This document shows, piece by piece, positions 1 through 64,000 of a stretch of 64,000 nucleotides of DNA. The position numbers and the translations under genes were made by a program. The notes under the pieces were generated by a model that was not told the origin of the DNA, made no database searches, and was given only the letters and a program-made list of their open reading frames with translations. Location of the stretch: positions 2,072 through 66,071 of the forward strand of contig CAYXHP010000148.1 of assembly GCA_964465015.1 (NCBI GenBank), written 5' to 3'. Positions within the stretch are counted from its first letter, which is position 1. Each line of letters starts with the position of its first letter. Origin of the DNA: an uncultured Gemmatimonadota bacterium. GTDB taxonomy: Bacteria > Gemmatimonadota > Gemmatimonadetes > Palauibacterales > Palauibacteraceae.

Positions 1-566
1 AGCGCGTCCTGGACGCCCTCCGAGGGCTCGACGGGGCGCGTGACATCCCGCTCCAGCGCCTCGCGAGGCACAGGGAAGCCCTCCCGGTGCAGGTGGGCCA
101 GGAAGGCGTCCCACAGCGTCGGGCCCGCCAGGCGGCGCTCCAGCCGCGCGCGGGCCTCGCTCCCTTCCGGATAGCGCTCCAGGATCAGGGGCCGCTTGAG
201 CCCGAGCGCGAACTCGAGCTCCCGGAACTGGAACGACTCCAGCCCGCTGGCCTGGTCCAGCCGGTCCCGGAAGGTGAGGAACTCGCGCGGGGTCATCGTC
301 TCCAGGATGTCGATCTGTCCCACCATGACCTTGAGGATGGTGAGGATCCGCTTCATGGCGTGGAGCGCCACGGGCAGGTCGTCGCGGTCCAGGATCGCCC
401 GCACGTAGTCCAGCTCGTGCAGCACCTCCTTGAACCACAGCTCGTACACCTGGTGGATGACGATGAACAACATCTCGTCGTGCTCCCCGGCCCGCAGGCG
501 CTGCAGCGAGAGGAGCTCGTCCAGGTGCAGGTAGTCGGCGTAGGTCAGGTAGCGTTCCGGCTCCAC
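1..566 (-). CDS. kynA: Tryptophan 2,3-dioxygenase, N-terminal part. The gene runs off the window start. GTG start at 566..564, 1 nt after the stop of the upstream gene.
   Basis: Reverse-strand translation gives VEPERYLTYADYLHLDELLSLQRLRAGEHDEMLFIVIHQVYELWFKEVLHEL...TMTPREFLTFRDRLDQASGLESFQFRELEFALGLK. This matches the conserved HDEMLFI.QHQ..ELW and TP.EF..FRD..SGFQS.QFR..E blocks of bacterial tryptophan 2,3-dioxygenase. The + strand ORFs here (87..740 and others) are low-complexity antisense frames. Confidence 0.85.
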   Translation of the reverse strand, partial: MEPERYLTYADYLHLDELLSLQRLRAGEHDEMLFIVIHQVYELWFKEVLHELDYVRAILDRDDLPVALHAMKRILTILKVMVGQIDILETMTPREFLTFRDRLDQASGLESFQFRELEFALGLKRPLILERYPEGSEARARLERRLAGPTLWDAFLAHLHREGFPVPREALERDVTRPVEPSEGVQDA

Positions 567-567
567 G

Positions 568-2847
568 TCAGTAGCCCCATTCGAAGCGAGGCGTGTAGTC
601 GTCCAGCGTCGAGTACGGCTTCGGCCACGGCAGGTCGTAGCCGAGCGCGTACGCGGCGTGGCGCGTCCAGTAAGGCTCCCACAGGTGGGCCCGGGCCAGG
701 CAGCACAGGTCCGCCCGGCCGGCGGCCAGGATCGTGTTGACGTCCATGTAGGAGGAGATGTTGCCCACCGCCATGGTGTGGATGCCGACCTCGTGCCGGA
801 TCCGGTCGGCGAAGGGCGTCTGGAACTGGCGCCCGTAGCGAGGCTTCTGCCATGGCACCGTCTGGCCGGCCGAGACGTCCACGATGTCGCCGCCCGCCTC
901 CGCGACCCGGCGTGCCACCTCCACCGCGTCGTCGGCGGTCATCCCCCCCGGGGCCCAGTCCACCGCGGAGATCCGGACCGAGATCGGCCGCTCCTCGGGC
1001 CACACCGCCCGCACGGCGCTCAGCACCTCGAGCGGGTAGCGCATCCGGTTCTCGAGCTCGCCCCCGTACTCGTCCTCGCGCTCGTTGGTGAGGGGGGAGA
1101 TGAAGCTGGCCAGGAGGTAGCCGTGCGCGAAGTGGATCTCTAGGAGGTCGAAGCCGGCCTCCACGGCCATCTCGGCCGCGCGGACGTACTCGCGCAGCAC
1201 CCGGTCCATGTCGGCTCGGTCCATGGGTCGGGGGACCGGATTCTCGGGCTTCCAGGGAAGGGGAGACGGGGCCAGCACCTCCCAGCCGTCCTCCTCCAGC
1301 GGCTCCACGTCCCCTTCCCAGGAGAGCTTCGTCGCGCCCTTGCGGCCCGCGTGCCCGAGCTGGAGGCCGATCCTGGCCGAGCTCCGGTCGTGCACGAAGT
1401 CGACGATCCGCTTCCACGCGGGAACGTGCTCGGGGAGGTACATGCCCGTGCACCCCGGCGAGATCCGTCCCTGGGCGCTGACGTTCGTCATCTCGCTCAT
1501 CACGAGGCCCGCGCCGCCCACCGCCCGGCTCCCCAGGTGCACCAGGTGCCAGTCGTCGGGTGTCCCGTCCACGGCCGAGTACTGGCACATGGCCGACACG
1601 ACCACGCGGTTCTCGAGCACGAGACCTCGAAGCCGGAACGGGGTGAACATCGGCGGGGGCGGCGGATCCGTCCGGATGGCGACGCCCGACTGCTCCGCGG
1701 CCCGGCCGGCGAACCAGCGGTCCACATCCGCGGTGAATGTCGGGTCGCGCATCCGCAGGTCCTCGTGCGTGATGCGGAGGCTCCGGGTGAGGAGCCCGAA
1801 AGCGAACTGGAGCGGCTCGTCGTCCATGTAGCGCTCGGTGCCCTCGAACCATTCCAGGCTGGCGCGGGCGGCGCGCTGCAGGCTCTCGACGTCGGGCCGC
1901 CGCGCCTCCTCGTAGGCCGGGAGCGCACGGCACGGCTGGTTCCCGTGCGCGGTCAGCGCATCCCGGAGCGCGATGGCATCGATCATGGCGATGCGCGTAC
2001 CCGAGCCCACCGAGAAGTGGGCGGTGTGCGCCGCGTCCCCGATGAGCACCGTGTTCCCGTGCCACCATCGACCGGTGCGCAGGGTCGGAAAGTGCCGCCA
2101 GATGGAGCGGTTCCGGATGAGCGGGTGCCCCTCGAGCTCCTCCTCGAACAGGTCGGCGCAGAAGGCGGCGGCCGCCTCTTCGTCGTCCTCCGGCAGGCCC
2201 GTGGCCGCCCACGTCTCATCGCGCGCCTCGACGATGAAGGTCGAGTGCGCCTTCCCGTCCCTGGTCGGCTCGTACTGGTAGGCGTGCACGCGCCACAGTC
2301 CGTGCCGGTCCTCGCGGAAGTAGAACGTGAAGGCCCGGAAGGGACGCGTCGTGCCGAGCCACACGAAGCGGTTGGGCCGGAGGTCGATGGTCGGCTGGTA
2401 ACGCTCCGGGTGGAGCCCGCGGACCGTGCTGTTCACCCCGTCGGCCGCCACGAGGAGGTCGGCCTCCTCCCACGGCGAGAGATCGGTGACGTCGACGCCG
2501 TGCCGGAGGTCCACGCCCAGCTCGCGAGCCCGGGCCGAGAGGATCTCGAGCAGGGTCGAGCGGGCGAGGCCCGAGAAGCCGTGTCCGGTGGAGCGCAGGC
2601 ACGCCCCCCGGTAGTGGATGTCGATGTCGTCCCAGTGGTGGAAGTGGCGGGTGATCTCCGCGTAGCTGGTCGGGTCGGCGGCGGCGATCTCCTCCAGCGT
2701 GGCATCCGAGAACACGACCCCGAAGCCGTAGGTGGCGCCGGGCGGGTTGCGCTCCAGCACCGTGACCTCGTGCGTCTCGTCCTGGAGCCGCATGAGGATG
2801 GAGAAGAAGAGCCCGGCGGGCCCGCCCCCGACGCAGACGATCCTCAC
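568..2847 (-). CDS. Bifunctional flavoprotein with an N-terminal FAD-dependent aromatic monooxygenase domain and a C-terminal Old Yellow Enzyme-type FMN reductase. Family of 2-aminobenzoyl-CoA monooxygenase/reductase and salicylyl-CoA 5-hydroxylase. GTG start at 2847..2845.
   Basis: The N-terminal part reads [15 protein letters not shown] (GxGxxG Rossmann) ...[16 protein letters not shown]. The C-terminal part reads [13 protein letters not shown]...[32 protein letters not shown]...VRISAVDW, an OYE TIM-barrel. It is about 760 aa. The 1252-aa ORF on the track is this gene plus upstream out-of-frame junk. GTGA overlap with the upstream ACAD stop. Confidence 0.85.
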
Positions 2848-4154
2848 GCCGGCTCCCCGGCCGCGGCGCCGCCGGCGCGCGGGCTCACCCGTTTGGCCCC
2901 GGTACCGTCCGGGCCCGTCTCCTCGGCCCCGCCGCCACGCCGGGTCGCCTCCACCAGGTGGCCCGCGATGATGAGGCGCTGGATCTCCGTGGTCCCCTCG
3001 TAGATCCGTAGCGCCCGCACCGACCGGTACAGCCGGTCCACCGGGTGGTCGGCCAGGACGCCGCGCCCTCCCAGGATCTGGACGGCTTCGTCCACGATCC
3101 TCTGCGCCGCCTCGGTCGCGTGCGCCTTGGCCATGGCCGACTCGACCGTGGTCCGCTCGGCGCCGCCGTCCCGCTCCCACGCGGCCCGGTAGGTGAGGAG
3201 ACGCGCGGCCGTCAGCTCGGTGGACATGCGGGCGAGCTTGTCCTGGACGAGCTGGAAATCGGCCAGCGGTCGACCGAACTGGCGGCGGGAGACGGCGTGG
3301 AAGAGGGCTTCCCCCAGCGCCCGTGCCGCCATGCCGCAGGCGGCGGCCGCCACCGTGGGTCGAAGCCGGTCCAACGTGGCGAGGCCGATCCCGAGCCCCC
3401 GGCCCTCCTCGCCGATGCGGGCCGCGGCCGGGACCCGGCAGCCGTCGAGCTCGATCTCGCCGAGCGGGTGAGGGGAGGAGAGGACCTGCGGCCCGGCGAA
3501 CCGGAGGCCGGGGGCCCCGGCCGGGACCACGAAGGCCGACACGCCCCGCCGCCCCGCCCCCGGGTCCGTGGCCGCGAACACCACGTAGAAGTCCGCGATC
3601 CCCGCGTTCGAGATGAACGCCTTGCGGCCGTCCAGGACGTAGTCGTCCCCGTCGCGAACGGCCCGCGTGGTCAGCGAGGCCACGTCGGACCCCGCCTCCG
3701 GCTCGGTCATGGCGAAGGCGCCCATGGCCCGCCCCCGCACCGCCGGTCCCAGCCACCGCTGGCGCGGCTCGCACTCGCCGGCCAGCACCAGGGGAGTCGC
3801 GGCCAGTCCCTGGAGGGCGAACACCGCGTCGGCGAGCGGGGAGGCGCCGGCGAGCGCCTCGCGCACGAGGCAGCAGGCCCGGAAATCCTGCGCCGCGATC
3901 GGACCCAGCCAGCCCCCGTCGCCGAGGAGCTCGAGCAGGTCGCGGGCCTCGCGGCGCGCCGCCGCGTCGTCGGCCGGCTCGGGCCTCGACGCGATCTCGC
4001 GCGCGCACATCCTTGATGCCTTCCCGGCCAGCTCGAGGTGACGCTTCTCCAGGAAGGCGCGTACCGGGGATGGGTCGGGGATCGCCGTTTCGCTCCCGAT
4101 GCCGGTGCCCCCTCCCACGTTCGCCGGCCGGCCGCGGAGCTTGTCGTCGGTCAT
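2844..4154 (-). CDS. Acyl-CoA dehydrogenase
   Basis: Motifs [23 protein letters not shown] and [16 protein letters not shown]. The true ATG is at 4154..4152 (MTDDKLRG...) and overlaps the stop of the upstream hydratase as ATGA. The track ORF extends upstream as Arg/Pro junk. Confidence 0.85.
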
Positions 4155-4981
4155 TCGAACCGCGTCTCCCGCTTCTCCACGAAGGCCTCGTAGGACTCGC
4201 GGAAGTTGGGATTCTGCATGCACACGGCCTGGACCTTGGCCTCCGCTTCGAGCGCGCTGTCCAGGTCCAGGATCGCTTCCCGGTTGAGCGCGTCCTTGGT
4301 GACCTCGAGGGCGAAGGAGGGCCCACGGGCGAGCTTCTCGGCCAGCTCGCGCGCTTCGCCGACCACCCGGTCGGCCGGGACGACGCGGTTGTAGAGGCCG
4401 ATGCGGTGCGCCTCGGCGGCGTCGATGAAATCGCCGGTCATGAGGAGCTCGGTGGCCCGGCCCAGGCCCACGATCCGCGGCAGGAGCCACGAGGCGCCCA
4501 TGTCGGCCCCGGAGAGCCCAACCCGGGTGAACAGGAAGGCGATCTTCGCGGTCTCGGACGCGATGCGGAGGTCGCACGCCGACGCGATGACCGCCCCGGC
4601 CCCGGCCACGGTCCCGTTCAGGGCGGCCACGACCGGCCGCCGGCAGGCCCGGATCGAGCCGATGAGGTCGCAGGTGAGGCGCGTGAAGGCGAGGAGGCCC
4701 TGGAAGTCACGCTCGAACAGGCGTCCGATGATGTCCTCCACGTCCCCTCCGGAGCAGAAGCCCCGGCCGCGGCCGGTGAGGAGGACGGACCGCACGCCGG
4801 GCTCCGTGTCCAGCGCCCGGAAGGCGTCCCGCAGCTCCTCGTACACCTCGAACGTGAGGGCGTTGAGCCGCTCGGGGCGATTCAGCGTGATCGTGGCCAC
4901 CGAGGTGGCCTCGTCGTGCTCGTACAGGAAGGACGTGGGTTCGATGGGCATCCGGCTCTCCGGTTCAGGATCCGTCCCCAT
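4151..4981 (-). CDS. Enoyl-CoA hydratase/isomerase (crotonase fold). Alternative start at 4951 (MPIEPTSF...).
   Basis: [12 protein letters not shown]...[12 protein letters not shown] (oxyanion-hole motif) ...[12 protein letters not shown]...[17 protein letters not shown]. Confidence 0.85.
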
Positions 4982-5420
4982 GGGTGGTCCGGGGCGGTGG
5001 CGCGGTGGCGGCTTCCCCGGGCGGCAGCACGGCGGTGGCCTCGATCTCGATCACCGCTCCCTCGTCGACGAGGCCGGTGACCTCCACCACGGCCATGGCC
5101 GGGTAGTGCCGGCCCATGAGCTCGCGCCACGTGGCTCCGAGCGGCCCGAGGGAGGCCCGGTATTCGTCGAGGTCCGTCACGTAGACGGTCATGCGTCCGA
5201 TGTGGGTCGGCCCTCCGCCGGCCTCGCCGACGACCGCCAGGACGTGGGACAGGGCACCGCGAAACTGGGCGGCGAGCCCTTCGCCGCGGATGCGGCCGTC
5301 CGCATCCCGGTCCGTCTGTCCCGCCACGAACACGAGGCGTCCGCCCGCCGGGGCCACCAGACCGTTGTTCCAGCCGCGGGGCTCCCCGAGCGCCTCCGGG
5401 TTCACGATCCGGAAGCTCAC
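4965..5420 (-). CDS. ridA: RidA/YjgF/TdcF-family protein (reactive-intermediate enamine/imine deaminase). GTG start at 5420.
   Basis: VSFRIVNPEALGEPRGWNNGLVAPAGGRLVFVAGQTDRDADGRI...MTVYVTDLDEY...PAMAVVEVTGLVDEGAVIEIEATAVL. It has a ~19 aa Pro/Ala-rich C-terminal tail. GTGA overlap with the stop of the upstream SDR. Confidence 0.8.
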   Translation of the reverse strand: MSFRIVNPEALGEPRGWNNGLVAPAGGRLVFVAGQTDRDADGRIRGEGLAAQFRGALSHVLAVVGEAGGGPTHIGRMTVYVTDLDEYRASLGPLGATWRELMGRHYPAMAVVEVTGLVDEGAVIEIEATAVLPPGEAATAPPPRTTHGDGS

Positions 5421-6235
5421 GCGAGGAGCTCTCCGCCGTCCATCACGATCGCCTGGCCGTTGATGCCCCGGGCGCCCTCGCCGCACAGCCACAGCGCGGC
5501 GTCGGCCACCTCCTCCGGCTCGATGAGGCGGCCCTGGGGGTTCATGGCCACGATCGCCTGCATCGCCTCCTCCTGGGAACGTCCCGTCTTGAGGGCGACG
5601 TTTCGGGCCGAGGCCAACGTCATCTCCGTGCTCACGTAGCCCGGACACAGCGCGTTGACCGTGACGCCCCGGCCGGCCACCTCGGCGGCCGCGCAGCGCG
5701 CGAGGCCGAGCACCGCGTGCTTGGAAGCGGCGTACGCCGCGGTGTAGCGGGCCCCGGTCAGGCCGGCCACGGAGGCCACGTACACCAGCCGTCCCCAGCC
5801 GCGCTCGGCCATGGAGGGCAGGAAGGCCCGCGTGCACAGGAAGGAGCCGGTCGCGTTCACCTCCAGCACCCGGCGCCACTCCTCGAGCTCCAGGCTGCGG
5901 ATCGGCGCGGCGGAGGCGATCCCGGCGGCATGGACCAGGATGTCGGCCGGACCGAGCTCCGCCCCGGTTCTCTCGGCCAGGGCGCCGACCTGGACGGCGT
6001 CCGACACGTCGCACGGGACCGGGGTCGCGCGCCCCCCGGCGGCGCGGATCTCCTCCGCCACGGCCTCGATCTCGCTCGCGCTGCGGGCGCTCACCACGAC
6101 CGCCGCTCCCGCCGCGGCCAGCCGACGTGCGGCGGCCGCCCCGATCCCCCGTCCCCCACCGGTGACGACCGCGATGCGGCCCTCGAGCGGGGTGGCCGCG
6201 CCGCGGCCCGCTTCGGCGGCGCCACGGGCCGTCAC
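5417..6235 (-). CDS. SDR-family oxidoreductase (FabG-like), canonical active site. GTG start at 6235.
   Basis: Motifs RIAVVTGGGRGIGAA, NATGSF and YAASKHAV (YxxxK) ...CPGYVST. GTGA overlap with the creatininase-family stop. Confidence 0.85.
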   Translation of the reverse strand: MTARGAAEAGRGAATPLEGRIAVVTGGGRGIGAAAARRLAAAGAAVVVSARSASEIEAVAEEIRAAGGRATPVPCDVSDAVQVGALAERTGAELGPADILVHAAGIASAAPIRSLELEEWRRVLEVNATGSFLCTRAFLPSMAERGWGRLVYVASVAGLTGARYTAAYAASKHAVLGLARCAAAEVAGRGVTVNALCPGYVSTEMTLASARNVALKTGRSQEEAMQAIVAMNPQGRLIEPEEVADAALWLCGEGARGINGQAIVMDGGELLA

Positions 6236-7005
6236 GCCGTCCTCCCGGAGCGGCCGGGGAGCGCCTCCAGGACCGCCTCGGCCAGGATCTCGCCCAGGAC
6301 CCGGATCGTCTCGCTTCCCTCCCCGGCCGAGGCGTCGGCCGGGGAGCCGCAGTACGCCCGGTCCATGCCGGCCTCCTCGAAGCTGGTCTTCCCCTGCCCG
6401 ATGGCCGCGGAGAGCGAGACCGGGACCGGGGAGAGGCTCCGCCGCACCTCCTCGCGGACCAGCTCGGGACGGGCGGCCAGCACCACCGACGCCTCGAAGC
6501 GGCCCGCGTGGCACTCCCCGCTCCGGAACTCCTCCCCCAGGCGTTCGGCCCAGCGGCGCGTGGCGAGGTCGGGGAAGACCGGGACCAGGAGGCCCCGCGC
6601 CTCGATCTCCCGCGCCGCCTCGCGCAGCGAGCCCCGGTGCCCGGGATCCACGTGGGGGCTCGCCAGTCCCAGGCACCCGACCCCGTGCCGACCCAGGCTG
6701 GCGGCCACGTCCACCACGAGCGCGGTCACGGTCTCGGGACGCACGTCGATCGTCCCCGGGAAGGCGGCGGCGAAGCCCGCCGCCGTGTACGGAAGGGTGG
6801 GGAGGAGGAGCACCTCGAGGCCCCTGTCGGACAGGCGCCGGGCCGCGTCCGCGACCATGGCCTCCGCCATGATCCCGTCCGTGGCCAGGGGGAGGTGTGG
6901 TCCGTGCGCCTCGAGGGCGCCCACGGGGAGCAGGGCGACGGTGACCTCCGGGTCGAGCGACCCCAGCTCCTCCCAGGTGCACCCGGACAGCTCGCGTACG
7001 GCCAT
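6232..7005 (-). CDS. Creatininase / creatinine-amidohydrolase-family metal hydrolase. ATG at 7005; alternative GTG at 7053.
   Basis: ALLPVGALEAHGPHLPLATD...HGVGCLGLASPHVDPGHRG...ECHAGRFE. First gene of the minus-strand operon. Confidence 0.75.
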   Translation of the reverse strand: MAVRELSGCTWEELGSLDPEVTVALLPVGALEAHGPHLPLATDGIMAEAMVADAARRLSDRGLEVLLLPTLPYTAAGFAAAFPGTIDVRPETVTALVVDVAASLGRHGVGCLGLASPHVDPGHRGSLREAAREIEARGLLVPVFPDLATRRWAERLGEEFRSGECHAGRFEASVVLAARPELVREEVRRSLSPVPVSLSAAIGQGKTSFEEAGMDRAYCGSPADASAGEGSETIRVLGEILAEAVLEALPGRSGRTA

Positions 7006-7097
7006 GGTCCTCCGGTCGGGGGGAGCCTCCTGGACGGCCCACCGGGCCGCCACCGTCGAGTGTTGAGTAATGTTAGCGTGAGGGCGACATTCCGCAC
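7006..7097. promoter_or_regulatory. Divergent intergenic region with an AT-rich core (gagtgttgagtaatgttagcgtga) between the catabolic operon and the aryl-CoA ligase gene.
   Basis: It is 92 nt, the only AT-rich patch in a ~70% GC neighbourhood, and is flanked by divergent start codons. Confidence 0.4.
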
Positions 7098-8774
7098 ATG
7101 CCTCGATCCGAGACCGACGCGCTGGACGCCACCCGCTCCGTGGACGTGCCCTTGCGTCCGCCCGAGCGGTTCAACATCGCCGACTACTTCCTGGATGACC
7201 GCGTGCGGGAGGGCCTCGGCGAGCGCACCGCGCTGATCACCGACCGCGGAACCTACAGCTACGCGGACGTCCAGGCCCTGGCCAACCGCTTCGCCCACGT
7301 CCTGGTGCGGGCCGGCGTCGAGCCCGAGCAGCGCGTCCTCCTGGCGCTTCCAGACGGCGCCGAGCTCGTGGCGGCGCTGTTCGCCGTACTCAAGGTCGGG
7401 GCGGTGGCGGCGCTGGTGAATCCCGGGCTGTCGGCCGAGGAGATCGCGTACTTCCTGGGCTACACGCGGGCCGTGGTCCTGGTGACGCACGCCGGGAGCG
7501 TGGACACGTTCCGGGAAGCCCGCCGCCGCGCCCGGGCCGTCGACCCCGACTTCCTCAAGGAGGTGCTCGTCGTCGGGGACCCGGCCTTCGACGCGATCCT
7601 CGCGGAGATGCCCGACGCCTTCGAGAGCTTCCCCACCCACCGTGATGACGCGGCCATCTGGCTGTTCTCGGGCGGGACGACGGGGCGGCCCAAGGCCGCG
7701 GTCCAGACCCACACCTCCTACGCCAACGCTTCGGCCTGCTACGGCCGGCACGTGGTGGGCTACGGACCCGAAGACCTGACGATCTCGGTCCCCAAGCTCT
7801 ACTTCGGCTACGCGATGGGGGCCAACCTGTTCTTCCCGTTCGCCGTCGGCGCCACCTCCGTCCTGTTCCCCGAGCGCTGCACCTCGGAGCGGCTGTTCGA
7901 CCTCATCGAGCACCATCGGCCCACCGTGCTGGTGAACGTGCCCACCATGGTGAACCACCTGGTGAGCGACCCCGGCGCGCCCGGGCGCGATCTCTCCTCC
8001 CTCCGGGTTTCCACCTCGGCCGGCGAGGCGCTCCCGGTGGACCTCCACCGTCGCTGGGACGAGCTGTTCGGCGTCGAGCTCCTGGACGGTCTCGGCACGG
8101 CCGAGATGTGGCACATCTTCCTCTCGAACCGGCGGGGCGATGTCCGGCCGGGGACGTTGGGAAAGGCGGTGCCGGGCTACGAGATCCGCGTGTGCGACGA
8201 AGAAGGGCGGGAGCTGCCGGCGGGCGATACGGGGTGGCTGTGGGTGCGCGGAAACTCGCGCGCCATCGGCTACTGGCAGCGCATGGAGGAGTCCCGCCGC
8301 GCCTTCCGCGGCGAGTGGTACGCCTCCAGCGACATGGTCCGGCTGGACGAGGACGGCTACGTGGTCTACTGCGGACGCGGTGACGACATGCTCAAGGTCT
8401 CGGGAAAGTGGCTGTCCCCCAAGGAGGTGGAGGACTGCCTCGTGGAGCATTCCCGGGTGCGCGAGGCGGTGGTCGTCGGCGCGACGAACGCGGCGGGACT
8501 CACGAAGCCGTACGCGTTCGTGGTGCCGGCGCCGCCGGTCCCGGAGACCGAGGGCGGCGCGGCGGGATCCGGTGGGGGCCAGACCGGCGGGGCATCGGCG
8601 GCGGACTCGGCGACGGACCTCGCGGCCGTCCTGCAGGCCTGGGTGAAGGAGCGGCTCGCCCCCTACAAGTACCCGCGCCGCGTGCTCCTGGTGGACGACC
8701 TCCCCCGCACGCACCTGGGAAAGGTGGACCGGGGGGAGATGCGCCGGGTCGCCGAGGCGCTGGGCGAGGACTGA
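7098..8774 (+). CDS. AMP-forming aryl-CoA ligase of the benzoate-CoA ligase / 2-aminobenzoate-CoA ligase family
   Basis: Motifs NIADYFLDDRVREGLGERTALI, LFSGGTTGRPKAAVQTH, YFGYAMGAN, GDMLKVSGKWLSPKEVE and YKYPRRV...LPRTHLGK. Confidence 0.85.
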   Translation: MPRSETDALDATRSVDVPLRPPERFNIADYFLDDRVREGLGERTALITDRGTYSYADVQALANRFAHVLVRAGVEPEQRVLLALPDGAELVAALFAVLKVGAVAALVNPGLSAEEIAYFLGYTRAVVLVTHAGSVDTFREARRRARAVDPDFLKEVLVVGDPAFDAILAEMPDAFESFPTHRDDAAIWLFSGGTTGRPKAAVQTHTSYANASACYGRHVVGYGPEDLTISVPKLYFGYAMGANLFFPFAVGATSVLFPERCTSERLFDLIEHHRPTVLVNVPTMVNHLVSDPGAPGRDLSSLRVSTSAGEALPVDLHRRWDELFGVELLDGLGTAEMWHIFLSNRRGDVRPGTLGKAVPGYEIRVCDEEGRELPAGDTGWLWVRGNSRAIGYWQRMEESRRAFRGEWYASSDMVRLDEDGYVVYCGRGDDMLKVSGKWLSPKEVEDCLVEHSRVREAVVVGATNAAGLTKPYAFVVPAPPVPETEGGAAGSGGGQTGGASAADSATDLAAVLQAWVKERLAPYKYPRRVLLVDDLPRTHLGKVDRGEMRRVAEALGED

Positions 8775-8828
8775 CGGCCCCCGGGCGGTTGACGGCCGCG
8801 GCGCCGGGGGCAGGCGCCCGCAGGGTCC

Positions 8829-8852
8829 GGTGCCCGGCGATCGCCGGGCACC
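8829..8852. terminator. Perfect 24-nt palindrome (GGTGCCCGGCGATCGCCGGGCACC) between convergent genes. A second GC hairpin lies at about 8776..8815.
   Basis: Read directly from the sequence. It sits between the ligase stop (8774) and the ilvE stop (8872). Confidence 0.5.
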
Positions 8853-8871
8853 ATGGGGGCGATTGGCGGCC

Positions 8872-9822
8872 CTATGCGGCTCCGACCAGCTCCCGCACCG
8901 GCGTCATCCCGCCGTGGGCGTCGGGGACCTCCCCGTGCACGACGCCCATGAAGCGCCGCTGGATCTCGCGGGTCACCGGACCCATGCTCCCCGCACCGAT
9001 CTCGATCCGGTCCACGCTGCGGACCGGCGTCACCTCCGCGGCGGTTCCGGTGAAGAAGAGCTCGTCGGCCGAGTAGAGGGTCTCGCGTGGGACCGGGCCC
9101 TCCCGCACCGGGATGCCGAGGTCGTCCGCCAGCGTGAGGATGGCGTCCCGGGTGATGCCCCGGAGCGAGGTGCCGTCCAGCGCCGGCGTGACGAGGGTTC
9201 CGTTCCGCACCAGGAACAGGTTCTGGCCGCTCCCCTCGCTCACCAGTCCGCCCGGCCCGAGCGCGATCCCCTCCGAGAAGCCGTTGGCGATCGCCTCGAG
9301 CTTGATGAGGGTGGCGTTGGTGTAGTGACCGGCGGCCTTGGCGGCCGAGGGGAAGGTGTTGGGAGCCGGCCGGTGCCAGCTCGACACGCACACGTCGACC
9401 CCGCGCTCCAGAGCTCCCTCGCCCAGGTAGGTCCCCCACGGCCACACGGGGATCCACGTCTCGATGGGGCTGGCGCGCGTGTCGAGTCCGGCCGCCCCGT
9501 ACCCCCGGAGCACCATGGGCCGGATGTAGCAGGAGGCGAGGCCGTTGCGGGCCACCACCGCGCCGCACGCCTCCTCGAGTGTCCCGGGCGGGTGCTCGGG
9601 CGCCATGTGATAGACCCGGGCCGAGTCGTACAGGCGGCGAATGTGCTCGGGGAGGCGGAAGATGGCCGGGCCGTCCGCGGTCTCGTAGCAGCGGATTCCC
9701 TCGAACACGGAGGCTCCGAACTGCACGGCGCTCGACAGCAGGTGGACGGTGGCGTCCTCCCAGCGGACGAACTCACCATCCTTCCACATCCACTCGGTCT
9801 CGGTGAACTGCGACGCAGGCAT
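8872..9822 (-). CDS. ilvE: Branched-chain amino acid aminotransferase. Probable start at 9789 (MWKDGEFV...).
   Basis: WMWKDGEFVRWEDATVHLLSSAVQFGASVFEGIRCY...GAAKAAGHYTNATL...LFFTGTAAEVTPV. Confidence 0.85.
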   Translation of the reverse strand: MPASQFTETEWMWKDGEFVRWEDATVHLLSSAVQFGASVFEGIRCYETADGPAIFRLPEHIRRLYDSARVYHMAPEHPPGTLEEACGAVVARNGLASCYIRPMVLRGYGAAGLDTRASPIETWIPVWPWGTYLGEGALERGVDVCVSSWHRPAPNTFPSAAKAAGHYTNATLIKLEAIANGFSEGIALGPGGLVSEGSGQNLFLVRNGTLVTPALDGTSLRGITRDAILTLADDLGIPVREGPVPRETLYSADELFFTGTAAEVTPVRSVDRIEIGAGSMGPVTREIQRRFMGVVHGEVPDAHGGMTPVRELVGAA

Positions 9823-9860
9823 CGTGTCTCTCCGCTCGGTCGTGGCCGCCCGACGGCGGC

Positions 9861-10637
9861 CTATAGAAGGGACCGGATCCAGCCGCCGTCCACGGCGATC
9901 GAGCTCCCGGTGATGTAGGAAGCCCGCTCCGAGGCCAGGAAGGCGACCAGCGCCGCCAGCTCGCGCGGCTCACCGATTCGGCCCATGGGGATCTCGCGGT
10001 TCCAGTGCTCGAACGCATCCTCCGCCCCGTCCGATGTACCGGCCAGCTCCTCCAGGCGCGCCGTGCGCGTGTAGCCGGGCATCACGTTGTTCACCGTGAT
10101 CCCCTGCGCCGCCACGTCGTTGGCCAGCGTGCGCGCCAGCCCGGTCACCGCGGCCCGCAGGCTGTTGGACAGGATGAGGTTCTGGACCGGTTGCTTCACC
10201 GCGATGGACGTGATGGTGACGATCCGACCCCAGCGTCGCCCCTTCATGTCCGGGAGGACGCGCCGAACCATCTCGACCACGCTCTCGAGCAGGAGCCGCT
10301 CGGCGGCGCGCCACGTCTCGAGGTCGTGGGTCTCGAACGACCCGGCGGGGGGGCCGCCCGTGTTCGTGACCAGGATCTCCACCGGTCCGAAGGCCCGTTC
10401 GGCCCCCGAGACCGCCGCGTCGATGCCCGTGGTGGTGGAGAGATCGGCGGCCACGGCGGCCACCTCGGCACCCGTCTCGGAGGCGATCGCCGCCCGGGCC
10501 TCCTCCAGCCGCTCCTCCCCGCGGGCGCACAGCACCACCCGCGCGCCCTCGGCCGCCAGCTCGGCCGCCACCGCCCGGCCCAGGCCGCTGCTCGACCCGC
10601 CCACGAGCGCCACCCGTCCGGTCAGTCCCAGGTCCAT
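9861..10637 (-). CDS. SDR-fold oxidoreductase with a non-canonical active site
   Basis: It has the VALVGGSSSGLGRA Rossmann motif and NTGG. The YxxxK position reads S-N-S-L-R (ITSIAVKQPVQNLILSNSLRAAV), so the catalytic Tyr/Lys appear replaced by Ser/Arg. Confidence 0.75.
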   Translation of the reverse strand: MDLGLTGRVALVGGSSSGLGRAVAAELAAEGARVVLCARGEERLEEARAAIASETGAEVAAVAADLSTTTGIDAAVSGAERAFGPVEILVTNTGGPPAGSFETHDLETWRAAERLLLESVVEMVRRVLPDMKGRRWGRIVTITSIAVKQPVQNLILSNSLRAAVTGLARTLANDVAAQGITVNNVMPGYTRTARLEELAGTSDGAEDAFEHWNREIPMGRIGEPRELAALVAFLASERASYITGSSIAVDGGWIRSLL

Positions 10638-10657
10638 CGCTCCTCCCCGGTGCTCGA

Positions 10658-11035
10658 TCAGTCCTCGTCGTGGAAGTAGTCGTCGGTCCCGTCCAGCCAG
10701 TCCTGCCTGGGTGGACTGAACACGTCCACGTCCAGCGTGTCCTCGAGTGCCTCGGCGCGGTGGGGCAGGTGCGAGGGGATGTGCAGCACCTCACCCGACC
10801 GGACTACGACCTCCTCCTCACCGTCCTCGCCGAGCCAGAAGTGGAGCGCGCCCTCCAGAATGTAGGTGAGTTGCTCGTTGTCGTGGGAGTGCTTCGGGAC
10901 GATGGCGCCGCGGTCCAGGTAGACCTGGGCGAGCATCATGCGCTCGCCGGTCACCAGCCGCCGGCTGATCACGTCCGTGACCGGCTCCCGGGCCATGTCG
11001 TCCCAGCGGAAATGCCGGGCCTTCGCCTCGTTCAT
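10658..11035 (-). CDS. Cupin-domain protein
   Basis: IVPKHSHDNEQLTYILEG...GEVLHIPSHLPHRAEA, a two-His cupin motif pair. Confidence 0.7.
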   Translation of the reverse strand: MNEAKARHFRWDDMAREPVTDVISRRLVTGERMMLAQVYLDRGAIVPKHSHDNEQLTYILEGALHFWLGEDGEEEVVVRSGEVLHIPSHLPHRAEALEDTLDVDVFSPPRQDWLDGTDDYFHDED

Positions 11036-11196
11036 GTCGTGGCTCCTCGCGTGGGTGGACTCCAGCTCAATGGGCGGCCGGAGGGGTCGTCGGGCAAGGG
11101 AGGAGCCGTGCGACAGGCGCCCGGGCCGGCGCGGTCCACCCGTCGGCTCGGAACGATGGCCCTATGGCCCTCGCCGGTCGGGGTGCGGGGGGGCGC

Positions 11197-11997
11197 TCAG
11201 GTCGAGTCGCTCTCCTCCCAGTATCGGGTGCTCGTGGCGGGAGCCCAGCGGGCGGGATCGAACAGGGCGGGGTCCAGAGTGTCCGGGGCCCGGATGTCCG
11301 AGTACTCCTCGGTCTGGAACAGCCGGCCGTCCACCCGCAGGTCCAGGTGCGTCTCTACCCAGCCGTCGCCGAGGGGCTGCCAACCGCCGATCGTCGCGTC
11401 CAGGAGCCTTCCGTCGCCGAGAGGCTGGATGTCGCGCACCGCCAGGAGCCGGTCCGCGTCGACCCAGAACTGGGGGGACGTCGTGTCCCCCGCCGCGGCT
11501 CCCACGATCCACACCGGACGGCCCTCGAGCGTGTCCCGCCGGGCCAAGGACAGGTCGATCCCCAGGCTGTCCAGCACGTGGGCCGAGCGCTCGACCGGCT
11601 GCAGGTAGACATCCGAGAGCAGCACGGCGAGCGGATTGGTGTCGGAGGCCGAGTCTGCCAGCTGGCCGGACCTGAACCCGTACCGCTGGCCGTCCACGTA
11701 GAGAACCCCGTTGCCCTCGGCCAGGGGCTCCATGTCGATGCGGAGCTTCCCGAGCGCCAGCGCCTCGTGCCAGAGCGTCGTGTCCTGGACCCCGGGCTTC
11801 GGGTATCGGATGGTCCGCTGCGTGAACGTCACGTAGGGAGGCCAGTGCCCCTGGTAGAGGTCGTGCATGGCCTGGAGCACCTCGTGGCCGCTGCGGAAGC
11901 TCCGGCCGGGGGGCGACCCGTCATCCGAGCCGCAGGCCGAGGTCACGGCGAGCGCGGCGGCGACGAGGACGGACGCGGCGGCGGCGGGACGATGCAT
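11197..11997 (-). CDS. Hypothetical lipoprotein
   Basis: Signal peptide followed by LAVTSAC|GSDD (lipobox-like). No recognisable catalytic motif. Confidence 0.55.
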   Translation of the reverse strand: MHRPAAAASVLVAAALAVTSACGSDDGSPPGRSFRSGHEVLQAMHDLYQGHWPPYVTFTQRTIRYPKPGVQDTTLWHEALALGKLRIDMEPLAEGNGVLYVDGQRYGFRSGQLADSASDTNPLAVLLSDVYLQPVERSAHVLDSLGIDLSLARRDTLEGRPVWIVGAAAGDTTSPQFWVDADRLLAVRDIQPLGDGRLLDATIGGWQPLGDGWVETHLDLRVDGRLFQTEEYSDIRAPDTLDPALFDPARWAPATSTRYWEESDST

Positions 11998-12287
11998 CGG
12001 TGCCTCTCGGGCTCGGGGGCCGGGGGACGGCGTCCGGATCCCGGCATCCTAAGTCCCGGGCTCTCCGTGTCAATCGTCCGCGAGTCCGGGTCGGCGGATG
12101 GAGAGGTCGATGGGGTCGATTTTTCCCGGGGTCGGGGAATGGGAGGGCGGGCCGATCGGGCGCCGCGCGCGGAAGCGACGTGGCAAGGGGGCTGGACGGC
12201 CCGGATCCCCGTGCTAGATTTCCGCGCTCGATCCGCGCGGGCCCCGCTCCGGGAGCCCCTGTCTTCTCTTTCAGGAGACGACCTCCC

Positions 12288-12995
12288 ATGAAGGCCAGTG
12301 ACATCCGCCGCGGGCACGTGTTGCTCGTGGACGGCGCGCCGTGTCGGGTGATGGAGTTCCAGCACCGCACGCCCGGCAACCTGCGCGCCTTCGTCCAGGT
12401 CCGGCTGCGGGGCCTGCTCTCGGGGAAGAGCTTCGACCAGCGGTTCAGCGCCACGCAGTCGGTCCAGGAAGTGCGGGTGGAATCCCGTCCGATGCAGGCG
12501 CTCTACCGCGACGCGGCCGGACTGCACGCCATGGACTCGGGGACGTACGAGGAGCACGTGCTCGACGACGAGACCGTGGGTGAACTGGGCAGCTGGCTGG
12601 AGCCCGGCGCCATGTTCTCGGTGGAGTGGCTGGAGGGGCGGGCGATCGGGGTCGAGCCTCCCGCCGCGGTGGAGGCGCAGGTGGTGGAGACCGCGCCCGT
12701 GGTCCGCGGGGCTACCAAGACGGCGAGCACCAAGCCGGCCCGGCTGGACAACGGGGCCACGGTGCAGGTGCCGGAGTTCGTCGGGGTGGGGGACCGCATC
12801 CGGGCCCGACCCCTGGACGGCACCTACCTGGAGCGCGCCTGGCGGGGGCCCACATACCGGTATGATCTCGTGCGAGCAGTGTCGCCGCGCCCGACGCCGT
12901 CCAGTGTCGGGATGTGCACTTTTTGCAGGTACGTGGACCGACCTCGGCCCCCCGGGTGGATGTGCACTGCGGACGATGTCCCTATCTTAGTCTAA
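12288..12995 (+). CDS. efp: Elongation factor P with an atypical ~50 aa C-terminal extension. The canonical end would be near 12850.
   Basis: MKASDIRRGHVLLVDGAPCRVMEFQHRTPGNLRAFVQVRLRGLLSGKSFDQRF...VQVPEFVGVGDRIRARPLDGTYLERA. An RBS (AGGAGA) lies 10 nt upstream. The in-frame stop is only at 12993..12995. Confidence 0.85.
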   Translation: MKASDIRRGHVLLVDGAPCRVMEFQHRTPGNLRAFVQVRLRGLLSGKSFDQRFSATQSVQEVRVESRPMQALYRDAAGLHAMDSGTYEEHVLDDETVGELGSWLEPGAMFSVEWLEGRAIGVEPPAAVEAQVVETAPVVRGATKTASTKPARLDNGATVQVPEFVGVGDRIRARPLDGTYLERAWRGPTYRYDLVRAVSPRPTPSSVGMCTFCRYVDRPRPPGWMCTADDVPILV

Positions 12996-13199
12996 TGACA
13001 CCAACGGGTTGAGGTCGACGGAAACTCACCCGGACAACCGCTGCCGATCCCCGGCACGTTGGCTGCACGGGCAGACGGTAGTTCAGGGGAACGGGCGCTT
13101 CCCGGCCGACGGGTCGGGGAACCCTCGCGACGGGGGCCGGAAGCCCAATCGGGCGGCCGGCCCCCGTCTGCTTGCACCGTGCTTCCCTCGCTTCCCGCT

Positions 13200-14945
13200 T
13201 CAGCCGGCGCTGTCCGCGCCGGTGTCCTGGCCTCCCCCCGTGACCTTCAGGTCCGCCGTCCGGCGGAACGTGGGCGGCCGACGTACCTTGGTGGCCTGCT
13301 CGAACGCGTATGCCAGCTTGAGGAGTGTGGGCTCGCTCCAGGCCCGGCCCACGAACGAGAAGCCGACCGGCAGCCCGAAGACGTAGCCGGCGGGCACCGT
13401 GATGTGGGGGTAGCCGGCCACAGCGGCGGGCGAGGTGAAGCTCCCGCCGGCGCCGACGTCGCCGTTCACGAGGTCGATCAGCCATGGCGGGCCGGACGTC
13501 GGGGCCACCAGCGCGTCGAGCCGGTGCGCGTCCATGACCTTGTCGATTCCCTCGGTCCGGGTGAGCCGGTGGTTCTTCTCGAGCGCCTTGCGGTAGGCGG
13601 CCTCGGTGAGTGGCCCCTTCTTCTGGGCTTGCAGCATGATGTCCTGGCCGAAGTAGGGCATCTCGCGGCCGGCGTGGGCCCGGTTGAAGGCGATCACGTC
13701 GGCCAGCGAGCGCACCGGCGCGCCCGGCCCGAGCTCCGTCAGGTACTTGTCGAGGTCCGCCTTGAACTCGTACAGGAGGACGTCGAACTCGGAGTCTCCC
13801 CACTTTCCGGCCGTGGCGATGTCGGCGGGGTCGACGAGCACCGCGCCCGCGTTCTTCAGGACCCGCAGCGCGTTCTCGGCGATCGCGTCGGCGTGGGGGT
13901 TGTAGCCGAAGTAGTGGCTCCGGGCCACGCCGATGCGGGCGCCCTTCAGCCCGGCGGGATCGAGGAAGCGCGTGTAGTCCTTCTCTACGTGGCCGCCGGC
14001 CGCCGCCGTGGCCGGGTCCCGGGGGTCGGGCCCCGCCATGGCGCCGAGCAGGAGGGCCGCGTCCCTCACCGTCCGCGCCATCGGCCCGGCCGTGTCCTGG
14101 CTGTGGGCGATGGGGACGATCCCGGCGCGGCTCACCAGCCCGAGCGTGGGCTTGATCCCGACCAGGGAGCTGGCGTTGGAGGGACAGGTCACCGACCCAT
14201 CGGTCTCGGTCCCGACCGCGACCGTGCAGAAGCTGGCCGAGGCGGCGGCCCCCGATCCCGAGCTCGAGCCGCACGGGGTGCGATCGATGGCGTACGGGTT
14301 CCGGCCCTGTCCCCCGCGGCCGCTCCATCCGCTCGAGGAATGGGAGGAGCGGAAGTTGGCCCACTCGCTGAGGTTGGTCTTCCCGAGCAGGATGGCGCCC
14401 GCGTCCCGCAGGCGCGCAGCCAGGTGGGCATCGCGCGGGACCTTCGCCCCGACCAGCGCCAGGGAGCCCGCCGCGCTCTCCATGCGATCGTCCGTGGCGA
14501 TGTTGTCCTTGAGGAGCACCGGGATCCCGTGCAGCGGCCCCCTCGCCCCCTTCGACTTGCGCTCGGCATCCAGCCGGTCGGCGATGTCGAGCGCTGCGGG
14601 ATTGGTCTGCAGCACCTGCGCCAGACGGGGGCCCTTCCCGTCCAGGGCGTCGATGCGCTCGAGGTAGGCCTCCGTGAGACCGCGCGCCGTGAGGCTCCCT
14701 TCCTCCATGCGCTTTTGGAGGTCGGTGATCGTCGCCTCCTCGTACTCGAAGGCCGGGATGTCGAAATCGGCCTCGCCGCCCTCCCCGCGCCGGGCGTCGC
14801 TCCGCTCCGCGTCCTGTCCGGCACAGGCCAGGGCGGCCGGTCCGGCGGCCACGGCCAGCCCTCCCACCGCCGCGTCGCGGAGGAAGTGCCGGCGGGTCAG
14901 CGGTCTCGAAGGCGTAGCCTCGACCTCGGGACGATGGTCTCCCAT
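13200..14945 (-). CDS. Amidase (amidase-signature family), Tat-secreted
   Basis: ATG at 14945 (MGDHRPEV...). It has an SRPLTRRHFLRDAAVGG twin-arginine motif and the GSSSGSGAA (GGSSGG-type) signature. The 777-aa and 727-aa ORFs on the track here are junk frames. Confidence 0.85.
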   Translation of the reverse strand: MGDHRPEVEATPSRPLTRRHFLRDAAVGGLAVAAGPAALACAGQDAERSDARRGEGGEADFDIPAFEYEEATITDLQKRMEEGSLTARGLTEAYLERIDALDGKGPRLAQVLQTNPAALDIADRLDAERKSKGARGPLHGIPVLLKDNIATDDRMESAAGSLALVGAKVPRDAHLAARLRDAGAILLGKTNLSEWANFRSSHSSSGWSGRGGQGRNPYAIDRTPCGSSSGSGAAASASFCTVAVGTETDGSVTCPSNASSLVGIKPTLGLVSRAGIVPIAHSQDTAGPMARTVRDAALLLGAMAGPDPRDPATAAAGGHVEKDYTRFLDPAGLKGARIGVARSHYFGYNPHADAIAENALRVLKNAGAVLVDPADIATAGKWGDSEFDVLLYEFKADLDKYLTELGPGAPVRSLADVIAFNRAHAGREMPYFGQDIMLQAQKKGPLTEAAYRKALEKNHRLTRTEGIDKVMDAHRLDALVAPTSGPPWLIDLVNGDVGAGGSFTSPAAVAGYPHITVPAGYVFGLPVGFSFVGRAWSEPTLLKLAYAFEQATKVRRPPTFRRTADLKVTGGGQDTGADSAG

Positions 14946-15229
14946 GACGTGGCTCCTTTTCGAAGAAGGGGAGGGTCGGCGCGCTCCCCGGCGCGCCCGG
15001 CCATGTTCGGTCGCGCGGGCGGGGTGCCGCAACCCGAACGCCCGCCCCGGGCACCGGAGCCGCGACCGGCCGGAGCCTCCGCGGGGTCGGCGCCGCGATG
15101 GAGAGGCCCGGCCCCGGTCCCGTCGCCGCGACGCGGGAGCGGCTCTGCCCGCCCGGACCGTTCCAACCTGCCCGGCCCGGCGCGTGTCCCATGCACGTAT
15201 GAGCGAGCCATCGGTGGCCGGCTGAAGCG

Positions 15230-15853
15230 GTGGAGTCCGTGATGCGTCCCGGGCGCGGGATGACGGGATCGGGCGACGCGTCCGGCTCCCCGGTTGACCC
15301 GGGGAGCGGCGGCACCCCGGCCTCGGGAGCCGCTTCGCGGCCGGGACGACCGGCCGGGCAGCGGGAGTCCCGGGAGGCGCGCTTCGAGCGCCTCTACCGG
15401 GAGAGCTCGGGGCGCGTGTACGGCCTGTGCCTCCGCATGTGCGGCGACCCCGCCCTCGCGGAGGAGATCGCCCAGGAGGCCTTCGTGAAGGCCTGGGAGA
15501 AGCTGGACACGTTCCGCGGCGAGGCCCGCATCACGACCTGGATGCACCGGCTCACCGTGAACGTGGCCCTGAACACGCTGCGCGGCCGCAAGCGCCGCCC
15601 CGCCACCGGCGAGGACCCGGAGGTGCTCGAGCGGCTGGGCGGCGGCACGGAGGACGGGGCGCCGGTGGACCGGATCGCGCTGGAGCGGGCGGTTCGGCAG
15701 CTGCCCGAGCGGGCCCGGATGGTGTTCGCGCTCTATGACGTGGAAGGATATCCGCAGGAGGAGATCGCCGAGATGATGGGCACGAGCGTAGGGACGGTGA
15801 AGTCTCAGCTGCACCGCGCCCGCCAGCTTCTGCGCGAGGAGCTCCGGGCGTGA
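15230..15853 (+). CDS. ECF (sigma-70 family) RNA polymerase sigma factor. The N-terminal start is uncertain; alternatives are at 15242 and 15260.
   Basis: ERLYRESSGRVYGLCLRMCGD...VKAWEKLDTFRGEARITTWMHRLTVNVALN...GYPQEEIAEMMGTSVGTVKSQLHRAR (regions 2 and 4). Confidence 0.85.
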   Translation: MESVMRPGRGMTGSGDASGSPVDPGSGGTPASGAASRPGRPAGQRESREARFERLYRESSGRVYGLCLRMCGDPALAEEIAQEAFVKAWEKLDTFRGEARITTWMHRLTVNVALNTLRGRKRRPATGEDPEVLERLGGGTEDGAPVDRIALERAVRQLPERARMVFALYDVEGYPQEEIAEMMGTSVGTVKSQLHRARQLLREELRA

Positions 15854-16659
15854 ACGCGCACCCGCACGAGGAGCGCGTGCACGACTACGTGGACGGGCTC
15901 CTGGCGGCCACCTACCGCGAGAAGGTCGAGGCCCATCTGGCGAGCTGCGCCACGTGCCGCGCCGAGGTGGAGTCGATTCGGCGCCTGATCGCGGCCGCGG
16001 CCGCGCTCCCGCGGAGCGTCGAGCCGCCCGCGTCGCTGTGGCGCGCCGTGGCCGCGCGGACCGTCGAGCGCGGAGAGGTCGCGGTCGGGGCGACCGGGCC
16101 TTCGCAGGGCGTGCGGCCGGCGGAGGTCGCGCCCCGTCGGGCCCGCGGGAGGGTGTTGTGGCTGGGCGCGCGCACGCTGCGCTCGGTGCGCTGGGAGCTG
16201 GCCGCGGCGGCCGCGGTCCTGGTGGCGCTGTCGTCCGTCGTGACCGCGGTGGTCGTGCGGGACGGCACCGGTGGCCCGGCCGGCGGCGACGCCCCGAGCC
16301 TGGCCGTCGGTGGCCCCAACGTCGGCGCGACGGAGGTCCCGGCCGCCGGGAACCCGACCGCTCCGGTGGCCGGGAACGCGACCGGGCCCGCGGCGGTCAC
16401 CGCGGCCTCTCTGGTCGAGTCCGCGTACGAGCCCACGGTGGCCCGGCTGCGAGCGGAGCTGGCCGCGCGGCGGTCCGAGCTCTCGCCGGCGACGATCGCC
16501 GTGGTGGACTCGAACCTCCAGGTGATCGACCGGGCTATCGCGGCGACGCGGGCCGCGCTGGCGGCCGACCCGAGCAGCCGGCCGGCGGCGAGCCTGCTGG
16601 CGACGATGTATCGCAAGAAGATCGGAGTGCTGGAGCAGACGCTCCGGCTCGGAACCTGA
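15850..16659 (+). CDS. Anti-sigma factor with a Zn-finger (HxxxCxxC) and a single transmembrane helix
   Basis: GTG start overlapping the sigma stop (GTGA). HLASCATCRAE motif. TM helix WELAAAAAVLVALSSVVTAVVV. Confidence 0.7.
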   Translation: MNAHPHEERVHDYVDGLLAATYREKVEAHLASCATCRAEVESIRRLIAAAAALPRSVEPPASLWRAVAARTVERGEVAVGATGPSQGVRPAEVAPRRARGRVLWLGARTLRSVRWELAAAAAVLVALSSVVTAVVVRDGTGGPAGGDAPSLAVGGPNVGATEVPAAGNPTAPVAGNATGPAAVTAASLVESAYEPTVARLRAELAARRSELSPATIAVVDSNLQVIDRAIAATRAALAADPSSRPAASLLATMYRKKIGVLEQTLRLGT

Positions 16660-16676
16660 GAAAGGGACGCGCTCGC

Positions 16677-17552
16677 ATGAGAGCCTCGTGGGATGGAACA
16701 AGGTCGGTGGCGCTCCTGGCGCTCCTCACCGGCGCGGCTGTGGCGGGCCCGGCGGCGGCCCAGGAAGCCGGCTCGCTGTCGCGCACCGTGTCTCAGAACG
16801 GCCTGGTGTCGATCTCGGCCCGCGCCGATCGGCTGGTGGTGACCGGCGAGGACGGTGACCGGGTGACGGTGCGGGGCGGCTCCGAGGAGCTCCGGGGACT
16901 TCGGCTCGAGGGCGGCGGGAACCGGGTGACGGTGCGCGGGACGAGCTCCGACGGCGAGCTGGACATCTCGGTGCCGAAGGGCGTGGACGTGACGATCCAG
17001 GGCCGGAGCGACGTGACGGTGCGGGGCGTGAACGGCAGCGTCGAGATCGAGACGTCCAGCGGTGACATCGACGTCCACGGGGACCCGCGCCGCCTGAGCA
17101 TCGAGGGCCTGTCCGGAAACGTGGAGGTCGACGGCTCGCCGCCCAACCTGCGTGTCAACACGGTCTCCGGCGACATCACGGTCGGGAGCGCCACGGGCTA
17201 CGTGGATCTCTCCACCTCGTCCGGCGACATCGAGGTGGGGGGCGAGAAGGTGAGCCATGGGCGTTTCGCGACCGCGTCCGGGGACATCGTCTTCCGAGCC
17301 CGCCCGACTCCGTCGGCGACCCTGTCCTTCCAGACCGCCTCGGGGGACGTGACGCTGGAGCTGCCCGGCGACGTCGGCGCCACGTTCGACGTGACCACGG
17401 TGGGAGGCGACCTCGTGAGCGATCGTCGGGCCACGCTGCTCGGCAGTCAGCACTTCGGTGGGGGGCGTCAGTACCGGCTTTCAGTGGGGGACGGCTCCGT
17501 GCGGGTCACAGTGGAGGCGGTGGGCGGAACGGTTCGGATCGGCCGGCCCTGA
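16677..17552 (+). CDS. DUF4097-family putative adhesin / beta-helix protein, secreted
   Basis: Signal peptide. Repeated blocks DVTVRG / GDIDV / GNVEVDG / GDITVGS typical of DUF4097 (YvlB-like). Confidence 0.7.
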   Translation: MRASWDGTRSVALLALLTGAAVAGPAAAQEAGSLSRTVSQNGLVSISARADRLVVTGEDGDRVTVRGGSEELRGLRLEGGGNRVTVRGTSSDGELDISVPKGVDVTIQGRSDVTVRGVNGSVEIETSSGDIDVHGDPRRLSIEGLSGNVEVDGSPPNLRVNTVSGDITVGSATGYVDLSTSSGDIEVGGEKVSHGRFATASGDIVFRARPTPSATLSFQTASGDVTLELPGDVGATFDVTTVGGDLVSDRRATLLGSQHFGGGRQYRLSVGDGSVRVTVEAVGGTVRIGRP

Positions 17553-17588
17553 GCGGCCGGCGCACGAAGAACAGCGGGAGGTAGGGAG

Positions 17589-18491
17589 ATGTGCGATCGT
17601 CGTGGAGGACCGGAAGAGGGATCGTCGGCCTGGAGCCGGATCCGGGGGATCCGTGCCCGGGCGCCGCTGGCTCGCCTGGCCCCGGCGCTCATGTCCGCCG
17701 CGCTCCTTGCGCTGACGGTCCCGGGCCTCCGGGCCCAGGGCAGCCAGACCGCAGCCGACCAGGATTGGTGCCGGGAGGCCATGGGCGGCCACGACCAGGC
17801 GAGGCGCTACTGCGAGGTGCGCGACATGAGCTTCGCGGCGCCCTCGGGAGGCCTCGACGTCGACGCCCGGCCCAACGGTGCCATCGAGGTGCGGGCCGGA
17901 TCGGGTAGCCAGGTCCGGGTGCTGGCGCGCGTGATGACCCATGCCCGGTCCGCCGATGCGGCCCACGACCTGGCGAGTCGGGTCAGCGTGTCCACCGAGG
18001 ACGGCCGCGTGCGGGCCACGGGGCCCGACACGGACGGGGAGGGCGACACCTGGTGGTCGGTGAGCTTCCGGATCACGGCGCCCGCCTCGACCGACCTGTC
18101 GCTACGCGCCATGAACGGGGGCATCACGGCGCACGGGATGACAGGCCGTACGCGCTTCCACACGCTGAACGGCGGCGTGCATCTGGAGGATATGGCCGGC
18201 GACGTGAGCGGCTCCACCACGAACGGGGGCCTGCACGTCGTCCTGTCGGGGAAGCGCTGGGCGGGGCAGGGGCTCGATGCCCAGACCACCAACGGCGGGA
18301 TCGATCTCACCATCCCCGACGGCTACGCCGCGCACCTGGTGACCTCGACGGTGAACGGCGGACTGAACGTGGACTTCCCGATCACCGTACAGGGCCGGAT
18401 CGGCCGCGAGCTCTCCACGGACCTGGGAGGCGGTGGCCCCACGATCCGCGTGGTGACGACCAACGGAGGCGTGGACCTCCACCGCCGCTAG
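17589..18491 (+). CDS. Second DUF4097-like secreted protein, a paralogous architecture. Alternative start at 17691.
   Basis: Signal peptide ALLALTVPGLRAQG. Repeats NGGITAHG / NGGVHLED / NGGLHVVL / NGGIDLTI / NGGLNVDF / NGGVDLH. Confidence 0.65.
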   Translation: MCDRRGGPEEGSSAWSRIRGIRARAPLARLAPALMSAALLALTVPGLRAQGSQTAADQDWCREAMGGHDQARRYCEVRDMSFAAPSGGLDVDARPNGAIEVRAGSGSQVRVLARVMTHARSADAAHDLASRVSVSTEDGRVRATGPDTDGEGDTWWSVSFRITAPASTDLSLRAMNGGITAHGMTGRTRFHTLNGGVHLEDMAGDVSGSTTNGGLHVVLSGKRWAGQGLDAQTTNGGIDLTIPDGYAAHLVTSTVNGGLNVDFPITVQGRIGRELSTDLGGGGPTIRVVTTNGGVDLHRR

Positions 18492-18643
18492 CCCGCAGCG
18501 GGGGGGAGCCCCGCCGCCCACCGTCCCTCGGTGGGGCCGGCGGAGCTCCCGTCGTCCGACCCGCTTCTCCTCCCGTTCGTCCCGCCCCGCCGGCCGCCCG
18601 ACGCGACGTTGCAACCTACCCCGCCCGGCTCGCGTCCAAGGGG

Positions 18644-21454
18644 ATGAACGGACGCCACGCCACCCGACCCGAGGCCGCGGAGCCCGCCATGGACCAGAGC
18701 CTCGACCGCGGTCGCCGAGCGGCCCTCGCGCTCGCGTTGGTGACCGGCGCGGGGCTGGCCTCTCCCGGGACGGGTCTCCTGGCACAGGCGGCGGGCGATG
18801 GCGCGCACGCGGCCTCCGCCGGCTCCTCTTCGCACATGGCCGAGCGGCCGCGGGTGCGAGCGGTCCGCCTCCGCACCCCGATCCAGCTGGACGGCCGGCT
18901 GGACGAAGCGGTGTGGCGAACGGCGCCGGCGGCCGCCGGGTTCCGTCAGACGGAGCCCGACCCCGGGAGCCCCGCCACCGAGCGCACCGAGGTCCGGTTC
19001 GCCTATGACGGACGGGCGCTCTACATCGGGGCGCGCATGTACGATTCGCTCGGCGCGGCCGGGGTGCGGACGCGGCTGGTCCGACGGGACGCGGACGCCG
19101 AGAGCGACGAGCTCTCCATCATCTTCGACACTTTCCATGACCACCTGGGGCGGACGGAGTTCGACGTGAACCCGTCCGACGTGCGCGGAGACGCCATCGG
19201 GCTGGGAGGAAGCAACCCGGACGCCTCCTGGGACCCGGTGTGGAAGGCGGCCACCGCCATCGATTCCCTGGGCTGGACGGCTGAGCTCCGGATTCCGTTT
19301 TCCCAGCTCCAGTTCCCGCCCGACTCCGTGGAGACCTGGGGCCTCCAGATCCTGCGCAGCATGAGCCGGGTGCAGGAGCGAGCGGAATGGGCCTACTGGC
19401 CGGTCGACCAGGTGGGAGGGCCCTCCCGCTTCGGGCACCTCTCAGACCTGCGGCCGCCCCGGACCCGCCGGGTCCTGGAAGCTATGCCCTACGCCGTCGT
19501 CAGCTCGGCCAACCAGCCCATCGACGCGGCCGACCCGCTGGCCCGGGCGCACGCCATGACGTACCGGGTCGGGGGCGACCTGGACTACCAGCTCGGCTCC
19601 AGCCTATCGCTCTCGGCCACCTTCAACCCCGACTTCGGGCAGGTGGAGGTGGACCCGGCGGTGGTGAACCTGAGCGCGTTCGAGACCTTCTATCCGGAGA
19701 AGCGTCCCTTCTTCGTCGAGGGCTCCGACCTGTTCAGCTTCGGCGGCTTCAACTGCTACTTCTGCAGCAACGTCTCCAGCCTGGACCTGTTCCACTCGCG
19801 CCGGATCGGTCGCAGCCCGCAGGGGGCTTCGCTGGCGACGGACGCGGGGGCCTACGCCTCTGTGCCGGACAATACGTCGATCCTGGGAGCGGTGAAGCTG
19901 ACGGGACGGCAGGCGGGGGGACTGTCGGTCGGCGTGCTGGATGCGGTCACGGCCCGGGAGCGGGCCACGGTCGTCTCGGACGGCGGTCGCCGGTTCCAGC
20001 AGACGGTCGAGCCGGCCACCAACTACTTCGTGGGCCGGGCCAAGCACGACTTCGACGACGGGAACCTGGTCGTGGGCGGGATCTTCACCTCCGTGCTGCG
20101 CGGCACCACCGACCCGGGGCTCGAGGAGCTGCTGCCACGCCACGCCGAGACGGCCGGGCTGGACGGCCAGGCCTGGTGGGGAGGGAAGACGTACCGGCTC
20201 CGGGCCCAGGTGGCGGCCAGCGGCGTGTGGGGGGACAGCGCCGCCATCCGGCGCGAGCAGGAGTCGAGCGCCCGGTATTTCCAGAGGCCGGACCGGCACC
20301 GCGGCGGGAACGGGCTGTTCTCGGACGCGTTCGACCCGGCCGCGACCTCGCTGCGCGGGTGGGCGGGACACGTGCGGGTGGCCAAGGAGTCGGGAAGCTG
20401 GCTGTGGGAGGCCGCGCTCAACGTGAGGAGCCCGGGCTTCGAGTCCAACGACCTCGGCTTCCTCACGCAGGCGGACTACTGGTGGATGAACGCCAACCTG
20501 TTCCGCCAGTTCACGCGGCCGACATCGTGGTACCGATCCCTCCGGCTCATCGCCGGCGGGCAACAGCAGATCGACTTCGACGGCGACCTGACCTATCGGG
20601 ACGTGCACGCCTACGCCGGGATCACCCTCCCGAACTACTGGGGCCTCAGCGCGTTCGTGATCCGCGGCACCTCGGCGCTCGATCCGACGATCACCCGTGG
20701 CGGCCCGGTGGTCCGGATCCCCGGCTTCACCTACTACAGCTTCGATCTCTCCACGGACTCGAGAAGGGCTCTGGTCGCGGAACTGTCGACCAACGTGACG
20801 GACCGGGACGTCGCCCCGACCGCCTATCGCGCCTCGCTCTCGCTCCGCTTCAAACCGGTCTCCAACCTCTCCCTCTCGGCCGGTCCGGCCTACCAGCGCG
20901 GGACTTCCGACCACCAGTACGTGACCGCCGTCGAGGATCCCACCGCGACCTCCTTCTACGGAGAGCGCTACGTGTTCGCCGACCTCCGGCAGAGTCAGAT
21001 CTCGATGGAGACGCGGGCCAGCGTGACCTTCACGCCCGACCTGTCGCTGGAGGTCTACCTGCAGCCGCTGGTCTCCAGCAACCGGTTCTCGGCTTTCAAG
21101 GAGTTCGCCGTACCCCGGAAGGGACGGACGCTGGTGTACGGCCGCGACGTGGGGACCGTCTCGGTAGCCGGCGCCGGCAGCGCCCGCGAGTACACGGTCG
21201 ATCCCGACGGCGCCGGCCCGGCCGCCCCCTTCTCGTTCGCCGACCCGAACTTCACCTTCCACTCCCTTCGCGCAAACGCGGTGCTGCGGTGGCAGTTCCG
21301 GCCCGGCTCCACGCTCTTCCTGGTCTGGACCCAGGACCGGAGCGGCGAGGTCCCGACCGGGAGCCTGGCGCTCGGACGCGACGTGGGGAGGATCTTCGAC
21401 CGCCCCCCCGCGGACACGTTCCTCGCCAAGGTCAGCTGGTGGACGACCTTCTGA
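18644..21454 (+). CDS. Large DUF5916-family outer-membrane protein with a carbohydrate-binding-like N-terminal domain
   Basis: Tat/Sec-like leader DRGRRAALALALVTGAGLASPG. It is ~936 aa and ends ...FLAKVSWWTTF, a C-terminal aromatic typical of OM beta-barrels. The track ORF 18053..21454 includes upstream junk. Confidence 0.7.
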   Translation: MNGRHATRPEAAEPAMDQSLDRGRRAALALALVTGAGLASPGTGLLAQAAGDGAHAASAGSSSHMAERPRVRAVRLRTPIQLDGRLDEAVWRTAPAAAGFRQTEPDPGSPATERTEVRFAYDGRALYIGARMYDSLGAAGVRTRLVRRDADAESDELSIIFDTFHDHLGRTEFDVNPSDVRGDAIGLGGSNPDASWDPVWKAATAIDSLGWTAELRIPFSQLQFPPDSVETWGLQILRSMSRVQERAEWAYWPVDQVGGPSRFGHLSDLRPPRTRRVLEAMPYAVVSSANQPIDAADPLARAHAMTYRVGGDLDYQLGSSLSLSATFNPDFGQVEVDPAVVNLSAFETFYPEKRPFFVEGSDLFSFGGFNCYFCSNVSSLDLFHSRRIGRSPQGASLATDAGAYASVPDNTSILGAVKLTGRQAGGLSVGVLDAVTARERATVVSDGGRRFQQTVEPATNYFVGRAKHDFDDGNLVVGGIFTSVLRGTTDPGLEELLPRHAETAGLDGQAWWGGKTYRLRAQVAASGVWGDSAAIRREQESSARYFQRPDRHRGGNGLFSDAFDPAATSLRGWAGHVRVAKESGSWLWEAALNVRSPGFESNDLGFLTQADYWWMNANLFRQFTRPTSWYRSLRLIAGGQQQIDFDGDLTYRDVHAYAGITLPNYWGLSAFVIRGTSALDPTITRGGPVVRIPGFTYYSFDLSTDSRRALVAELSTNVTDRDVAPTAYRASLSLRFKPVSNLSLSAGPAYQRGTSDHQYVTAVEDPTATSFYGERYVFADLRQSQISMETRASVTFTPDLSLEVYLQPLVSSNRFSAFKEFAVPRKGRTLVYGRDVGTVSVAGAGSAREYTVDPDGAGPAAPFSFADPNFTFHSLRANAVLRWQFRPGSTLFLVWTQDRSGEVPTGSLALGRDVGRIFDRPPADTFLAKVSWWTTF

Positions 21455-21591
21455 TCCTGCAACTCGTCGACCCATACCCGCCGTTGACCGATCCGCGGCT
21501 GTCCAGGGAGGCGCGGCGTCGGACATCCTGAGGCCCCGCCGGGGCGACGGGCGCCCCGGACGTCGTCCGTCCCGGGCCGGAGCCGCGTCCC

Positions 21592-22173
21592 ATGGCATCT
21601 CTCGCCGCCCTCCTCGTCGCCTTCCCCCTCGCTGTCGCGCCGTTCGGACCGCCTCCCGCGCCGGGAGACGCGCCGGCGGGCCCACCCGAAGCGGTTCCCG
21701 TCGCGTTCACCGGCACCCTCTCCGACACCGTGGCCGCGGCGTGTGCCACGCCGGAGCGGCGGCAGTTCGATTTCTGGCTCGGGCGTTGGACCGTGGTCGA
21801 CACGGCCGGCCGAGAGCTGGGCCGGAGCGAGATCACGCGCGTGTCGGGTGGCTGCGGCATTCTCGAGCACTGGAGCGGCTCGGACGGGGTAGGCGGACGG
21901 AGCCTCAACGGCTACGATCCGCAGACCGGGAAGTGGAGGCAACTGTGGGTCGGCGAGGGAGGTCTGCTCTTGCGTCTCGAAGGCAGCCTGCGCGGCCGCT
22001 CCATGGTCCTGTCCGGCGGCCACCGGAGCCGGTCGGGCGCGATGGTCCTGGACCGGATCACCTGGACGCCGCGCCCCGGCGGCGAGGTGCGCCAGCTCTG
22101 GGAGATGTCGCGCGACGGCGGCAAGAGCTGGACGACCGCCTTCGACGGCCTCTACCGTCCGTCGAGCTCCTGA
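21592..22173 (+). CDS. Hypothetical secreted protein
   Basis: Signal peptide MASLAALLVAFPLAVAPFG. It contains the block RRQFDFWLGRWTV. No assigned family. Confidence 0.5.
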   Translation: MASLAALLVAFPLAVAPFGPPPAPGDAPAGPPEAVPVAFTGTLSDTVAAACATPERRQFDFWLGRWTVVDTAGRELGRSEITRVSGGCGILEHWSGSDGVGGRSLNGYDPQTGKWRQLWVGEGGLLLRLEGSLRGRSMVLSGGHRSRSGAMVLDRITWTPRPGGEVRQLWEMSRDGGKSWTTAFDGLYRPSSS

Positions 22174-22454
22174 TCGGGGCGGCCTAGGGAGGCCCGCCTT
22201 GCGGTGAGGCGGATCCACCGGAGCAGCCGGCGGATCGCCGGGCGGCCCGGGCCCCGGGGACGCGGTCCGGCGATCGAGGTCCGTCTTCGCGAGGCGTCGG
22301 TTCCGTGACGCAGCCCGTCCCCGTAGGCCGCCGGCGGGGCCGGCCCGCGAGGGGCTGGCGGCGGGAGGGCGACGACGAGTATCGTCGGGTGTCGCCGGCC
22401 CGGCCCGCCGAGCGGGCCCGGAGCCGTCCCGGAGCATCCGATCGGAAGGCGCCG

Positions 22455-23609
22455 ATGTTCGCGGGTTCTCGAGGGCCGAGTCCTCCCTCCGGCAGGTCGC
22501 CCGACCGCACCGAAGACTCCCGACGACCCCTGGGCTGGATCCTGCTGGTCGTGGCCGGCGCCACCGCGCTCGGCCTCGTCGCGACCGTCCAGGCCTACTT
22601 CGGCATGCCGTCCTCGGAGCCGATGTCGTTCTGGGAGATGACCAAGTACTGGCTCCCGGACTACTACCTTTGGGCCGCGCTCGCGCCACTCATCCTGTGG
22701 CTGGGCCGCCGCTTCCCGATCGAGCGTCGGGGCTGGGCGCGGCACCTGGCGCTCCACGTGGCCGCCGCCACCGTGCTCCTGCAGGTCGAACTGCTGGTAT
22801 CCTGCGCCGTGATCTCGGTCATCGCCTCGATCCCGGAGCGCTACGACGGCTTCTGGGACTACTACCGCACGGTGGCCCGCGGCTACTTCCTGTGGGGGCT
22901 GATCATCTACCTGCTCATCCTGGCGGCGGGCCAGGCGTACCAGAACGCGCGCCGCCTGCGAGCCCAGGAGGTCGAGGCCGCCGACCTGAGAGGGCGCGTG
23001 GTCGAGGCGCAGCTTCGCGCCCTGAAGATGCAGCTCCACCCGCATTTCCTGTTCAACACCCTCAACTCGATCGGGGCCCTGGTCCGCACCGGTGAGCGGG
23101 AGCGGGCCCTCGGGATGCTGGCCGGACTGGGCGACCTCCTCCGCTACTCGCTCGAGAACGAGGAGCGCCAGGAGGTGCCCCTGCAGGAGGAGATCGAGTT
23201 CCTACGCCGCTATCTCGAGGTCGAGCAGATGCGTTTCTCGGACCGTCTCCAGGTCGAGTTCCGGGTCGAGGAGGAGGCGCTGCTGGCCTCCGTGCCGAAC
23301 ATGATCCTCCAGCCCCTGGTCGAGAACGCGATCCGTCACGGGGTCAGTCCCCACGGCGGCCAGCGCCGGGTGCGGGTGGGGGCCAGCCGCCGGGACGGGC
23401 AGCTGCAGCTGGAGGTCCAGGACGACGGACCGCAGCCCCCGCCGGGCTGGCGTCCGGACGAGAGCTCGGGTGTCGGCCTCCGGAACGTGCGCGAGCGGCT
23501 GGCCCGAATGTACGGCTCCTCCGGCGAGCTGCGCGTGAGACCGGGTTCCACGGCCGGCGTGGTCTCGACGGTCGAGCTTCCGTGGAAGCGCTGGAAGGAG
23601 GCTCCATGA
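22455..23609 (+). CDS. LytS/YehU-type sensor histidine kinase (5TM N-terminal domain plus His_kinase)
   Basis: Multiple TM helices, then LHPHFLFNTLNSIGALV (H-box of the LytS family) and GVGLRNVRERL. Confidence 0.8.
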   Translation: MFAGSRGPSPPSGRSPDRTEDSRRPLGWILLVVAGATALGLVATVQAYFGMPSSEPMSFWEMTKYWLPDYYLWAALAPLILWLGRRFPIERRGWARHLALHVAAATVLLQVELLVSCAVISVIASIPERYDGFWDYYRTVARGYFLWGLIIYLLILAAGQAYQNARRLRAQEVEAADLRGRVVEAQLRALKMQLHPHFLFNTLNSIGALVRTGERERALGMLAGLGDLLRYSLENEERQEVPLQEEIEFLRRYLEVEQMRFSDRLQVEFRVEEEALLASVPNMILQPLVENAIRHGVSPHGGQRRVRVGASRRDGQLQLEVQDDGPQPPPGWRPDESSGVGLRNVRERLARMYGSSGELRVRPGSTAGVVSTVELPWKRWKEAP

Positions 23610-24421
23610 AGCCCATCCGCACCCTGATCGTGGATGACGAGCCGCTCGCGCGCGAAGGTCTTCGGGTGCTCCTGGAACGCGATCCCGTGATCGAGCTGGT
23701 AGGCGAGTGCCGCGACGGGAGTGAGGCGCTGACCTGCATCGGCGACCTGGAGCCGGACCTGGTGTTCCTGGACGTCGAGATGCCGGAGATGGACGGCTTC
23801 GACGTGCTGGAGGCGCTGTCGGAGGGAGGCTCACTCCTGCCCACCATCGTGTTCGTGACGGCGTACGACCAGTACGCCCTGCGCGCCTTCGAGGTGCACG
23901 CCCTGGACTACCTGCTCAAGCCGTTCGACGACGAGCGGTTCGAGCGCGCCCTGGAGCGTGCCAAGCTCGAGGTCTCCCGCCGCCAGGCCGCCGCCGTCGC
24001 CTCGCGCATCGAGGCCCTGCTGAGCGACCGGCGGGAGGACCGCGGGGCCGCGACCCGTAGCGCGGCGGCCGACGGCGCCGAGGCGCCGGTGCAGCGCTTC
24101 GTCGTGCGCTCGTCGGGACGCATCCACTTCGTGGACGTGGGCGAGGTGGATTGGATCGAGGCGGCGGGCGATTACGTGCGGCTCCACACGGGCGAGCGCT
24201 CGCACCTCATGCGCGAGACGATGAAGCAGCTCGAGGACCTCCTCGATCCGGACGTCTTCGTGCGCATCCACCGCTCGACCATCGTGCGGATCGGCTTCGT
24301 GAAGGAGATCCGCACGACGGCCACCGGGCAGTACGTGGTGCTCCTGGAAAACGGGACGAAGCGGAACCTGAGCCGCAGCGGGCGCCGCCGGCTGGAGGAG
24401 GTACTGGGCCGAACCCTCTGA
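23606..24421 (+). CDS. LytTR-family response regulator
   Basis: ATGA overlap with the kinase stop. Receiver domain IRTLIVDDEPLAREGL...LVFLDVEMPEMDG. The C-terminal part reads FVVRSSGRIHFVDVGEVDWIEAAGDYVRLHT...RIHRSTIV (LytTR). Confidence 0.85.
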   Translation: MKPIRTLIVDDEPLAREGLRVLLERDPVIELVGECRDGSEALTCIGDLEPDLVFLDVEMPEMDGFDVLEALSEGGSLLPTIVFVTAYDQYALRAFEVHALDYLLKPFDDERFERALERAKLEVSRRQAAAVASRIEALLSDRREDRGAATRSAAADGAEAPVQRFVVRSSGRIHFVDVGEVDWIEAAGDYVRLHTGERSHLMRETMKQLEDLLDPDVFVRIHRSTIVRIGFVKEIRTTATGQYVVLLENGTKRNLSRSGRRRLEEVLGRTL

Positions 24422-24438
24422 GCGAGGAGGTCGCCGCT

Positions 24439-25470
24439 CTAGGCGGCCGTCCGCTCCCGATCCGGCCGGGTGGACGCGCGCCTCCGACGCGGCTCCGGGC
24501 TCGAGCGCTGCGTGCGGCCGAGACGGGCCAGGCCCCTCAGCCCCACCACTCCGGTGGCCAGTCCGAGCACCGGCGGCACCTGCACGGCCTGAAGCACGAG
24601 GCCCGCGAGCACGGCCGAGGACGGATCCACCCCGAACGGTGCCAACCCCGCCACGAGCGATACCTGGAAGATCCCCACGTTGGCCGGAGTGAGTCGTAGA
24701 GCGCCTCCCAGGTTGGCGGCCAGCAGCGCGACCAGGGCCGCGTCGGGACCCGATGCGACGTGGGTGGCGGAGAGCACCAGCCAGTAGGTGCCCCACTGGG
24801 CGGCCCAGTTGACCAGCGCCAGCACGACGGCCTCGGCGAACGGTCGCCGTCCCACGATCCGGACTCCGTCCACCATCGCCTCGGGCACGTGCCGCCGCAG
24901 CCGCTCGGCCACCTTCGGTCGTCGCAGCACCAGGACCAGGAGCGCGCCGGTCGCCACGACCGCGACCCCGGCCAGGCCGGCCCGTTCCGGCAGGGAGGGC
25001 AAGGGGAGGAAGAGCGAGGCGCACGCCACCACGATCCCGAGCGCGACCAGCTCGGACAGCCGCACCGTGGCGACCGAGATCGCCGTGAGGCCCACCGGCA
25101 GTCCCTCGCGCGCCAGCGCCTGCACGCGGGCCGCCTCGCCGACGAGGGAGACGGAGACGTCGGACACCGCCGATCCCAGGAGGTTGGCGCGCTGCACCGG
25201 GAGCCAGCGCGCCCCGGTGGACGGGCGCAGCAGGCGCTGCCAGGCCCAGCCTTTGGCCACCAGTGACAGCAGGTTGACGACCAGCGCCGCGACCAGGAGC
25301 CGAGGATCGGTGGCCATCAGGGCCGCACCGGCCTCGCCCCAGGGGAAGTGGAGGGCCACCCGAACCGCGAGCGCGCCGAGCCCGGCCAGGAGCAGGACGC
25401 GAAGGGCACGCCGCCACCCGCGGCGGACCGTTCCATCCCCGGAGTCCGGGGGCGCGCCTCGGCGGCTCAC
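24439..25470 (-). CDS. Integral membrane protein of the lysylphosphatidylglycerol-synthase TM-region / flippase-like family (UPF0104)
   Basis: About 8 predicted TM helices. GTG start overlapping the stop of the upstream deacetylase. Confidence 0.6.
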   Translation of the reverse strand: MSRRGAPPDSGDGTVRRGWRRALRVLLLAGLGALAVRVALHFPWGEAGAALMATDPRLLVAALVVNLLSLVAKGWAWQRLLRPSTGARWLPVQRANLLGSAVSDVSVSLVGEAARVQALAREGLPVGLTAISVATVRLSELVALGIVVACASLFLPLPSLPERAGLAGVAVVATGALLVLVLRRPKVAERLRRHVPEAMVDGVRIVGRRPFAEAVVLALVNWAAQWGTYWLVLSATHVASGPDAALVALLAANLGGALRLTPANVGIFQVSLVAGLAPFGVDPSSAVLAGLVLQAVQVPPVLGLATGVVGLRGLARLGRTQRSSPEPRRRRASTRPDRERTAA

Positions 25471-26169
25471 CGCAGCAGCTCGGCGAGGGGATGGACGGCG
25501 TAGCCCGCTGCGGACAGGTCGGCCAGGATTCCCGGGAGCGCCTCGGCCGTCTGGGTCCGATCGCCGTCCGGGTCGTATCCGTCGCCGTCATGGAGGAGCA
25601 GGATCGTCCCGGGCTTCACGCGGCGCCGCACCCGGCGCCGAATCTCCTCGGCCCCGGGCCGATCCGTGTCCCACACCCCCACGCTCCACCCCACCAGGGG
25701 ACAACCCAGTCCGCGCAGCGTCCGATCCACGAAGGGGTTCCGGTGTCCGTGGGGCGCCCTGAACGCCACCGGCGCGACGCCCGCGGCGTCCTCGACGGCC
25801 CGGTGTCCCGACTCGATCTCCTCCCGGACGGCAGCTGGTCCCATGAGGGTGAGCTTGCGGTGCGAGAAGGTGTGGCTCCCGACCAGGTGGCCGCCCGCGG
25901 CCACCTCCCTCGCCAGGTCCGGGAAGGCCTGGGCGTGCCGTCCGACCAGGAAGAAGGCGGCCGGGGCACCAGCCGCCGCCAGCGCGTCCAGGACGGCGGG
26001 AGTGGTGGCGCGGTTCGGGCCATCGTCGAAGGTGAGGTAGACCCGCCGTCCGTCCGCGGGGCCCCGTCCGAGGACGGGCCCGAACAGTCGGGCGTTGGGG
26101 AGGAGCGCGCCCGCCGCCAGGCTCCCCGCGCCCGCCAGGCCGACCGCGCCGGCCACGAGGCCGATCATG
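25467..26169 (-). CDS. Polysaccharide deacetylase (NodB homology / CE4)
   Basis: ATG at 26169 (MIGLVAGAV...). VYLTFDDGPN...FFLVGRH...GHLVGSHTFSHRKL...RAPHGHRNP...LLHDG. ATGA overlap with the GT4 stop. Confidence 0.8.
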
Positions 26170-27280
26170 CCAGCACCCGACGGTAGATGCCGAGTACCCG
26201 GGCCGCGACGTCGGGCCAGGCGAACTCGCAGGCATGGTCCAGCGCCCGCGAGCGCATCCGCGCCCGGCGATGCGCGTCGCCCAACAGGTCGAGGATGGCC
26301 TCGGCCCAGGCGCCCGGATCGGCCGGCTCCAGGAGGTGGCCGGCCCCCGAGCCGCCGAGGACGAACCGGTGTCCGGCCAGGTCCGAGGCCACCACCGGGG
26401 CTCCGCAGGCCATCGCCTCGAGCAGCGTGATGCCGAAGGAGGCGCGCCGGGTGGGGGCCAGGTAGAGATCGCACGTGCCGTAGTATTCCGGCCTCTCCTC
26501 GTACACCAGCCCCACGAACCGGACGCCGTCGGCCAGCGGGGCCGCCTGCCGCTCGTAGTGGGCCCGGAGCGGTCCGTCTCCGACCACGGTCAGCGTGGCG
26601 CCCGGATAGGCTTCGATGACGGCCGGCATCGCCGTCAGCAGCGTCTCGAGGCCGTTGCGCGGGTCGAGTCGTCCCAGGAAGAGGAGACGCGGCGGATCCC
26701 CGGGGCCGAGCGGACCCGGATGGCGGCCGTTGGGATGGAAATACCCGACGTCGACGCCGTTCGGCACCACGTCGAACTCGGCCGCGAAGTAGCGCGACAG
26801 CGCCTCGACCACCGTCGGGCTCACCGCGATGCGCGCCGCCATGCTCGCCAACCGGCGCTGGAGCGGCGCCTGGAACACGCGGTAGCCCACCGAGCGCGGA
26901 AACCAGGAGTGGAAGGTGCTGACCACGGGGAGCCCCAGGTCGTCGGCGGCCGTCTGGCCCACGAGCCCGAGCGTCGGGGCCAGCGGGCCGTGCAGGTGGA
27001 CCAGGTCGATGGCCTCTTCCCGGAACAGGCGCCGGAGCCCGGCCCGGAGGCGCCAGCCGATGGCCACCCGGGCGAAGGCTCCGTTGCTGAACACCACCTG
27101 GCTCCGGCCCACGCGGCGGACGCCGGTCTCGTCCGGGTCCTGGCCGGTCATGCGGGCGGTGACGATGAGGGCTTCGTGGCCCAGTCGACCGAGCTCGCGC
27201 TGTAGCGCCTGCACGTGCTCGGTGACCCCCCCGAGGTGGGGATGGTAGTATTCGGTGACCAGCGCGACGCGCATGCGTGT
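26165..27280 (-). CDS. GT4-family glycosyltransferase (PimA/MshA-like, retaining). Alternative start at 27292.
   Basis: MRVALVTEYYHPHLGGVTEHV...LLFLGRLDPRNGLETLL...LEAMACGAPVVASDLAGH. Confidence 0.8.
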   Translation of the reverse strand, partial: TRMRVALVTEYYHPHLGGVTEHVQALQRELGRLGHEALIVTARMTGQDPDETGVRRVGRSQVVFSNGAFARVAIGWRLRAGLRRLFREEAIDLVHLHGPLAPTLGLVGQTAADDLGLPVVSTFHSWFPRSVGYRVFQAPLQRRLASMAARIAVSPTVVEALSRYFAAEFDVVPNGVDVGYFHPNGRHPGPLGPGDPPRLLFLGRLDPRNGLETLLTAMPAVIEAYPGATLTVVGDGPLRAHYERQAAPLADGVRFVGLVYEERPEYYGTCDLYLAPTRRASFGITLLEAMACGAPVVASDLAGHRFVLGGSGAGHLLEPADPGAWAEAILDLLGDAHRRARMRSRALDHACEFAWPDVAARVLGIYRRVLA

Positions 27281-27548
27281 CCCCATCTCGCGGACCGCCG
27301 GGGCGGGCATCGCCCTGCGCGAGACGGGATCTCCGGCCCGCGCACTCCACGGCGTCCGGGCCGCGGCAGCGACGATTACAGTTGTAGACGGTACTCGTTT
27401 ACCCGTGCGCGAGCGCGAGTTCCATGTCGGGTTCGGGCCCGAGGGCGTGGGCGGACGGCGCCGGGCGGGTCGTCCCCTTACCTTCCACGTTCGGGCGCCC
27501 TCTGACGCGGGGTGATTCGCCGACGCACGAGCCGGACGGGAGGGCGAC

Positions 27549-30074
27549 ATGACGGGGCGATCGGGGAGCGAGGAAGGCCGCCCTGGCTTGCGCTCCCTCG
27601 CGAGCGCGGTGCGCGGCATCGTGGTCCTGGCGGCCGTCGTCCTGGCGACGGGGCCGGTCGTGGCGCAGGGGACCGGGACCCCGGGAGCGGGGGTCCCCGA
27701 CTGGCGCGTCAACCAGGCCTTCCAGCGCTCGCACGATTTCGACCTCCTGCACCAGGACATCGCCCTTCGGTCGTTCGACTGGGATTCCACCTCCCTGGCC
27801 GGCCGCGTGGAGACGACCCTGCGCGCCCTGCGACCCGGTTTCGACTCGGTCGTGCTCGATGCTGGATCGGGCCTGCGGGTGAAGAGGGTGTGGACGCCGG
27901 ACGGCGACTCGCTGCGCTGGACCCACACCGGTGACACGCTGGTCGTGTTCCCGTCCGAGCCGCTCGGCTTCGGGGACACGCTGCGGTTCCGGGTCGACTA
28001 CCGGGCCACGGTGCGGAGCGGACACGGGCTCACCTTCCTCGACAGCGCCGCCGACCATCCGCGTCAGATCTGGAGCCAGGGGGAATCCCACAACAACCAC
28101 CTGTGGTTCCCGACGTACGACTTCCCCGACGACAAGATGACGTGGACGCTCGCTGCCACCGTCCCGGACGGGTTCACGGCGGTTTCGAACGGCCGCGAGC
28201 TGGGGGATCGCGACGAGGGCGATGGAACGCACACGGTGACCTGGAGCGAGCCGCATCCCGCGTCCACCTACCTCGTGTCGCTGGTGGTCTCGCGGCTCGT
28301 TCGACTGCGGGACGACTGGAGGGGGACGCCGGTCGACTACTACGTGTACGCGTCCGACACGACGGCGGGTCGCCGGCTGTTCCGCGTCACGCCCGACATG
28401 ATCGAGGCGTACTCGCGGCTCACCGGAATCCCGTACCCGTGGTCCAAGTACGCACAGATCACGGTGGCCGACTTCTTCGGGGGCATGGAGAACGTCACGG
28501 CCACGACCCTGGTGGACTGGCTCCCGGACGAGCGCGCCTACCGCGACGACCCCTGGTACCTCATCGACCTCATCCCGCACGAGCTCGCCCACATGTGGTT
28601 CGGCGACTACGTGACCACGGCGGACTGGGCCAATCTCTGGCTCAACGAGGGCTTCGCGGAGTTCATGCCGGGCCAGTACTGGGCGCGTGCGAGAGGGGAG
28701 GAGGCGGCGGAGACCTACTACCTGCACGAGTACGATGACTTCCTCCACGCGGACGCGCAGCGGCGCGTCCCGCTCGCCGCCCCCAGCTCCAACGTGATCT
28801 ACCCCAAGGGCGCCCTCGTCCTCCGCATGCTCGAGAAGCTGCTGGGTCCCGATCGCTTCTGGGCCTCGATTCACCGGTACCTGGCTCGACACGCCTACGG
28901 GAACGCGACCACCGAGGACCTGCGGCGCGCGATCCTGGCGGCCACCGGCCAGAACCTGGACTGGTTCTTCGACCAGTGGATCTACTCGGGCGGCTATCCC
29001 GAGCTCGCCGTCCGCGCGCACTGGGACTCCGCCGGCCGAAGCCTGGCGCTGGTGGTCCGGCAGCTGCAGGCCGACTCGGCCGATTCGACCCGGGCGCGGG
29101 TGACTCCGGCGGTCTTCCGGATGCCGGTCACGGTCCGGGTGTCCACCGCCGCCGGGCCCATCACCCGGCGTGTGGTCGTGGACCGGGCGGTGGACACGGT
29201 CCTCGTGCGACAGGTGATGGCCCGGCCGACGGCGGTCGTGTTCGACGACCGGGACGAGGTCGTGAAGCGTCTCGACTTCCCGCAGCCGACCTCGTGGCTG
29301 GCCACCGAGCTGGAGGGGAGCGGCGCGCTCTGGAACCGCCGGTGGGCGGCCGAGCGGCTCGGAGAGCGCACCGAGGACACGGCCGCGGCCTCGGCGCTGG
29401 CCACGACGCTCGCGGGGGGCGGACCGCCGGCCCTGCGGGCGGCGGCGGCCGGCGCGCTGTCGAGCTTTCCGGCCATCCGCGCGCTTCCCGCCCTCCGCGT
29501 GGCGCTGGGGGACAGCTCGGCCCGCGTCCGCACGGCCGCGGCCTCGGCACTCGCCGGCGTGGGCGGCACGGAGGCCGCCGGCCTGGCGCGGCACGCCTTC
29601 GAGACCGACTCGAGCTATCACGTGCGAGCGGCGGCGCTGGAGGCCTACGCCGCCATCGACTCCGCCGACTCCGTCGCCGTGCACCAGGCGCTGGGTCGGG
29701 GCCTCCACACGCCCTCGTATCGGGGCGCCATCGCCCAGGCGGCGATGATCGGCATCGTGGCCCGCAGGGACACGAGCTTCGTGAACGACCTGGAGGGGAT
29801 GCTCCCCCGGGACGAGCTGGCGGCGCAGGCGCTCGGGGCCCTGGGGGCGCGCGGGGACCGCCGGGCGCTCGGCGTGCTGGCCGTGCACCTCGAGGATCCC
29901 GACCGCGGCGTTCGGCGCGCCGTCCTGAGGGCGTTCGGCACCATCGTCCCGCCGGCTGCCGCCGTGGCGGCGCTGGAGTCGGTCCGGAACGGTCTCACCG
30001 ACCCGGACGTGGAGCGCGCGGTCGACGAGCTGGTCCGGCGGCTGCGAGCCCGGGGGGGGGACGCCGGTGGGTGA
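27549..30074 (+). CDS. M1-family zinc aminopeptidase (aminopeptidase N-like), secreted, with C-terminal HEAT-like repeats
   Basis: Signal peptide. GAMEN-like motif FFGGMEN. HELAHMWFGDYVT...WLNEGFAEF (HExxH..E). The C-terminal ~250 aa is Ala-rich and repeat-like. Confidence 0.85.
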   Translation: MTGRSGSEEGRPGLRSLASAVRGIVVLAAVVLATGPVVAQGTGTPGAGVPDWRVNQAFQRSHDFDLLHQDIALRSFDWDSTSLAGRVETTLRALRPGFDSVVLDAGSGLRVKRVWTPDGDSLRWTHTGDTLVVFPSEPLGFGDTLRFRVDYRATVRSGHGLTFLDSAADHPRQIWSQGESHNNHLWFPTYDFPDDKMTWTLAATVPDGFTAVSNGRELGDRDEGDGTHTVTWSEPHPASTYLVSLVVSRLVRLRDDWRGTPVDYYVYASDTTAGRRLFRVTPDMIEAYSRLTGIPYPWSKYAQITVADFFGGMENVTATTLVDWLPDERAYRDDPWYLIDLIPHELAHMWFGDYVTTADWANLWLNEGFAEFMPGQYWARARGEEAAETYYLHEYDDFLHADAQRRVPLAAPSSNVIYPKGALVLRMLEKLLGPDRFWASIHRYLARHAYGNATTEDLRRAILAATGQNLDWFFDQWIYSGGYPELAVRAHWDSAGRSLALVVRQLQADSADSTRARVTPAVFRMPVTVRVSTAAGPITRRVVVDRAVDTVLVRQVMARPTAVVFDDRDEVVKRLDFPQPTSWLATELEGSGALWNRRWAAERLGERTEDTAAASALATTLAGGGPPALRAAAAGALSSFPAIRALPALRVALGDSSARVRTAAASALAGVGGTEAAGLARHAFETDSSYHVRAAALEAYAAIDSADSVAVHQALGRGLHTPSYRGAIAQAAMIGIVARRDTSFVNDLEGMLPRDELAAQALGALGARGDRRALGVLAVHLEDPDRGVRRAVLRAFGTIVPPAAAVAALESVRNGLTDPDVERAVDELVRRLRARGGDAGG

Positions 30075-31596
30075 GCGGCCGATGCGGACCCGGGACGAAC
30101 GGAGGTGTGCTGGCAACCCGCGGCGGGCGGACCGCCGGACCGCCGGGTCCGCGGCGGCACATCCGGGGATCCATCGGCGGGCGGCGGTGCCGCCGTCCTT
30201 CGCCGGGGCGTCGGCGATCGCGACGCTGGTGATCCCGGCGGTGGCGCTCGCCACGGGCTGCGCGGGCGGAACGCCGCCGGGCGCCAGGCTGGACGTACCC
30301 CCAGGGACGCGGCCGACCCTGTCGGTCGGCGCGGTCAGCGGGGCCGGCTACCACAACGAGACGTCCGTGGCCATCGACCCGGTCCGGCACGGCGGCGTCA
30401 TCGCTTCGTGGCAGATCCCGGCCACCGTCGCCCGCTCCTCCGACGGGGGCGCGACGTGGAAGAGCGTGGCGTTGCCGGGCACCGACCGCTGGGAGCTGGC
30501 CGGAGACCCGGCCGTGACCTACGGCCCGGACGGGACGGCGTACGCGCTGTTCATCGCGTTCGATCGCCCGGACGACTACCGCTTCCTGGGGCGCGCCGCG
30601 CACCGGAACGGGATCTTCGTGAGTCGCTCCCCGGACGGCGGCCACGAGTGGAGCGATCCGGCCGCGGTGGTGGAGCATTCCGAGGAGCCCGGGATCCCGT
30701 TCGAGGACAAGCCGATGATGGCCGTGGACCGGTTCGGGGACTCGCCGTGGCACGGCCACCTGTACGTGGCGTGGACCCAGTTCCGGAAGGCGGCGTCGGG
30801 CATCCGCTTCGCCCGATCCACCGACGGCGGGAGCACCTTCAGTCGGCCGATCGAGATCAGCGACCGCGCCGGTTCGCCGCAGGACACGCTGGGCGCCGAC
30901 GAGGGGACCGACCTCGCCGTCGGGCCGGGCGGCACCGTGTACGTGGTGTGGAGCGATTCGACCGGACTCCTCCTCGACCGGTCGCACGACGGTGGCCGGA
31001 CCTTCGGGACCGACGTCCACATCCGCCGCACCGGTCCCATCGTGTTCGGCGTGCCCGGCGTGGCGCGCGCCAACGGCTACCCGTCCCTGGGGCTCGATCC
31101 CCGTACCGGCCGCCTGTACGTGACCTGGGTGGACCGCAGCGCCGGGGAGGCGGATGTCTACCTGGTGACTTCGTCCGACCGCGGATACAGCTGGTCCGAG
31201 CCGATCCGGGTGAGCGGAGACCCGGTCGGCTCGGGCATCGACCACTTCTTCGCGTGGACGGCGGTGGATCCGGTCACCGGCCTGGTCGCGACCGGCTACT
31301 ACCGGAGCGGGCCCGGCGGCGGGCGCTCCCCGAGGCTGCGGTACATGCTGGCCTGGTCCGGCGACGGCGGCCGGACTTTCACCCGGGCGCCCTGGGGCGC
31401 CACCGAGTTCCGACCCGGCGGGCAGTTCCTGGGAGATTACACCGGCGTGGACGCGAGTTCGGGCGTCGTCTACGGGGCCTGGACCGAGGTGCCGGGCCCG
31501 CACGGGGCCGCCCCGGCGGACACGGCCGCGGGCGGCGTGCGCGGCGGGATGCACCGGACCCTCGTGGTGGTCGGCAAGGCGAGCTTCGGCGGCTAG
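30067..31596 (+). CDS. BNR/Asp-box repeat (sialidase-like) lipoprotein. The likely true start is GTG 30187, which gives the leader PPSFAGASAIATLVIPAVALATGC.
   Basis: Six Asp-box motifs: SSDGGATW, SPDGGHEW, STDGGSTF, SHDGGRTF, SSDRGYSW and SGDGGRTF. Lipobox LATGC. Confidence 0.75.
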   Translation: MGERPMRTRDERRCAGNPRRADRRTAGSAAAHPGIHRRAAVPPSFAGASAIATLVIPAVALATGCAGGTPPGARLDVPPGTRPTLSVGAVSGAGYHNETSVAIDPVRHGGVIASWQIPATVARSSDGGATWKSVALPGTDRWELAGDPAVTYGPDGTAYALFIAFDRPDDYRFLGRAAHRNGIFVSRSPDGGHEWSDPAAVVEHSEEPGIPFEDKPMMAVDRFGDSPWHGHLYVAWTQFRKAASGIRFARSTDGGSTFSRPIEISDRAGSPQDTLGADEGTDLAVGPGGTVYVVWSDSTGLLLDRSHDGGRTFGTDVHIRRTGPIVFGVPGVARANGYPSLGLDPRTGRLYVTWVDRSAGEADVYLVTSSDRGYSWSEPIRVSGDPVGSGIDHFFAWTAVDPVTGLVATGYYRSGPGGGRSPRLRYMLAWSGDGGRTFTRAPWGATEFRPGGQFLGDYTGVDASSGVVYGAWTEVPGPHGAAPADTAAGGVRGGMHRTLVVVGKASFGG

Positions 31597-33902
31597 CTGA
31601 CGGCCGTCACGGTCGGCGTGTCGCCCGCCTCCGGCGTGCCGCCCTCGATCGGAAGGCTCCGGATCCTCCGCCCCGTCAGACGGGCCAGCGCGTTCGCGAG
31701 GGCGGGCGCGGCCGGGGGCAGACCGGGCTCTCCCAGGCCCGTCGGGTGCCGGTCCGTCTCGATGAAGTGGACATCGACGCGGCGCGGCGCCCGGTCGATG
31801 CGGAGGATCGGGTAGCGGTCGAAGTTCCCCTGCTCGACCGCGCCGTCGCGCACGGTGACCCGCTCGCCGAGCGCGGCCGAGAGTCCCTGGTGGATGGCCC
31901 CCTCGACCTGCGCCCGGCCGCCGTCCGGGTTCACGACCGGGCCCACATCGAGAGCGGCCACGACCCGCTCGATCCGGAAGCCGTCGGCGTGCCGCGAGAC
32001 CTCCACCACCTCGGCGGCATAGCCCAGGTGGTCGATCCCGCACGCCACCCCCATGGCGTGCCCGTCGGGCAGCGCCCGGCCCCAGCCGGCCTCCCGAGCC
32101 GCGCGTGACAGGACACCCCGGAGCTTGACTGGATCGGGCGGCGAGCGCGGATCCGAGGCGGGCGGCGTCGCCGGAGAGTCGGTGAGGAGGCGGAGCCGGT
32201 ACTCGACCGGGTCCAGGCCGGCGCGCGCGGCGAGCTCATCGATGAAGCACTCGCGCGCGAAGATGCCGTGCGTCGTGCTCACCGCGCGCCACCAGCCACG
32301 ATGCAGGCCGCACGGCAGGTAGCTGTACTCCTCCGAGCGATTCGGCACGCCGTACAGCATGTTGACCGTCCCCGCGCCCTCCGAGCGTCCCCAGGCCGCC
32401 GCGTCCACGGTGGATTCGTAGGTGCCGGATATGGCCGGCGTGGAGAAGCGGTGGCGCCACGCCGTGGGATACCCGTCCTCGCCCAGCACGGCGTCGAAAC
32501 GGTGGACGGCGGCCGGGCGGTAGAAATCGTGGCCCAGGTCGTCCTCGCGCGTCCACACCACCTTGACGGGCGCCCCGACCTCCCGGGCGATGAGGGCCGC
32601 CTCGACCGCGTAGTCGGCGTTGATGCGTCGCCCGTATCCTCCTCCGAGGAGCGGGATCGTGAGCTCGACGGTCGACGGGTCCACGCCCAGGACGCGCGCC
32701 GTGGCGGCGACGGCGGCCCCGGGGAACTGCGTGGGCGAGAGCAGGCGGACCGTCCGGCCATCCACCTCCGCCACGCTGGTCTGGGGCTCCATGGTCGCGT
32801 GGCTCAGGAACGGGAGCTCGTACGTGGCGGTGACCACGTCCGTGGGGACGGCCTCCCGGATGAGGGTGTCCGGGTCGCCGGTTCGGAGGACCGTGGCCGA
32901 GCCCGGGCCCGAGACGGCGCGACGCATGGCCGTCGAGAACGACTCGCTGGTGTCGGAGCCGTGCGGGCCCGGCTCCCATTTCACCTGCAGCGCATCCCGG
33001 CCACGGATCGCCGCCCAGCTGCTGTCGCCCACCACGGCGACGCCCGGGTGCACGTGCGAGCCCGCGTCCCCGCGGACGCGAACCACCTTCCGCACGCCCG
33101 GCACGCGCAGGGCGGCCGAGGCATCGTAGCTTCGGACGTCCCCCCCGTGCGCCGGCGTCCTGGCCACGGCGGCGTACAGCATCCCGGGCCAGCGGACATC
33201 GGAGCCGTACTCGGCCCGGCCGGTGACGATGTCGAGCGCGTCCACGCCGATGATCCGACGCCGGCCCAGGAGCCGCCACTCCTTGCGCGCCTTGGGCTTC
33301 GCGTCCGCCGGGACCGGGATCCGGGCGGCGTCCTCGCCCAGCTCGGCGTAGGACAGGGTCCGGTCCGAGGTCGGGTGCCGGACCCGCCCGTCGCGGGTCT
33401 CCAGCTCGCGCGCGTCGACCCCGAGGCGGGCGGCCGCCGCTGCCACGAGGACCGCCCGGGCTCCGGCCGCGGCGGTGCGGACGGGTTCCCAGGCGTTGAG
33501 CACGCTCGAGCTCCCGCCCGTCCCCTGGCTTCCGTAGCGCTTCTCGTCGGCGGGCGCCTGCTCCACCCGGACGCGGTCCCAGTCCAGGTCCAGCTCCTCG
33601 GCCACCAGGAGCGCGAGAGTGGTTCGCACGCCCTGGCCCATCTCGGACTTGGCGACGGTGATCGTGGCACTGTCGTCGGGGTGGATGCGGACCCAGGCGT
33701 TGGGCTCGAACACGGCCGGGGCCGCGGTCGCCGGGGCACGACCTCCCGCGAGCACGGTGGGTCCGGGAGTCGTGCTCGCCGGCTCCCCGCCGCAGCCCGG
33801 GACGTAGAGCGCCACCACGATGCCACCGCCGGCCGCCGCTCCCAGGCGGACGAACTGCCTGCGGGTGAGTCCGCTCCCGCCCTCCCTCGGCCCGCCGCTC
33901 AC
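31593..33902 (-). CDS. Molybdopterin-binding subunit of a xanthine-dehydrogenase-family (IorB-like aldehyde/isoquinoline oxidoreductase) enzyme, Tat-secreted
   Basis: GTG at 33902, overlapping the small-subunit stop. Twin-arginine leader [17 protein letters not shown]. About 769 aa. Confidence 0.8.
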
Positions 33903-34369
33903 GATCGGTCTCCCCCGGTGGAGAGCTCGGCCGCTCGCCGCACGGCCCGGCGGATCCGCAGGTAGGTTCCGCAACGACACAGGTTGCCGCTCATGGCCCG
34001 ATCGATCTCGTCCTCGGTGGGCCGCGGCGAGCGGGCGAGCAGGGCGGCGGCGGTCATGATCTGGCCGGCCTGGCAGTAGCCGCACTGGGGGACGTTCTCT
34101 TCGAGCCAGGCGCGCTGCACCGGGTGCGAGCCGTCCTCGGAGAGACCCTCGATGGTCGTCACCGCCCGCCCGGCCACGGCGGACACGGGGGTGACGCAGG
34201 ACCGCACCGCCCGGCCGTCCACGTGCACCGTGCAGGCGCCGCACTGCGCGATGCCGCAGCCGAACTTGGTCCCGGTGAGGCCGACCGCCTCGCGCAACGC
34301 CCACAGGAGAGGCATCTCATCGGGGACCTCGAGATCGTGCCTGGTGCCGTTGATCTGGAGCTGGATCAT
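33899..34369 (-). CDS. [2Fe-2S]-binding small subunit (IorA-like)
   Basis: [15 protein letters not shown]...[20 protein letters not shown]...[11 protein letters not shown]...GNLCRCGTY (two Fe-S motifs). Confidence 0.85.
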
Positions 34370-34549
34370 GCCCGCCTCCGCCGTCCCGCGGGTGGACCGC
34401 GCCTTAGCGACACGGAAATGTATGCCGGCCCGGGGCGGCGAGCCATTGTGGGGTCGGCCCATCCGTCCTAGGGTGCGCACGGAGCGCGAGCCCCCTGCAG
34501 GCGCGGCTGCGCCCGCTCCTTCAACGACCCGTCGAACCCGGGGGATCCC

Positions 34550-35728
34550 ATGCCGAGTCCGTACGCCGACGCCTTCTCGCTTCCAGCGGGACTCCACTAT
34601 CTGAATGCAGCCTACATGACGCCGCTCCCGCGGGCGGTGGAGCAGGCGGGCCTGGAGGGCATCGGGCACGAGAAGGTGCCCACCACGCTGGGGGCGGAGG
34701 ACTTCTTCAGGGACTCCGACCGCATCCGCGCGGCCTTCTCGGTCCTCGTGGGTAGCGGCGATCCGGGCCGGGTCGCGGTGGTCCCGTCGGTCTCCTACGC
34801 GGCGGCCGTCGTGGCCCGGAACCTGGACCTCGAGGCGGGTCGCACCGTCGTCCTGGTCGAGGGACAGTTCCCGAGCCACGTGTACGCCTGGCGCGAGCTG
34901 GCGCGGCGAACGGGAGCCGAGCTCCTTACGGTGCCGCGGCCGACGGCCGCGGGGGGAGGGGGGCTGCGGTCCGACGCCCGGGAGTGGTCGGACCGGATCC
35001 TCGAGGCCATCGATGAGCGAACCGACCTCGTGGCGCTCCCGCACGCGCACTGGGCCGACGGCACGCTCTTCGATCTCGAGGCGGCGGGCGCCCGGGCGCG
35101 CGAGGTCGGGGCGGCCCTGGTGGTGGACGGCACGCAGACGGTGGGCGCCCATCCCTTCGACGTGGAGCGCATCCGTCCCGATGCCCTCATGTGCGCCGGT
35201 TACAAGTGGCTGCTGGGGCCCTACGGCCTCGGCGTGCTGTGGCTGGGCGACCGGTTCGCCGACGCGAGGCCGATCGAGGAGACCTGGATGGGCCGCGAGG
35301 GGAGCGAGGAGTTCGGCGACCTGGTCGACTACCGCGACGAGTACCGCGCCGATGCGAGCCGGCTCGACGCGGGCGGACACTCGAGCTTCATCCTGGCACC
35401 CATGCTGGCCGCCGCCCTCGAGCTCCTCGGAGCGTGGGGCGTGGAGCGCGTGGCCGGGCATTGTGCTCCCCTGACATCGCGGGCGGCTGCCGGTGCGGCC
35501 GAGCTGGGCTGCACGGTGGAGGCCGACGAGGGCAGGTGCGCGAACATCGTGGGGTTGCGGCTCCCGCCGGGCTGGGATGCCGACCGGGTGCAGCGGCGGC
35601 TCGCGGAGCGGAACGTGTCCGTCTCCCGCCGCGGCGACGGCCTGAGGGTCTCCCCGCACCTCTACAACGACGAGGCCGATGTGGACGCCCTCCTCTCGGC
35701 CCTCGTGTCGGAGTCCGGCGCCGGCTGA
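34550..35728 (+). CDS. Class V aminotransferase (cysteine-desulfurase / isopenicillin-N-epimerase-like PLP enzyme)
   Basis: [13 protein letters not shown]...[15 protein letters not shown]...[17 protein letters not shown] (PLP-Lys in GYKW). Confidence 0.75.
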
Positions 35729-35946
35729 CGCCGTCCTCGCCGCCCGCCGGCGGCGCCCGCTCGCCGTTGGCTCCAGCCGCGCGTGCCGGACGACCCCCTG
35801 AATCTTTCCAGGCGCCGGTCTCGTAGAGCGATGCATCGGGGCGGGAGGCTCGCGAAGGCTCCCGCCGGGGTGGCGCCCGGGCCCGCGTGCGCCGCTCCGC
35901 AGGCACCCCCCGGGGTGCGGGACGCGCGGGTCGGGGGATCGGCACC

Positions 35947-37038
35947 ATGAAGCGACGGACCGGGTTCATTCTCGGCGGCCTCGCCGTCCTGACGGCGGGC
36001 GGCGTGGTGGCTGCGCTGGCCTCGGAGGGGGGCGGCGACGGCACCGCCGGCCTCGTGACCGTGGCTCGGACCAACATCGTCGAGAAGGCGCTGGCCGTCG
36101 GGACCATCGATCCCGACGTCGAGGTGGACGTCAAGTCCCAGCTGGCGGGCGTCGTCCAGAAGCTCTTCGCCGACGTCGGCGACCGGGTGAAGGCCGGCAC
36201 GCCCCTGCTCGAGATCCGCCCCAACCCCACTCCGCTGGAGCTCGTGGAGGCCCGCCGTCAGGTCGAGATCGACTCGGTCACGCAGGACCAGGCTCGCCGG
36301 GACTTCGAGCGTCTGCGGCCGCTCGAGAAGCAGCAGTACATCACCACCGAGGAGTTCGAGAGCGCCCAGCAGAAGTACGAGCAGTCGAAGCTCACCCTGC
36401 AGCTCTCGCGGGAGCGTCTCGCACTCCTCGAGAAGGGGCGCGTGAAGAGCCGTGCCGGTGACGTGGAGACGGTGGTTCGGGCGCCGATCGACGGCATCGT
36501 GCTCACCAAGAGCGTCGAGATCGGGGATCCTGTCGTGCCGCTCACCACCTACCAGGAAGGCACGGCGGTCATGACCATGGCCTCCATGAAGAGCCTCCTG
36601 TTCCGCGGCACGGTCGACGAGATCGACGTGGGCAAGCTGCGCGAGGGCATGAAGGCGGACATCAAGGTGGGGGCCCTGCCCGACGCGCACGTGACGGGCA
36701 CGGTGACCAAGATCTTCCCCAAGGGGAAGAAGGAGGAGAACGCCACCGTCTTCCCGGTCGAGATCGCGCTCGGCCCGGATGGCGCCGCGCACCTGCGGGC
36801 GGGCTACTCGGCCAACGCGGAGATCATCGTGGCGCGGCGCGACAGCGTGCTGGCCATCCCCGAGCGCGTGGTGACCTTCGACGGCGACACGGCCTGGGTC
36901 ACCGTGCAGCTCGCCGACGGCCAGACCGAGAAGCGCGTCATCCAGACCGGGCTCAGCGACGCCGTGCAGATCGAGGTGCTCTCGGGACTCTCCGAGGGTG
37001 ACCGGGTCCGAGAGAAGCCCACCCGCAAGATCGAGTAA
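35947..37038 (+). CDS. Periplasmic adaptor / membrane-fusion protein (HlyD/MacA family)
   Basis: N-terminal TM anchor, a coiled-coil segment ([14 protein letters not shown]...[18 protein letters not shown]) and a beta-barrel C-terminal part. Confidence 0.8.
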
Positions 37039-37043
37039 AGCTC

Positions 37044-38276
37044 GTGCGGCTCGGCGCTCTCCTTCACGACCTCGTCTGGGACCTGGGCCACCAGCGGCTC
37101 CGGACCTCGCTCACCGTGCTCGGCATCGCGTGGGGCACGGTTTCGGTGGTCGTCCTCCTGGCCTTCGGGGTGGGGCTGGAGCGGCAGACGATCAAGCGAT
37201 TCCACGGCCTGGGCGACCGGATCGTGCTCCTGTTCGGCGGGCGTACCACCAAGCCGTGGGAAGGCTTCCCGGACGGGCGCACGATCCACCTGCGCGAGGA
37301 GGACGTCGGGGTCCTCCAGAAGCAGATCCCCGACATCGTCGAGATCAGTCCCGAGTACAGCAACCGGGACCTCCCCGTGCACATCGGACGGCACTCCGCC
37401 AATCCGAACATCACCGGCGTCTATCCCGTGTACAGCCGGCTGCGCAACGTGATTCCGGCGCCGGGCGGACGCTTCATCGACGAGCTCGACGAGGCCCAGC
37501 GGCGCCGGGTGGCGGTGCTCGGGAACGGGCTCGACTCCCTGCTGTTCGGGGACGAGCCGGCCGTGGGCCGGCAGGTGTACGTGGGAGACACGCCGTTCAC
37601 CGTGATCGGCGTCATGATGCCCAAGCAGCAGAACTCGTCGTACAACCAGCGCGACAAGGACCGGATCTTCATACCGGCCAGCACGCACCGGGCCGTGATC
37701 GGAAACCAGTACATCTCCAACATGGTGTACCGGACGCGCGATCCGCGGATCACCAAGGGCGTCCAGAAGCGCGTCTACGAGATCCTGGGGCGGAAGTACA
37801 AGTTCGACCCCTCCGACAAGGATGCCCTCCAGGTGTGGGACACCAGCTACTGGGAAACCCAGTTCTCGTACCTGTTCCTGGGCTTCAACATGTTCTTCGC
37901 GATCGTGGGCTGCTTCACGCTCAGCGTGGGCGGCGTCGGGGTGGCCAACATCATGTACATCGTGGTACGCGAACGTACGCGTGAGATCGGGATCCGCCGC
38001 TCGGTCGGAGCCCGCTCGCGAGACATCCTGGGGGCCTTCTTCGCCGAGACCTTCGCCATTGTCGGGCTGGGAGCCCTGGCGGGGCTCGTCCTGTCGGTGG
38101 GCATCGTGAAGCTCCTCGGCTTCGTGCCCATGCAGGAGTTCGTCGGCACCCCGGTGATCTCGGGACCGGTCCTCGCCATCACGGTGGCGCTTCTCGGGCT
38201 CATCGGCTTCGTGGCCGGGCTGTTCCCAGCCCGGCGCGCGGCCGCCCTGGATCCCGTCGATTGCCTGCGCACGTGA
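37044..38276 (+). CDS. ABC-transporter permease with FtsX-like fold and a MacB-type periplasmic domain
   Basis: N-terminal TM helix, ~230 aa periplasmic domain, then three C-terminal TM helices including IVRERTREIGIRRSVGARSRDI. Confidence 0.8.
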   Translation: MRLGALLHDLVWDLGHQRLRTSLTVLGIAWGTVSVVVLLAFGVGLERQTIKRFHGLGDRIVLLFGGRTTKPWEGFPDGRTIHLREEDVGVLQKQIPDIVEISPEYSNRDLPVHIGRHSANPNITGVYPVYSRLRNVIPAPGGRFIDELDEAQRRRVAVLGNGLDSLLFGDEPAVGRQVYVGDTPFTVIGVMMPKQQNSSYNQRDKDRIFIPASTHRAVIGNQYISNMVYRTRDPRITKGVQKRVYEILGRKYKFDPSDKDALQVWDTSYWETQFSYLFLGFNMFFAIVGCFTLSVGGVGVANIMYIVVRERTREIGIRRSVGARSRDILGAFFAETFAIVGLGALAGLVLSVGIVKLLGFVPMQEFVGTPVISGPVLAITVALLGLIGFVAGLFPARRAAALDPVDCLRT

Positions 38277-38359
38277 GCGTGCACCGCCGCCGCTCGCCCG
38301 CCGCCGAGCGCGGGGATAGCGCGCGCGGGGGCCGGACGGCCCGCACGGAGGCCTGAGCC

Positions 38360-39604
38360 ATGTGGCGCATCCTGCTCGAGGAGTTCTGGGGCGATCTCAA
38401 GGCGCAGAAGACGCGCGCCCTGCTCACCGGCTTCGCGGTCGTGTGGGGAAGCATGTCCGTCGTGCTACTCCTCGCCTTCGGGGACGGTCTGAAGCACGAG
38501 CTCACGACCGGTCTCCTGAACGCCGGCGAGAAGATCTTCATGATCTGGGGCGGCACTACGAGCGAGCCCTACCAGGGGCTGCCCCGGGGACGATCCATCC
38601 ACCTCTCGGAGGATGATCTCACCCTCCTGCAGCGGTCCATCCCCGCGATCGACATGGTGAGTCCCTCCTATGGAAAGAACAGCACCAGCCTGAAGGCCAA
38701 CGGCGTGCGGACCAACACCTACATGGAGGGTGTGTACCCCGCCTTCGGCGACCTTCGGCACATGTTCCCCGCTTCGGGGGGCCGCTTCATCGACGCCAAG
38801 GACGAGCAGGAGCGGCGGCGGTCGCTCTTCCTCGGTGACTCGATCGCGGCCCGGCTCTTCCCCGAGGGGCACCCGGTGGGAAAGACGGTGGTCCTGGATG
38901 ACCTGCCGTTCACGGTCGTGGGGGTGATGGAGTCCAAGTTCCAGGACAGCCAGAACAACGGTCCCGATGCGGAGCGGGCCATCATACCCGCTTCCACCTT
39001 CCGCTCCATCTACGGGAACCGTTACGTGAACCACCTCATCGTCCACCCGAGAGACGTGAACGACGCCCCGAAGGTGAAGAAGGAGATCTACCGGGTGCTG
39101 GGCGAGCGCTACCGGTTCGCGGCCGGCGACGAGCACGCGCTCGGAATCTGGGACTTCATCGAAGACGAGAAGATGAACCGGACCATCGGGCTCGGGATCG
39201 AGATCTTCCTGGGCCTCGTGGGAGCCTTCACGCTCGTGGTGGCGGGAGTGGGGCTGGCCAACGTGATGGTCGTGGCCGTCCGCGAGCGGACGCCCGAGAT
39301 CGGGGTCAAGCTGGCCATCGGGGCCCGCAAGCGGCACATCGTGGCGCAGTTCGTGTTCGAGGCCCTGCTGCTGGCGCTGATGGGGGGTCTGCTCGGGCTC
39401 GGGATCGCGGCGCTGATCGTGGTCGGGGTGGACGCGGTACCGGCGGGGAGCGAGGCGATGGTCTACATCCTCAATCCGCGGCTATCCTGGCCCATCGCCT
39501 TCATCTCGGTCGGCATCCTGGTGACGGTGGGCCTGGTGGCCGGGATCCTCCCGGCGCGCCGGGCGGCGAAAGTGGACCCCGTGGAGTCGCTCCGCTACGA
39601 GTAG
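38360..39604 (+). CDS. Second FtsX/MacB-type permease, a paralogue of 37044..38276
   Basis: Same architecture. VRERTPEIGVKLAIGARKRHI motif. Confidence 0.8.
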   Translation: MWRILLEEFWGDLKAQKTRALLTGFAVVWGSMSVVLLLAFGDGLKHELTTGLLNAGEKIFMIWGGTTSEPYQGLPRGRSIHLSEDDLTLLQRSIPAIDMVSPSYGKNSTSLKANGVRTNTYMEGVYPAFGDLRHMFPASGGRFIDAKDEQERRRSLFLGDSIAARLFPEGHPVGKTVVLDDLPFTVVGVMESKFQDSQNNGPDAERAIIPASTFRSIYGNRYVNHLIVHPRDVNDAPKVKKEIYRVLGERYRFAAGDEHALGIWDFIEDEKMNRTIGLGIEIFLGLVGAFTLVVAGVGLANVMVVAVRERTPEIGVKLAIGARKRHIVAQFVFEALLLALMGGLLGLGIAALIVVGVDAVPAGSEAMVYILNPRLSWPIAFISVGILVTVGLVAGILPARRAAKVDPVESLRYE

Positions 39605-39616
39605 GTGAGGACGCGC

Positions 39617-39652
39617 GGCCGTGACCGGGAGGGTCTCCGCCCGGTCACGGCC
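39617..39652. terminator. 13-bp perfect inverted repeat (GGCCGTGACCGGG ...10 nt... CCCGGTCACGGCC) between convergent genes
   Basis: Read from the sequence. It sits between the stop of the permease (39604) and the stop of the minus-strand gene (39687). Confidence 0.45.
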
Positions 39653-39686
39653 GGCTCGGCCCGGGTAGACCGGGCCGGAACCACCG

Positions 39687-40088
39687 TCAGCGTGTCTTTC
39701 CGTTCACGGCCCGAACGACCTGGTCCACGTACTTGTCGAGTCCGGTCACCAGGTCGATCATGGCCGCCTTGCCTTCCGCCGCGCTCACGTCCCGGGCGAA
39801 GCGAAGCAGCACGTCGCGCACCGCCTGACGGGATGCGTCCGAGGCGGCCTCCTTCGTGGCGCGCGAGCTCCGGCTCGGCTTCCGCGCTTTCTTGCGGCGG
39901 CGGCCGCTGGTAGCCATGCGCCGCTTCACCTGCAGCGGATAGCGGGCGTGGAACTGGCGGAGGGTGAGGCCAGAGATCGACCCGTCGATCTTCCGAGCCT
40001 TCTCGTAGAGCGTCTCGTTGGAGACGCCGGCGTTCTTCTTGAGCTCCGCCTCCACCATCTGCATCACACTATCGATCGTCTTGGCCAT
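39687..40088 (-). CDS. Hypothetical small protein (133 aa) with a basic Arg/Lys/Ser-rich central segment
   Basis: ATG at 40088 (MAKTIDSVMQMVEAELKK...RRMATSGRRRKKARKPSRSSRATKEAASDASRQAVRDV...). High third-position GC. No family assigned. Confidence 0.5.
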   Translation of the reverse strand: MAKTIDSVMQMVEAELKKNAGVSNETLYEKARKIDGSISGLTLRQFHARYPLQVKRRMATSGRRRKKARKPSRSSRATKEAASDASRQAVRDVLLRFARDVSAAEGKAAMIDLVTGLDKYVDQVVRAVNGKTR

Positions 40089-40524
40089 AGCCGGCTCCAT
40101 GTTCGGCTGGATGTTCACTGTCGGGCCATAAGGTAAGGTATAGAAGATTCGACAATGGGGGATAGTCGCGCAATAGTGGAACCCCGGCATCGAGCGTGGG
40201 GACGCGGGGCTCGCCGGATGCCGCGGAGGCGCGCGCGGTGACTCGCCCGGGCTCGGAGTTGGCCGCATCGTGCCGGTCCACCCGGGCCTTGCTCTGCCGC
40301 GGATCGGTACGTAGCCTTGCACGGCTCCATCGCCGGTCGCCCGGTCGCGGTGTACCGGCGTTGCGACCCGTTCTTCATTCTCGAACGGACACTTCCTGTA
40401 CGACGAGCGGAGACGGGACCGGCGGCGCGGGAGGGAACGCCCCGTGCCGGCGTGTGCGCCAGGGCTCGATCGCGAAAGGGACGCGTCGAGGCCGGCGGAG
40501 GCCGCCCGGCGCTCACATTGATGG

Positions 40525-41610
40525 ATGAACGGCGATTTCATGAAAGATACCATGCGAGAGTTCCTTACCCGGCTGCTGGATGCTCACGGGCCGTCCGGCT
40601 TCGAAGCGGCGCCGGCGCGGGTGTGGCGCGAGGAGGCCGGCACGTTCGCCGACGACGTCTGGCTGGATGTGCACGGAAACAGCTTCGCAGCCGTGGGGGA
40701 TGAGGAAGCTCCACGGGTGATGGTGGCGGGCCACATCGACGAGATCGGCCTCATGGTCCACCACATCGATGACGACGGGTACGTGTACGTGCAGCCGGTC
40801 GGAGGCTGGGATCCGCAAGTGCTCGTGGGCCAGCGGGTCGCGATCCTCACCGGGGACGGCGAGGTGCCGGGTGTGATCGGCCGCAAGGCGATCCATCTCA
40901 TCGATCGGGAGGAGAGAGAGAAGGCGGTCAAGCTCAAGGACCTGTGGATCGACATCGGCGCCCGGGACGGCGACGAGGCCCGCGGCCGGATCGAGGTCGG
41001 AGACGTGGCCGTGCTGGCCAGCGACACCCTCGAGCTGGCCAACGACCGATTCGCCGCGAGGTCGATCGACGATCGCATCGGCGTCCTGGTGGCCCTCGAG
41101 GCGCTGCGCCGCGCCGCCGAGAAGGGGTTGTCCGTGCGCGCGGTGGCCGTGGCCACCACCCAGGAGGAGATCGGTTACCGTTCGGGCGGCGGCGCCGCTC
41201 CGAGCACGTACGACCTCGATCCCGTGGCCGCCCTGGCCGTGGACGTCACGCACGCCACCGACCACCCGTCGGTGGACCGCAAGGAGTTCGGCGACATCGA
41301 CCTCGGCGGCGGGCCGGTCCTGACGCGGGGCGCGGTGGTGAACCCGGTGCTCCTGCGACTCCTCAGGGAAGCGGCCGGGGAGGCCGGAATCGCGTTCCAG
41401 GTCCATGCGGCGCCCTCGGCGACGGGAACCGATGCCGACTCCATGTATACTGCCAGGTCGGGGGTGGCCACGGCGGTCGTGTCGGTGCCCAACCGCTACA
41501 TGCACAGCCCCAGCCAGCTCGTGGCGGCCTCCGATGTGGAGAAAGCAGCGGAGCTCATCGCCACGTTCCTGGCCAGGCTCACGGGCGAGGAGACCTATCT
41601 GCCCGACTAG
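40525..41610 (+). CDS. M42-family metallopeptidase (glutamyl aminopeptidase / FrvX-like)
   Basis: HIDEIGLMV...DDRIGV...TTQEEIGYRSGG...HSPSQ. Confidence 0.8.
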   Translation: MNGDFMKDTMREFLTRLLDAHGPSGFEAAPARVWREEAGTFADDVWLDVHGNSFAAVGDEEAPRVMVAGHIDEIGLMVHHIDDDGYVYVQPVGGWDPQVLVGQRVAILTGDGEVPGVIGRKAIHLIDREEREKAVKLKDLWIDIGARDGDEARGRIEVGDVAVLASDTLELANDRFAARSIDDRIGVLVALEALRRAAEKGLSVRAVAVATTQEEIGYRSGGGAAPSTYDLDPVAALAVDVTHATDHPSVDRKEFGDIDLGGGPVLTRGAVVNPVLLRLLREAAGEAGIAFQVHAAPSATGTDADSMYTARSGVATAVVSVPNRYMHSPSQLVAASDVEKAAELIATFLARLTGEETYLPD

Positions 41611-41642
41611 GGCGGTCGGGCGGTATTCCAGGAGGTAGACCG

Positions 41643-42341
41643 GTGGACGCGCAGGGCGAGGGACGCAACGGGCAGAAGCGACGACGACCGGCTTCACGAG
41701 CGGCGGAAGACTACCTGAAGGCGATCTACAGGCTGGAGAGCCATTCCAGTCCGGTGTCCACCTCCGATCTGGCGGACGAGCTGGGCAGGGCGGCGCCGTC
41801 GGTCACCAACATGGTCAAGGGACTGGCGGGCCGGGGCCTCGTCGAGCACGCCCTCTACCACGGCGTCCGGCTCACCCCGGAGGGCCGCGACCTCGCGTTG
41901 CGCATCCTCCGACGCCACCGCGTCATCGAATCCTACCTCATCGAGAAGCTCGGATACGCCTGGGACGGTGTCCACAGAGAGGCCGAGCGACTGGAGCACG
42001 CCGCGTCCGACGAGCTCATCGCGCGCATGGACGAAGCGCTGGGACAGCCGCACCACGATCCGCACGGCTCCCCGATCCCGGCGGCGGACGGGCAGATGGA
42101 GCGGCAGAGTTTCCGGCCCCTGCTCGAGGCCCCCAGGGACGAGCCGTTCGTGGTGGAGGAGGTGCTGGACCAGGAGCCGGCGCGCTTGCGCCGGGCCGGG
42201 GCCGTGGGTCTCTTTCCGGGCGCCCGGGTGACCGTCACCGGACGCGGCCGGGAAGAGGGCTCCCTGGAGGTGCTGGTCGACGGCCGGCGCCGGATCGTAG
42301 ACCGCGACGTCGCGGCCGCGGTGGGCGTTCGCCGGGCCTGA
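41643..42341 (+). CDS. DtxR/IdeR/MntR-family metal-dependent transcriptional repressor with a C-terminal FeoA/SH3-like domain
   Basis: GTG start. AEDYLKAIYRLESHS...TSDLADELGRAAPSVTNMVKGLAGRGLV (HTH)...HREAERLEHAASDEL...HGSPIP (metal site). Confidence 0.8.
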   Translation: MDAQGEGRNGQKRRRPASRAAEDYLKAIYRLESHSSPVSTSDLADELGRAAPSVTNMVKGLAGRGLVEHALYHGVRLTPEGRDLALRILRRHRVIESYLIEKLGYAWDGVHREAERLEHAASDELIARMDEALGQPHHDPHGSPIPAADGQMERQSFRPLLEAPRDEPFVVEEVLDQEPARLRRAGAVGLFPGARVTVTGRGREEGSLEVLVDGRRRIVDRDVAAAVGVRRA

Positions 42342-42398
42342 AGGGCCCACGCGCGCGCGGCGGCCGACGCGCGCCGCCACGACCTCGACTCGGAAGGG

Positions 42399-42647
42399 AT
42401 GATGGCCAGGAAGATCAGGGCGGACGGGGATGCCTGGAAGGTGCAGCTCAGCGCCCATCCTCCCGAGCCCGGTACGCAGGCGCTCCTCTTCTTCTGCGTG
42501 ACCACAGGGCAGCGTCCCTACCGGGTGGTGGAGGTGCCGGAGAGCCGGATCGGGGGACCGGAGGATCTGGAGAAGCTCCCCGAGCGCGACCTGGAGGAGC
42601 TGTTCCGGCAGAGCCGGTCGCTGGACTTCCCGCGCAGCTACGCGTGA
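42399..42647 (+). CDS. Hypothetical small protein (82 aa), translationally coupled (GTGA) to the downstream PHP gene
   Basis: Non-repetitive sequence with good codon bias. The 4-nt overlap with the next start supports expression. Confidence 0.45.
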   Translation: MMARKIRADGDAWKVQLSAHPPEPGTQALLFFCVTTGQRPYRVVEVPESRIGGPEDLEKLPERDLEELFRQSRSLDFPRSYA

Positions 42648-43516
42648 CGCCCGAGCCACGGAGATCGCCCCCGGCGCGCGTCGACCTCCATCTCCACAGC
42701 CTCGCCTCCGATGGAACCGAGGCACCCGCCGCGGTGGTACGAAGAGCGGCCGGGCTGGGATTGGCCGGGATCGCGCTGACCGATCACGACACCGTGGCCG
42801 GCGTGGAGGAGGCTGCGGCCGAGGCGGCTCGCCTGGGGCTCGAGTTTCTGGTCGGCGCCGAGCTCTCGGCCAACGAGCCCGGCCGGTCGATCCACCTCCT
42901 GGCCTACGGATTCGACCCTTCGGACCCGTCCCTGTCGGAGTACCTGGAGGCCTACCGGAGGGACCGCGTTCGCAGGGCCCGGGCCATCGTCCGAAGGCTG
43001 CAGGAGCTGGACGTGCCGCTGGCCTGGGAAGAGGTGGAGAGCCGCGCCGTGGGCGGCGTTCCGACGCGGGCTCACGTGGGACGCGCCCTGGTCGAGGAGG
43101 GGCTGGTTTCCGGCGAGCGGGCGGCGTTCCGGCTGTATCTCTCGCGCGGGAAGCCGGCCTTCGTCGAGAAGCGGCCCTCGCCGCCCGCGGAGGTGATCGA
43201 GCGGGTGCACGCGGCCGGGGGCGTGGTGCTGGTCGCCCATCCGGGTCGCGAGCACGGCCTGGACGATCTACGGCGCTGGCTGGCCCAGGGGCTGGACGGG
43301 GTGGAAGTGTTGCACCCCTCGCACGATGAGGGGATGCGGCGGACCCTGCGGGCGCTGGCGGAGGCGGAGGGGCTGCTCACCGGCGGGGGCTCGGACTGGC
43401 ACGGCCGGGACGGAGCGCACGCTCCCCAGCCGGGTTCCGAGGAGGTACCCCTCGCCTGGCTGGAGGCGATCCGCTCGCGGACCATGGAACAGCAGGGGAT
43501 GGACGGGCGAGCATGA
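42644..43516 (+). CDS. PHP-domain metal-dependent phosphoesterase (TrpH/YciV-like)
   Basis: VDLHLHSLASDGT...IALTDHDT... Confidence 0.8.
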   Translation: MTPEPRRSPPARVDLHLHSLASDGTEAPAAVVRRAAGLGLAGIALTDHDTVAGVEEAAAEAARLGLEFLVGAELSANEPGRSIHLLAYGFDPSDPSLSEYLEAYRRDRVRRARAIVRRLQELDVPLAWEEVESRAVGGVPTRAHVGRALVEEGLVSGERAAFRLYLSRGKPAFVEKRPSPPAEVIERVHAAGGVVLVAHPGREHGLDDLRRWLAQGLDGVEVLHPSHDEGMRRTLRALAEAEGLLTGGGSDWHGRDGAHAPQPGSEEVPLAWLEAIRSRTMEQQGMDGRA

Positions 43517-44478
43517 CGACGCACGATCACGACATGATCATCGTGGGCGCGGGCCCGGCGGGGCTGTGCGCCGCCCTCTATGCGGGACGCTCCGAGGTGG
43601 ATGCCGTGCTCCTGGAGCAGGGCGCTCCCGGCGGACAGCTCCTCCTCACCGAGCTGGTCGACGACTATCCCGGCCTCGAGGAGGTGGGCGGGATGGAGCT
43701 GGCGGAGCGCATGAGCGACCATGCGGCCAAGTTCGGCGTGGAGGCGACCTATGGCGTGGTCGAGTCCATCCGCCGGGACGCCGAGGGCCGATTTCTCGTC
43801 TCGGTGTCGGGCGGAGAGGTGTATCGCGCCCCCGCCGTCGTCCTCACCGCGGGAGGGACCCCGCGCCGGCTCGGCGTCTCCGGCGAGGAGGAATTCCGGG
43901 GCAGGGGGGTCAGCTACTGCGCCATCTGCGACGGCGCCTTCTTCAAGGGACAGACCATCGCCGTGATCGGTGGTGGCGACTCGGCCGTCGAGGAAGGCGA
44001 GTTTTTGACCCGCTATGCCGAGAAGGTCTACATCGTCCATCGCCGTGACGCCTTCCGGGCGCAGGCCGTCCTCCAGGACCGCCTGCTCAAGAACCCGCGC
44101 GTGGAGGTGATCTGGAACACGGTCGTCGAGGAGATCCGCGGGGACGATTCCGGCGTGACCTCCCTGGCCCTCCGGGACGTGGAGACCGAGGTTTCGACGG
44201 AACTCCCCGTGACGGGAGTGTTTATATTCATCGGGTTCGAGCCGAACACGACCGTGCTCGGCGAGCACGTCGAGCACGACGCGGGGGGCTACCTGCTCAC
44301 GGACCGGGACATGCGGACGTCGATCCCCGGACTGTTTGCGGCGGGCGATGTGCGCTCCCAGCTCGTCCGGCAGATCACGACGGCCGTGGGTGACGCCACC
44401 ACGGCGGTGTTCGCGGCCGAGAAGTACCTCGTGGATCAAGCCGAGCGGGAAGGCGCCGGGGCCGAAGCCCCGGTATGA
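43513..44478 (+). CDS. trxB: Thioredoxin-disulfide reductase
   Basis: MIIVGAGPAGLCAALYAGR...GVSYCAICDGAFF (CxxC)...IAVIGGGDSAVEEG...GLFAAGDV. Confidence 0.9.
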   Translation: MTTHDHDMIIVGAGPAGLCAALYAGRSEVDAVLLEQGAPGGQLLLTELVDDYPGLEEVGGMELAERMSDHAAKFGVEATYGVVESIRRDAEGRFLVSVSGGEVYRAPAVVLTAGGTPRRLGVSGEEEFRGRGVSYCAICDGAFFKGQTIAVIGGGDSAVEEGEFLTRYAEKVYIVHRRDAFRAQAVLQDRLLKNPRVEVIWNTVVEEIRGDDSGVTSLALRDVETEVSTELPVTGVFIFIGFEPNTTVLGEHVEHDAGGYLLTDRDMRTSIPGLFAAGDVRSQLVRQITTAVGDATTAVFAAEKYLVDQAEREGAGAEAPV

Positions 44479-44870
44479 ATCGACACACGGGCGGTGCGAG
44501 CATGGATGCGACGGTACGATCGGGACAGGACGAGGGCCTCGGGATCACGCTGTCGGAGCTGGCGGCGGAAGAGGTCCGGAACTTCATGGCCGAGGAAGAG
44601 ATGACCGGGGAGTCCGCCGGGCTGCGCGTGAGCGTGGTTCCGGGCGGGTGCTCGGGCTTCGAGTACGCCCTCAACATCGAGCCCGAGGCCCGCGAGGACG
44701 ACTTCGTCATCGGGAGCCACGGCGTGCGCCTGTTCGTGGATCCCTTCTCCGCCCAGTATCTGGAGGGCGTGGCGATCGACTACAAGCGCACCTTCCAGGG
44801 CTCCGGGTTCACGTTCGACAACCCCAACGCCACGGGCGGTTGCGGCTGCGGGAGCTCCTTCGCGGTCTGA
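44475..44870 (+). CDS. HesB/IscA/ErpA-family iron-sulfur cluster insertion protein
   Basis: GLRVSVVPGGCSGFEY...FDNPNATGGCGCGSSF. ATGA overlap with the trxB stop. Confidence 0.85.
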   Translation: MNRHTGGASMDATVRSGQDEGLGITLSELAAEEVRNFMAEEEMTGESAGLRVSVVPGGCSGFEYALNIEPEAREDDFVIGSHGVRLFVDPFSAQYLEGVAIDYKRTFQGSGFTFDNPNATGGCGCGSSFAV

Positions 44871-44898
44871 TCACGGCGGCGAGACCGGAGTCCCGGGC

Positions 44899-45561
44899 AT
44901 GACGGGGGCCGCGGACCCGGTGGAGGTCCGGCGCCTCGTGCTGGGACCCATTCAGGCCAACGGCTACCTGGTCCGCCGGCGTGGCGCCGACCGGGCGGTG
45001 GTGATCGATCCGGGTGCCGACCCGGAGGCCGTACTGGCGGCCCTGGGGGAGTGGGGCGCTGAGCCCGTGGCCATTCTCCTCACCCATGCCCACCTGGACC
45101 ACGTCGGCGGCGTCGCCGGGCTCCGGCGGCGCTTCGACATCCCGATCTACCTGCACCCGGCCGATCGGGGCCTTTACGACGCGGCGGTGGACCAGGGCCG
45201 CATGTTCGGGCTGGAGATCGATCCTCCCCCTGCGCCCGATCACGAGCTGGAGGATGGGGAGCAGCTGGAGCTGGCCGGCCTCGAGCTCGAGGTCAGGCAC
45301 GCTCCCGGCCACTCCCCGGGCGGGGTGGTGTTCGTGCTTCCCGGGCACGCCTTCGTGGGCGACTGTGTGTTCGCCGGCTCTGTGGGGCGGGTGGATCTGC
45401 CCGGCGGGGATGGGCCCACGCTGCTGCGCTCCATCCGGGAGCGGATCCTGTCCCTCCCGGAGGACACCATCCTGTGGTCGGGACACGGGGGCGAGACGAG
45501 CGTGGGGCGCGAGGCGCGGACCAACCCCTTCCTCACCGGCGCCTACGGATGGAGCGGATGA
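44899..45561 (+). CDS. MBL-fold metallo-hydrolase (glyoxalase II-like)
   Basis: ILLTHAHLDHVGG...HAPGHSPGG...GDCVF. Confidence 0.8.
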   Translation: MTGAADPVEVRRLVLGPIQANGYLVRRRGADRAVVIDPGADPEAVLAALGEWGAEPVAILLTHAHLDHVGGVAGLRRRFDIPIYLHPADRGLYDAAVDQGRMFGLEIDPPPAPDHELEDGEQLELAGLELEVRHAPGHSPGGVVFVLPGHAFVGDCVFAGSVGRVDLPGGDGPTLLRSIRERILSLPEDTILWSGHGGETSVGREARTNPFLTGAYGWSG

Positions 45562-45755
45562 GCGAGGCGCCGGCCGCGGCCCGGCTTCGAACCCCCATGG
45601 AGCCCCGGCGCGCTGCGGAGCCCGCGAGGGAGAGCGCCGCGCTGTCGCCCTGCCTGCGCTGCGGGACGGCGATCCCGGTCCGCCGCATGGGCTGCCGCGG
45701 AGGGCGCTGTCCCCACTGCGGTCACCCCTATCCCCACGGCGACTGCTCCGACTGA
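45558..45755 (+). CDS. Small Zn-ribbon protein (65 aa)
   Basis: ATGA-coupled to the MBL stop. CLRCG...(16 aa)...CPHCGHPYPHGDC gives four Cys in two CxxC pairs. Confidence 0.45.
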   Translation: MSEAPAAARLRTPMEPRRAAEPARESAALSPCLRCGTAIPVRRMGCRGGRCPHCGHPYPHGDCSD

Positions 45756-45756
45756 A

Positions 45757-46986
45757 ATGGACGAGGTGCGTGACGACGGCCAGCGGGCGGAAGGGCGGGA
45801 GACTCGCTCGCCGTCGCCCGAGGCGCTCGAGGGTGCGGCCGACGCGGCCGGACCCATGGAGCCGGGCGAGACGACCGTCGATCAGGCCCTCCGCCTCGCC
45901 GAGCTGCTCGGAGCCCTCGAGGAGGCCGGGGACGTGCTCGTCCTCACGCACGACAACCCGGACCCCGATGCCATCGCATCGGCGGCGGCGCTCGCCTTTC
46001 TGCTCCGGGAGGAGGCCGGCGTCACGACGACACTGGCCTTCGGAGGGATCGTCGGGCGCGCCGAGAACCGGGCGTTGATCGCGGAGCTGGGCGTCGACTT
46101 CCATCGCATGGGCATCCTGGAGGTCGCTCCGGGCACGGCCGTGGCGCTGGTGGACACACAACCGAGGACCGGGAACAACTCGCTCCCCGAGGGGCGGATC
46201 GCCTCCATCGTGATCGACCACCACCCGGTGCGGCCGGAGGCGGCGGCCACGACCTTCTCCGATGTCCGGCCGGCGTACGGGGCCAGCTGCTCGATCCTGG
46301 TGGAATACCTGCGCGCGGCGGGACTCGAGCCCGAGCGCCCGCTGGCCACGGCGCTGTTCTACGGGATCCAGTCGGAGACGATGGACCTGGGCCGCGAGGT
46401 CTCTGGCCCGGACGTGGAGGCGAGCCTGTACCTGTACCCGCGCTCCGACCCCGCGGCGATCTCGCGCATACGCCACGCCCGCGTGCCGCCCACCTACCTG
46501 CAGTCCGTACACGAGGCCATCGAGCGGGCCCGGCTGTACAACGGTGTCATGTGCGTCCCCATGGGGCGGCTCGACTACCCGGACCTGGGAGCCGAGCTGG
46601 CCGACATGTTCATGCGGGTGGACGGGGTGGAATGGACCATCGCCTCGGGACGCTACCACGATGAGCTCCTCCTCTCGGTGCGTACCTACGAGCAGCAGGC
46701 CCACGCCGGGGACATGGTTCGACGCGTGATACGCGACCGGGGCTCGGCCGGCGGCCACGGCATGCTGGCCGGGGCGCAGGTGCCGCTCCGGGGGCGGAGC
46801 GACGCCGAGGTGGATCAGCTGGTGGAGACCCTGTTCGAGGAGTTTCGGGCCGAGCTCGGCGTGGCGGACCGAGAAGCGCGCCCGATCATCGACGCCGACC
46901 TCTCGGCCATCCCGCCGGGCGAGGAGCCGGGGGGCGGGGAGCCGGCGGACGGTGGGCGCCGGGCCGCCCCCGAGCCCGGGGAATGA
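45757..46986 (+). CDS. DHH/DHHA1 phosphoesterase (NrnA-like)
   Basis: LVLTHDNPDPDAIASAAA...IVIDHHPV...GGHGMLAGAQ. Confidence 0.8.
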   Translation: MDEVRDDGQRAEGRETRSPSPEALEGAADAAGPMEPGETTVDQALRLAELLGALEEAGDVLVLTHDNPDPDAIASAAALAFLLREEAGVTTTLAFGGIVGRAENRALIAELGVDFHRMGILEVAPGTAVALVDTQPRTGNNSLPEGRIASIVIDHHPVRPEAAATTFSDVRPAYGASCSILVEYLRAAGLEPERPLATALFYGIQSETMDLGREVSGPDVEASLYLYPRSDPAAISRIRHARVPPTYLQSVHEAIERARLYNGVMCVPMGRLDYPDLGAELADMFMRVDGVEWTIASGRYHDELLLSVRTYEQQAHAGDMVRRVIRDRGSAGGHGMLAGAQVPLRGRSDAEVDQLVETLFEEFRAELGVADREARPIIDADLSAIPPGEEPGGGEPADGGRRAAPEPGE

Positions 46987-47594
46987 TCCGGATCGGCCTC
47001 ACGGGCACGCTCGGAGCCGGGAAGAGCACGGTCGGGAGGCTGTTCGAGCGGTGGGGGGCGTGGCGGGTCGACGCCGACGACCTGGCCCGGGAAGCCGTGG
47101 CTCCGGGCTCCAGGGCGCTGGCAGCGATCCGCGACCGGTTCGGTGACGATGTCCTGGCGGCCGACGGCGGCCTCGACCGGGCCGCCGTACGCCGGCGCGT
47201 ATTCGGCGCTCCCGCCGAGCGCGAAGCGCTGGAGGCGATCGTCCACCCGGCCGTCCAGGCGCTTCGCGCCCGGGAGCTGGACGCGGCGCGGCGCGCGGGC
47301 GCCGCCGTGCTGGTGGCCGAAATACCGCTCCTGTTCGAGACCGGTCTCCAGGACGACTACGACGTCGTGGTGGTCGTGGACGCTCCCGCCGAGCTCCGGC
47401 GCCGCCGCATCGAGGGCGAGCGCTCTCTCGCGCCGGGGAGCTTCGACGCCATCGAAGCCGCCCAGTGGCCCGCGGCCCGAAAGCGCGAGGCGGCCGACCT
47501 CGTGCTCGTGAACGATGGCGACCTGGCCACACTCGAGCGGCGCGCCCGGGCGGCGTGGGAGTCGATCACCGGCCGGGAGAACGACCGGGCATGA
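46983..47594 (+). CDS. coaE: Dephospho-CoA kinase
   Basis: MIRIGLTGTLGAGKSTVG...ATGA overlap on both sides. Confidence 0.9.
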   Translation: MIRIGLTGTLGAGKSTVGRLFERWGAWRVDADDLAREAVAPGSRALAAIRDRFGDDVLAADGGLDRAAVRRRVFGAPAEREALEAIVHPAVQALRARELDAARRAGAAVLVAEIPLLFETGLQDDYDVVVVVDAPAELRRRRIEGERSLAPGSFDAIEAAQWPAARKREAADLVLVNDGDLATLERRARAAWESITGRENDRA

Positions 47595-48277
47595 CGGCGC
47601 CGGGCGGCGGCGACGCGACCGAGTCCGGCACGTGGGCGGTCGATCTCCACATGCACACGCGTGCATCGCGCGATTGCACCACCGAGCCGCGCGCGCTCCT
47701 GGAACGGGCGCGGGCCATCGGACTGGACCGGATCGCGATCACGGACCACGACCGGATCGAGGGAGCGCTCGAGGCGCGCGACCTCGATCCGCAGCGCGTG
47801 ATCGTGGGCGAGGAGGTGCGAACCTCCGAGGGCCTCGACCTCATCGGCCTCTTCCTGGAACGGTGGATCGAGCCGGGAGGCGACTTCCGCCGCGTGTCCG
47901 AAGCCATCCGCGCCCAGGGCGGGGTGGTCTACCTGCCCCATCCCTTCGACGCCCGTCGGGGCACGGACGAGGAGTTCCTGGAGTCCGTGGCCGACTGCGT
48001 GGACGCCGTGGAGGCGTTCAACGCCCGCTGTCACGACCCGACCGCCAACGACCGGGCTCGGGCCTGGGGGGAGATCCGGGGGCTCCCCCTCGGTGCGGGC
48101 AGCGACGCGCACACCCTGGCGGAGCTGGGGAGGGGGCGCGTCCACCTGCCCCCCTTCAAAAGCCCGAACGAGTTCCTGCGCGCGCTGGCCCGAGGACGGA
48201 TCGAGGGCCACACCTCCGGCCGCTGGGTGCACCTGGCGTCCACCTGGGCCAAACTGCGCGGCCAGCTGCCTCTCTGA
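47591..48277 (+). CDS. PHP-domain metallohydrolase, second copy
   Basis: AVDLHMHTRASRDC...IAITDHD... Confidence 0.75.
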   Translation: MTAPGGGDATESGTWAVDLHMHTRASRDCTTEPRALLERARAIGLDRIAITDHDRIEGALEARDLDPQRVIVGEEVRTSEGLDLIGLFLERWIEPGGDFRRVSEAIRAQGGVVYLPHPFDARRGTDEEFLESVADCVDAVEAFNARCHDPTANDRARAWGEIRGLPLGAGSDAHTLAELGRGRVHLPPFKSPNEFLRALARGRIEGHTSGRWVHLASTWAKLRGQLPL

Positions 48278-48290
48278 CGTACCAGATTCC

Positions 48291-48320
48291 TTGACGTGCC
48301 GGACGAACGCGGGCTAGGGT
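48291..48320 (+). promoter_or_regulatory. Candidate sigma-70-like promoter: TTGACG, 18-nt spacer, TAGGGT
   Basis: Read from the sequence ~120 nt upstream of the transporter start. Confidence 0.3.
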
Positions 48321-48440
48321 CCCCGACCGATGGCCGGGGAGCGGGCGGCGCCATGGGTCGGTGGCGACCCGGGACGTGCGCCGCCCGCCGCCCGTCCATC
48401 CGAAGACCCGGGAGCCTCGTCTGAGAGCCGGAGGACGCCG

Positions 48441-50051
48441 TTGAGCGTCGAGACACACCAGCAGGAGCAGTGGGGAACGCGCATCGGACTCATCCTGGCC
48501 ATGGCGGGGAACGCCGTGGGGCTGGGAAACTTTCTCCGTTTCCCGGTACAGGCCGCCCAGAACGGCGGCGGCACCTTCATGATCCCCTACTTCGTGTCGT
48601 TCCTGGTCCTGGGCATTCCGCTCATGTGGATCGAGTGGACGATCGGACGCTTCGGGGGAAAGTTCGGTCACGGTAGCCTGCCCGGCATGTTCGACGAGCT
48701 CACCGACCGGAAGAAGCCGTGGGCCAAGTACCTGGGCGTGCTCGGCCTGGTCACGCCCCTGGTGGTGTTCATCTACTACACCTACGTGGTCTCGTGGATG
48801 CTGGGGTTCAGCTTCTTCAGCGCCACCGGGGGATATTTCGGCCTGGGTCAGGTCGGCCAGATGCGCCACTACCTGTACTCCTTCCAGAACATCTTCGACT
48901 CCTCGATGCACGGGGGCTGGCTGGCGCTGCTGTTCTTCATCCTCACCCTCCTCTTCCTGGGCTGGGTACTGTCACGCGGAATCAGCGGCGGTATCGAGAA
49001 GCTGGCCCTCATCGGGATGCCGCTGTTGTTCATCTTCGCCCTCGTTCTCATGGTGCGGGTCCTCACCCTGCCGGCCGTGAAAGCCTCCCCGGCCCAGGGG
49101 CTCAACTTCATCTGGAATCCGCACTGGACCAGCCTCTCCGACCCCAAGGTGTGGCTGGCCGCGGCGGGACAGATGTTCTTCACACTCTCACTGGGGGCGG
49201 GACAGATCCACGCCTACGCGTCGTATCTGGACGCGCACGAGGACGTGACCCTCACCGGGTTGTCCACCGCGGCCACGAACGAGTTCGCCGAGGTCGTGCT
49301 CGGGGGCACGATCGCGATCACCGCGGCCGTGGTGTTCTTCGGGGTGAGCGGCGCCGTATCGATCGCGAAGGGGGGCACGTTCGATCTGGGGATCGTGGCC
49401 ATGGGCGTGGTCTTCCAGGGCCTTCCGGGGCCGCAGATCTGGGGGCAGGTATTCGGCGTGCTTTGGTTCTTCCTGCTGTTCATCGCCGGGATCACCTCCT
49501 GCGTGGCCCTGGCCACCCCCACGATCAGCTTTCTGCAGGAGGAGTTCGCGTGGACGCGCCGGCGCGCCTCGTACGGTGTCATGGGTGTGGCGCTCCTCCT
49601 GGGGCTGACACACGTCGTCTTCTATCAGCACGGCTTCATGTCCGAGTGGGACTACTGGGCGGGCACCTTCGGCCTGGTGGTGCTGGCCACGATCGAGATC
49701 TTCCTGTTCTCGTTCGGGTTCGGCATCGATCGCGGCTGGGAGGAGATGCACCACGGGGCGGACCTCAGGGTGCCGGCCCTGTTCAAGCCGATCATGAAGT
49801 GGGTCACGCCGGCGTTCCTGGTGCTTCTGTTCGCGTGGTGGGGGTGGAGCGAGGCCATACCGACCTTCCTCATGCACGGGGTTTCCAACCCGGCCGACAT
49901 CCCCTACCGGTGGGCCAGCCGCGGACTCATCGTGATGCTGGGCCTCGTGGGACTGTGGCTCATCCGGGTGGCGTGGCGCAGGAAGGCGGCTCGGGCCGCC
50001 GGCACCGGAGGCGCCCCGGGCGAGGCCGGGCCGGCCGCGTCGGCTCGATAG
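48441..50051 (+). CDS. Sodium-dependent transporter of the neurotransmitter:sodium symporter (NSS/SNF) family. Probable TTG start at 48441 with GGAGGA 6 nt upstream.
   Basis: EQWGTRIGLILAMAGNAVGLGNFLRFP...GGGTFMIPYF...about 12 TM helices. The track ORF begins at 48330 with low-complexity junk. Confidence 0.8.
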   Translation: MSVETHQQEQWGTRIGLILAMAGNAVGLGNFLRFPVQAAQNGGGTFMIPYFVSFLVLGIPLMWIEWTIGRFGGKFGHGSLPGMFDELTDRKKPWAKYLGVLGLVTPLVVFIYYTYVVSWMLGFSFFSATGGYFGLGQVGQMRHYLYSFQNIFDSSMHGGWLALLFFILTLLFLGWVLSRGISGGIEKLALIGMPLLFIFALVLMVRVLTLPAVKASPAQGLNFIWNPHWTSLSDPKVWLAAAGQMFFTLSLGAGQIHAYASYLDAHEDVTLTGLSTAATNEFAEVVLGGTIAITAAVVFFGVSGAVSIAKGGTFDLGIVAMGVVFQGLPGPQIWGQVFGVLWFFLLFIAGITSCVALATPTISFLQEEFAWTRRRASYGVMGVALLLGLTHVVFYQHGFMSEWDYWAGTFGLVVLATIEIFLFSFGFGIDRGWEEMHHGADLRVPALFKPIMKWVTPAFLVLLFAWWGWSEAIPTFLMHGVSNPADIPYRWASRGLIVMLGLVGLWLIRVAWRRKAARAAGTGGAPGEAGPAASAR

Positions 50052-50066
50052 AGGAGGCGAGGGACG

Positions 50067-50264
50067 ATGCAGAACGGAGGGCTGACCGGATTCGCGGCCG
50101 TGTTCATGGCCGTCAGCATGGGATCGGTGACGATCCTCATGGTGTGGTGCTTCTACCGCATCCTCACCCAGCCCGACTCGTCGGGCCCGGTCGGGGGGGA
50201 CCGGCCGGAGGGCGCGGGTGGGGAGGGCACGCCCGGGCCGAGCCGGGAAGCGGGGAACCTGTGA
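50067..50264 (+). CDS. Small membrane protein (65 aa) immediately downstream of the NSS transporter
   Basis: One TM helix (FAAVFMAVSMGSVTILMVWCFY) followed by a Gly/Pro-rich tail. Its position resembles the small subunits found after some Na+-symporters. Confidence 0.4.
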   Translation: MQNGGLTGFAAVFMAVSMGSVTILMVWCFYRILTQPDSSGPVGGDRPEGAGGEGTPGPSREAGNL

Positions 50265-50286
50265 GGTCGGTCCCCGGGGTTCGGTC

Positions 50287-51327
50287 GTGACCGCGGCGCG
50301 CGGATCCGGCGACAGGCCGGTGAGCCGCCCTGGGCCCGAGCGCCGCGAGGCGCTGGTCGGGCTCCGGGATGTGCTCGAGCGCTGCCACAGGGTGGCGCTC
50401 ACCACCCATGTGAACGCGGACGGGGACGGCGCGGGGAGCGAGGTGGCGGCGGCGCTGTATCTGGAGGAGAGGGGACTCGAGGTCGCGATCGTGAACCCGA
50501 CGCCCTTTCCGCCCATGTTCGAGTTCCTCCTGGACGGCCGGAAGACCTGGACGCCCGAGCGGGAGGAGGGACGCCGGGCGCTCGAGGACGCCGACGCCAT
50601 CCTCATCCTCGACACCTCGGAGGCGTCGCGCATCGGCTCGGTGGCCGAGCGGATCGATGGCCTCAGGGTGCTGGTGATCGATCACCATCCGCCTACGCCG
50701 CGCGCCCTCGGCGAAACGGTGGTGCTCGATCCGACGGCCTGCGCCACCGGCGAGCTGGTCTACGACCTCCTCGCGCTGGAGGGTCGGCGTCCGAACGTCG
50801 CCCAGGCGCGCGCGCTCTACGTGGCGATCGTCACGGACACGGGTTCCTTCCGGTTCGGCAACACCACGCCCCGCGCTCACGCCATCGCCGCCGAGCTGCT
50901 CCGGGCCGGCGTAGACGTCGAGGGCATGTTCCGCCGGCTGTTCGCGCGCTACACGGAGTCGGGCCTCGAGCTCCTGAAGAGGACGCTGGCGACGCTCCAG
51001 GTGGATCGAGAGCACGCCATCGCGTGGGTGACGTTGCGCGACGTGGATGTCCAGGACACGGGCGCGGACGCCGAGGACCGTGAGGGCCTGGTGGAGTATC
51101 CGCGGCGACTGGACGGGGTCGAGGTGGCGATCCTGTTCCGGGAGCTCGCCGATGGCCGGACCAAGATCTCCGTGCGATCCAACGGCCGGGTGGACGTGGC
51201 GGAGGTGGCGCGGGACTTCGGCGGAGGAGGACACCCGCAGGCGGCCGGAGCCCTCGTGGCCGAGCCGCTGGACGTCACCCGGCGCCGGGTGGTCGAGCGG
51301 GTGCGTCGCGCCGTGGAGGAAGCCTGA
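50287..51327 (+). CDS. DHH/DHHA1 bifunctional oligoribonuclease / pAp-phosphatase (NrnA-like), second paralogue
   Basis: GTG start. VALTTHVNADGDGAGSE...LVIDHHPP...FGGGGHPQAAGA. Confidence 0.8.
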   Translation: MTAARGSGDRPVSRPGPERREALVGLRDVLERCHRVALTTHVNADGDGAGSEVAAALYLEERGLEVAIVNPTPFPPMFEFLLDGRKTWTPEREEGRRALEDADAILILDTSEASRIGSVAERIDGLRVLVIDHHPPTPRALGETVVLDPTACATGELVYDLLALEGRRPNVAQARALYVAIVTDTGSFRFGNTTPRAHAIAAELLRAGVDVEGMFRRLFARYTESGLELLKRTLATLQVDREHAIAWVTLRDVDVQDTGADAEDREGLVEYPRRLDGVEVAILFRELADGRTKISVRSNGRVDVAEVARDFGGGGHPQAAGALVAEPLDVTRRRVVERVRRAVEEA

Positions 51328-51395
51328 GCGCGGCCGACGCGGACCGGGCCGCGCCCTGCGCGGAGTCGTCCGCCCGGGGCGGCGCCCCGGACGAG

Positions 51396-51902
51396 GTGCC
51401 GGGCCGCTCGGGAGACGTGACCGGCGATCTGCCCGAACCGGTTCCAGCTCCGGTGGCTCGCCGGCTCGTGCAGGTCGCCAGCCGGGTCGCTCCGCCGGTG
51501 ATCGAGGAGATCTGGATCTTCCCCCCTCTGCCGGACCTGGAGGAATCCTCCGAATTCGTCGTCTTCACCCGCCGGGAAGAGGATGGCCGCCTTCGCCTCT
51601 ACACGGCGCGGCCACGAGCCCGAGCGGCGGACCCGGACGCGGAGGAGGTCACGGCGCACGGGGCCGTCCCACCGGACCGGGTGCCTCGCCTCCTCGCACG
51701 CTTCCAGCGACGCGTCGGGACCGAGCACGAGCCCGTGCACGTGGCGCTGGGCGGCTCGGAACGGCGGTGGCGCGCCCTCGTCCGACTCGCCTTCCCGGAG
51801 GTGGCCGAGGGGGATGCGCCCGTCGGAGAGGCGGCGGAACCGGGCGCCGGCCCCCGCTCCGCGGCCGGCGCGGACGTTGATGGGGGCGGCACGAATCCTT
51901 AG
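51396..51902 (+). CDS. Hypothetical protein
   Basis: Non-repetitive sequence with >80% GC at third codon positions. No family recognised. Confidence 0.4.
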   Translation: MPGRSGDVTGDLPEPVPAPVARRLVQVASRVAPPVIEEIWIFPPLPDLEESSEFVVFTRREEDGRLRLYTARPRARAADPDAEEVTAHGAVPPDRVPRLLARFQRRVGTEHEPVHVALGGSERRWRALVRLAFPEVAEGDAPVGEAAEPGAGPRSAAGADVDGGGTNP

Positions 51903-51978
51903 CTTCATCGCGATCGTGGCGGGCCGTCCGCGGACGGCTCCGGACGGTGAACGCGAGCGATGGCGGCGGCGGCGATCC

Positions 51979-52431
51979 GTGGGTGAGGGTGAGGCACAAA
52001 GGCGACCGGCCGAGGAGCTCGAAGCGGAGCTCCGCGAGGCCCTCGAGGCCGACGGGCACCGTTTCACGGCACAGCGCGCGGCCGTGTACGACGTGTTGGA
52101 CGGCTCCCTCTCGCACCCCACCGCGGACGAGATCTTCACGTCCGTGCGCGAGCGGCTCCCCGACATCAGCCTGGCCACGGTCTACAAGGCGCTCGAGGCC
52201 TTCGTGAGCTGCGGCCTGGCGAGAAAGCTCACCCTCGGAGACGGCCCCGCTCGCTACGATGGTCGTACGGACGAGCACGAGCACGTGCGCTGTCTGAGTT
52301 GCGGCCGGGTGTCCGATGTGGACGATGTCAGCCTCGCCTCCTGGGTCGATTCCGTGGCGAGGAAGACGGACTTCCGAATCGTCAACTACCGCCTGGAGCT
52401 CCTGGGACACTGCTCGATCTGTCGAGGCTGA
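51979..52431 (+). CDS. Fur-family transcriptional regulator
   Basis: GTG start. HPTADEIFTSVRERLPDISLATVYKAL...GRTDEHEHVRCLSCGRV...GHCSICRG. Confidence 0.75.
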   Translation: MGEGEAQRRPAEELEAELREALEADGHRFTAQRAAVYDVLDGSLSHPTADEIFTSVRERLPDISLATVYKALEAFVSCGLARKLTLGDGPARYDGRTDEHEHVRCLSCGRVSDVDDVSLASWVDSVARKTDFRIVNYRLELLGHCSICRG

Positions 52432-52579
52432 CGCCCGGGTCCGAGCCGACGATCGAGCGCCCGGGCCCGATCCGCGCGCCACGCCGGTGCCGCCGCCCTC
52501 CACGGTCACGATCCGGAGCGAGGGGCGTCGTGCGCGCCGCTCGCGCTCCCGCACCCACCACGCCTGACCGGAGGATCCA

Positions 52580-53143
52580 GTGCCGTTCGAAGCGGTGAGT
52601 TTCGTCCCATCGCGGATGTTCCTTACGTCCGGCGTGGGGATCCACAGGGAGCGACTCTCCTCGTTCGAGATGGCCCTTCGGGATGCACGGATCGCCCGCT
52701 ACAACCTGGTCGGGGTCTCCTCCATCTTCCCTCCCCATTGCGAAATGGTGGACGTGGAGGAGGGGCTCGATCGACTCCAGCCGGGACAGATCGTGTTCTC
52801 CGTCATGGCTCGCTCCGAGACCAACGAGCCCAGCCGCCTCATCGCCTCGAGCATCGGCCTGGCGATCCCCAAGAACCCGGAGCAGTTCGGGTATCTCTCC
52901 GAGCACCACAGCTACGGTGAGACGGCCGGCCACGCCGGGAATTACGCGGAGGACCTCGCCGCCAGCATGCTCGCCACCGTGCTCGGGATACCGTTCGACC
53001 CCGACGCCGCCTGGGACGAGCAGCGCCAGGTTTGGAGCCTCTCCGACCAGATCGTGAGGACCACGAACATCACGGCGGCGGTCGAGGGCCCGGACGATGG
53101 GCGCTGGGCGACCGTCGTCTCGGCCGCCATCTTCTGTGGCTGA
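52580..53143 (+). CDS. pdaD: Pyruvoyl-dependent arginine decarboxylase (archaeal/chlamydial PdaD/AaxB type)
   Basis: NLVGVSSIFPP contains the Ser-Ser self-cleavage site that generates the pyruvoyl group. About 187 aa. Confidence 0.75.
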   Translation: MPFEAVSFVPSRMFLTSGVGIHRERLSSFEMALRDARIARYNLVGVSSIFPPHCEMVDVEEGLDRLQPGQIVFSVMARSETNEPSRLIASSIGLAIPKNPEQFGYLSEHHSYGETAGHAGNYAEDLAASMLATVLGIPFDPDAAWDEQRQVWSLSDQIVRTTNITAAVEGPDDGRWATVVSAAIFCG

Positions 53144-53146
53144 TCG

Positions 53147-54121
53147 TTGACCTCGGCCCGCTGTCCCTTCCCCGTGGAGCTCTCCGGCCTGTCGTGGACC
53201 ACGGGAGAGAACTTCATGGGCCACGGGGCCGATGCTCCCGATTGGAACGCCGCGCGCGCCGTGGTCCTGCCGGTACCCTACGAGGCCACGACCAGCTACG
53301 GGGCCGGGACGAAGGAGGGTCCGGGGGCGATCCTGTCCGCGTCCCGCTACGTGGAGCTGTACGACGAGGAGCTGGACGCCGAGCCGTGGAAGGCCGGGAT
53401 CTGCACGCTTCCCTACCTGGAGCTTCCCGGCTCGGGTCCCGAGGAGGCGGTGCGGACGCTGCGGGAGGCGTACACCCGTCTCCTGGGCGTATCCGCGGAC
53501 CGCTTCGTCGTCATGCTCGGCGGCGAACACTCGATCACGAGCGCCCCGGTGCACGCCTGGCTGGATCGGCTGGGCGGAGAGCTGTCGGTCCTGCAGCTCG
53601 ATGCCCATTCCGACCTGCGGGAGAGCTACCACGACACGCCGTGGAGCCACGCGTGCGTGATGCGGCGCGTGCTGGACCGGACCTCGCGGATCACGGCCGT
53701 CGGCATCCGGTCGCTCACGGGGGAGGAGCGCCGGCTCATCCGGGACGTGGGAATCACCACGATCTTCGCCGAGGAACTGCGGGACGATGGCTGGGTCGAG
53801 CGGGCGCTGGACAGTCTCGGGCCCAACGTGTACGTGACGTTCGATGTCGACTTCTTCGACCCCGCGCTCCTGCCGGCCACGGGAACGCCCGAGCCGGGAG
53901 GCGGGAGCTGGTGGGATGCGCTGGACCTGCTGCGGGCCGTATTCCGGGAGCGGAACGTCGTCGGCGCCGACATCGTCGAGCTCGCGCCCGGGCTCGGCTC
54001 GCACTCCTCCGGCGTGGTGGCCGCGAAGCTGGCCTACAAGATGATCGGCTACCGCTTCCCGGAGGCCGGGGCCGCCGTGACGGCAGACGCCGAGGGAGCT
54101 CCCCCGGCGGGCACGGATTGA
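53147..54121 (+). CDS. speB: Agmatinase (arginase-fold ureohydrolase)
   Basis: MLGGEHSIT...LDAHSDL...VTFDVDFFDPA...GGGSWWD...VGADIVELAP. Confidence 0.8.
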   Translation: MTSARCPFPVELSGLSWTTGENFMGHGADAPDWNAARAVVLPVPYEATTSYGAGTKEGPGAILSASRYVELYDEELDAEPWKAGICTLPYLELPGSGPEEAVRTLREAYTRLLGVSADRFVVMLGGEHSITSAPVHAWLDRLGGELSVLQLDAHSDLRESYHDTPWSHACVMRRVLDRTSRITAVGIRSLTGEERRLIRDVGITTIFAEELRDDGWVERALDSLGPNVYVTFDVDFFDPALLPATGTPEPGGGSWWDALDLLRAVFRERNVVGADIVELAPGLGSHSSGVVAAKLAYKMIGYRFPEAGAAVTADAEGAPPAGTD

Positions 54122-54134
54122 GCCGGCGGCGTCC

Positions 54135-54863
54135 ATGAGTCTCGGCATCTTCGTCGCCTTCCTGGCCGGGATCCTCTCCTTCCTCTCGCCCTGCGTCCTG
54201 CCGCTCGTACCGTCCTACCTGTCCTTCGTGGCGGGCGTCGGAATGGAGGAGCTCGAGAACGGCAGCGGCGAGGTCCGCCGGACGGCCTTCGTGCACGCCC
54301 TCCTGTTCGTGGCCGGCTTCAGCCTGGTGTTCATGGGCCTGGGCGCCTCGGCCAGCGTGTTCGGTCACGTTCTGCACGACTACCAGCGGTGGATCGCGCG
54401 CATCGGGGGCGCTCTGGTGATCCTGTTCGGCCTCCACCTCCTCGGGATCACGCCCCTCCGTCCTCTCCTGCGCGAGAAGCGCGTGCAGCTGCGCAGCCGT
54501 CCGGTCGGGATGCTGGGGGCGGTGGTCGTGGGCGTGACCTTCGGTGCCGGCTGGACGCCGTGCATCGGACCGGTGCTGGGAGGGATCCTGACCTACGCGG
54601 CCACGCAGGAGAAGCTGGCCGAGGGCGTGGGGCTCCTGGCGGTCTACTCCGCCGGCCTGGCGCTTCCGTTCCTCGCGGCGGCGGCGGCGCTGTCGCGGTT
54701 CCTCACCGTGTTCCGCCGCTTCCGGCGTTACATCCCCTGGGTGGAGCGGGTGAGCGGCGTCCTGCTGGTGGCCGTGGGAGTCCTGCTCGTGAGTGGGAAG
54801 TTCACGGTGCTCGCGTCGTGGGCGACGCGCTTCACGCCCGACTTCCTGCTGCGGAGGCTTTGA
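54135..54863 (+). CDS. ccdA: Cytochrome c-type biogenesis thiol:disulfide transporter CcdA (DsbD-core family)
   Basis: SPCVLPLVPSYLSFVAG...WTPCIGPVLGGIL. Confidence 0.85.
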   Translation: MSLGIFVAFLAGILSFLSPCVLPLVPSYLSFVAGVGMEELENGSGEVRRTAFVHALLFVAGFSLVFMGLGASASVFGHVLHDYQRWIARIGGALVILFGLHLLGITPLRPLLREKRVQLRSRPVGMLGAVVVGVTFGAGWTPCIGPVLGGILTYAATQEKLAEGVGLLAVYSAGLALPFLAAAAALSRFLTVFRRFRRYIPWVERVSGVLLVAVGVLLVSGKFTVLASWATRFTPDFLLRRL

Positions 54864-54905
54864 GGTCCGACCCACGCGCCTCCGGCGGCGGCCGGATCTC
54901 CGCCG

Positions 54906-55280
54906 TCAGCCGCAGGCCTCGTGTAGGGCGGCGTGGAGCTGCCCGCCGGTGAGGGGCTTGATCAGGTAGGCCGACGCTCCCGCCCCGAGGCAGTCCCGCT
55001 TCGTCTTCTCGTCGTTCTCTCCCGTGAGAACCACCAGCGCCGAGCTGGGGGCCGCTTTCCGGAGGCGCTCTATGAGCTCGGGGCCGGACAGGTCGGGCAG
55101 GCCGATGTCGGCCACGATGGCGGCGGGCGCGGCGTCCTCCGTGAGCCGCTGGAGCGCCTCCGCGCCGCTGCCGGCGACCTCCACCGACAGCCCGCGCGCG
55201 CCGAGCACCACCTGGAATGCGCTCCGCAGGCCCTCGTCGTCCTCGATCAGGAGAATGCGAGCCGCGTCCGGGAGCGGCAT
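54906..55280 (-). CDS. Stand-alone response-regulator receiver domain (CheY-like)
   Basis: ARILLIEDDEGLRSAF...IVADIGLPDLSG...AYLIKP. Confidence 0.75.
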   Translation of the reverse strand: MPLPDAARILLIEDDEGLRSAFQVVLGARGLSVEVAGSGAEALQRLTEDAAPAAIVADIGLPDLSGPELIERLRKAAPSSALVVLTGENDEKTKRDCLGAGASAYLIKPLTGGQLHAALHEACG

Positions 55281-55482
55281 GGATCAGCCCTCTCGCGCCG
55301 GGCGATCCCCGGCGGCGGCAGCGTCCGGCCACGCCGGCGCTGTCCGGTACCGGAGCCGCGTGGCATCCGAACGGGCGGATTCGGGAATCGAGGGAACGGC
55401 CGGCAACGGAAAGTCCTCTACGATGCCCTCGTTCAGAGGTGGGAGCCCCGTCGTCGGGCCCCCGATTTCGCGAAGCGACAGA

Positions 55483-57414
55483 CTACCCGTCGGCAGAAGC
55501 TCCGGCAAGAGATCCCGGGCCGCGGTACGACTCGAGCTCCTCGGCCAGCAGCTGGCGTTTGAGCAGGCGCGCGTATACGCCGTCGCGGGCCAGCAGCTCC
55601 CCGTGGGTCCCTTCCTCGACCAGCTCGCCGCCTTCCAGCACCAGGATGCGGTCGGCCTCCCGGACGGCGGAGACGCGGTGGGAGATGATCAGGGCCGTAC
55701 GCTGGCGGAGATAGCCGCGCAGGCCCGCGAGAATGGCCTTCTCCGTGACGGTGTCCACCGCGGACAGCGCATCGTCGAGCACGAGAATGGGAGCGTCGCG
55801 GAGAAGCGCCCGCGCCAGCGTGGCTCGCTGCTTCTGCCCGCCGGAGAGATTGACGCCGCGCTCCCCGATCCGGGTTTCGATCCCCTCGGGGAGGATCGCC
55901 AGCGTCTCGCGCAGCTGAGCGATCTCGAGCGCGCGCTCGAGGTCGGCCTCGGTGGGGACTCCGTTCCCGGTGGACGGATCTCCGTCCGCGTTCGGGCCCG
56001 CTCCGTCCGCCCCGAGACCCGAGCCGGCCTTCGGGGACCCGTCCGTCGAGGCTCCGGCCCGGCCCGCCGCCCCCGGCGACGGGGGCTCGCCCGCCGCGTC
56101 CGGAGTCGGGAGGACCAGGTTCCGCCGCAGGCGCATGCTGAACAGGAACGGCTCCTGGGGCACGACCGAGATCGCGTCACGCAGGGTCGCGAGCGGGAGC
56201 TCACGGACCGGGATTCCGTCGATGAGCACCCGTCCCGCGGTCGTGTCGTACAGGCGCGGAATGAGGCGGGCGAGCGTGGTCTTGCCGCTTCCCGTGCCGC
56301 CCACCAGGGCCACGGTTTCGCCCGGCTCGATGCGGAAGCTGACGTGGCTCAGAACGGCATGCTCGGTCCCGGGATACCGGAACGAGACGTCCTCGAACTC
56401 GACCCGGCCGCGGATCCTCTCGGGATTTCGCGGCTCGGCCGGGTCGGCGACGGCTGGTTCCGTGCCCAGGAGCTCGTTGATGCGGCCCATGGAGGCCGCC
56501 CCGCGCTGGAACAGGTTGGTGACCCAGCCCAGGGCGATCATCGGCCAGGTGAGGAGGACGAGGAGCGTGATGAACATGACGAAGTCCCCCAGGGTGATGA
56601 CGCCCCGCATCACCTGGAGACCCCCGTACCAGAGTACGATGACCGCGGCGAGACCCGCGAAGACGGTGAGCGCCGGATGGAAGGCGCCCCACACGCGCGC
56701 CAGGCTCATGTTGCGCTCCAGGTACTCCTCGTTGAAGCCGTCGAACTCCCGTCCCTGGGTCGCCTCCTGTCCGTACGCCTTCACGATCCGGATCCCGGCC
56801 AGGTTCTCCTGCACGAAGTTCGACAGCTCGCTGAACTGGGCCTGGATGCGCTCGAACCGCCGGTGGATCTCGCGGCCGAATCCGTACACCGCCGCGGGCA
56901 GGATCACCATCGGGAGCAGAGTGAGGACCGTGAGCTCCACGTCGGTCCGCAGCATGAGGACGAGCACCAGCACCGACATCGTGGCCGTGTTGACCAGGTA
57001 CATGATGGCGGGCCCGGCCACCTGCCGGACCGCCAGGACGTCGTTGGTGGCCCGGCTCATGAGATCCCCAGTCCGCCACTCGTCGTAGAATTGCGCCGGC
57101 AGGCGCAGGAGGTGGTCGAACAGGTCACCTCGGAGATCGCGCTCGAGCTTTCGGCTGATGCCGTTCAGCAGCTCCCGCTGGCCGTAGCGAGCCACGCCGC
57201 CCAGAAGCGCGGTCAGCACGATGAGCCCTGCGTACCGGAAGATCACGGAGCGGCTGAGCTCCGTCTGCATGGCGTCGATCGCGTACTTGAGGAGCAGGGG
57301 TGCGGCCACGCTGAACAGGTTGCTGACCACGACCAGCACCAGCCCGAGAAGAACGCCCCGCCAGTAGGGACGCAGGTACGGGACGAGGGTCCGCAGCTGC
57401 TTCACGCCCGGCAC
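55483..57414 (-). CDS. ABC exporter with fused permease and ATPase (MsbA/ABCB-type), carrying a ~55 aa low-complexity insertion in the nucleotide-binding domain
   Basis: Six-TM N-terminal half. Walker A GGTGSGKTTL, signature LSGGQKQR and Walker B ILVLDDALSAVD. Between them lies the insert PTPDAAGEPPSPGAAGRAGASTDGSPKAGSGLGADGAGPNADGDPSTGNGVPTE. GTG start. Confidence 0.8.
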   Translation of the reverse strand: MPGVKQLRTLVPYLRPYWRGVLLGLVLVVVSNLFSVAAPLLLKYAIDAMQTELSRSVIFRYAGLIVLTALLGGVARYGQRELLNGISRKLERDLRGDLFDHLLRLPAQFYDEWRTGDLMSRATNDVLAVRQVAGPAIMYLVNTATMSVLVLVLMLRTDVELTVLTLLPMVILPAAVYGFGREIHRRFERIQAQFSELSNFVQENLAGIRIVKAYGQEATQGREFDGFNEEYLERNMSLARVWGAFHPALTVFAGLAAVIVLWYGGLQVMRGVITLGDFVMFITLLVLLTWPMIALGWVTNLFQRGAASMGRINELLGTEPAVADPAEPRNPERIRGRVEFEDVSFRYPGTEHAVLSHVSFRIEPGETVALVGGTGSGKTTLARLIPRLYDTTAGRVLIDGIPVRELPLATLRDAISVVPQEPFLFSMRLRRNLVLPTPDAAGEPPSPGAAGRAGASTDGSPKAGSGLGADGAGPNADGDPSTGNGVPTEADLERALEIAQLRETLAILPEGIETRIGERGVNLSGGQKQRATLARALLRDAPILVLDDALSAVDTVTEKAILAGLRGYLRQRTALIISHRVSAVREADRILVLEGGELVEEGTHGELLARDGVYARLLKRQLLAEELESYRGPGSLAGASADG

Positions 57415-57723
57415 CTCGTGGCGCGCGGGCCCAAGAGGCGATCCCTACCACCGGGAGCGGCGATCGTGACGTGGACGGACACTCGCTCGTCTCTCATGGG
57501 TAACAGGAAACACCGCCGAAGCTACAAGGTTCGGAGTCTACCGCGCACGATCGACGACCTCAATCCGTTCCGAGGGAGCGGACCTCGTGACGCTGTGAGG
57601 AGTGCCGACCCTGCCGCTCACCCTGACGAGGACCGCGGCCGTCCCGCGGACCGGGACGGTCACACCCGGCACCGCGCCGGACCTCGCACTGGACCGCGAG
57701 CCCGAAACCGGTGAGAATCAGAG

Positions 57724-57933
57724 ATGGGTGACACGTTCACGGCGGCCGCGAGCGCCATCCTCGGGCGAATCATCGGCGGCGACAAGACCGGCACGTTCAT
57801 CGGGGCTGCCGTCGGGGCGGCGGTGGCCACCGCGATCGTGCTGGAAACGCAGGACATGGACGCGGTCCTTCCCGAGGGCTCCCACGTGACGATCCGGTCG
57901 CATGCGCCCCTGGAGGTGACGCCAGGCGGCTGA
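57724..57933 (+). CDS. Small glycine-zipper protein (69 aa), paralogous to the C-terminus of the next gene
   Basis: ILGRIIGGDKTGTFIGAAVGAAVATAIVLETQDMDAVLP closely matches residues ~235-285 of 57986..58882. Confidence 0.5.
   Translation: MGDTFTAAASAILGRIIGGDKTGTFIGAAVGAAVATAIVLETQDMDAVLPEGSHVTIRSHAPLEVTPGG
57756..57900 (+). repeat. Copy 1 of a ~145-nt diverged direct duplication. Copy 2 lies at about 58705..58850.
   Basis: The nucleotide strings atc(a/g)tcggcggc(g/a)acaagaccggcacgttcatcggggctgc(c/g)gtcggggcggcgg...atcgtgct...acgcaggac...gacgcggt are shared by both copies. Confidence 0.6.
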
Positions 57934-57985
57934 GAGGCGGCCTTTCCCCGCAAGTCGACGAGCTATCCAGACGAGGAGGTGGGCG

Positions 57986-58882
57986 ATGAAGGCGAGCACG
58001 GGCACGATCGGATGGGCTTTGGCCGTATCGGTGGGTCTCCTGGCGGCCGCCTGTGGTGGCAAGTCTCCCAAGGAAGCGGTGGCCGACAGCGCGGCTGCGG
58101 CCGCCGAGGCTCCGGCCGAGCAGCCGAACGCCCAGACGCCGGCGGCCGCACCCGTCGGGCAGGCCGCTCCCGAGACGAAGACCCCGCCGGTCGAGCGGAA
58201 GTCCGCGCCCAGCAAGCCAGCGCAGAGGGCTCCCTCGACGACCGGTTCTACGTCCGGGGCGGCCACGCCTGCGAAGGAGGCCACCGGAGCCGGCACCGCG
58301 ACGGGGAGCGGCGCGGCGTCGACGCCGGAGACAGCGGCGCCCGCCTACGTCGAGCTCGACGTCGCCACGGGCACGCGGATCCACGGGACGCTGGACAAGA
58401 AGCTCTCCACCCAGATCAGCAAGGTCGGCGAGCCGTTCACCCTTACGGTCTCGGACCCGATCTCCGTGGCCGGCCGCGTCGCCATCCCGAGGGGGGCCAA
58501 GGTGGACGGCAAGGTGACCGCCGTGCAGAAGTCGGGAGGCGCGGGCCAGACCGCCGTGCTCAAGGTCGATTTCCCTAGCGTGACGGTCGGCGGCAGGTCC
58601 TATCCGATCTCCGCGGACCTGGCCGAGGCCAGCCCGCAGAAGAAGTCCCGGACCAGTACCGGGCAGGCGGCGGCCGAGGTCGGCGCCGGCGCGGTGGCCG
58701 GGGCGTTGCTCGGCCGGATCGTCGGCGGCAACAAGACCGGCACGTTCATCGGGGCTGCGGTCGGGGCGGCGGCCGGGACGGCCATCGTGCTCGGGACGCA
58801 GGACGTCGACGCGGTGCTCCCGGCAGGGTCCCCCATGACGCTGGTGCTGAAGGAGCCTGTGACGGTGCGCCGGCCGCGCTGA
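57986..58882 (+). CDS. Lipoprotein with an Ala/Pro-rich linker and a C-terminal glycine-zipper (2TM, Rick_17kDa_Anti / YMGG-like) module
   Basis: Lipobox LLAAAC|GGK. Low-complexity segment AAAAAEAPAEQPNAQTPAAAP...LLGRIVGGNKTGTFIGAAVGAAAGTAIVLGTQDVDAVLP. Confidence 0.7.
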   Translation: MKASTGTIGWALAVSVGLLAAACGGKSPKEAVADSAAAAAEAPAEQPNAQTPAAAPVGQAAPETKTPPVERKSAPSKPAQRAPSTTGSTSGAATPAKEATGAGTATGSGAASTPETAAPAYVELDVATGTRIHGTLDKKLSTQISKVGEPFTLTVSDPISVAGRVAIPRGAKVDGKVTAVQKSGGAGQTAVLKVDFPSVTVGGRSYPISADLAEASPQKKSRTSTGQAAAEVGAGAVAGALLGRIVGGNKTGTFIGAAVGAAAGTAIVLGTQDVDAVLPAGSPMTLVLKEPVTVRRPR

Positions 58883-59109
58883 GCCGGACCTGCCCGACCG
58901 AGGCGGAGGATCGGTGAGAGGGCCGCGGCGGGCGCGGGATTCCGTTCGCGGCCCTGAGCGAGGATCGTGACCCTCCGGGGGCCGTCTTCACCCCCGCAGC
59001 TCCCCGCTTTCGGCGCCGACCGTGCCGGATTGTCGGCAGGGCCGCCGTCCGCGTAGCTTGGCGACCGGATGGCGCGGGCGGAACGGAGCGGCGAGGGGCG
59101 GAGGCGGTC

Positions 59110-60600
59110 ATGGTCGACGCACAGCGGGGACCCGCGTCTCCGCCGCCGCTGGAGGATGGCGGCGGAGACGCGGAAAGCCACTCGAGTCCCACGGAGGCCG
59201 TGAACCCGCGCACGGCCGGGATCGACCGTGCCGGGCCCGCCGAGATCGTCCGCCTCATCCAGGCCGAGGACCGCCTCGTACCCACCGCCGTACAGGCCGA
59301 AGGCGCCGTCATCGCCGCGCTCATCGAGGAGGTGACCGGCCGTCTCAGGGGCGGGGGACGGCTCATCTACGTGGGAGCCGGCACCAGCGGTCGCCTCGGG
59401 GTCCTGGACGCGGCCGAGTGTCCGCCCACGTTCGGCACCGAGCCCGGCACGGTGATCGGCCTCATCGCCGGCGGCCCCGGGGCCCTGGTCCGCAGCCGCG
59501 AGGGCGCCGAGGACGACCGCGAGGCGGGGATCGCCGACGTCCGCGCCATCGACGTCGGACCCAGAGACTTCGTGCTCGGGATCGCCACCTCGGGCACGAC
59601 GCCCTACGTGCGTGCCGCGGTCCTCGAGGCCGCGGCCCGGGGTGCCGGCACCGGCTTCCTGAGCTGCTCGCCGCCGCCCGAGGACGTGCGCCGGGCCGCC
59701 GCGCACGTGATCACGCCCATCGTGGGCCCGGAGGTCGTGGCCGGCTCCACCCGGATGAAGGCCGGGACCGCCACCAAGCTCGTCCTCAACACGCTCTCCA
59801 CGGGGGTGATGATCGGGCTGGGCAAGGTGTACGGGAACCTGATGGTCGACCTGCGTGCCGGCAGCCGGAAGCTGGTGCGCCGCAGCCTCTCGATCCTGCA
59901 CCGAGTCTGTGGCTTGCAGGCACGGGAAGCGCGGCCGCTCCTCGTGGCGGCCGGGGGCTCGGTGAAGACCGCCATCGCCATGCATGAGCTCGGCGCGAGC
60001 CGCGCGATGGCCGAACGCCTCCTCGACGCCTGCGAGGGCCGCCTCGCGGACGTCGTCGAGCGCTTCGCGGGGGCGGAGCACCTTCCGTACTATGCCTGCT
60101 ATCCGGCGGACGTGGAGCCCGCCGAGATCTCCCGTCTGCTGGAGGAGCTGGCGCGGGGTCCGGAACGCTTGCGGGCCGCCTGCGAGGCGCACGCGGGCCG
60201 GGACGAGCGATCTCCGCCCCGGGGCTGGTCGCCCGCCCAGCACCTCGCGCACCTGCTGCAGGCGGAGCGCGAGGCGTATCGGCCCCGGCTCGAGCGGCTG
60301 ATCGAGACGGCGCAGGCGCCGGGCGGCCCCGGCTCTCCGCCCGCGTTCGAGGATTGGCCGCCCGATCCCGATCCGCCGGTGCGAGGGAAGTCGGTCCCGG
60401 AGCTCCTCCTCGAGGTCGCCGCCGAGCGCGGCCGCACGACCGATCTCCTGGCCGAGGCTCCGGCGGCCGCCTGGAGCGCGGCGGGCACGCTGGATGGCGA
60501 TCGGATCGCCCTCCACCAGCTCGTCCGGGCCGTGACGCAGCACGACCGGGCGCACGCGGACCGGATCCGCGAGCGCATCCACCCCGACCTCCTGGCTTGA
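59110..60600 (+). CDS. murQ: N-acetylmuramic acid 6-phosphate etherase (MurQ, SIS domain) fused to a C-terminal DinB_2/YfiT-like helical-bundle domain
   Basis: MurQ region: IDRAGPAEIVRLIQAEDRLVPTAVQ...RLIYVGAGTSGRLGVLDAAECPPTFG...TRMKAGTATKLVLN. C-terminal ~190 aa: WSPAQHLAHLLQAEREAY...ALHQLVRAVTQHDRAHADRI, a His-rich DinB-like motif. Confidence 0.75.
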   Translation: MVDAQRGPASPPPLEDGGGDAESHSSPTEAVNPRTAGIDRAGPAEIVRLIQAEDRLVPTAVQAEGAVIAALIEEVTGRLRGGGRLIYVGAGTSGRLGVLDAAECPPTFGTEPGTVIGLIAGGPGALVRSREGAEDDREAGIADVRAIDVGPRDFVLGIATSGTTPYVRAAVLEAAARGAGTGFLSCSPPPEDVRRAAAHVITPIVGPEVVAGSTRMKAGTATKLVLNTLSTGVMIGLGKVYGNLMVDLRAGSRKLVRRSLSILHRVCGLQAREARPLLVAAGGSVKTAIAMHELGASRAMAERLLDACEGRLADVVERFAGAEHLPYYACYPADVEPAEISRLLEELARGPERLRAACEAHAGRDERSPPRGWSPAQHLAHLLQAEREAYRPRLERLIETAQAPGGPGSPPAFEDWPPDPDPPVRGKSVPELLLEVAAERGRTTDLLAEAPAAAWSAAGTLDGDRIALHQLVRAVTQHDRAHADRIRERIHPDLLA

Positions 60601-61745
60601 CCAGCATCGTGCCGATCTTCGCGGGGATCATGTCGGGGACTTCGCTGGACGGCGTCGACGTCGCCCTCGTGCGGATGACGGGCCGGAACGAGCGTCCGGA
60701 CGAGACGGAGATGGTGGGTTTCGAGAGCTTTCCCTACGAGGACGATCTGCGCGCCCGCTTGCTCCACGCCTGCCACGAGGGTCGGGCCGCGGATCTCTGC
60801 CGCCTGGACTTCGAGCTCGGACGTCGATTCGCCACCGCGCTGGGGCGGGCGCTCGAGGCCGGGGGGCTGGTCGCGGCGGACGTGGCCGCGGTGGGTTCGG
60901 CCGGACAGACCGTGTGGCACGAGCCCCCCGAGGCCGGGCGACCCGGGAGCACGCTGCAGCTGGGCGAGGGCGCCGTGATCGCCGAGGAGACCGGCATCGC
61001 GGTCATCGAGGACTTCCGGGTGCGCGACGTGGCGGCCGGTGGGCATGGCGCGCCGATCTCGGCCTACTTCGACTGGCTGCTCCTCTCCTCCCCGGACGCC
61101 GGCCGCGCCATTCTCAACCTGGGCGGCATGGGGAACCTGACCGCGCTGCCGCCGCTCGGGTCGGCGGCGGCGCCGGTGGCCTTCGACACCGGCCCCGGAG
61201 TGGTGCTGCTGGACGCGGCTGCCGGTCGGGCGACGGAGGGACGGTTGCGCTTCGACCGGGACGGGCGCCTGGCCGCGGCCGGGCGGGTGCTCCCGGAGGT
61301 GGTCGACGAGTGGCTGTCGGACGCCTTCTTCGGGGAGCCACCCCCGAGGACGACCGGCCGGGAGCGCTTCGGATCTCGGCGTCTGGAGCCGTGGCTGGAG
61401 ACGCGTCTCGCGGCGGGCGATGCCGCCGAGGACCTCCTGGCCAGCCTCACGGAGGTGACGGCGCGCGCCGCCGCGGAGTCGTTGCGCTGGATTCCGTTCG
61501 AGATTGATGAGCTCTACCTGTGCGGCGGAGGGGGCCGGAATCCAGAGCTCGCCCGCCGTATCGCCGACCGGGTGGCGCCGCGCCCGGTGCGTCCACTCGA
61601 GGCACTCGGCTGGGACGGAGACGCTCGCGAGGCGGCCGCCTTCGCGCTCCTCGCCCGCCAGCATGTCCTCGGGCACCCGGCCGGCGCCCCGTGGGCGACC
61701 GGCGCGCGCGGCGCCCGGATCCTGGGCAAACGAGTGCCGGTGTGA
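60597..61745 (+). CDS. anmK: Anhydro-N-acetylmuramic acid kinase. TTG at 60597 overlaps the murQ stop; alternative ATG at 60630.
   Basis: IFAGIMSGTSLDGVDVALV...IEDFRVRDVAAGGHGAPIS...YLCGGGGRNPEL. Confidence 0.8.
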   Translation: MTSIVPIFAGIMSGTSLDGVDVALVRMTGRNERPDETEMVGFESFPYEDDLRARLLHACHEGRAADLCRLDFELGRRFATALGRALEAGGLVAADVAAVGSAGQTVWHEPPEAGRPGSTLQLGEGAVIAEETGIAVIEDFRVRDVAAGGHGAPISAYFDWLLLSSPDAGRAILNLGGMGNLTALPPLGSAAAPVAFDTGPGVVLLDAAAGRATEGRLRFDRDGRLAAAGRVLPEVVDEWLSDAFFGEPPPRTTGRERFGSRRLEPWLETRLAAGDAAEDLLASLTEVTARAAAESLRWIPFEIDELYLCGGGGRNPELARRIADRVAPRPVRPLEALGWDGDAREAAAFALLARQHVLGHPAGAPWATGARGARILGKRVPV

Positions 61746-63355
61746 CGGAGCCGGCCCGCCTCCTCCTCCATGCCATCCGCCTGGACGGGCCGGATCCGGA
61801 CAACGAGGCGGAGAGGGCCCTCGAGGCGGCGGCCGAGGGCGTGGGCGGCTTCCTCCTGTTCGGCGGCACCCGGGCCGGGGTGCCGGCGCTCGTGGCGGAG
61901 CTTCGCCAGGTGGCCGGTCGGCCCCTGTGGGTGGCGGCCGACCTGGAGCGTGGGGCCGGGCAGCAGGTGAGTGGCGCGTCCACCCTCCCGCCTCCGGCCG
62001 CCCTCGCGTCGCACCCGCGAGCGGAGGAGGCCGTGCGGCTGGCAGCGCGCCTGACCGCCCTGGAGGCGCGGGCCCTCGGAATCAACTGGGTGCTGGCTCC
62101 GGTCCTCGACCTGGATGTGGAGCCGCGGAACCCGATCGTGCAGACGCGAGCGTTCGGCTCCGATCCGGTGCGGGTCGCCGCGCTGGGCCTCGAATGGGTA
62201 CGCGCCTGCCAGGCGGTGGGTGTCGCGGCCTGCGCCAAGCACTTCCCAGGCCACGGGCGTACCGTGGGCGACTCCCACGCCGAGCTTCCCGTCGTGGGCG
62301 ACTCTCGGGCGGAGCTGGAGCGGGACCTGGTGCCGTTCCGGGCCGTGGCGGGGGAGGTCGCGTCCGTCATGACGGCCCACGTCGCGTACCCGGCGCTCGG
62401 CTGCGAGGGACCCGCGACGCTGAGCCGGCAGGTGCTCGAGGGTGTGCTGCGCCGGGAGCTCGGCTTTGGGGGGCTGGTGGTGACCGATGCCCTCGTCATG
62501 GCCGGCCTGGCCGGGGCGGACGACGCCGGCGCCGCCGCCGAGGGCTGGAGGGCCGTGCGGGCCCTGCGCGCCGGCTGTGACCTCCTGCTGTATCCGTCCG
62601 ACGCCCGTCTCACCGCGCGGACGGTCGGTCAGGCCGCGGCCGCCGATCCGGCCCTGGCCGGTCGCCTCGAGGCGGCGGCGGAGCGGAGCGCGGCGGCGCT
62701 GGTGACGTACGGTTCCGTGCCGGGCCCCGGATCGCTCGACGGGGCCGCGGGCGACCCGGAGGTGCTCCCGCCCTTCGATCCGGAGGGCGAGGCCCTCACC
62801 CGGCTGGCGGCGGCCTGTATCCGGCCGATCGGGCCGAGGGCGCCCGAGCGGGTCGACGCGTGGCTGGCCGCGACGGGCGGACGGGTCCGGGTGGGGGTGG
62901 TCTCCGACGACGGGCCCGCCGGGGCGCCGGCGCTGGGCGAGGCCTTCGCCGCGGAGCTCGGCCGCCGCGGGTTCGAGGTGGAGCGAGTCGGCGGGCTCGC
63001 CGGCGCCGGGGCGGAGTCCGCCCGCGCAGAGCTCCGGGCTGCGCGTGGAGTCGCCGCGGTGCACCGGGGAGCACGGAGCGAAGGCGCCGGCTCCGATGGG
63101 GTCGCCCCCCTGCTCATCCTCATCGAAGCTACGCCACGGGCCTGGAAGGGAAGGGCCGGACTCTCGGAAGAAGCCCGGCGCCGGCTCCAGGCGGCGGGGC
63201 GCGGGCGGGCTCCCGTCCTGGTGGTGGTCCTGGGCCATCCGCGGATCGCGGACGAGCTCGGGACCGCCGCCGTATGCGCGTGGGCCTCGGAGCCGGTCAT
63301 GGAGCGCGGGGCGGCAGCGTGGCTGGCGAGCCGTGCCGCCGGCCGGGGGAGCTGA
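61742..63355 (+). CDS. nagZ: Beta-N-acetylhexosaminidase (GH3, NagZ-like) with an extended C-terminal domain
   Basis: GTG overlapping the anmK stop (GTGA). GINWVLAPVLDLDVEPRNPIVQTRAFGSDP...CAKHFPGHGRTVGDSH...VMTAHVAYPAL...VVTDAL. Confidence 0.8.
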   Translation: MTEPARLLLHAIRLDGPDPDNEAERALEAAAEGVGGFLLFGGTRAGVPALVAELRQVAGRPLWVAADLERGAGQQVSGASTLPPPAALASHPRAEEAVRLAARLTALEARALGINWVLAPVLDLDVEPRNPIVQTRAFGSDPVRVAALGLEWVRACQAVGVAACAKHFPGHGRTVGDSHAELPVVGDSRAELERDLVPFRAVAGEVASVMTAHVAYPALGCEGPATLSRQVLEGVLRRELGFGGLVVTDALVMAGLAGADDAGAAAEGWRAVRALRAGCDLLLYPSDARLTARTVGQAAAADPALAGRLEAAAERSAAALVTYGSVPGPGSLDGAAGDPEVLPPFDPEGEALTRLAAACIRPIGPRAPERVDAWLAATGGRVRVGVVSDDGPAGAPALGEAFAAELGRRGFEVERVGGLAGAGAESARAELRAARGVAAVHRGARSEGAGSDGVAPLLILIEATPRAWKGRAGLSEEARRRLQAAGRGRAPVLVVVLGHPRIADELGTAAVCAWASEPVMERGAAAWLASRAAGRGS

Positions 63356-63472
63356 GGAGCGTTGCGATCGAACGCGGGCACGCCGCGGCGCTTCGGGCGT
63401 GAGAATCCCGCCGACCCTAGCTTGGGGCCCGGATTCGTAGGTGCCGTAGCTGCCCACGCGGACGGGAGGACG

Positions 63473-64000
63473 ATGAGCGGATCGGAGAGTCGGGGCCGGT
63501 GGGTACGGGAGGTCGCTCGGGGACTTCCCGGAGTCGGGGCGGCGCGCGGAGCGGTGCGTCGGGTGACGCTGGGCGCCGCCGTGGTCCTGGCGGCGAGCGC
63601 CGCCGGCTGCGCCACCGGCCGTGGTGCGGCGGCTCCGGGTCTGCCGCCGATACCGCGCGTCACGGGTCCCCTCGCGCTCCGCGTCGCGTACCCGGACTCG
63701 CTGGCCCGTATCGCCGTACGGGACTCGAACTTCCTGTTCGGCTCCACCGGCTCCGGGGACGTCGAGCTGACGATCGATGGGACGCCGGTCCCGGTCGAGC
63801 CGAACGGGGCGTTCCTGGCCTGGCTCCCCGTGCCGGCATCGGCCGCCGGCGACACGGCCCGGTACGAGCTCGTGGCCCATCGGGGTACGAGCGTCGATAC
63901 CCTGGTCTGGCCCGTACTCCTTCCTCGCGAGCCCTTCCGTGGCGTGGGCCCGGCCTGGATCGACACGACCACGCTGGTCGGCACCTCCGAGCGCTGGGCC
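63473..64000 (+). CDS. Hypothetical lipoprotein, 5' part (the gene continues beyond the window end)
   Basis: ATG at 63473. Leader VTLGAAVVLAASAAGC|ATG (lipobox). Open to the end of the window, so it is absent from the ORF track. Confidence 0.5.
   Translation, partial: MSGSESRGRWVREVARGLPGVGAARGAVRRVTLGAAVVLAASAAGCATGRGAAAPGLPPIPRVTGPLALRVAYPDSLARIAVRDSNFLFGSTGSGDVELTIDGTPVPVEPNGAFLAWLPVPASAAGDTARYELVAHRGTSVDTLVWPVLLPREPFRGVGPAWIDTTTLVGTSERWA

What the first reader, a model, noticed from the sequence alone, without database searches (positions are those of the whole stretch)
1..8774. Tryptophan 2,3-dioxygenase in one operon with an aminobenzoyl-CoA monooxygenase/reductase-type flavoenzyme and beta-oxidation-like genes
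The minus-strand operon is creatininase-family, SDR, RidA, enoyl-CoA hydratase, acyl-CoA dehydrogenase, FAD-monooxygenase/OYE fusion, then kynA. Every junction is a 4-nt GTGA/ATGA overlap or a 1-nt gap, so this is one translationally coupled unit.

The FAD-monooxygenase/OYE fusion is the hallmark enzyme of the CoA-dependent aerobic 2-aminobenzoate pathway first described in Azoarcus evansii. There the aryl-CoA is hydroxylated and reduced to a non-aromatic 2-amino-5-oxocyclohex-1-ene-carboxyl-CoA. It is also the enzyme type of the salicylyl-CoA route in Streptomyces.

Here it is directly coupled to tryptophan 2,3-dioxygenase, and an aryl-CoA ligase is transcribed divergently. This implies a route Trp -> (formyl)kynurenine -> anthranilate -> 2-aminobenzoyl-CoA -> dearomatised CoA ester -> beta-oxidation-like breakdown, rather than the usual anthranilate dioxygenase/catechol route. 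Coupling kynA to this CoA pathway, together with RidA, SDR and creatininase-family genes, is not a textbook arrangement. The later steps of the aminobenzoyl-CoA pathway are incompletely assigned, and these genes are candidates for them.
Basis: partly seen in the sequence, partly recalled or inferred. Interest (0 to 1): 0.78.

Follow-up and report, generated by a model that had tools for sequence, protein, structure and literature searches.

The report
Tryptophan-to-anthranoyl-CoA degradation operon, Gemmatimonadota
This is a compact operon from a soil or marine Gemmatimonadales bacterium that very probably burns tryptophan via kynurenine, anthranilate and a CoA-thioester ring-reduction route; the route is already known, but three of the parts used here are unusual.

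Summary
Seven tightly packed minus-strand genes run creatininase-family, SDR, Rid-family, enoyl-CoA hydratase, acyl-CoA dehydrogenase, FAD-monooxygenase/OYE fusion, kynA. A benzoate-CoA-ligase-family gene lies divergently.

An identical contig (L001) extends past the window. There kynA is full length and overlaps by 4 nt a very divergent kynureninase-like gene. A convergent msrA then ends the operon.

The nine-gene layout is conserved in Gemmatimonadota at 60-91% fusion identity. SDR, Rid, hydratase, dehydrogenase and ligase accompany the fusion gene in most phyla, so they are normal members of aminobenzoyl-CoA (abm) clusters. kynA and/or kynU have joined such clusters independently in at least six other lineages, including Maricaulis (kynA-kynB-kynU-fusion).

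The logic is already in Cupriavidus reconstructions.

Specific to this lineage:
- a kynureninase family missed by TIGR01814;
- a benzoate-CoA-ligase-type ligase replacing the AbmG type;
- a creatininase-family hydrolase, possibly the missing formylkynurenine formamidase (unproven).

The cluster's Rid proteins universally lack the RidA catalytic arginine. Verdict: new variant of a known kind, moderate interest.

The parts
1..566 (-). kynA, tryptophan 2,3-dioxygenase. These are the first 188 of 262 codons, starting at GTG 564-566. The 3' end lies beyond the window start (L001 6267-7055).
   Evidence: PF03301 E=4e-40. TIGR03036 positions 5-186 of 264. The full-length copy in the identical contig L001 scores PF03301 E=1.5e-63 and TIGR03036 297 bits, below the 390 cut-off.
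568..2847 (-). 759-aa fusion flavoenzyme: an N-terminal FAD aromatic monooxygenase and a C-terminal OYE/FMN ene-reductase. It belongs to the 2-aminobenzoyl-CoA monooxygenase/reductase (AbmA) / salicylyl-CoA 5-hydroxylase family.
   Evidence: PF01494 + PF00724. NF006101 1098 bits against a cut-off of 1078. The OYE half matches PDB ene-reductases at E=1e-96 and the N-terminal half matches VioD at 1e-45. 52% identical to the fusion enzyme next to the verified anthranilate-CoA ligase of Arthrobacter pAL1.
2844..4154 (-). Acyl-CoA dehydrogenase (436 aa if it starts at ATG 4154, with an ATGA overlap on the hydratase stop).
   Evidence: PF00441/PF02770/PF02771. Best PDB hits are uncharacterised ACADs 5idu/5jsc at E=1e-94. 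Linked to the fusion gene in 43 of 60 long loci.
4151..4951 (-). Crotonase-family enzyme (266 aa, PRK08258 type). Candidate for hydration or ring-opening hydrolysis of the alicyclic CoA ester.
   Evidence: PF00378 E=9e-61 and NF006107 373 bits against a cut-off of 330. PDB 3g64 at 6e-72, then PaaG 4fzw_C. The start at ATG 4951 follows from the 266-aa homologues and the GGAGAG spacer.
4965..5420 (-). Rid (YjgF/RidA) family protein of an arginine-less subfamily. [quoted passage not shown]
   Evidence: PF01042 E=2e-15. TIGR00004 scores only 38 bits against a cut-off of 106. The motif is HYPAMAVVEV, with Met where RidA has Arg105. Across 115 cluster-linked Rid genes that column is Met 105, Val 7, Thr 2, Ile 1, never Arg.
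5417..6235 (-). Short-chain dehydrogenase/reductase (272 aa), like 3-hydroxybutyrate dehydrogenase or FabG. Candidate keto/hydroxy oxidoreductase of the lower pathway.
   Evidence: PF00106 E=2e-59. NF009093 240 bits, below the cut-off of 258. Linked to the fusion gene in 47 of 60 long loci.
6232..7005 (-). Creatininase-family binuclear metal amidohydrolase (257 aa from ATG 7005). It is the first gene of the operon and is specific to this lineage. Proposed N-formylkynurenine formamidase (inferred).
   Evidence: PF02633 E=4e-51. Below the cut-offs of MftE (98 against 172) and creatininase (67 against 235). The positions aligned to the creatininase metal and catalytic residues (E48, H50, D59, H134, H182, E187) are invariant (the assignment to creatininase residues is from memory).
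7006..7097 (.). 92-bp divergent intergenic region between the operon and the ligase gene. Presumed to hold promoters and an operator.
   Evidence: Sequence. About 45 nt next to the ligase start are conserved with the 91% relative L003 but not with L002. No sigma-70 consensus match.
7098..8774 (+). Aryl-CoA ligase of the benzoate-CoA ligase family (558 aa). Proposed anthranilate-CoA ligase.
   Evidence: TIGR02262 457 bits against a cut-off of 375. PDB benzoate-CoA ligase 2v7b at 6e-111 and the anthranilate-CoA ligase 4wv3 at 2e-96. Only 32% identical to the verified Arthrobacter anthranilate-CoA ligase, and 31-37% to the ligases of proteobacterial clusters.

Best explanation
This is a catabolic operon of a Gemmatimonadales bacterium. 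It converts L-tryptophan to central metabolites through anthranilate and the aerobic 2-aminobenzoyl-CoA ('hybrid') pathway.

Proposed steps:
1. KynA oxidises Trp to N-formylkynurenine. The family assignment is shown; the activity is inferred.
2. The creatininase-family metallo-amidohydrolase removes the formyl group. This is inferred and is the weakest step, at about 0.45.
3. The divergent kynureninase-like PLP enzyme, encoded just beyond the window, splits kynurenine into anthranilate and alanine. This is inferred, at about 0.75.
4. The divergently transcribed benzoate-CoA-ligase-type enzyme makes 2-aminobenzoyl-CoA.
5. [quoted passage not shown] This chemistry is known for the Azoarcus enzyme.
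6. The arginine-less Rid protein hydrolyses the enamine/imine to 2,5-dioxocyclohexanecarboxyl-CoA and ammonia.
7. The crotonase-family enzyme, the SDR and the acyl-CoA dehydrogenase open and oxidise the ring in a beta-oxidation-like way. The order of these last steps is unknown.

Tight coupling of all eight minus-strand genes implies co-expression.
For: Gene families and coupling:
- establish the families and the junctions.
- The identical contig L001 shows full-length kynA. A 4-nt-overlapping PLP gene follows, then a convergent msrA.
- The best solved relative of that PLP gene is Pseudomonas kynureninase 1qz9: E=9e-7 with one sequence, and E=4e-18 over the full length with a family profile. 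Cysteine desulfurases score 5e-5 or worse.
- The motifs that align with those of 1qz9 (YKY, DAYH, TGWF, LRLGPAP) are conserved in the family.

Conservation:
- The same nine-gene layout occurs in Gemmatimonadota, including Longimicrobiales, at 60-91% fusion identity.
- It also occurs in 17 of 19 informative metagenome contigs.

Independent linkage of kyn genes to fusion-gene clusters:
- Maricaulis: kynA-kynB-kynU-fusion.
- Tepidifontimicrobium: kynA-kynU-fusion.
- Limimaricola: kynA after the ligase.
- Aggregatilineales: kynU between the ligase and Rid.
- Two more loci have kynU within 10 kb.

Core genes and literature:
- Rid, hydratase, ligase, SDR and ACAD accompany the fusion gene in 43-50 of 60 long loci across phyla.
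- Anthraniloyl-CoA and a C7H8O4 (cyclohexanedione-carboxyl) CoA ester were detected in anthranilate-grown Arthrobacter (PMC3534580).
- The abm cluster is genetically required for anthranilate use in Cupriavidus (PMC6221969).
- kyn -> abm funnelling is drawn for Cupriavidus metallidurans (PMC8879955).

Evidence for the formamidase role:
- No KynB (cyclase) homologue is in the operon or in the 64-kb window.
- On the fusion-protein tree, the creatininase gene and kynA/kynU appear on the same branch. The kyn-less members are nested inside that clade.
- In L097 the creatininase gene stays with the ligase and kynA, although the lower pathway is replaced.
- About 50 clusters with the same core genes lack a creatininase gene.
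Against: - There are no experimental data for any protein of this lineage.
- NCBI names the fusion family 'salicylyl-CoA 5-hydroxylase/oxidoreductase'. I could not compare it with the Azoarcus AbmA or Streptomyces SdgC sequences.
- kynA is below the TIGR03036 cut-off. The kynureninase-like protein fails TIGR01814 (1 of 10 members, E=0.0016) and is below the Pfam KYNU_C cut-off in this organism.
- The ligase is of the benzoate-CoA ligase type. It is only 32% identical to a verified anthranilate-CoA ligase.
- The creatininase gene persists in five or six clusters with no kynA/kynU within 10 kb: L016, L021/L158, L024, L165 and L049. The co-gain with kynA/kynU is essentially one evolutionary event.
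- A canonical KynB elsewhere in the genome cannot be excluded.
- No thiolase or 3-hydroxyacyl-CoA dehydrogenase of the HBD type is in the operon, so the lower pathway is not complete in cis.
Confidence: 0.72

Rival explanations
1. The cluster degrades salicylate (or another 2-substituted benzoate) through salicylyl-CoA and gentisyl-CoA, as in Streptomyces sp. WA46. On this reading kynA/kynU are passengers.
For: The NCBIfam equivalog NF006101 that the fusion protein passes is named for salicylyl-CoA 5-hydroxylase. The ligase is of the benzoate-CoA ligase type, not the AbmG type.
Against: - kynA starts 1 nt after the fusion gene's stop codon, and the kynureninase-like gene overlaps the kynA stop by 4 nt. 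Together they make anthranilate.
- A Rid-family gene, implying amine removal, accompanies the fusion gene in 50 of 60 long loci.
- No bicupin gentisate dioxygenase, thioesterase or second adenylating enzyme is in the operon.
- kyn genes joined such clusters independently in several phyla.
- JGI annotates the same proteins as anthraniloyl-CoA monooxygenase.
Confidence: 0.05
2. The pathway is as proposed, but the creatininase-family enzyme belongs to the lower pathway. It would hydrolyse the vinylogous amide (deamination), or open the cyclic beta-dicarbonyl ring as the family member IolN does. Formylkynurenine would then be deformylated by an enzyme encoded elsewhere, or spontaneously.
For: - The gene is kept in clusters that have no kynA/kynU within 10 kb: L016, L021/L158, L024, L165. 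In Planctomycetota locus L049 it lies next to the fusion and ligase genes only.
- There is a weak NCBIfam match to the C-C hydrolase IolN, E=7e-5.
- It is always the first gene, ahead of SDR and Rid.
Against: - About 50 clusters in other phyla run the same four core genes with no creatininase homologue.
- On the tree it appears together with kynA/kynU, and the kyn-less members are nested, which points to secondary loss.
- In L097 it stays with the ligase and kynA while the fusion, ECH, ACAD and Rid genes are absent.
- The equivalent Maricaulis cluster carries a canonical KynB instead.
Confidence: 0.3
3. The genes are biosynthetic. Kynurenine-derived anthranilate would be activated to anthraniloyl-CoA for a quinolone- or aurachin-type secondary metabolite, or kynA/kynU would serve NAD synthesis.
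For: The ligase resembles the aurachin anthranilate-CoA ligase structure 4wv3 at E=2e-96. From general knowledge, the kynurenine pathway feeds quinolone synthesis in Pseudomonas.
Against: - No PKS, KAS-III/PqsD or NRPS genes are nearby. Neither are kynurenine 3-monooxygenase, 3-hydroxyanthranilate dioxygenase or quinolinate genes.
- The dearomatising enzyme plus hydratase, dehydrogenase and SDR point to breakdown.
- Flanking genes are housekeeping: msrA, EF-P, an ECF sigma factor and a two-component system.
Confidence: 0.03

Closest known systems
Azoarcus evansii abm clusters (aerobic 2-aminobenzoate pathway; Schuhle et al. 2001, known to me through reviews PMC4539516 and PMC8388817, because the primary paper was not readable)
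   Same: An aryl-CoA ligase, the FAD/FMN 2-aminobenzoyl-CoA monooxygenase/reductase fusion, and beta-oxidation-type genes lie in one cluster. [quoted passage not shown]
   Different: - Here the ligase is of the benzoate-CoA ligase family. It is 31-37% identical to the ligases of proteobacterial clusters.
- No MarR regulator or ABC transporter is present.
- kynA, a kynureninase-like gene and a creatininase-family gene are inside the operon.
- Direct sequence comparison with AbmA was not possible.
Cupriavidus kyn + abm catabolic reconstructions and the genetically verified abm cluster of Cupriavidus sp. SHE (PMC8879955, PMC6221969)
   Same: The metabolic logic is the same: tryptophan or indole goes to anthranilate, then through abmG to the 2-aminobenzoyl-CoA central pathway.
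   Different: There kyn and abm are listed as separate peripheral and central modules. The Cupriavidus locus I fetched (L067, 13.2 kb, with about 0.9 kb after the fusion gene) shows no kynA on the 10 kb it covers upstream of the fusion gene. Here all the genes are fused into one operon that uses non-canonical parts.
Maricaulis salignorans DSM 16077 locus (L083), with the Tepidifontimicrobium (L071), Limimaricola (L050) and Aggregatilineales (L027) loci
   Same: Kynurenine-pathway genes are physically joined to a fusion-gene cluster on the same strand.
   Different: - These loci have a canonical cyclase-type KynB (Maricaulis only) and canonical KynU (Pfam KYNU_C at E=1e-36 in Maricaulis and 8e-10 in Tepidifontimicrobium; Aggregatilineales 56% identical to the Maricaulis KynU).
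- Their ligases are of the AbmG type.
- They carry MarR or TetR regulators, a thioesterase or ABC transporters.
- The gene orders differ, which indicates independent assembly.
- None has a creatininase gene.
Arthrobacter sp. Rue61a plasmid pAL1 anthranilate module (PMC3534580; L170)
   Same: An experimentally verified anthranilate-CoA ligase lies next to a fusion enzyme that is 52% identical to this one. A Rid-family gene is adjacent.
   Different: The companion genes are an acyl-CoA thioesterase, a small cupin, an FAH-family hydrolase and PaaX regulators, not hydratase, ACAD and SDR. The ligase is only 32% identical.
Streptomyces sp. WA46 sdg salicylate pathway (SdgC salicylyl-CoA 5-hydroxylase; recalled from the literature, not tested)
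   Same: The bifunctional flavoenzyme family is the same, and NCBI's family model is named after this enzyme.
   Different: That pathway releases gentisate for ring cleavage by gentisate 1,2-dioxygenase. No such gene is here, and the operon makes anthranilate, not salicylate.
Bacterial anthranilate branch of the kynurenine pathway (KynA/KynB/KynU)
   Same: A TDO gene is directly followed by a kynureninase-clade PLP enzyme.
   Different: KynB (PF04199) is absent. The kynureninase is so divergent that TIGR01814 and Pfam miss it in this organism. A creatininase-family hydrolase is the only candidate formamidase in cis.

Membership tests
2-aminobenzoyl-CoA monooxygenase/reductase (AbmA) / NF006101 family | A single polypeptide of about 760-800 aa with an N-terminal FAD aromatic-hydroxylase domain and a C-terminal OYE/FMN domain. 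| tested here: met
   PF01494 covers residues 128-324 and PF00724 covers 400-733. The GGGPAG dinucleotide motif is invariant in alignment A2.
2-aminobenzoyl-CoA monooxygenase/reductase (AbmA) / NF006101 family | The protein scores above the curated family cut-off. | tested here: met
   NF006101 gives 1098.1 bits against a cut-off of 1078 over model positions 1-747 of 768. The margin is narrow, and the model does not separate the amino- and hydroxy-substrate enzymes.
2-aminobenzoyl-CoA monooxygenase/reductase (AbmA) / NF006101 family | The protein groups with Azoarcus AbmA rather than Streptomyces SdgC in a phylogeny. | not tested
   Neither reference sequence could be obtained. The primary paper PMC95408 is not held. 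As a proxy, the protein is 52% identical to the pAL1 enzyme that partners a verified anthranilate-CoA ligase.
2-aminobenzoyl-CoA monooxygenase/reductase (AbmA) / NF006101 family | [quoted passage not shown] | not testable with these tools
   This needs an enzyme assay.
abm-type gene cluster (aerobic aminobenzoyl-CoA pathway) | An aryl-CoA ligase and beta-oxidation-type genes (hydratase, acyl-CoA dehydrogenase) lie adjacent to the fusion gene. | tested here: met
   for this window. The same companions are found in 43-50 of 60 long loci from many phyla.
Sdg-type salicylyl-CoA/gentisate pathway | Gentisate 1,2-dioxygenase and a thioesterase or two-step salicylate activation in the cluster (features recalled from the literature). 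| tested here: not met
   None of the nine genes belongs to these families. The only cupin nearby is a 125-aa monocupin in a separate convergent operon.
Tryptophan 2,3-dioxygenase (KynA) | A match to the TDO family model. | tested here: met
   PF03301 gives 215.7 bits for the full-length protein in L001. The stricter equivalog TIGR03036 gives 297 bits, below its cut-off of 390.7. So the protein is a divergent member.
Kynureninase (KynU, TIGR01814 / Pfam KYNU_C) | The protein passes the curated kynureninase models. | tested here: not met
   TIGR01814 is matched by 1 of 10 family members, at E=0.0016. PF22580 gives 21 bits against a cut-off of 27 in this organism. The Palauibacter orthologue carries a precomputed PF22580 hit.
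Kynureninase (KynU, TIGR01814 / Pfam KYNU_C) | The closest solved relative is kynureninase over the full length, and the catalytic-site motifs are conserved. | tested here: met
   The family profile against the PDB gives 1qz9 at E=4e-18 (positions 10-392 against 14-399), human KYNU at 2e-5, and desulfurases at 5e-5 or worse. YKY, DAYH, TGWF and LRLGPAP are invariant or nearly so. Which residues these motifs supply to the active site (PLP lysine, aspartate, substrate arginine) is from memory.
Kynurenine formamidase KynB (cyclase family PF04199) | A cyclase-family gene accompanies kynA/kynU. | tested here: not met
   tblastn with the Maricaulis KynB finds nothing in the window or in any creatininase-type locus. 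The rest of the genome could not be searched.
Creatininase family (PF02633) | The family model is matched and the binuclear-metal ligands and catalytic His are present. | tested here: met
   PF02633 gives 174 bits. E48, H50, D59, H134, H182 and E187 are invariant in 11 orthologues. Mapping them to the creatininase residues is from memory of the Pseudomonas putida enzyme.
Creatininase proper (TIGR04448) / MftE (TIGR03964) | The protein passes an equivalog cut-off. | tested here: not met
   Creatininase gives 67 bits against a cut-off of 235. MftE gives 97.6 against 172. The protein is therefore an uncharacterised subfamily.
Archetypal RidA imine deaminase (TIGR00004) | The equivalog score is passed and the substrate-carboxylate-binding Arg105 is present. 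| tested here: not met
   The score is 38 bits against a cut-off of 106. Met replaces Arg here and in 105 of 115 cluster-linked homologues, and none has Arg.
Benzoate-CoA ligase family (TIGR02262) | The protein passes the subfamily cut-off. | tested here: met
   457 bits against a cut-off of 375. The best PDB hit is benzoate-CoA ligase 2v7b at 6e-111. Substrate preference is not testable here.

The most novel reading that the evidence does not exclude
The creatininase-family metallohydrolase that opens this operon is a previously unrecognised, non-orthologous type of N-formylkynurenine (aryl-)formamidase that replaces KynB in Gemmatimonadota. It is paired with a kynureninase clade that current models miss. 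[quoted passage not shown]
Probability: 0.35. Interest if true: 0.6.

Novelty: new variant of a known kind. Interest (0 to 1): 0.45.

Why it matters
To my knowledge, the steps of the aerobic 2-aminobenzoyl-CoA pathway after the dearomatised ester have never been assigned to enzymes, although the pathway was described in the early 1990s. This analysis shows that four genes travel with the key flavoenzyme across many phyla: an Arg-less Rid protein, a PRK08258-type crotonase, an SDR and an ACAD. Together they define a minimal candidate set.

The analysis also shows that tryptophan is a recurrent natural source of the anthranilate fed into this pathway. It flags two annotation gaps. One is a kynureninase clade missed by TIGR01814. 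The other is a family name ('salicylyl-CoA 5-hydroxylase') that probably mislabels most members. It also offers a testable candidate for a new kind of kynurenine formamidase.

None of this overturns current understanding. It extends a known pathway into a poorly studied phylum.

Tried and rejected
- **Actinomycete origin.** I assumed this from the 72% GC content. It is rejected: the closest proteins and genomes are Gemmatimonadota.
- **Primary Azoarcus paper.** I tried to read PMC95408, but it is not held. Identity to the pAL1 enzyme and gene context served as proxies.
- **Wrong accessions for pAL1.** AM286278 and NC_018533 are not held. NC_018532 is the wrong plasmid. NC_009453 worked.
- **Clean co-occurrence of creatininase with kynA/kynU.** I expected the creatininase gene to occur if and only if kynA/kynU did. 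This is only partly borne out: five or six clusters keep the gene without kyn genes nearby. The tree suggests secondary loss, but this is essentially one gain event. The metagenome scan returned only close orthologues (51-62% identity), so it could not show the gene beside kynA/kynU outside abm clusters, apart from L097.
- **Regulatory signals.** The promoter/terminator scan found no promoter match and one terminator-like site inside a gene, no more than chance. The inverted-repeat search of the intergenic region found only a trivial palindrome over the start codon. Rfam found nothing in the 64 kb.
- **Flanking genes beyond 12 kb.** These are EF-P, an amidase, an ECF sigma and anti-sigma pair, DUF5916 and a LytTR two-component system. 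They are unrelated.
- **Structure prediction.** I did not use it. The kynureninase-like gene lies outside the window, so it is not accepted by the tool. A model of the creatininase fold would not discriminate between substrates.
- **Literature searches.** Searches for kynureninase together with aminobenzoyl-CoA, for creatininase together with formylkynurenine, and for Gemmatimonadota together with kynurenine found nothing relevant. A gene-symbol search was swamped by papers on kynurenic acid.

Full report
**What is in the sequence.**

The first 9 kb of the window is 70-78% G+C. Raw ORF lists are therefore useless. A codon-position GC plot and a start/stop scan give seven consecutive minus-strand genes and one divergent plus-strand gene. 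Pfam and NCBIfam identify them as follows.

| Coordinates | Strand | Gene | Key evidence |
|---|---|---|---|
| 1..566 | - | kynA | runs off the window start |
| 568..2847 | - | FAD-monooxygenase/OYE fusion, 759 aa | NF006101, 1098 bits against a cut-off of 1078 |
| 2844..4154 | - | acyl-CoA dehydrogenase | Pfam ACAD domains |
| 4151..4951 | - | PRK08258-type crotonase | NF006107, 373 bits against a cut-off of 330 |
| 4965..5420 | - | Rid-family protein | PF01042 |
| 5417..6235 | - | SDR | PF00106 |
| 6232..7005 | - | creatininase-family hydrolase | PF02633 |
| 7098..8774 | + | benzoate-CoA-ligase-family enzyme | TIGR02262, 457 bits against a cut-off of 375 |

Four junctions are GTGA or ATGA overlaps, and one is a 1-nt gap. 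The Rid-to-crotonase junction is different. It is a 13-nt spacer with a GGAGAG ribosome-binding site, provided the crotonase starts at ATG 4951, as its 266-aa orthologues do. Alignment with orthologues moves the creatininase-family start to ATG 7005.

**What lies beyond the window.**

A look-up of the fusion protein found a Logan contig, L001, that is identical to the window over the 700 bases I aligned. It continues 2.6 kb further. In it kynA is complete (262 aa; PF03301 216 bits; TIGR03036 297 bits, below the cut-off). The kynA stop overlaps by 4 nt the start of a 459-aa fold-type-I PLP enzyme. A convergent msrA then closes the unit.

The PLP enzyme fails the curated kynureninase models. Its best solved relative is nevertheless Pseudomonas fluorescens kynureninase, at E=9e-7. 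A profile of ten orthologues matches that structure end to end at E=4e-18. Human kynureninase scores 2e-5 and cysteine desulfurases 5e-5 or worse. The motifs that align with the active-site region of kynureninase (YKY, DAYH, TGWF, LRLG) are conserved. Their assignment to the PLP lysine, the aspartate and the substrate arginine is from memory.

I therefore read this gene as a very divergent kynureninase. No NAD-branch genes are present.

**Who owns it.**

The nearest fusion proteins (68-91% identity) come from Gemmatimonadota. JGI calls them anthraniloyl-CoA monooxygenase, while NCBI calls them salicylyl-CoA 5-hydroxylase/oxidoreductase. The best genome match is an uncultured Gemmatimonadales MAG at 89%.

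**Comparative genomics.**

I fetched 80 genome loci with a fusion-protein alignment, and 80 metagenome loci with a creatininase-family alignment. I then scored all operon proteins against them with tblastn.

- **Nine-gene layout.** The order is divergent ligase, then creatininase-SDR-Rid-crotonase-ACAD-fusion-kynA-kynU-like. It is conserved in Gemmatimonadota, including Longimicrobiales, at 60-91% fusion identity. It is also present in 17 of 19 metagenome contigs that are long enough to tell.
- **Core genes.** Among 60 genome loci of at least 15 kb from Alpha- and Betaproteobacteria, Chloroflexota, Eremiobacterota, Actinomycetota, Rokubacteria and others, the fusion gene is accompanied by a Rid gene in 50, a crotonase in 49, a ligase in 48, an SDR in 47 and an ACAD in 43. 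These are regular members of this cluster type, as RefSeq annotation of the Paracoccus and Phyllobacterium plasmids already shows.
- **kyn genes in unrelated lineages.** They have joined such clusters independently, with different gene orders, in several places:
  - Maricaulis salignorans: kynA, cyclase-type kynB, canonical kynU, then the fusion gene;
  - Ca. Tepidifontimicrobium: kynA-kynU-fusion;
  - Limimaricola pyoseonensis: kynA after the ligase;
  - an Aggregatilineales MAG: canonical kynU between the ligase and Rid;
  - two further loci with kynU within 10 kb.

  In all, 13 of 80 genome loci carry a kyn gene.

This recurrent linkage is the strongest available evidence that the family's substrate in these clusters is anthranilate, and that tryptophan is a natural source of it.

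**Literature.**

- The aerobic 2-aminobenzoyl-CoA pathway of Azoarcus evansii is summarised as ligase, then monooxygenase/reductase, then 'enzymes of beta-oxidation' (PMC4539516).
- In Arthrobacter sp. Rue61a two anthranilate-CoA ligases were verified. Anthranilate-grown cells contain anthraniloyl-CoA, a C7H7NO3-CoA, and a C7H8O4-CoA interpreted as cyclohexanedione-carboxyl-CoA (PMC3534580). That is the product expected from hydrolytic deamination of the dearomatised ester.
- A 2-aminobenzoyl-CoA cluster was shown by proteomics and genetics to be vital for anthranilate use during indole degradation in Cupriavidus (PMC6221969).
- The Cupriavidus metallidurans reconstruction lists tryptophan (kyn genes), anthranilate (abmG) and the abm central pathway together (PMC8879955).

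I found no paper that describes the operon-level fusion, anything on Gemmatimonadota, or a link between the creatininase family and formylkynurenine.

**Lineage-specific features.**

1. **The ligase.** It is of the benzoate-CoA ligase type. Its PDB matches are 2v7b at 6e-111 and the anthranilate-CoA ligase 4wv3 at 2e-96. It is only 31-37% identical to the ligases of the proteobacterial and Arthrobacter clusters. This is a non-orthologous recruitment.

2. **The kynureninase.** It belongs to a clade that current models miss.

3. **The creatininase-family gene.** It occurs only in this clade, plus one Planctomycetota contig.
   - The positions aligned to the metal and catalytic residues are invariant.
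   - It fails the creatininase and MftE equivalogs.
   - The operon and the whole 64-kb window lack a KynB homologue, whereas the Maricaulis cluster has one.
   - About 50 clusters with the same four core genes need no creatininase gene.
   - On a neighbour-joining tree of fusion proteins, the creatininase gene and kynA/kynU appear on the same branch. The few kyn-less members (L016, L021/L158, L024) are nested among kyn-bearing ones.
   - In contig L097 the gene stays beside the ligase and kynA. The lower pathway there is replaced by an IMPase-family gene, a thioesterase and a Rieske oxygenase.
   - From general knowledge, another member of this family (archaeal ArfB) hydrolyses a formamide.

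   I therefore propose that it is the N-formylkynurenine formamidase. The evidence is circumstantial, and I give it roughly 45%. The gain is essentially one evolutionary event. Five or six clusters retain the gene without nearby kyn genes. A lower-pathway role in deamination, or in IolN-like ring opening, is not excluded.

4. **The 'RidA'.** It is not an archetypal RidA. Its TIGR00004 score is 38 against a cut-off of 106. The arginine that binds the substrate carboxylate in RidA is methionine here (HYPAMAVVEV). In all 115 cluster-linked Rid genes I collected, that position is Met, Val, Thr or Ile, and never Arg. This fits a substrate whose carboxyl group is tied up as a CoA thioester. It makes this Rid subfamily the best candidate for the enamine/imine hydrolase of the pathway.

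**Mechanism proposed.**

The fusion-enzyme product is known chemistry from Azoarcus, and the family assignments are shown here. Everything else is inferred.

1. Trp goes to N-formylkynurenine (KynA).
2. N-formylkynurenine goes to kynurenine (creatininase-family hydrolase?).
3. Kynurenine goes to anthranilate plus alanine (divergent KynU).
4. Anthranilate goes to 2-aminobenzoyl-CoA (ligase).
5. [quoted passage not shown]
6. That ester goes to 2,5-dioxocyclohexanecarboxyl-CoA plus NH3 (Rid).
7. The crotonase, SDR and ACAD then open and oxidise the ring. Their order is unknown.

Thiolase and further beta-oxidation enzymes must be supplied from elsewhere.

**Rivals.**

- A salicylate/gentisyl-CoA role is supported only by NCBI's family name. 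The in-operon anthranilate-forming genes, the Rid gene, and the absence of gentisate dioxygenase and thioesterase all contradict it.
- A biosynthetic or NAD-supply role is contradicted by the gene content and by the housekeeping flanks.

**Verdict.**

It is a new variant of a known pathway, not a new kind of system. RidA and SDR are ordinary companions of this enzyme, and the Trp-to-abm logic is already published. What gives it moderate interest:

- the compact all-in-one operon in an under-studied phylum;
- the unrecognised kynureninase clade;
- the arginine-less Rid subfamily;
- the candidate new formamidase.

Noticed in passing
window 4965..5420; Rid genes in L001-L168: Every Rid-family gene linked to a fusion-gene cluster (115 sequences from many phyla) has Met, Val, Thr or Ile at the position of the RidA catalytic Arg105, and never Arg. 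This defines a distinct arginine-less Rid subfamily tied to this pathway.
   Followed up: yes
L001 7052-8431 (just beyond the window start); orthologues in L002-L155: A kynureninase-like PLP enzyme clade is not recognised by TIGR01814 and is mostly below the Pfam KYNU_C cut-off. In this organism it carries a Pro/Arg/Asp-rich N-terminal extension of about 50 aa. That extension may be real, or it may reflect a start codon called too early.
   Followed up: partly
L097 1-6000: This metagenome contig keeps ligase-kynA on one strand and the creatininase-family gene on the other. The creatininase gene is followed by an inositol-monophosphatase-family gene, a 4HBT thioesterase and a Rieske ring-hydroxylating oxygenase, instead of SDR/Rid/ECH/ACAD/fusion. 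It may be a different fate for anthraniloyl-CoA.
   Followed up: partly
L170 22136-29049 (Arthrobacter pAL1); L007 7369-14403 (Streptantibioticus cattleyicolor pSCAT): Actinobacterial clusters pair the fusion enzyme and ligase with an acyl-CoA thioesterase, a Rid gene and PaaX. pAL1 also has a small cupin and an FAH-family hydrolase. They have no hydratase, ACAD or SDR. This suggests a second downstream route, probably through a free hydroxylated aromatic acid.
   Followed up: partly
window 8872..11997 (-): A four-gene operon converges on the ligase gene: a 266-aa protein with no Pfam match, a 125-aa cupin, an SDR and an IlvE-type class IV aminotransferase. It is conserved next to the cluster only in the 89-91% relatives (L003, L004, L014). 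Whether it relates to the pathway is unknown.
   Followed up: partly
window 7098..8774, residues about 478-510 of the ligase: The C-terminal domain of the ligase has a Gly/Ala/Ser-rich low-complexity insertion (PETEGGAAGSGGGQTGGASAADSATD). In the pairwise alignment with the Arthrobacter ligase this stretch falls largely opposite gaps.
   Followed up: no
L049 129-6104 (Planctomycetota contig): The only creatininase-family homologue outside the Gemmatimonadota-type clade (43% identity) lies divergent to a fusion gene. A benzoate-CoA-ligase-type ligase is beyond it and a methylenetetrahydrofolate reductase gene is behind it. No Rid, ECH, ACAD or kyn genes are on the 6.5-kb contig.
   Followed up: no
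family-wide: Public names conflict: NCBI uses 'bifunctional salicylyl-CoA 5-hydroxylase/oxidoreductase' and JGI uses 'anthraniloyl-CoA monooxygenase'. The near-universal Rid gene and the recurrent kyn linkage suggest that most members act on the amino compound.
   Followed up: partly
window 7053..7097 and L003 5879-5925: About 45 nt immediately upstream of the ligase start codon (CATGTGCGnAATGTCGCCCTCnCGCTAnnATTACTCAAC on the minus strand) are almost identical between the window and the 91% relative. They are not conserved in the 71% relative L002. This may be a promoter or operator.
   Followed up: no
window 18053..21454; L002 15489-17771: A large DUF5916 protein lies within 3-10 kb of the cluster in both this genome and Ca. 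Palauibacter. This is probably just conserved synteny.
   Followed up: no

What the first reader, a model, noticed from the sequence alone, without database searches (positions are those of the whole stretch)
4965..5420. RidA embedded in the aryl-CoA operon: candidate enamine/imine deaminase for the dearomatised 2-amino-cyclohexene-carboxyl-CoA intermediate
The monooxygenase/reductase product is a vinylogous enamine (2-amino-cyclohex-1-ene-carboxyl-CoA). RidA-family proteins hydrolyse reactive enamine/imine intermediates and release ammonia. A RidA gene coupled by GTGA overlap to the SDR upstream and 13-43 nt ahead of the enoyl-CoA hydratase start is a plausible catalyst for the unassigned deamination step that would yield a 2,5-dioxo-cyclohexane-carboxyl-CoA for thiolytic/hydrolytic ring opening. 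The ~19-residue Pro/Ala-rich C-terminal tail is unusual for RidA.
Basis: inference. Interest (0 to 1): 0.55.

Follow-up and report, generated by a model that had tools for sequence, protein, structure and literature searches.

The report
Arginine-less Rid protein in anthranilate-CoA operon
A small Rid-family gene is a conserved, tightly coupled part of a tryptophan/anthranilate breakdown operon and is a reasonable but untested candidate for the pathway's missing ammonia-releasing step, although it lacks the arginine that canonical RidA deaminases need.

Summary
Window 4965-5420 (minus strand) is a 151-aa Rid/YjgF-family gene (Pfam PF01042). Its GTG start overlaps the stop of the upstream SDR gene (GTGA), and it ends 13 nt before the enoyl-CoA hydratase start.

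It sits in a seven-gene operon: creatininase-family, SDR, Rid, enoyl-CoA hydratase, acyl-CoA dehydrogenase, AbmA-like monooxygenase/reductase, tryptophan 2,3-dioxygenase. An aryl-CoA ligase is transcribed divergently. The substrate is therefore very probably anthranilate derived from tryptophan.

- 31 of 39 Rid-seeded loci with full flanks carry the AbmA-like gene.
- 21 of 25 AbmA-seeded loci with full flanks carry this Rid type, and 17 of 18 when the hydratase and dehydrogenase are also present.
- The link survives several different gene orders in six bacterial phyla and a haloarchaeon. Two gentisate-type AbmA-like loci carry none, or only a distant weak one.

It is not a canonical RidA. It scores 38 bits against a 106-bit RidA cut-off, and the catalytic Arg105 is replaced by Met in 124 of 126 cluster-linked homologues. 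The Pro/Ala-rich tail is unconserved and predicted disordered.

Deamination of the enamine-CoA intermediate is plausible (about 0.4). The neighbouring hydratase is a serious rival.

The parts
4965..5420 (-). Rid/YjgF-family gene of 151 aa. It belongs to an arginine-less subfamily with a 'YPAM' motif, where Met109 occupies the Arg105 position of RidA. It is the candidate enamine/imine-CoA deaminase.
   Evidence: Translation. PF01042 at 57.5 bits. TIGR00004 at 38 bits against a 106-bit cut-off. Alignments. AF2 model with Rid fold.
5417..6235 (-). Short-chain dehydrogenase/reductase of 272 aa. Its GTG start overlaps the stop of the creatininase-family gene (GTGA).
   Evidence: PF00106 at 201 bits. 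Junction sequence. Independent gene call of 272 aa.
6232..7005 (-). Creatininase-family metal amidohydrolase, the first gene of the operon. It is a candidate formamidase for N-formylkynurenine or N-formylanthranilate (inference).
   Evidence: PF02633 at 174 bits. Gene call of 257 aa. Conserved upstream of SDR-Rid in 33 of 39 full-flank Rid-seeded loci.
4151..4951 (-). Enoyl-CoA hydratase family protein of the NF006107/PRK08258 type. It starts 13 nt after the Rid stop and has a GGAGAG Shine-Dalgarno-like motif.
   Evidence: NF006107 at 373 bits, above the 330-bit cut-off. Junction. Gene call of 266 aa.
2844..4154 (-). Acyl-CoA dehydrogenase. Its ATG overlaps the hydratase stop (ATGA).
   Evidence: Pfam Acyl-CoA_dh_1/M/N domains. 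Junction. Gene call of 436 aa.
568..2847 (-). AbmA-like bifunctional FAD monooxygenase / old-yellow-enzyme reductase. NCBIfam names it 'bifunctional salicylyl-CoA 5-hydroxylase/oxidoreductase'. Its GTG overlaps the dehydrogenase stop (GTGA).
   Evidence: NF006101 at 1096 bits against a 1078-bit cut-off. PF01494 plus PF00724. Junction.
1..566 (-). Tryptophan 2,3-dioxygenase, N-terminal 188 codons. It starts 1 nt after the AbmA-like stop and is cut off by the window edge.
   Evidence: PF03301 at 138.6 bits. The full 262-aa gene in L173 scores 297 bits on TIGR03036, below that model's 390.7-bit cut-off. A TDO gene lies directly downstream of the AbmA-like gene in many related loci.
7098..8774 (+). 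Divergently transcribed aryl-CoA ligase of the benzoate-CoA ligase family. It is the presumed anthranilate-CoA ligase.
   Evidence: TIGR02262 at 457 bits, above the 375-bit cut-off. Conserved in a divergent position in 30 of 39 full-flank loci.

Best explanation
The gene encodes a member of a distinct arginine-less Rid/YjgF subfamily. The subfamily signature is P8, R76, H105, P107-A108-M109, E125 and E127, with Met where RidA has Arg105. It is a fixed component of the CoA-dependent aerobic anthranilate pathway. In this organism the operon also encodes the steps from tryptophan to anthranilate.

Most likely mechanism (inferred, not shown): the homotrimeric protein binds the dearomatised AbmA product, 2-amino-5-oxocyclohex-1-ene-1-carboxyl-CoA, or its SDR-reduced 5-hydroxy form. 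It promotes enamine-to-imine tautomerisation and water attack, using the retained Glu120-equivalent (E125). Ammonia is released and a 2-oxo (beta-keto) cyclohexanecarboxyl-CoA results. The hydratase-family enzyme and the acyl-CoA dehydrogenase can then process that product, for example by BadI-like hydrolytic ring opening.

The Arg-to-Met change fits a substrate whose carboxyl group is masked as a thioester, so that no carboxylate needs a salt bridge.

Shown: the gene, its family, the operon coupling, the conserved co-occurrence, and the Arg-to-Met signature. Inferred: the substrate and the catalytic activity.
For: Operon structure:
- Seven genes are joined by 4-nt overlaps or spacers of 13 nt or less.
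- TDO is in the operon and a kynureninase-like gene lies just beyond the window, so the substrate carries the amino group.

Co-occurrence:
- Forward test: 31 of 39 full-flank Rid-seeded genome loci have the AbmA-like gene and 37 of 39 have the hydratase.
- Reverse test: 21 of 25 full-flank AbmA-seeded plasmid and metagenome loci have this Rid, and 17 of 18 when hydratase and dehydrogenase are both present.
- The link persists through several different gene orders. It is seen in Gemmatimonadota, Acidobacteriota, Myxococcota, Alpha- and Betaproteobacteria, Deinococcus and a haloarchaeon.
- One gentisate-type AbmA-like locus, with cupin dioxygenase and FAH hydrolase but no hydratase or dehydrogenase, has no Rid (L092). 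The other (L088) has only a weak, distant Rid-family hit of 64 bits about 6.9 kb away.

Sequence signature:
- Met replaces Arg105 in 124 of 126 cluster-linked Rid proteins, and the Glu120-equivalent is kept in 126 of 126.

Chemistry and precedent:
- Anthranilate-grown Arthrobacter contains a CoA ester of a C7H8O4 acid, interpreted as cyclohexanedione-carboxyl-CoA. This is consistent with deamination at the CoA-ester level (PMC3534580).
- Rid-fold enzymes already act as 2-aminomuconate deaminase in aromatic amine catabolism (PMC4433059).
- The downstream pathway is regarded as unknown (PMC9007349).
Against: - Arg105 is considered necessary for Rid imine hydrolysis, and subfamilies lacking it are predicted not to be imine hydrolases (PMC4433059; PMC5619798).
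- The closest full-length solved relative, 5v4f from Yersinia pestis, also lacks the arginine. It is probably Y3550, an identification inferred here from its Phe17 and missing arginine. Y3550 showed no 2-aminoacrylate deaminase activity (PMC7221256).
- No Rid protein is known to act on a CoA thioester.
- Enoyl-CoA hydratases can remove a heteroatom from a substituted enoyl-CoA by hydration followed by spontaneous elimination (PMC5742626). The adjacent hydratase could therefore do the deamination unaided.
- Four of 25 full-flank AbmA-seeded loci lack the Rid, including one with both hydratase and dehydrogenase (L086).
- No biochemical or genetic data exist for any member of this subfamily in the sources I could search.
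Confidence: 0.4

Rival explanations
1. The enoyl-CoA hydratase (NF006107 type) performs the deamination. It adds water across the C1=C2 enamine double bond, giving a gem-amino alcohol that loses ammonia spontaneously. The Rid protein has an accessory role in the same pathway, such as enamine/imine or keto/enol tautomerisation, or speeding hydrolysis of an imine that escapes.
For: - The hydratase is even more tightly associated with the cluster than AbmA is: 37 of 39 loci.
- Hydratases of the benzoyl-CoA pathway defluorinate F-enoyl-CoA by exactly this hydration-elimination logic (PMC5742626).
- The Rid lacks the canonical catalytic Arg.
Against: - It does not explain why a Rid with a strictly conserved Met/Glu signature is retained in nearly every beta-oxidation-type cluster across six bacterial phyla and a haloarchaeon.
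- The enaminone is a stabilised vinylogous amide and a poor Michael acceptor (chemical reasoning, not tested).
Confidence: 0.3
2. The Rid protein is a damage-control enzyme for a reactive side product rather than for the main intermediate. One candidate is the quinone-imine formed by autoxidation of 2-amino-5-hydroxybenzoyl-CoA, the AbmA product under NADH limitation. Another is an enamine released by the kynureninase-like PLP enzyme.
For: - The general role of Rid proteins is pre-emption of imine/enamine damage.
- 5-Hydroxyanthraniloyl-CoA is formed by AbmA under NADH limitation, and a matching CoA ester was seen in vivo (PMC3534580).
- A PLP-fold kynureninase-like gene follows TDO in this organism.
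Against: - Most proteobacterial clusters carry the Rid but no kynureninase.
- An Arg-less Rid is not expected to hydrolyse 2-aminoacrylate.
- Gentisate-type clusters, which go through the 5-hydroxy aromatic CoA ester, lack a strong Rid.
Confidence: 0.12
3. In this lineage the creatininase-family metal amidohydrolase hydrolyses the vinylogous amide C-N bond and so releases the ammonia. The Rid protein does something else.
For: - The creatininase-family gene is the first gene of the operon and is conserved in 33 of 39 Gemmatimonadota/Acidobacteriota-type loci.
- The family hydrolyses amide C-N bonds (own knowledge).
Against: - It is absent from 11 of the 12 AbmA-seeded full-flank loci of the proteobacterial/Deinococcus type (hydratase, dehydrogenase and Rid all present, AbmA about 50-55% identical to the window's), all of which keep the Rid.
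- It is better explained as the missing formamidase of the TDO-kynureninase branch.
Confidence: 0.06
4. The protein has no catalytic role in the pathway. It could be a regulator, chaperone or ribonuclease, as older annotations of the family suggested, or a neutral passenger gene.
For: - Historic annotations call the family 'translation inhibitor' or 'endoribonuclease L-PSP'.
- No activity is known for any Arg-less Rid.
Against: - A passenger gene would not stay linked to the cluster through repeated rearrangements across bacterial phyla and an archaeon.
- The active-site positions (Met109, Glu125, an aromatic residue at position 17) are under strong conservation.
- RNase activity was not found for the related Yersinia proteins.
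Confidence: 0.05

Closest known systems
RidA (YjgF/TdcF; 2-iminobutanoate/2-iminopropanoate deaminase, TIGR00004)
   Same: - Same PF01042 domain and chorismate-mutase-like fold.
- Retained Glu120 equivalent and an aromatic residue at position 17.
- Proposed chemistry is the same type: hydrolysis of an imine/enamine to a ketone plus ammonia.
   Different: - Arg105 is replaced by Met, nearly invariantly.
- It scores 38 bits against a 106-bit cut-off.
- Only about 31% identical to E. coli RidA.
- The proposed substrate is a beta-enamino CoA thioester, not an alpha-imino acid.
- It would be a main-pathway enzyme rather than a damage pre-emption enzyme.
Arginine-less Rid subfamilies Rid4-Rid7, e.g. 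Yersinia pestis Y3550 / PDB 5v4f (YyfB)
   Same: - Lacks the catalytic Arg and keeps the Glu.
- Aromatic residue at position 17.
- A shared N-terminal 'I-N-P-E' segment aligns over the full length with 5v4f.
- Function unassigned.
   Different: - Only 29% identical to 5v4f, which has Asn rather than Met at the Arg site.
- I could not assign the protein to a specific CDD subfamily (Rid5 or Rid6) with these tools.
- Unlike those orphans, this group has a clear and conserved pathway context.
The 'putative translation inhibitor protein' gene of the Azoarcus evansii abm (2-aminobenzoate) clusters (Schuhle et al. 2001; recalled from memory, paper not held)
   Same: - Same kind of cluster: AbmA-type monooxygenase/reductase, aryl-CoA ligase, beta-oxidation-like enzymes and a Rid/YjgF-family gene.
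- The proteobacterial plasmid versions seen here (AbmA-SDR-MarR-ECH-ACAD-ligase-RidA) match that description.
   Different: - The window version has a different gene order and no MarR gene.
- It adds a creatininase-family gene, TDO and a kynureninase-like gene.
- I could not retrieve the A. evansii sequence to test orthology directly.
2-Aminomuconate deaminase (Rid-family enzyme of aminophenol/nitrobenzene catabolism)
   Same: A Rid-fold protein used as a dedicated main-pathway enamine deaminase in aromatic amine degradation (cited in PMC4433059).
   Different: - Its substrate is a free alpha-enamino dicarboxylate formed after ring cleavage, not a cyclic CoA thioester.
- Sequence relationship was not tested here, because no reference sequence was available.

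Membership tests
Rid / YjgF / YER057c / UK114 superfamily (Pfam PF01042) | Significant match to the PF01042 domain above the gathering score | tested here: met
   57.5 bits against a 27.3-bit cut-off, E=1.8e-15, covering residues 27-131.
Rid / YjgF / YER057c / UK114 superfamily (Pfam PF01042) | Chorismate-mutase-like alpha/beta fold of about 130 residues | tested here: met
   AF2 model with mean pLDDT 83 and core above 90. Foldseek probability 1.00 to many Rid structures. TM 0.71/0.80 and rmsd 2.8 A to 5v4f.
Rid / YjgF / YER057c / UK114 superfamily (Pfam PF01042) | Homotrimer with active sites at the subunit interfaces | not testable with these tools
   Only monomer prediction was available.
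RidA subfamily (TIGR00004, enamine/imine deaminase) | Score above the curated family cut-off | tested here: not met
   TIGR00004 at 38.4 bits against 106.25. NF008490 at 24 bits against 222.
RidA subfamily (TIGR00004, enamine/imine deaminase) | Catalytic arginine (Arg105 in E. coli/S. enterica numbering) that binds the substrate carboxylate | tested here: not met
   Met109 aligns with Arg105. Met is found in 124 of 126 cluster-linked homologues.
RidA subfamily (TIGR00004, enamine/imine deaminase) | Conserved Glu120 and an aromatic residue at position 17 | tested here: met
   E125 aligns with Glu120 in 126 of 126 sequences. Position 17 is Trp in the window and W/Y/F in 125 of 126.
RidA subfamily (TIGR00004, enamine/imine deaminase) | 2-Aminoacrylate / 2-iminoacid deaminase activity | not testable with these tools
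   Needs an enzyme assay. The literature predicts no activity without Arg105.
Arginine-less Rid subfamilies (Rid4-Rid7 of Niehaus et al. 2015) | Rid domain lacking the Arg105 equivalent and retaining the Glu | tested here: met
   The definition is taken from PMC4433059.
Arginine-less Rid subfamilies (Rid4-Rid7 of Niehaus et al. 2015) | Assignment to one specific CDD subfamily. Trp at the Arg site marks Rid4/Rid7. The site is variable in Rid5/Rid6. | tested here: inconclusive
   Met at the site argues against Rid4/Rid7 and is compatible with Rid5/Rid6. No CDD models were available to score.
abm-type CoA-dependent aerobic anthranilate catabolic cluster | AbmA-type fused FAD-monooxygenase/OYE-reductase together with an aryl-CoA ligase | tested here: met
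   NF006101 at 1096 bits (cut-off 1078) and TIGR02262 at 457 bits. Both domains are present.
abm-type CoA-dependent aerobic anthranilate catabolic cluster | Beta-oxidation-like enzymes (hydratase, acyl-CoA dehydrogenase, SDR) in the same operon | tested here: met
abm-type CoA-dependent aerobic anthranilate catabolic cluster | The substrate is 2-aminobenzoate rather than salicylate or another aryl acid | tested here: inconclusive
   Supported indirectly by TDO in the operon, the kynureninase-like neighbour, and TDO/KynU/cyclase genes in related clusters. The NCBIfam name refers to salicylyl-CoA. No enzymatic data.

The most novel reading that the evidence does not exclude
The Met-type Rid proteins linked to AbmA clusters are the long-missing deaminase of the Fuchs-type aerobic 2-aminobenzoyl-CoA pathway. 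They would be the first Rid-family enzymes acting on a CoA-thioester enamine, and the first biochemical function for an arginine-less Rid subfamily. The Arg-to-Met swap would be the adaptation to a substrate without a free carboxylate.
Probability: 0.35. Interest if true: 0.7.

Novelty: new member of a known kind. Interest (0 to 1): 0.5.

Why it matters
Two open questions meet in this gene.

First, the aerobic CoA-dependent anthranilate pathway has been known since about 1990. Its steps after the AbmA monooxygenase/reductase, including ammonia release, are still unassigned, and pathway-annotation tools omit it for that reason.

Second, the arginine-less Rid subfamilies are widespread but have no ascribed biochemical function.

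A Rid subgroup with an invariant Met/Glu signature, locked to this pathway in six bacterial phyla and a haloarchaeon, gives a concrete substrate to test. The enzymes needed to generate that substrate are encoded next door.

If the activity is confirmed, it would complete a tryptophan/anthranilate catabolic route that appears common in soil Gemmatimonadota and Acidobacteriota. It would also correct the blanket 'RidA family' annotation.

Tried and rejected
Literature:
- Attempts to read Schuhle et al. 2001 by DOI, PubMed id and two PMC ids failed. The statement that the A. evansii abm clusters contain a 'putative translation inhibitor' gene therefore rests on my memory.
- The searches linking RidA with 2-aminobenzoyl-CoA, anthranilate degradation or salicylyl-CoA hydroxylase found nothing relevant. 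Searches returned mostly noise. All ten paper searches are used.

Wrong record:
- I fetched the wrong Arthrobacter Rue61a plasmid (p232) while looking for pAL1. The paper's supplement lists only thioesterase, ligase and AbmA there, with no Rid mentioned, but that table is not a full gene list.

Ideas rejected:
- The C-terminal tail as a functional feature. Close homologues mostly end 2-5 residues after the IEATA motif. Extensions of up to 48 residues occur sporadically with unrelated low-complexity sequences, and the model is disordered there. The tail is not an assembly artefact, because identical 151-aa proteins occur in three assemblies.
- ATG 4981 as the hydratase start. It has no Shine-Dalgarno-like motif, would overlap the Rid gene by 17 nt, and independent gene calls use 4951.
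- A second Rid gene in the window. None was found.

Not done:
- Assignment to a CDD Rid subfamily, for lack of models.
Full report
**1. What is in the sequence**

On the minus strand, 4965-5420 translates to a 151-aa protein ending in TGA. It matches Pfam PF01042 (Endoribonuclease L-PSP, the Rid/YjgF family) at 57.5 bits.

The GTG start at 5420 overlaps the TGA stop of the upstream SDR gene. The sequence reads CTCGC-GTGA-GCTTCC, with a GGAGAG motif 8 nt upstream. The N-terminus MSFRIVNPEALG is the conserved N-terminus of the closest homologues.

The stop at 4967-4965 is followed by 13 nt containing GGAGAG and then the ATG at 4951 of an enoyl-CoA hydratase. Independent gene calls on three metagenome assemblies that carry the identical protein give the same boundaries.

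**2. The operon**

Family scans and the junction sequences define a minus-strand operon:

| Gene | Coordinates |
|---|---|
| Creatininase-family amidohydrolase | 7005-6232 |
| SDR | 6235-5417 |
| Rid | 5420-4965 |
| Enoyl-CoA hydratase, NF006107 type | 4951-4151 |
| Acyl-CoA dehydrogenase | 4154-2844 |
| AbmA-like FAD-monooxygenase/OYE-reductase | 2847-568 |
| Tryptophan 2,3-dioxygenase, cut by the window edge | 566-1 |

- The AbmA-like protein scores 1096 bits on NF006101, just above its 1078-bit cut-off.
- Four of the six junctions are 4-nt overlaps (GTGA or ATGA). The other two are spacers of 13 nt and 1 nt.
- A benzoate-CoA-ligase-family gene (7098-8774) is transcribed divergently.
- A contig of the same organism that reaches beyond the window start (L173) shows the complete 262-aa TDO. 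A 459-aa PLP-fold protein follows it, with a weak hit to the kynureninase C-terminal domain.
- The operon therefore appears to encode tryptophan to anthranilate, then anthraniloyl-CoA, then dearomatisation and further breakdown.
The NCBIfam name ('salicylyl-CoA 5-hydroxylase') left that open.

**3.

Forward direction:
- A scan of one genome per species with the Rid protein gave 80 loci, mostly Gemmatimonadota, Acidobacteriota and Myxococcota.
- Of the 39 with at least 7 kb on both sides, 31 carry the AbmA-like gene, 37 the hydratase, 36 the SDR, 33 the creatininase-family gene and 26 TDO.

Reverse direction:
- AbmA-like proteins were used to seed loci from plasmids and metagenomes.
- Of 25 loci with full flanks, 21 carry a Rid gene.
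- Of the 18 that also have the hydratase and the dehydrogenase, 17 do.

Gene order differs between lineages:
- Creat-SDR-Rid-ECH-ACAD-AbmA-TDO in the window type.
- AbmA-SDR-MarR-ECH-ACAD-ligase-(thioesterase)-Rid in Phyllobacterium, Paracoccus, Ralstonia and Deinococcus.
- The same with TDO and kynureninase inserted in Sagittula.
- AbmA-Rid-ACAD-MaoC-SDR-ECH in the haloarchaeon Halomicrococcus.
- Further arrangements occur in the metagenome loci.

An association that survives this much rearrangement is functional, not just inherited.

The contrast group is informative. AbmA-like genes that sit next to a cupin dioxygenase and an FAH-family hydrolase follow the gentisate logic. Caballeronia pSBC1_4 has no hydratase, no dehydrogenase and no Rid. 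Novosphingobium L088 has only a distant, weak Rid-family hit of 64 bits.

**4. What kind of Rid protein it is**

- It is not a canonical RidA. It scores 38 bits on TIGR00004 against a 106-bit cut-off.
- Alignments to E. coli RidA and to PDB entries place Met109 at the position of the catalytic Arg105: 'YPAM' against 'FPAR'.
- Across 126 Rid proteins from the Rid-seeded and AbmA-seeded loci, identity to the window protein is as low as 34%. That position is Met in 124. The Glu120 equivalent (E125) is invariant, and position 17 is Trp, Tyr or Phe.
- The Rid literature holds that Arg105 is essential for imine hydrolysis. It also holds that the Arg-less subfamilies Rid4-7 'remain mysterious' (PMC4433059; PMC5619798).
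- An Arg-less Yersinia protein, Y3550, lacked 2-aminoacrylate deaminase activity (PMC7221256).
- The AF2 model has the Rid fold, with core pLDDT above 90. The best full-length structural and profile match is 5v4f from Y. pestis, which has Asn at the Arg site.
- No solved structure belongs to the Met-type group. The best match is 58 bits and the identities are below 31%.

**5. The tail**

In the 120 closest homologues, most proteins end 2-5 residues after the IEATA motif. Sporadic extensions of up to 48 residues have unrelated, low-complexity sequences. The window's 21-residue extension has model confidence below 65, falling below 50 at the end. It is a lineage-specific disordered appendix, not a meaningful anomaly.

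**6. How it most likely works**

Shown:
- The protein is a conserved, co-translated component of the CoA-dependent anthranilate pathway.
- It has a strongly constrained pocket, with Met109 and Glu125 and an aromatic residue at position 17.

Inferred:
- It accelerates hydrolysis of the AbmA product, 2-amino-5-oxocyclohex-1-ene-1-carboxyl-CoA, or of its 5-hydroxy derivative, through the imine tautomer. The products would be the 2-oxo CoA ester and ammonia.

Supporting context:
- In RidA the arginine forms a salt bridge with the substrate carboxylate. A thioester substrate has no such carboxylate, so a hydrophobic Met is a sensible replacement.
- The free enamine-CoA deaminates readily only at acidic pH, and a CoA ester with the mass of cyclohexanedione-carboxyl-CoA accumulates in anthranilate-grown Arthrobacter (PMC3534580). 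Deamination at the CoA-ester level in vivo is therefore likely.
- A Rid-fold enamine deaminase already exists in aromatic amine catabolism: 2-aminomuconate deaminase.
- The step is unassigned in the literature I could search.

Main rival: the adjacent hydratase hydrates the enamine double bond and ammonia leaves spontaneously. Benzoyl-CoA-pathway hydratases do exactly this with fluoro-enoyl-CoA (PMC5742626).

I put the deaminase reading at about 0.4 and the hydratase reading, with Rid in an accessory role, at about 0.3. The rest is spread over damage control, the creatininase-family enzyme, and non-catalytic roles.

**7. Comparison with what is known, and novelty**

- The cluster type was described in Azoarcus evansii in 2001. 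From my memory of that abstract, it included a 'putative translation inhibitor protein', the old name for this family. I could not retrieve the paper.
- PGAP routinely labels these neighbours 'RidA family protein'.
- The window gene is therefore a new member of a known kind, in a new Gemmatimonadota-type operon architecture.
- What is not known is the function. The strict Arg-to-Met signature documented here, together with its tight linkage to the beta-oxidation-type but not the gentisate-type clusters, makes a precise and testable hypothesis.
- Interest is moderate (0.5). A specialist would not be surprised to see the gene there. But the gene makes two long-standing gaps directly testable: the steps downstream of AbmA, and the function of Arg-less Rid proteins.

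Noticed in passing
window 1-566 (-); L173 6267-8431: The operon continues past the AbmA-like gene into a tryptophan 2,3-dioxygenase that is cut off by the window edge. In a contig of the same organism it is followed, with a 4-nt overlap, by a 459-aa PLP-fold protein. That protein has only a weak kynureninase C-terminal domain hit (21 bits, E=3e-4) and may be a divergent kynureninase.
   Followed up: partly
window 6232-7005 (-): A creatininase-family (PF02633) amidohydrolase is the first gene of the operon. It is conserved in the Gemmatimonadota/Acidobacteriota versions (33 of 39 loci) and absent from nearly all proteobacterial-type ones. The family includes formamide hydrolases (own knowledge), so it may be a non-orthologous kynurenine or N-formylanthranilate formamidase.
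   Followed up: partly
window 568-7005 (-): Four of the six gene junctions in the operon are 4-nt start/stop overlaps: GTGA three times and ATGA once. The other two are spacers of 13 nt and 1 nt. GGAGAG Shine-Dalgarno-like motifs precede the Rid and hydratase starts.
   Followed up: yes
L092 (Caballeronia sp. SBC1 pSBC1_4) 11974-16425; L088 (Novosphingobium humi): A second class of AbmA-like genes (45-48% identical) sits next to a cupin dioxygenase and an FAH-family hydrolase, and has no hydratase or dehydrogenase. This is a gentisate-type route. L092 has no Rid. L088 has only a weak, distant Rid-family hit (64 bits, about 6.9 kb away). It shows that the NCBIfam name 'salicylyl-CoA 5-hydroxylase' covers at least two pathway types.
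   Followed up: partly
L047 and L048 (Polyangiaceae MAGs) 12668-14320: Here the Creat...SDR-Rid-ECH-ACAD block is followed by an ORF that matches only the OYE-reductase C-terminal part of AbmA (residues 585-770, 34-35% identity), not a full AbmA. A different dearomatising enzyme may feed the same downstream module.
   Followed up: no
L087 (Halomicrococcus gelatinilyticus plasmid) 11974-18015: A haloarchaeal plasmid carries an AbmA-like gene immediately followed by a Rid gene, then an acyl-CoA dehydrogenase, a MaoC dehydratase, an SDR and an enoyl-CoA hydratase. A trpB gene lies next to them. This suggests the module has crossed between domains.
   Followed up: partly
L091 (Sagittula stellata E-37 plasmid) 11974-21896: A single operon-like array reads AbmA-SDR-MarR-ECH-ACAD-ligase-TDO-kynureninase-thioesterase-RidA. 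It is the clearest annotated example tying the whole module to tryptophan catabolism in a cultivated, tractable organism.
   Followed up: partly
window 8872-10637 (-): A branched-chain amino acid aminotransferase (NF005146, 382 bits) and a second SDR lie just beyond the ligase gene. The aminotransferase is conserved at this position only in the closest relative (L001), so it is probably not part of the module.
   Followed up: partly
window 13200-16659: ORF translations suggest an amidase-signature protein (13200-15032, -). They also suggest an ECF-type sigma factor with an adjacent zinc-finger anti-sigma factor (15230-15853 and 15850-16659, +). This was seen only in the ORF listing and was not scanned against family libraries.
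   Followed up: no

Follow-up and report, generated by a model that had tools for sequence, protein, structure and literature searches.

The creatininase family contains two described formamidases, the archaeal ArfB and the Sinorhizobium BrbF (SMc02977), which function in riboflavin/F420 biosynthesis and deformylate an N-formyl-aminopyrimidine with the release of formate (PMC9478397). An earlier note on this DNA had named ArfB as a formamidase of this family, which is correct, and BrbF supplies a second precedent. The N-formyl group on an aromatic amine that these enzymes remove is the type of bond found in N-formylkynurenine, and they belong to the same superfamily as the protein considered here (CREAT). 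This likeness is one of family and chemistry, and whereas ArfB and BrbF have a nucleotide substrate and a biosynthetic role, CREAT is encoded within a catabolic tryptophan cluster.

The reaction proposed below for CREAT is carried out by other enzyme types. KynB, the cyclase-family, binuclear Zn kynurenine formamidase of bacteria, would have its reaction, its pathway position and metal-dependent hydrolysis in common with CREAT, but its fold and family are unrelated to those of CREAT (PF02633) and its motif is absent from CREAT; if the formamidase proposal is right, the two are at most analogues and not homologues. The same proposed reaction links CREAT to AFMID, Bna7 and the Drosophila kynurenine formamidase, although these are serine hydrolases of another fold with no sequence similarity to CREAT, and to a related hydrolase of Rhizobiales that is encoded in an equivalent position, divergent from a ligase gene. 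For the catabolic route as a whole, the closest described system is the aerobic 2-aminobenzoyl-CoA pathway of the Azoarcus evansii abm clusters (Schuhle et al., 2001; Langkau et al., 1990; as cited in PMC3534580). As far as that source describes them, the abm clusters have a ligase, a fused monooxygenase/reductase and β-oxidation-like genes in common with the present cluster, which differs by an upstream extension of tryptophan 2,3-dioxygenase (TDO), kynureninase (KYNU) and CREAT, so that it starts from tryptophan; the gene-by-gene comparison was made through proteobacterial plasmid clusters.

The window analyzed here is a stretch of 64,000 nucleotides, of which positions 1-41,610 are annotated. 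The genes lie in the order CREAT-SDR-RidA-crotonase (ECH)-acyl-CoA dehydrogenase (ACAD)-ACMR-TDO on one strand, with a divergent ligase (LIG), as follows:

1..566, minus strand: TDO (kynA), N-terminal 188 aa, cut by the left edge of the window (TIGR03036 trp_2_3_diox, E 2.5e-57; PF03301, E 4e-40)
568..2847, minus strand: ACMR, fused FAD monooxygenase and Old Yellow Enzyme reductase (NF006101, PRK08255, 1098 bits, cut-off 1078)
2844..4154, minus strand: ACAD, acyl-CoA dehydrogenase (PF00441, PF02770, PF02771)
4151..4981, minus strand: ECH, crotonase family (PRK08258 type), putative hydratase or ring-opening hydrolase (NF006107, 373 bits, cut-off 330)
4965..5420, minus strand: RidA/YjgF-family protein, putative enamine/imine deaminase for the ACMR product (PF01042, E 1.8e-15)
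5417..6235, minus strand: SDR oxidoreductase of the 3-hydroxyacyl/3-oxoacyl type (PF00106, E 1.6e-59)
6232..7005, minus strand: CREAT, 257-aa creatininase-fold binuclear-metal amidohydrolase, proposed N-formylkynurenine (aryl)formamidase (PF02633, E 3e-51)
7006..7097, no strand: divergent intergenic region of 92 bp between CREAT and LIG (from the sequence)
7098..8774, plus strand: LIG, benzoate-CoA ligase family, proposed anthranilate-CoA ligase (TIGR02262, 457 bits, cut-off 375)

The description of this locus in the earlier note, as an open reading frame for a creatininase-family protein that is the first gene of a tryptophan/aminobenzoyl-CoA operon, is borne out in each of its parts. The CREAT frame starts at the ATG at 7005 with GGAGGA upstream and stops at 6232 on the minus strand, and it is coding, as the GC content of its three codon positions is 0.78/0.56/0.95 in a window of 72% GC; a protein identical to CREAT was called on four independent metagenome contigs. 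In a profile search, PF02633 (Creatininase) matched residues 9-245 of CREAT over profile positions 3-238 of 238 (174.5 bits, cut-off 31.3; E 3.1e-51), which is the full domain. The six genes after CREAT share its strand and are closely packed, each start overlapping the preceding stop or lying very near it: the GTG start of SDR at 6235 overlaps the CREAT stop, and further starts lie against upstream stops for RidA (5420 versus 5417 for SDR), ACAD (4154 versus 4151 for ECH), ACMR (2847 versus 2844 for ACAD) and TDO (566 versus 568 for ACMR), while the crotonase start may be the ATG at 4951 instead of 4981. The pathway label of the operon is supported by the NCBIfam matches to TIGR03036, PRK08255 and TIGR02262, and by its sequence ACMR belongs to the type of 2-aminobenzoyl-CoA monooxygenase/reductase or salicylyl-CoA 5-hydroxylase. 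Within the CREAT/LIG intergenic region, an AT-richer island (7062-7097) is conserved, being nearly invariant in loci L005 and L009 though the proteins are only 76-77% identical, and this island is a candidate shared promoter or operator.

Sequence and a structural model both show that CREAT is genuinely a creatininase-fold, metal-dependent amidohydrolase. Its AF2 model has a pLDDT of 93 and a pTM of 0.91, and the top 26 Foldseek matches of this model in the PDB are all creatininase-fold chains (TM 0.66-0.73), including Pseudomonas putida creatininase (1j2t/1q3k) with a TM of 0.71 and 25-27% identity; identity to any characterized family member is only about 25-34%. The comparison of metal-site residues with creatininase that the earlier note had suggested places all six in register, as E32, H34, D43, H118, H166 and E171 of CREAT align to E34, H36, D45, H120, H178 and E183 of creatininase, its binuclear metal ligands and catalytic His, and all six are invariant in 27 orthologues. 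CREAT therefore has the fold and metal/catalytic residues of P. putida creatininase (EC 3.5.2.10), but other features of that enzyme are not kept: Trp154 and Trp174, the residues that stack on and sandwich creatinine, align to Pro145 and Gly163 of CREAT, Glu122 is replaced by Asp120, and the genomic context differs.

Although the Pfam family name and the automatic labels ‘creatinine amidohydrolase’ and ‘mycofactocin precursor peptide peptidase-like’ would suggest an ordinary creatininase or mycofactocin peptidase (MftE) that adjoins the operon by chance, this explanation is hardly credible. The best NCBIfam match of CREAT, to the MftE model TIGR03964, reaches 97.9 bits against an equivalog cut-off of 172, and the creatininase model TIGR04448 reaches 67.3 bits against 235; the search returned only one other match, to the IolN 3-dehydro-scyllo-inosose hydrolase model NF041098, which is weak (22.3 bits, cut-off 245, E 6e-5). 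No creatinase, sarcosine oxidase or mftA/B/C/D/F gene is found among the annotated genes of the window or of loci L005-L007, nor are riboflavin or GTP cyclohydrolase (III) genes annotated there, and the association of CREAT with its cluster is kept across at least five phyla. Taken together, the model scores below cut-off, the changes at substrate-binding positions and the gene neighborhood rule out a bona fide creatininase, MftE or IolN, and CREAT is, as judged from its sequence, a protein with intact catalytic machinery that falls outside the modeled subfamilies.

We propose that CREAT is an N-formylkynurenine formamidase that is non-orthologous to the known types, a reading to which we assign a probability of about 0.6 on circumstantial support from genomic context and family precedent. 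In this proposal a cytoplasmic creatininase-fold amidohydrolase with a binuclear (Zn/Mn-type) metal site would deformylate N-formylkynurenine to kynurenine and formate, and possibly also N-formylanthranilate, and so would fill the step between TDO and kynureninase. TDO would convert tryptophan to N-formylkynurenine, CREAT would convert this to kynurenine, and a kynureninase placed just beyond the window would release anthranilate and alanine; the divergent ligase would then form 2-aminobenzoyl-CoA, which ACMR would convert to 2-amino-5-oxocyclohex-1-enecarbonyl-CoA, and RidA, SDR, crotonase and ACAD would provide deamination, reduction, ring opening and dehydrogenation. The substrate of CREAT and all of the steps past ACMR are predictions, and a literature search found no description of the fate of the ACMR product. 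The presence in this family of the aryl-formamide deformylases ArfB and BrbF favors the proposal.

A comparison of about 100 related gene clusters places this proposal in its genomic setting. Orthologues of CREAT (52-77% identity) are found in Gemmatimonadota, Acidobacteriota, Eisenbacteria, Planctomycetota and Myxococcota, and they nearly always lie in this cluster, at the end of which stand TDO and kynureninase. The usual arrangement in Gemmatimonadota, Eisenbacteria and others, with LIG divergent from CREAT-SDR-RidA-ECH-ACAD-ACMR-TDO-KYNU, is present in full in 25 of the 34 loci with complete flanks; LIG divergently adjoins CREAT in 52 of the 65 loci with sufficient upstream sequence, SDR lies directly downstream of CREAT in 55/69, and among the lower-module genes ECH varies least across these loci (68-93% identity). 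In relatives, TDO is followed by kynureninase. A canonical kynB beside kynA, which the earlier note had considered, was looked for in L005, the nearest relative (76% identical); there, kynA has a divergent kynureninase gene (1qz9, E 8e-10) as its next neighbor, with unrelated genes beyond that and no kynB. A search of plasmids and chromids for CREAT orthologues yielded only paralogues of about 30% identity with no informative context.

Loci in which the cluster is split point both ways, because some keep CREAT with the upper genes while six keep it with SDR-RidA-ECH-ACAD. Among the former, one locus has LIG divergent from CREAT-TDO-KYNU (L036) and another has TDO-KYNU together with LIG divergent from CREAT (L066), both with no lower genes nearby, and two Planctomycete loci (L037, L053) hold an isolated unit of KYNU-LIG divergent from CREAT with unrelated genes on both sides. 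These isolated kynureninase-ligase-CREAT units favor a formamidase. In the six other loci (L006, L007, L017, L046, L067 and L079), CREAT stands with SDR-RidA-ECH-ACAD, and TDO and KYNU are absent within 10 kb. Two further loci (L028, L060) show only LIG divergent from CREAT.

Clusters with ACMR that lack CREAT are also informative. Those of Phyllobacterium, Paracoccus, Ralstonia and the archaeon Haladaptatus contain ACMR, ECH, ACAD, RidA and a ligase, with RidA kept in both bacterial and archaeal clusters; an SDR orthologue is present in Phyllobacterium, Paracoccus and Haladaptatus, while Ralstonia has only a weak SDR2-type match, and the SDR of the window is 46-51% identical to the orthologues in the Phyllobacterium, Paracoccus and Sinorhizobium ACMR clusters. 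TDO, KYNU and CREAT are jointly absent from the ACMR clusters of Phyllobacterium, Paracoccus, Ralstonia and Haladaptatus. More generally, lower-pathway clusters without a nearby TDO, on six replicons from five genera, have no creatininase gene, and kynureninase is also absent in the four of these replicons that have a complete lower module. The difference of three genes matches the three enzymes required to convert tryptophan to anthranilate, which supports CREAT as an upper-pathway enzyme, and the absence of a creatininase gene where the lower module occurs without TDO and kynureninase favors a formamidase. However, this difference is not perfectly clean, because the proteobacterial clusters also differ in further genes, among them those for a thioesterase, MarR and a 3-hydroxyacyl-CoA dehydrogenase.

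Among Rhizobiales, where kynA and kynU belong to the cluster, as in Sinorhizobium RAC02 and in Aminobacter NyZ550, an α/β hydrolase gene is divergent from LIG-kynA, in the position next to the ligase that is held by CREAT in the present locus. The best functionally named PDB match of this hydrolase is the Drosophila kynurenine formamidase (4e11, E 2e-16), and record coordinates place it near kynA or ACMR in Ensifer adhaerens, Ensifer sp. PDNC004 and Aminobacter niigataensis. This apparent replacement of CREAT by an AFMID-like hydrolase favors the formamidase assignment. An AFMID-like α/β hydrolase is absent from all of the CREAT loci and the window. Across 97 loci and the window (1.45 Mb), no cyclase-type KynB was detected by scanning all real reading frames for HxGTHxDxPxH, the motif of cyclase-family KynB, which was validated on a cyclase-family control, or by tblastn with a motif-bearing control from that family. 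The absence of any other formamidase type from about 1.5 Mb of loci favors the same assignment. Two candidates for an alternative formamidase were rejected: the Eisenbacteria insert between TDO and KYNU encodes a PD40-propeller Ser/Thr kinase, and an amidase-signature protein at 13200-15032 is syntenic only in L005, the closest relative examined, and lies outside the conserved cluster. A dedicated formamidase within the cluster is not obligatory, because many bacteria, for example Bradyrhizobium, have kynA-kynU with none adjoining; no annotated kynB was found near kynA on plasmids of Paraburkholderia, Deinococcus, Embleya, Bradyrhizobium or Streptomyces.

The earlier note had offered two roles for this protein, and of these the formamidase is the one favored by comparative genomics. 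The other, in which CREAT acts in the lower aerobic 2-aminobenzoyl-CoA pathway, downstream of ACMR, is unlikely, with some weight left to it by the loci in which CREAT stays beside SDR-RidA-ECH-ACAD while TDO and kynureninase are missing from the surrounding 10 kb. In that position CREAT might hydrolyze the vinylogous amide (enaminone) of 2-amino-5-oxocyclohex-1-enecarbonyl-CoA with release of NH3, cleave the ring of the cyclic β-dicarbonyl formed in this way, or hydrolyze a lactam side-product. Such chemistry is in keeping with the translational coupling of CREAT to SDR, its direct neighbor in most loci, and with a family that includes a cyclic-amide hydrolase (creatininase) and, to judge from the weak IolN model match, apparently a ring C-C hydrolase as well. 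However, the clusters with ACMR and recurring lower genes in Phyllobacterium, Paracoccus, Ralstonia, Sinorhizobium, Aminobacter (where the stretch examined covers ACMR-SDR only) and Haladaptatus have no creatininase-family gene, so the lower pathway does not depend on this family as part of its core; both hydrolytic steps would already be covered, deamination by RidA and BadI/Oah-like ring hydrolysis by the crotonase, and the four loci that place CREAT with KYNU, TDO or LIG have no lower genes nearby. It is rather improbable that CREAT is a new lower-pathway enzyme, and not a formamidase, that attacks the enaminone or cyclic β-dicarbonyl of the CoA-thioester-bound ACMR product.

It is also doubtful that CREAT hydrolyzes another amide linked to tryptophan or anthranilate, such as N-acetyl- or N-acyl-anthranilate, N-acyl-kynurenine or a small peptide, or serves to salvage something that the ligase makes off-pathway. 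Such an activity could account for the divergent ligase being the most conserved neighbor of CREAT and for the loci in which the two genes stand alone, and the best NCBIfam match is to a peptidase, but no gene of the cluster would make such a substrate, and the TDO product is the sole amide known from the cluster's own enzymes.

Assignment of CREAT as an N-formylkynurenine formamidase would be a useful functional reassignment and not a new kind of system, because the family already has this chemistry and the step itself is an established one. SDR, RidA, crotonase and ACAD form a core that is conserved from Bacteria to haloarchaea, and this core provides a concrete set of candidate enzymes for the aerobic 2-aminobenzoyl-CoA pathway in its lower half. 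Should CREAT prove to be a formamidase, the kynurenine formamidases would have three origins, one each in the α/β-hydrolase, cyclase and creatininase folds, and hundreds of Gemmatimonadota, Acidobacteriota, Eisenbacteria and Planctomycetota proteins would be wrongly labeled ‘creatinine amidohydrolase’ or ‘mycofactocin peptidase-like’, with at least 521 species-representative genomes affected by the relabeling. The assignment would also complete a self-contained cluster that leads from tryptophan through anthraniloyl-CoA to a β-oxidation-like route in phyla that are abundant, yet poorly cultured, in soil and sediment.

The creatininase-family gene considered here (CREAT) lies in a run of minus-strand genes that a codon-position GC plot traces across window 1-7005, in DNA of ~72% GC. 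Its reading frame is exactly that of the earlier note, the product matches PF02633 (Creatininase) over its whole length (E 3e-51, Pfam), and gene calls on four independent metagenome contigs give an identical protein, so CREAT is a real gene. It and its neighbors are:

7005 (ATG) to 6232 (stop), minus strand: CREAT, 257 aa, GGAGGA ahead of the ATG
6235 to 5417, minus strand: SDR, downstream of CREAT
5420 to 4965, minus strand: RidA/YjgF protein
4981 to 4151, minus strand: crotonase of the PRK08258 type (ECH)
4154 to 2844, minus strand: acyl-CoA dehydrogenase (ACAD)
2847 to 568, minus strand: FAD-monooxygenase/Old-Yellow-Enzyme (OYE) fusion (ACMR), above the NCBIfam PRK08255 cut-off
566 to 1, minus strand: tryptophan 2,3-dioxygenase (TDO, kynA), first 188 codons
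7098 to 8774, divergent from CREAT and 92 bp upstream: benzoate-CoA-ligase-family gene (LIG)

PRK08255 denotes enzymes of the 2-aminobenzoyl-CoA monooxygenase/reductase or salicylyl-CoA 5-hydroxylase type. Since the start and stop codons of the same-strand genes from SDR to TDO overlap or nearly abut, and LIG is divergent, CREAT heads a tryptophan/aminobenzoyl-CoA operon; gene order, overlaps and family matches thus bear out the place it had been given as first gene. Within the divergent intergenic region, directly upstream of the LIG start, an AT-richer island of ~36 bp (window 7062-7097) is almost invariant in two relatives, L005 and L009, although their proteins are only 76-77% identical, making it a candidate shared promoter or operator. 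Beside the operon, window 8872-11997 and 13200-16659 encode a branched-chain aminotransferase, a second SDR, a cupin, an amidase-signature protein (610 aa), a 266-aa protein without a family match and an ECF sigma/anti-sigma pair; this block is mostly syntenic in the closest relatives (L005, and partly confirmed in L009) and lies outside the conserved cluster.

All six metal and catalytic residues are present in CREAT when it is aligned with Pseudomonas putida creatininase (E32, H34, D43, H118, H166 and E171), and they are invariant across 27 orthologues. Its AlphaFold model (pLDDT 93) superposes on creatininase-fold structures only (TM ~0.72, 24-27% identity). The two creatinine-stacking tryptophans of creatininase correspond to a Pro and a Gly in CREAT. 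Assignment as MftE, creatininase or IolN was rejected, as scores fall far under all three NCBIfam cut-offs (97.9 against 172, 67 against 235 and 22 against 245, respectively). In addition, no mycofactocin, creatine or riboflavin genes occur among the annotated genes of the window and loci L005-L007.

Metagenomes contain many homologues of 55-76% identity; for the few with a named source, the label is Gemmatimonadota or Thermoanaerobaculia. When one genome per GTDB species was scanned, at least 521 relatives emerged, and the 80 best of these (52-77% identity) belong to Gemmatimonadota, Thermoanaerobaculia/Acidobacteriota, Eisenbacteria, Planctomycetota, 'Multivoradales' and Polyangiaceae. When their neighbors were tabulated from tblastn searches that took the proteins of the window as queries, the usual layout was divergent LIG, then CREAT-SDR-RidA-ECH-ACAD-ACMR-TDO-KYNU, complete in 25 of the 34 loci with full flanks; LIG is divergently adjacent to CREAT in 52/65 loci and SDR directly follows it in 55/69. 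The final gene, KYNU, encodes a divergent kynureninase (kynU; PDB 1qz9, E 8e-10). In the closest relative, L005 (CREAT 76% identical), the gene after kynA encodes kynureninase and those beyond it are unrelated, so the canonical kynB that might have adjoined kynA just outside the window is not seen there.

The public gene call at L005 12788-17155 joins acyl-CoA dehydrogenase, ACMR and TDO into a 1455-aa product with no internal stop, probably an assembly indel artefact and not a real fusion; in L005 and L009, tblastn places the ACMR halves in different frames. At L007 14858-17519, ACMR function is seemingly split between an OYE-type gene (486 aa) and a FAD-monooxygenase gene (389 aa) in reversed order, with a PIN/antitoxin pair inserted between these and acyl-CoA dehydrogenase. 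A Longimicrobiales locus holds two creatininase-family copies (L028 1610-2353 and 10651-11400; 58-59% identity, ~9 kb apart), and in an Acidobacteriota locus a paralogue of 37% identity lies near the main copy (L050 ~1174, minus strand). A Ser/Thr protein kinase of ~880 aa with PD40/WD40 beta-propeller repeats recurs inside the cluster (L076 16974-19625, L049 10746-13406, L066 4396-7035), between TDO and kynureninase in Eisenbacteria and directly after CREAT in a Gemmatimonadetes locus.

The earlier note had offered two roles for CREAT, as a replacement for kynurenine formamidase or as a hydrolase of a ring intermediate after the aminobenzoyl-CoA step. The former is favored (probability roughly 0.6) but unproven, and the comparison with other ACMR clusters argues for it. 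Tryptophan-to-anthraniloyl-CoA clusters with kynA and kynU on the Rhizobiales chromids of Sinorhizobium sp. RAC02 and Aminobacter sp. NyZ550 carry a 276-aa alpha/beta hydrolase (L097 6197-7027 and L098 13185-14012, respectively) divergent from ligase-kynA-ABC transporter, followed by kynU and ACMR-SDR; in Sinorhizobium, ECH-ACAD-RidA were confirmed as well. This hydrolase is annotated simply as 'alpha/beta hydrolase', yet among its PDB matches with a functional name the best is Drosophila kynurenine formamidase (4e11, E 2e-16). It has close homologues on 62 plasmid records, and by record coordinates it lies near kynA or ACMR in Ensifer adhaerens, Ensifer sp. PDNC004 and Aminobacter niigataensis. 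It is absent from the window and all CREAT loci, where neither a motif scan (1.45 Mb) nor a tblastn search with a cyclase control bearing the motif turned up a cyclase-type KynB. Tryptophan-starting clusters have, next to the ligase, a hydrolase that is AFMID-like in Rhizobiales and creatininase-like in CREAT loci, and anthranilate-starting clusters have neither. Because some bacteria contain kynA-kynU without an adjoining formamidase, this gap-filling argument is suggestive, not compelling.

The alternative, in which CREAT acts in the lower pathway as an enaminone or ring hydrolase, is the main rival and appears unlikely. It is kept alive by the tight coupling of CREAT to SDR and by six loci (L006, L007, L017, L046, L067 and L079) that retain CREAT with SDR-RidA-ECH-ACAD and lack TDO/KYNU within 10 kb; creatininase itself and the weak IolN-like match offer precedents. 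However, the recurring lower module exists independently of CREAT in distant lineages. Phyllobacterium, Paracoccus and Ralstonia chromids or plasmids carry ACMR-SDR-MarR-ECH-ACAD-ligase-(thioesterase)-RidA with no TDO, kynureninase or creatininase-family gene; their ECH, ACAD and RidA are 37-51% identical to those of the window, as is SDR in the first two (46-51%; a weak SDR-type match only in Ralstonia). A Haladaptatus caseinilyticus plasmid (L100 9366-22356), likewise without CREAT, encodes a benzoate-CoA-ligase-family protein, an LLM-class flavin oxidoreductase adjoining a FAD monooxygenase, and RidA-ACAD-MaoC-SDR-ECH, so the SDR/RidA/ECH/ACAD core is conserved from Bacteria to haloarchaea. 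Clusters are also split the other way: CREAT stays with KYNU, TDO and LIG without lower genes in L036 (LIG divergent from CREAT-TDO-KYNU) and L066, planctomycete L037 and L053 have KYNU-LIG divergent from CREAT as an island amid unrelated genes, again without lower genes. Acidobacteriota-type loci place a stand-alone CREAT between the KYNU-TDO and lower blocks. By themselves, these splits do not decide which step CREAT serves.

A Tsukamurella tyrosinosolvens plasmid (L099 7544-17607) pairs an ACMR homologue with RidA, a fumarylacetoacetate-hydrolase family protein, cupin, thioesterase and ligase, a context resembling a salicylate/gentisate-type route, so PRK08255-type enzymes are not confined to a single pathway; a cyclase-family protein and a nitrilase-related hydrolase are encoded nearby, adjoining indolepyruvate oxidoreductase genes.

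As a formamidase, CREAT would use a metal-activated water to attack the formamide carbonyl of N-formylkynurenine, by analogy with creatininase and with ArfB and BrbF, members of the same family that both deformylate an aromatic formamide (PMC9478397). The products would be formate and kynurenine, the latter passing to kynureninase. The remaining operon would convert anthranilate via 2-aminobenzoyl-CoA to 2-amino-5-oxocyclohex-1-enecarbonyl-CoA, chemistry that PMC3534580 outlines. RidA, SDR, crotonase and acyl-CoA dehydrogenase are candidates for deamination, keto-reduction, ring opening and dehydrogenation. A literature search found no description of these steps after ACMR and no link between the family of CREAT and kynurenine formamidase.

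If the formamidase assignment is true, CREAT would represent a functional subfamily that is new within a known enzyme family, with a known reaction and type of chemistry. The reassignment would be useful, readily testable and of moderate, not high, surprise, and would touch hundreds of genomes.
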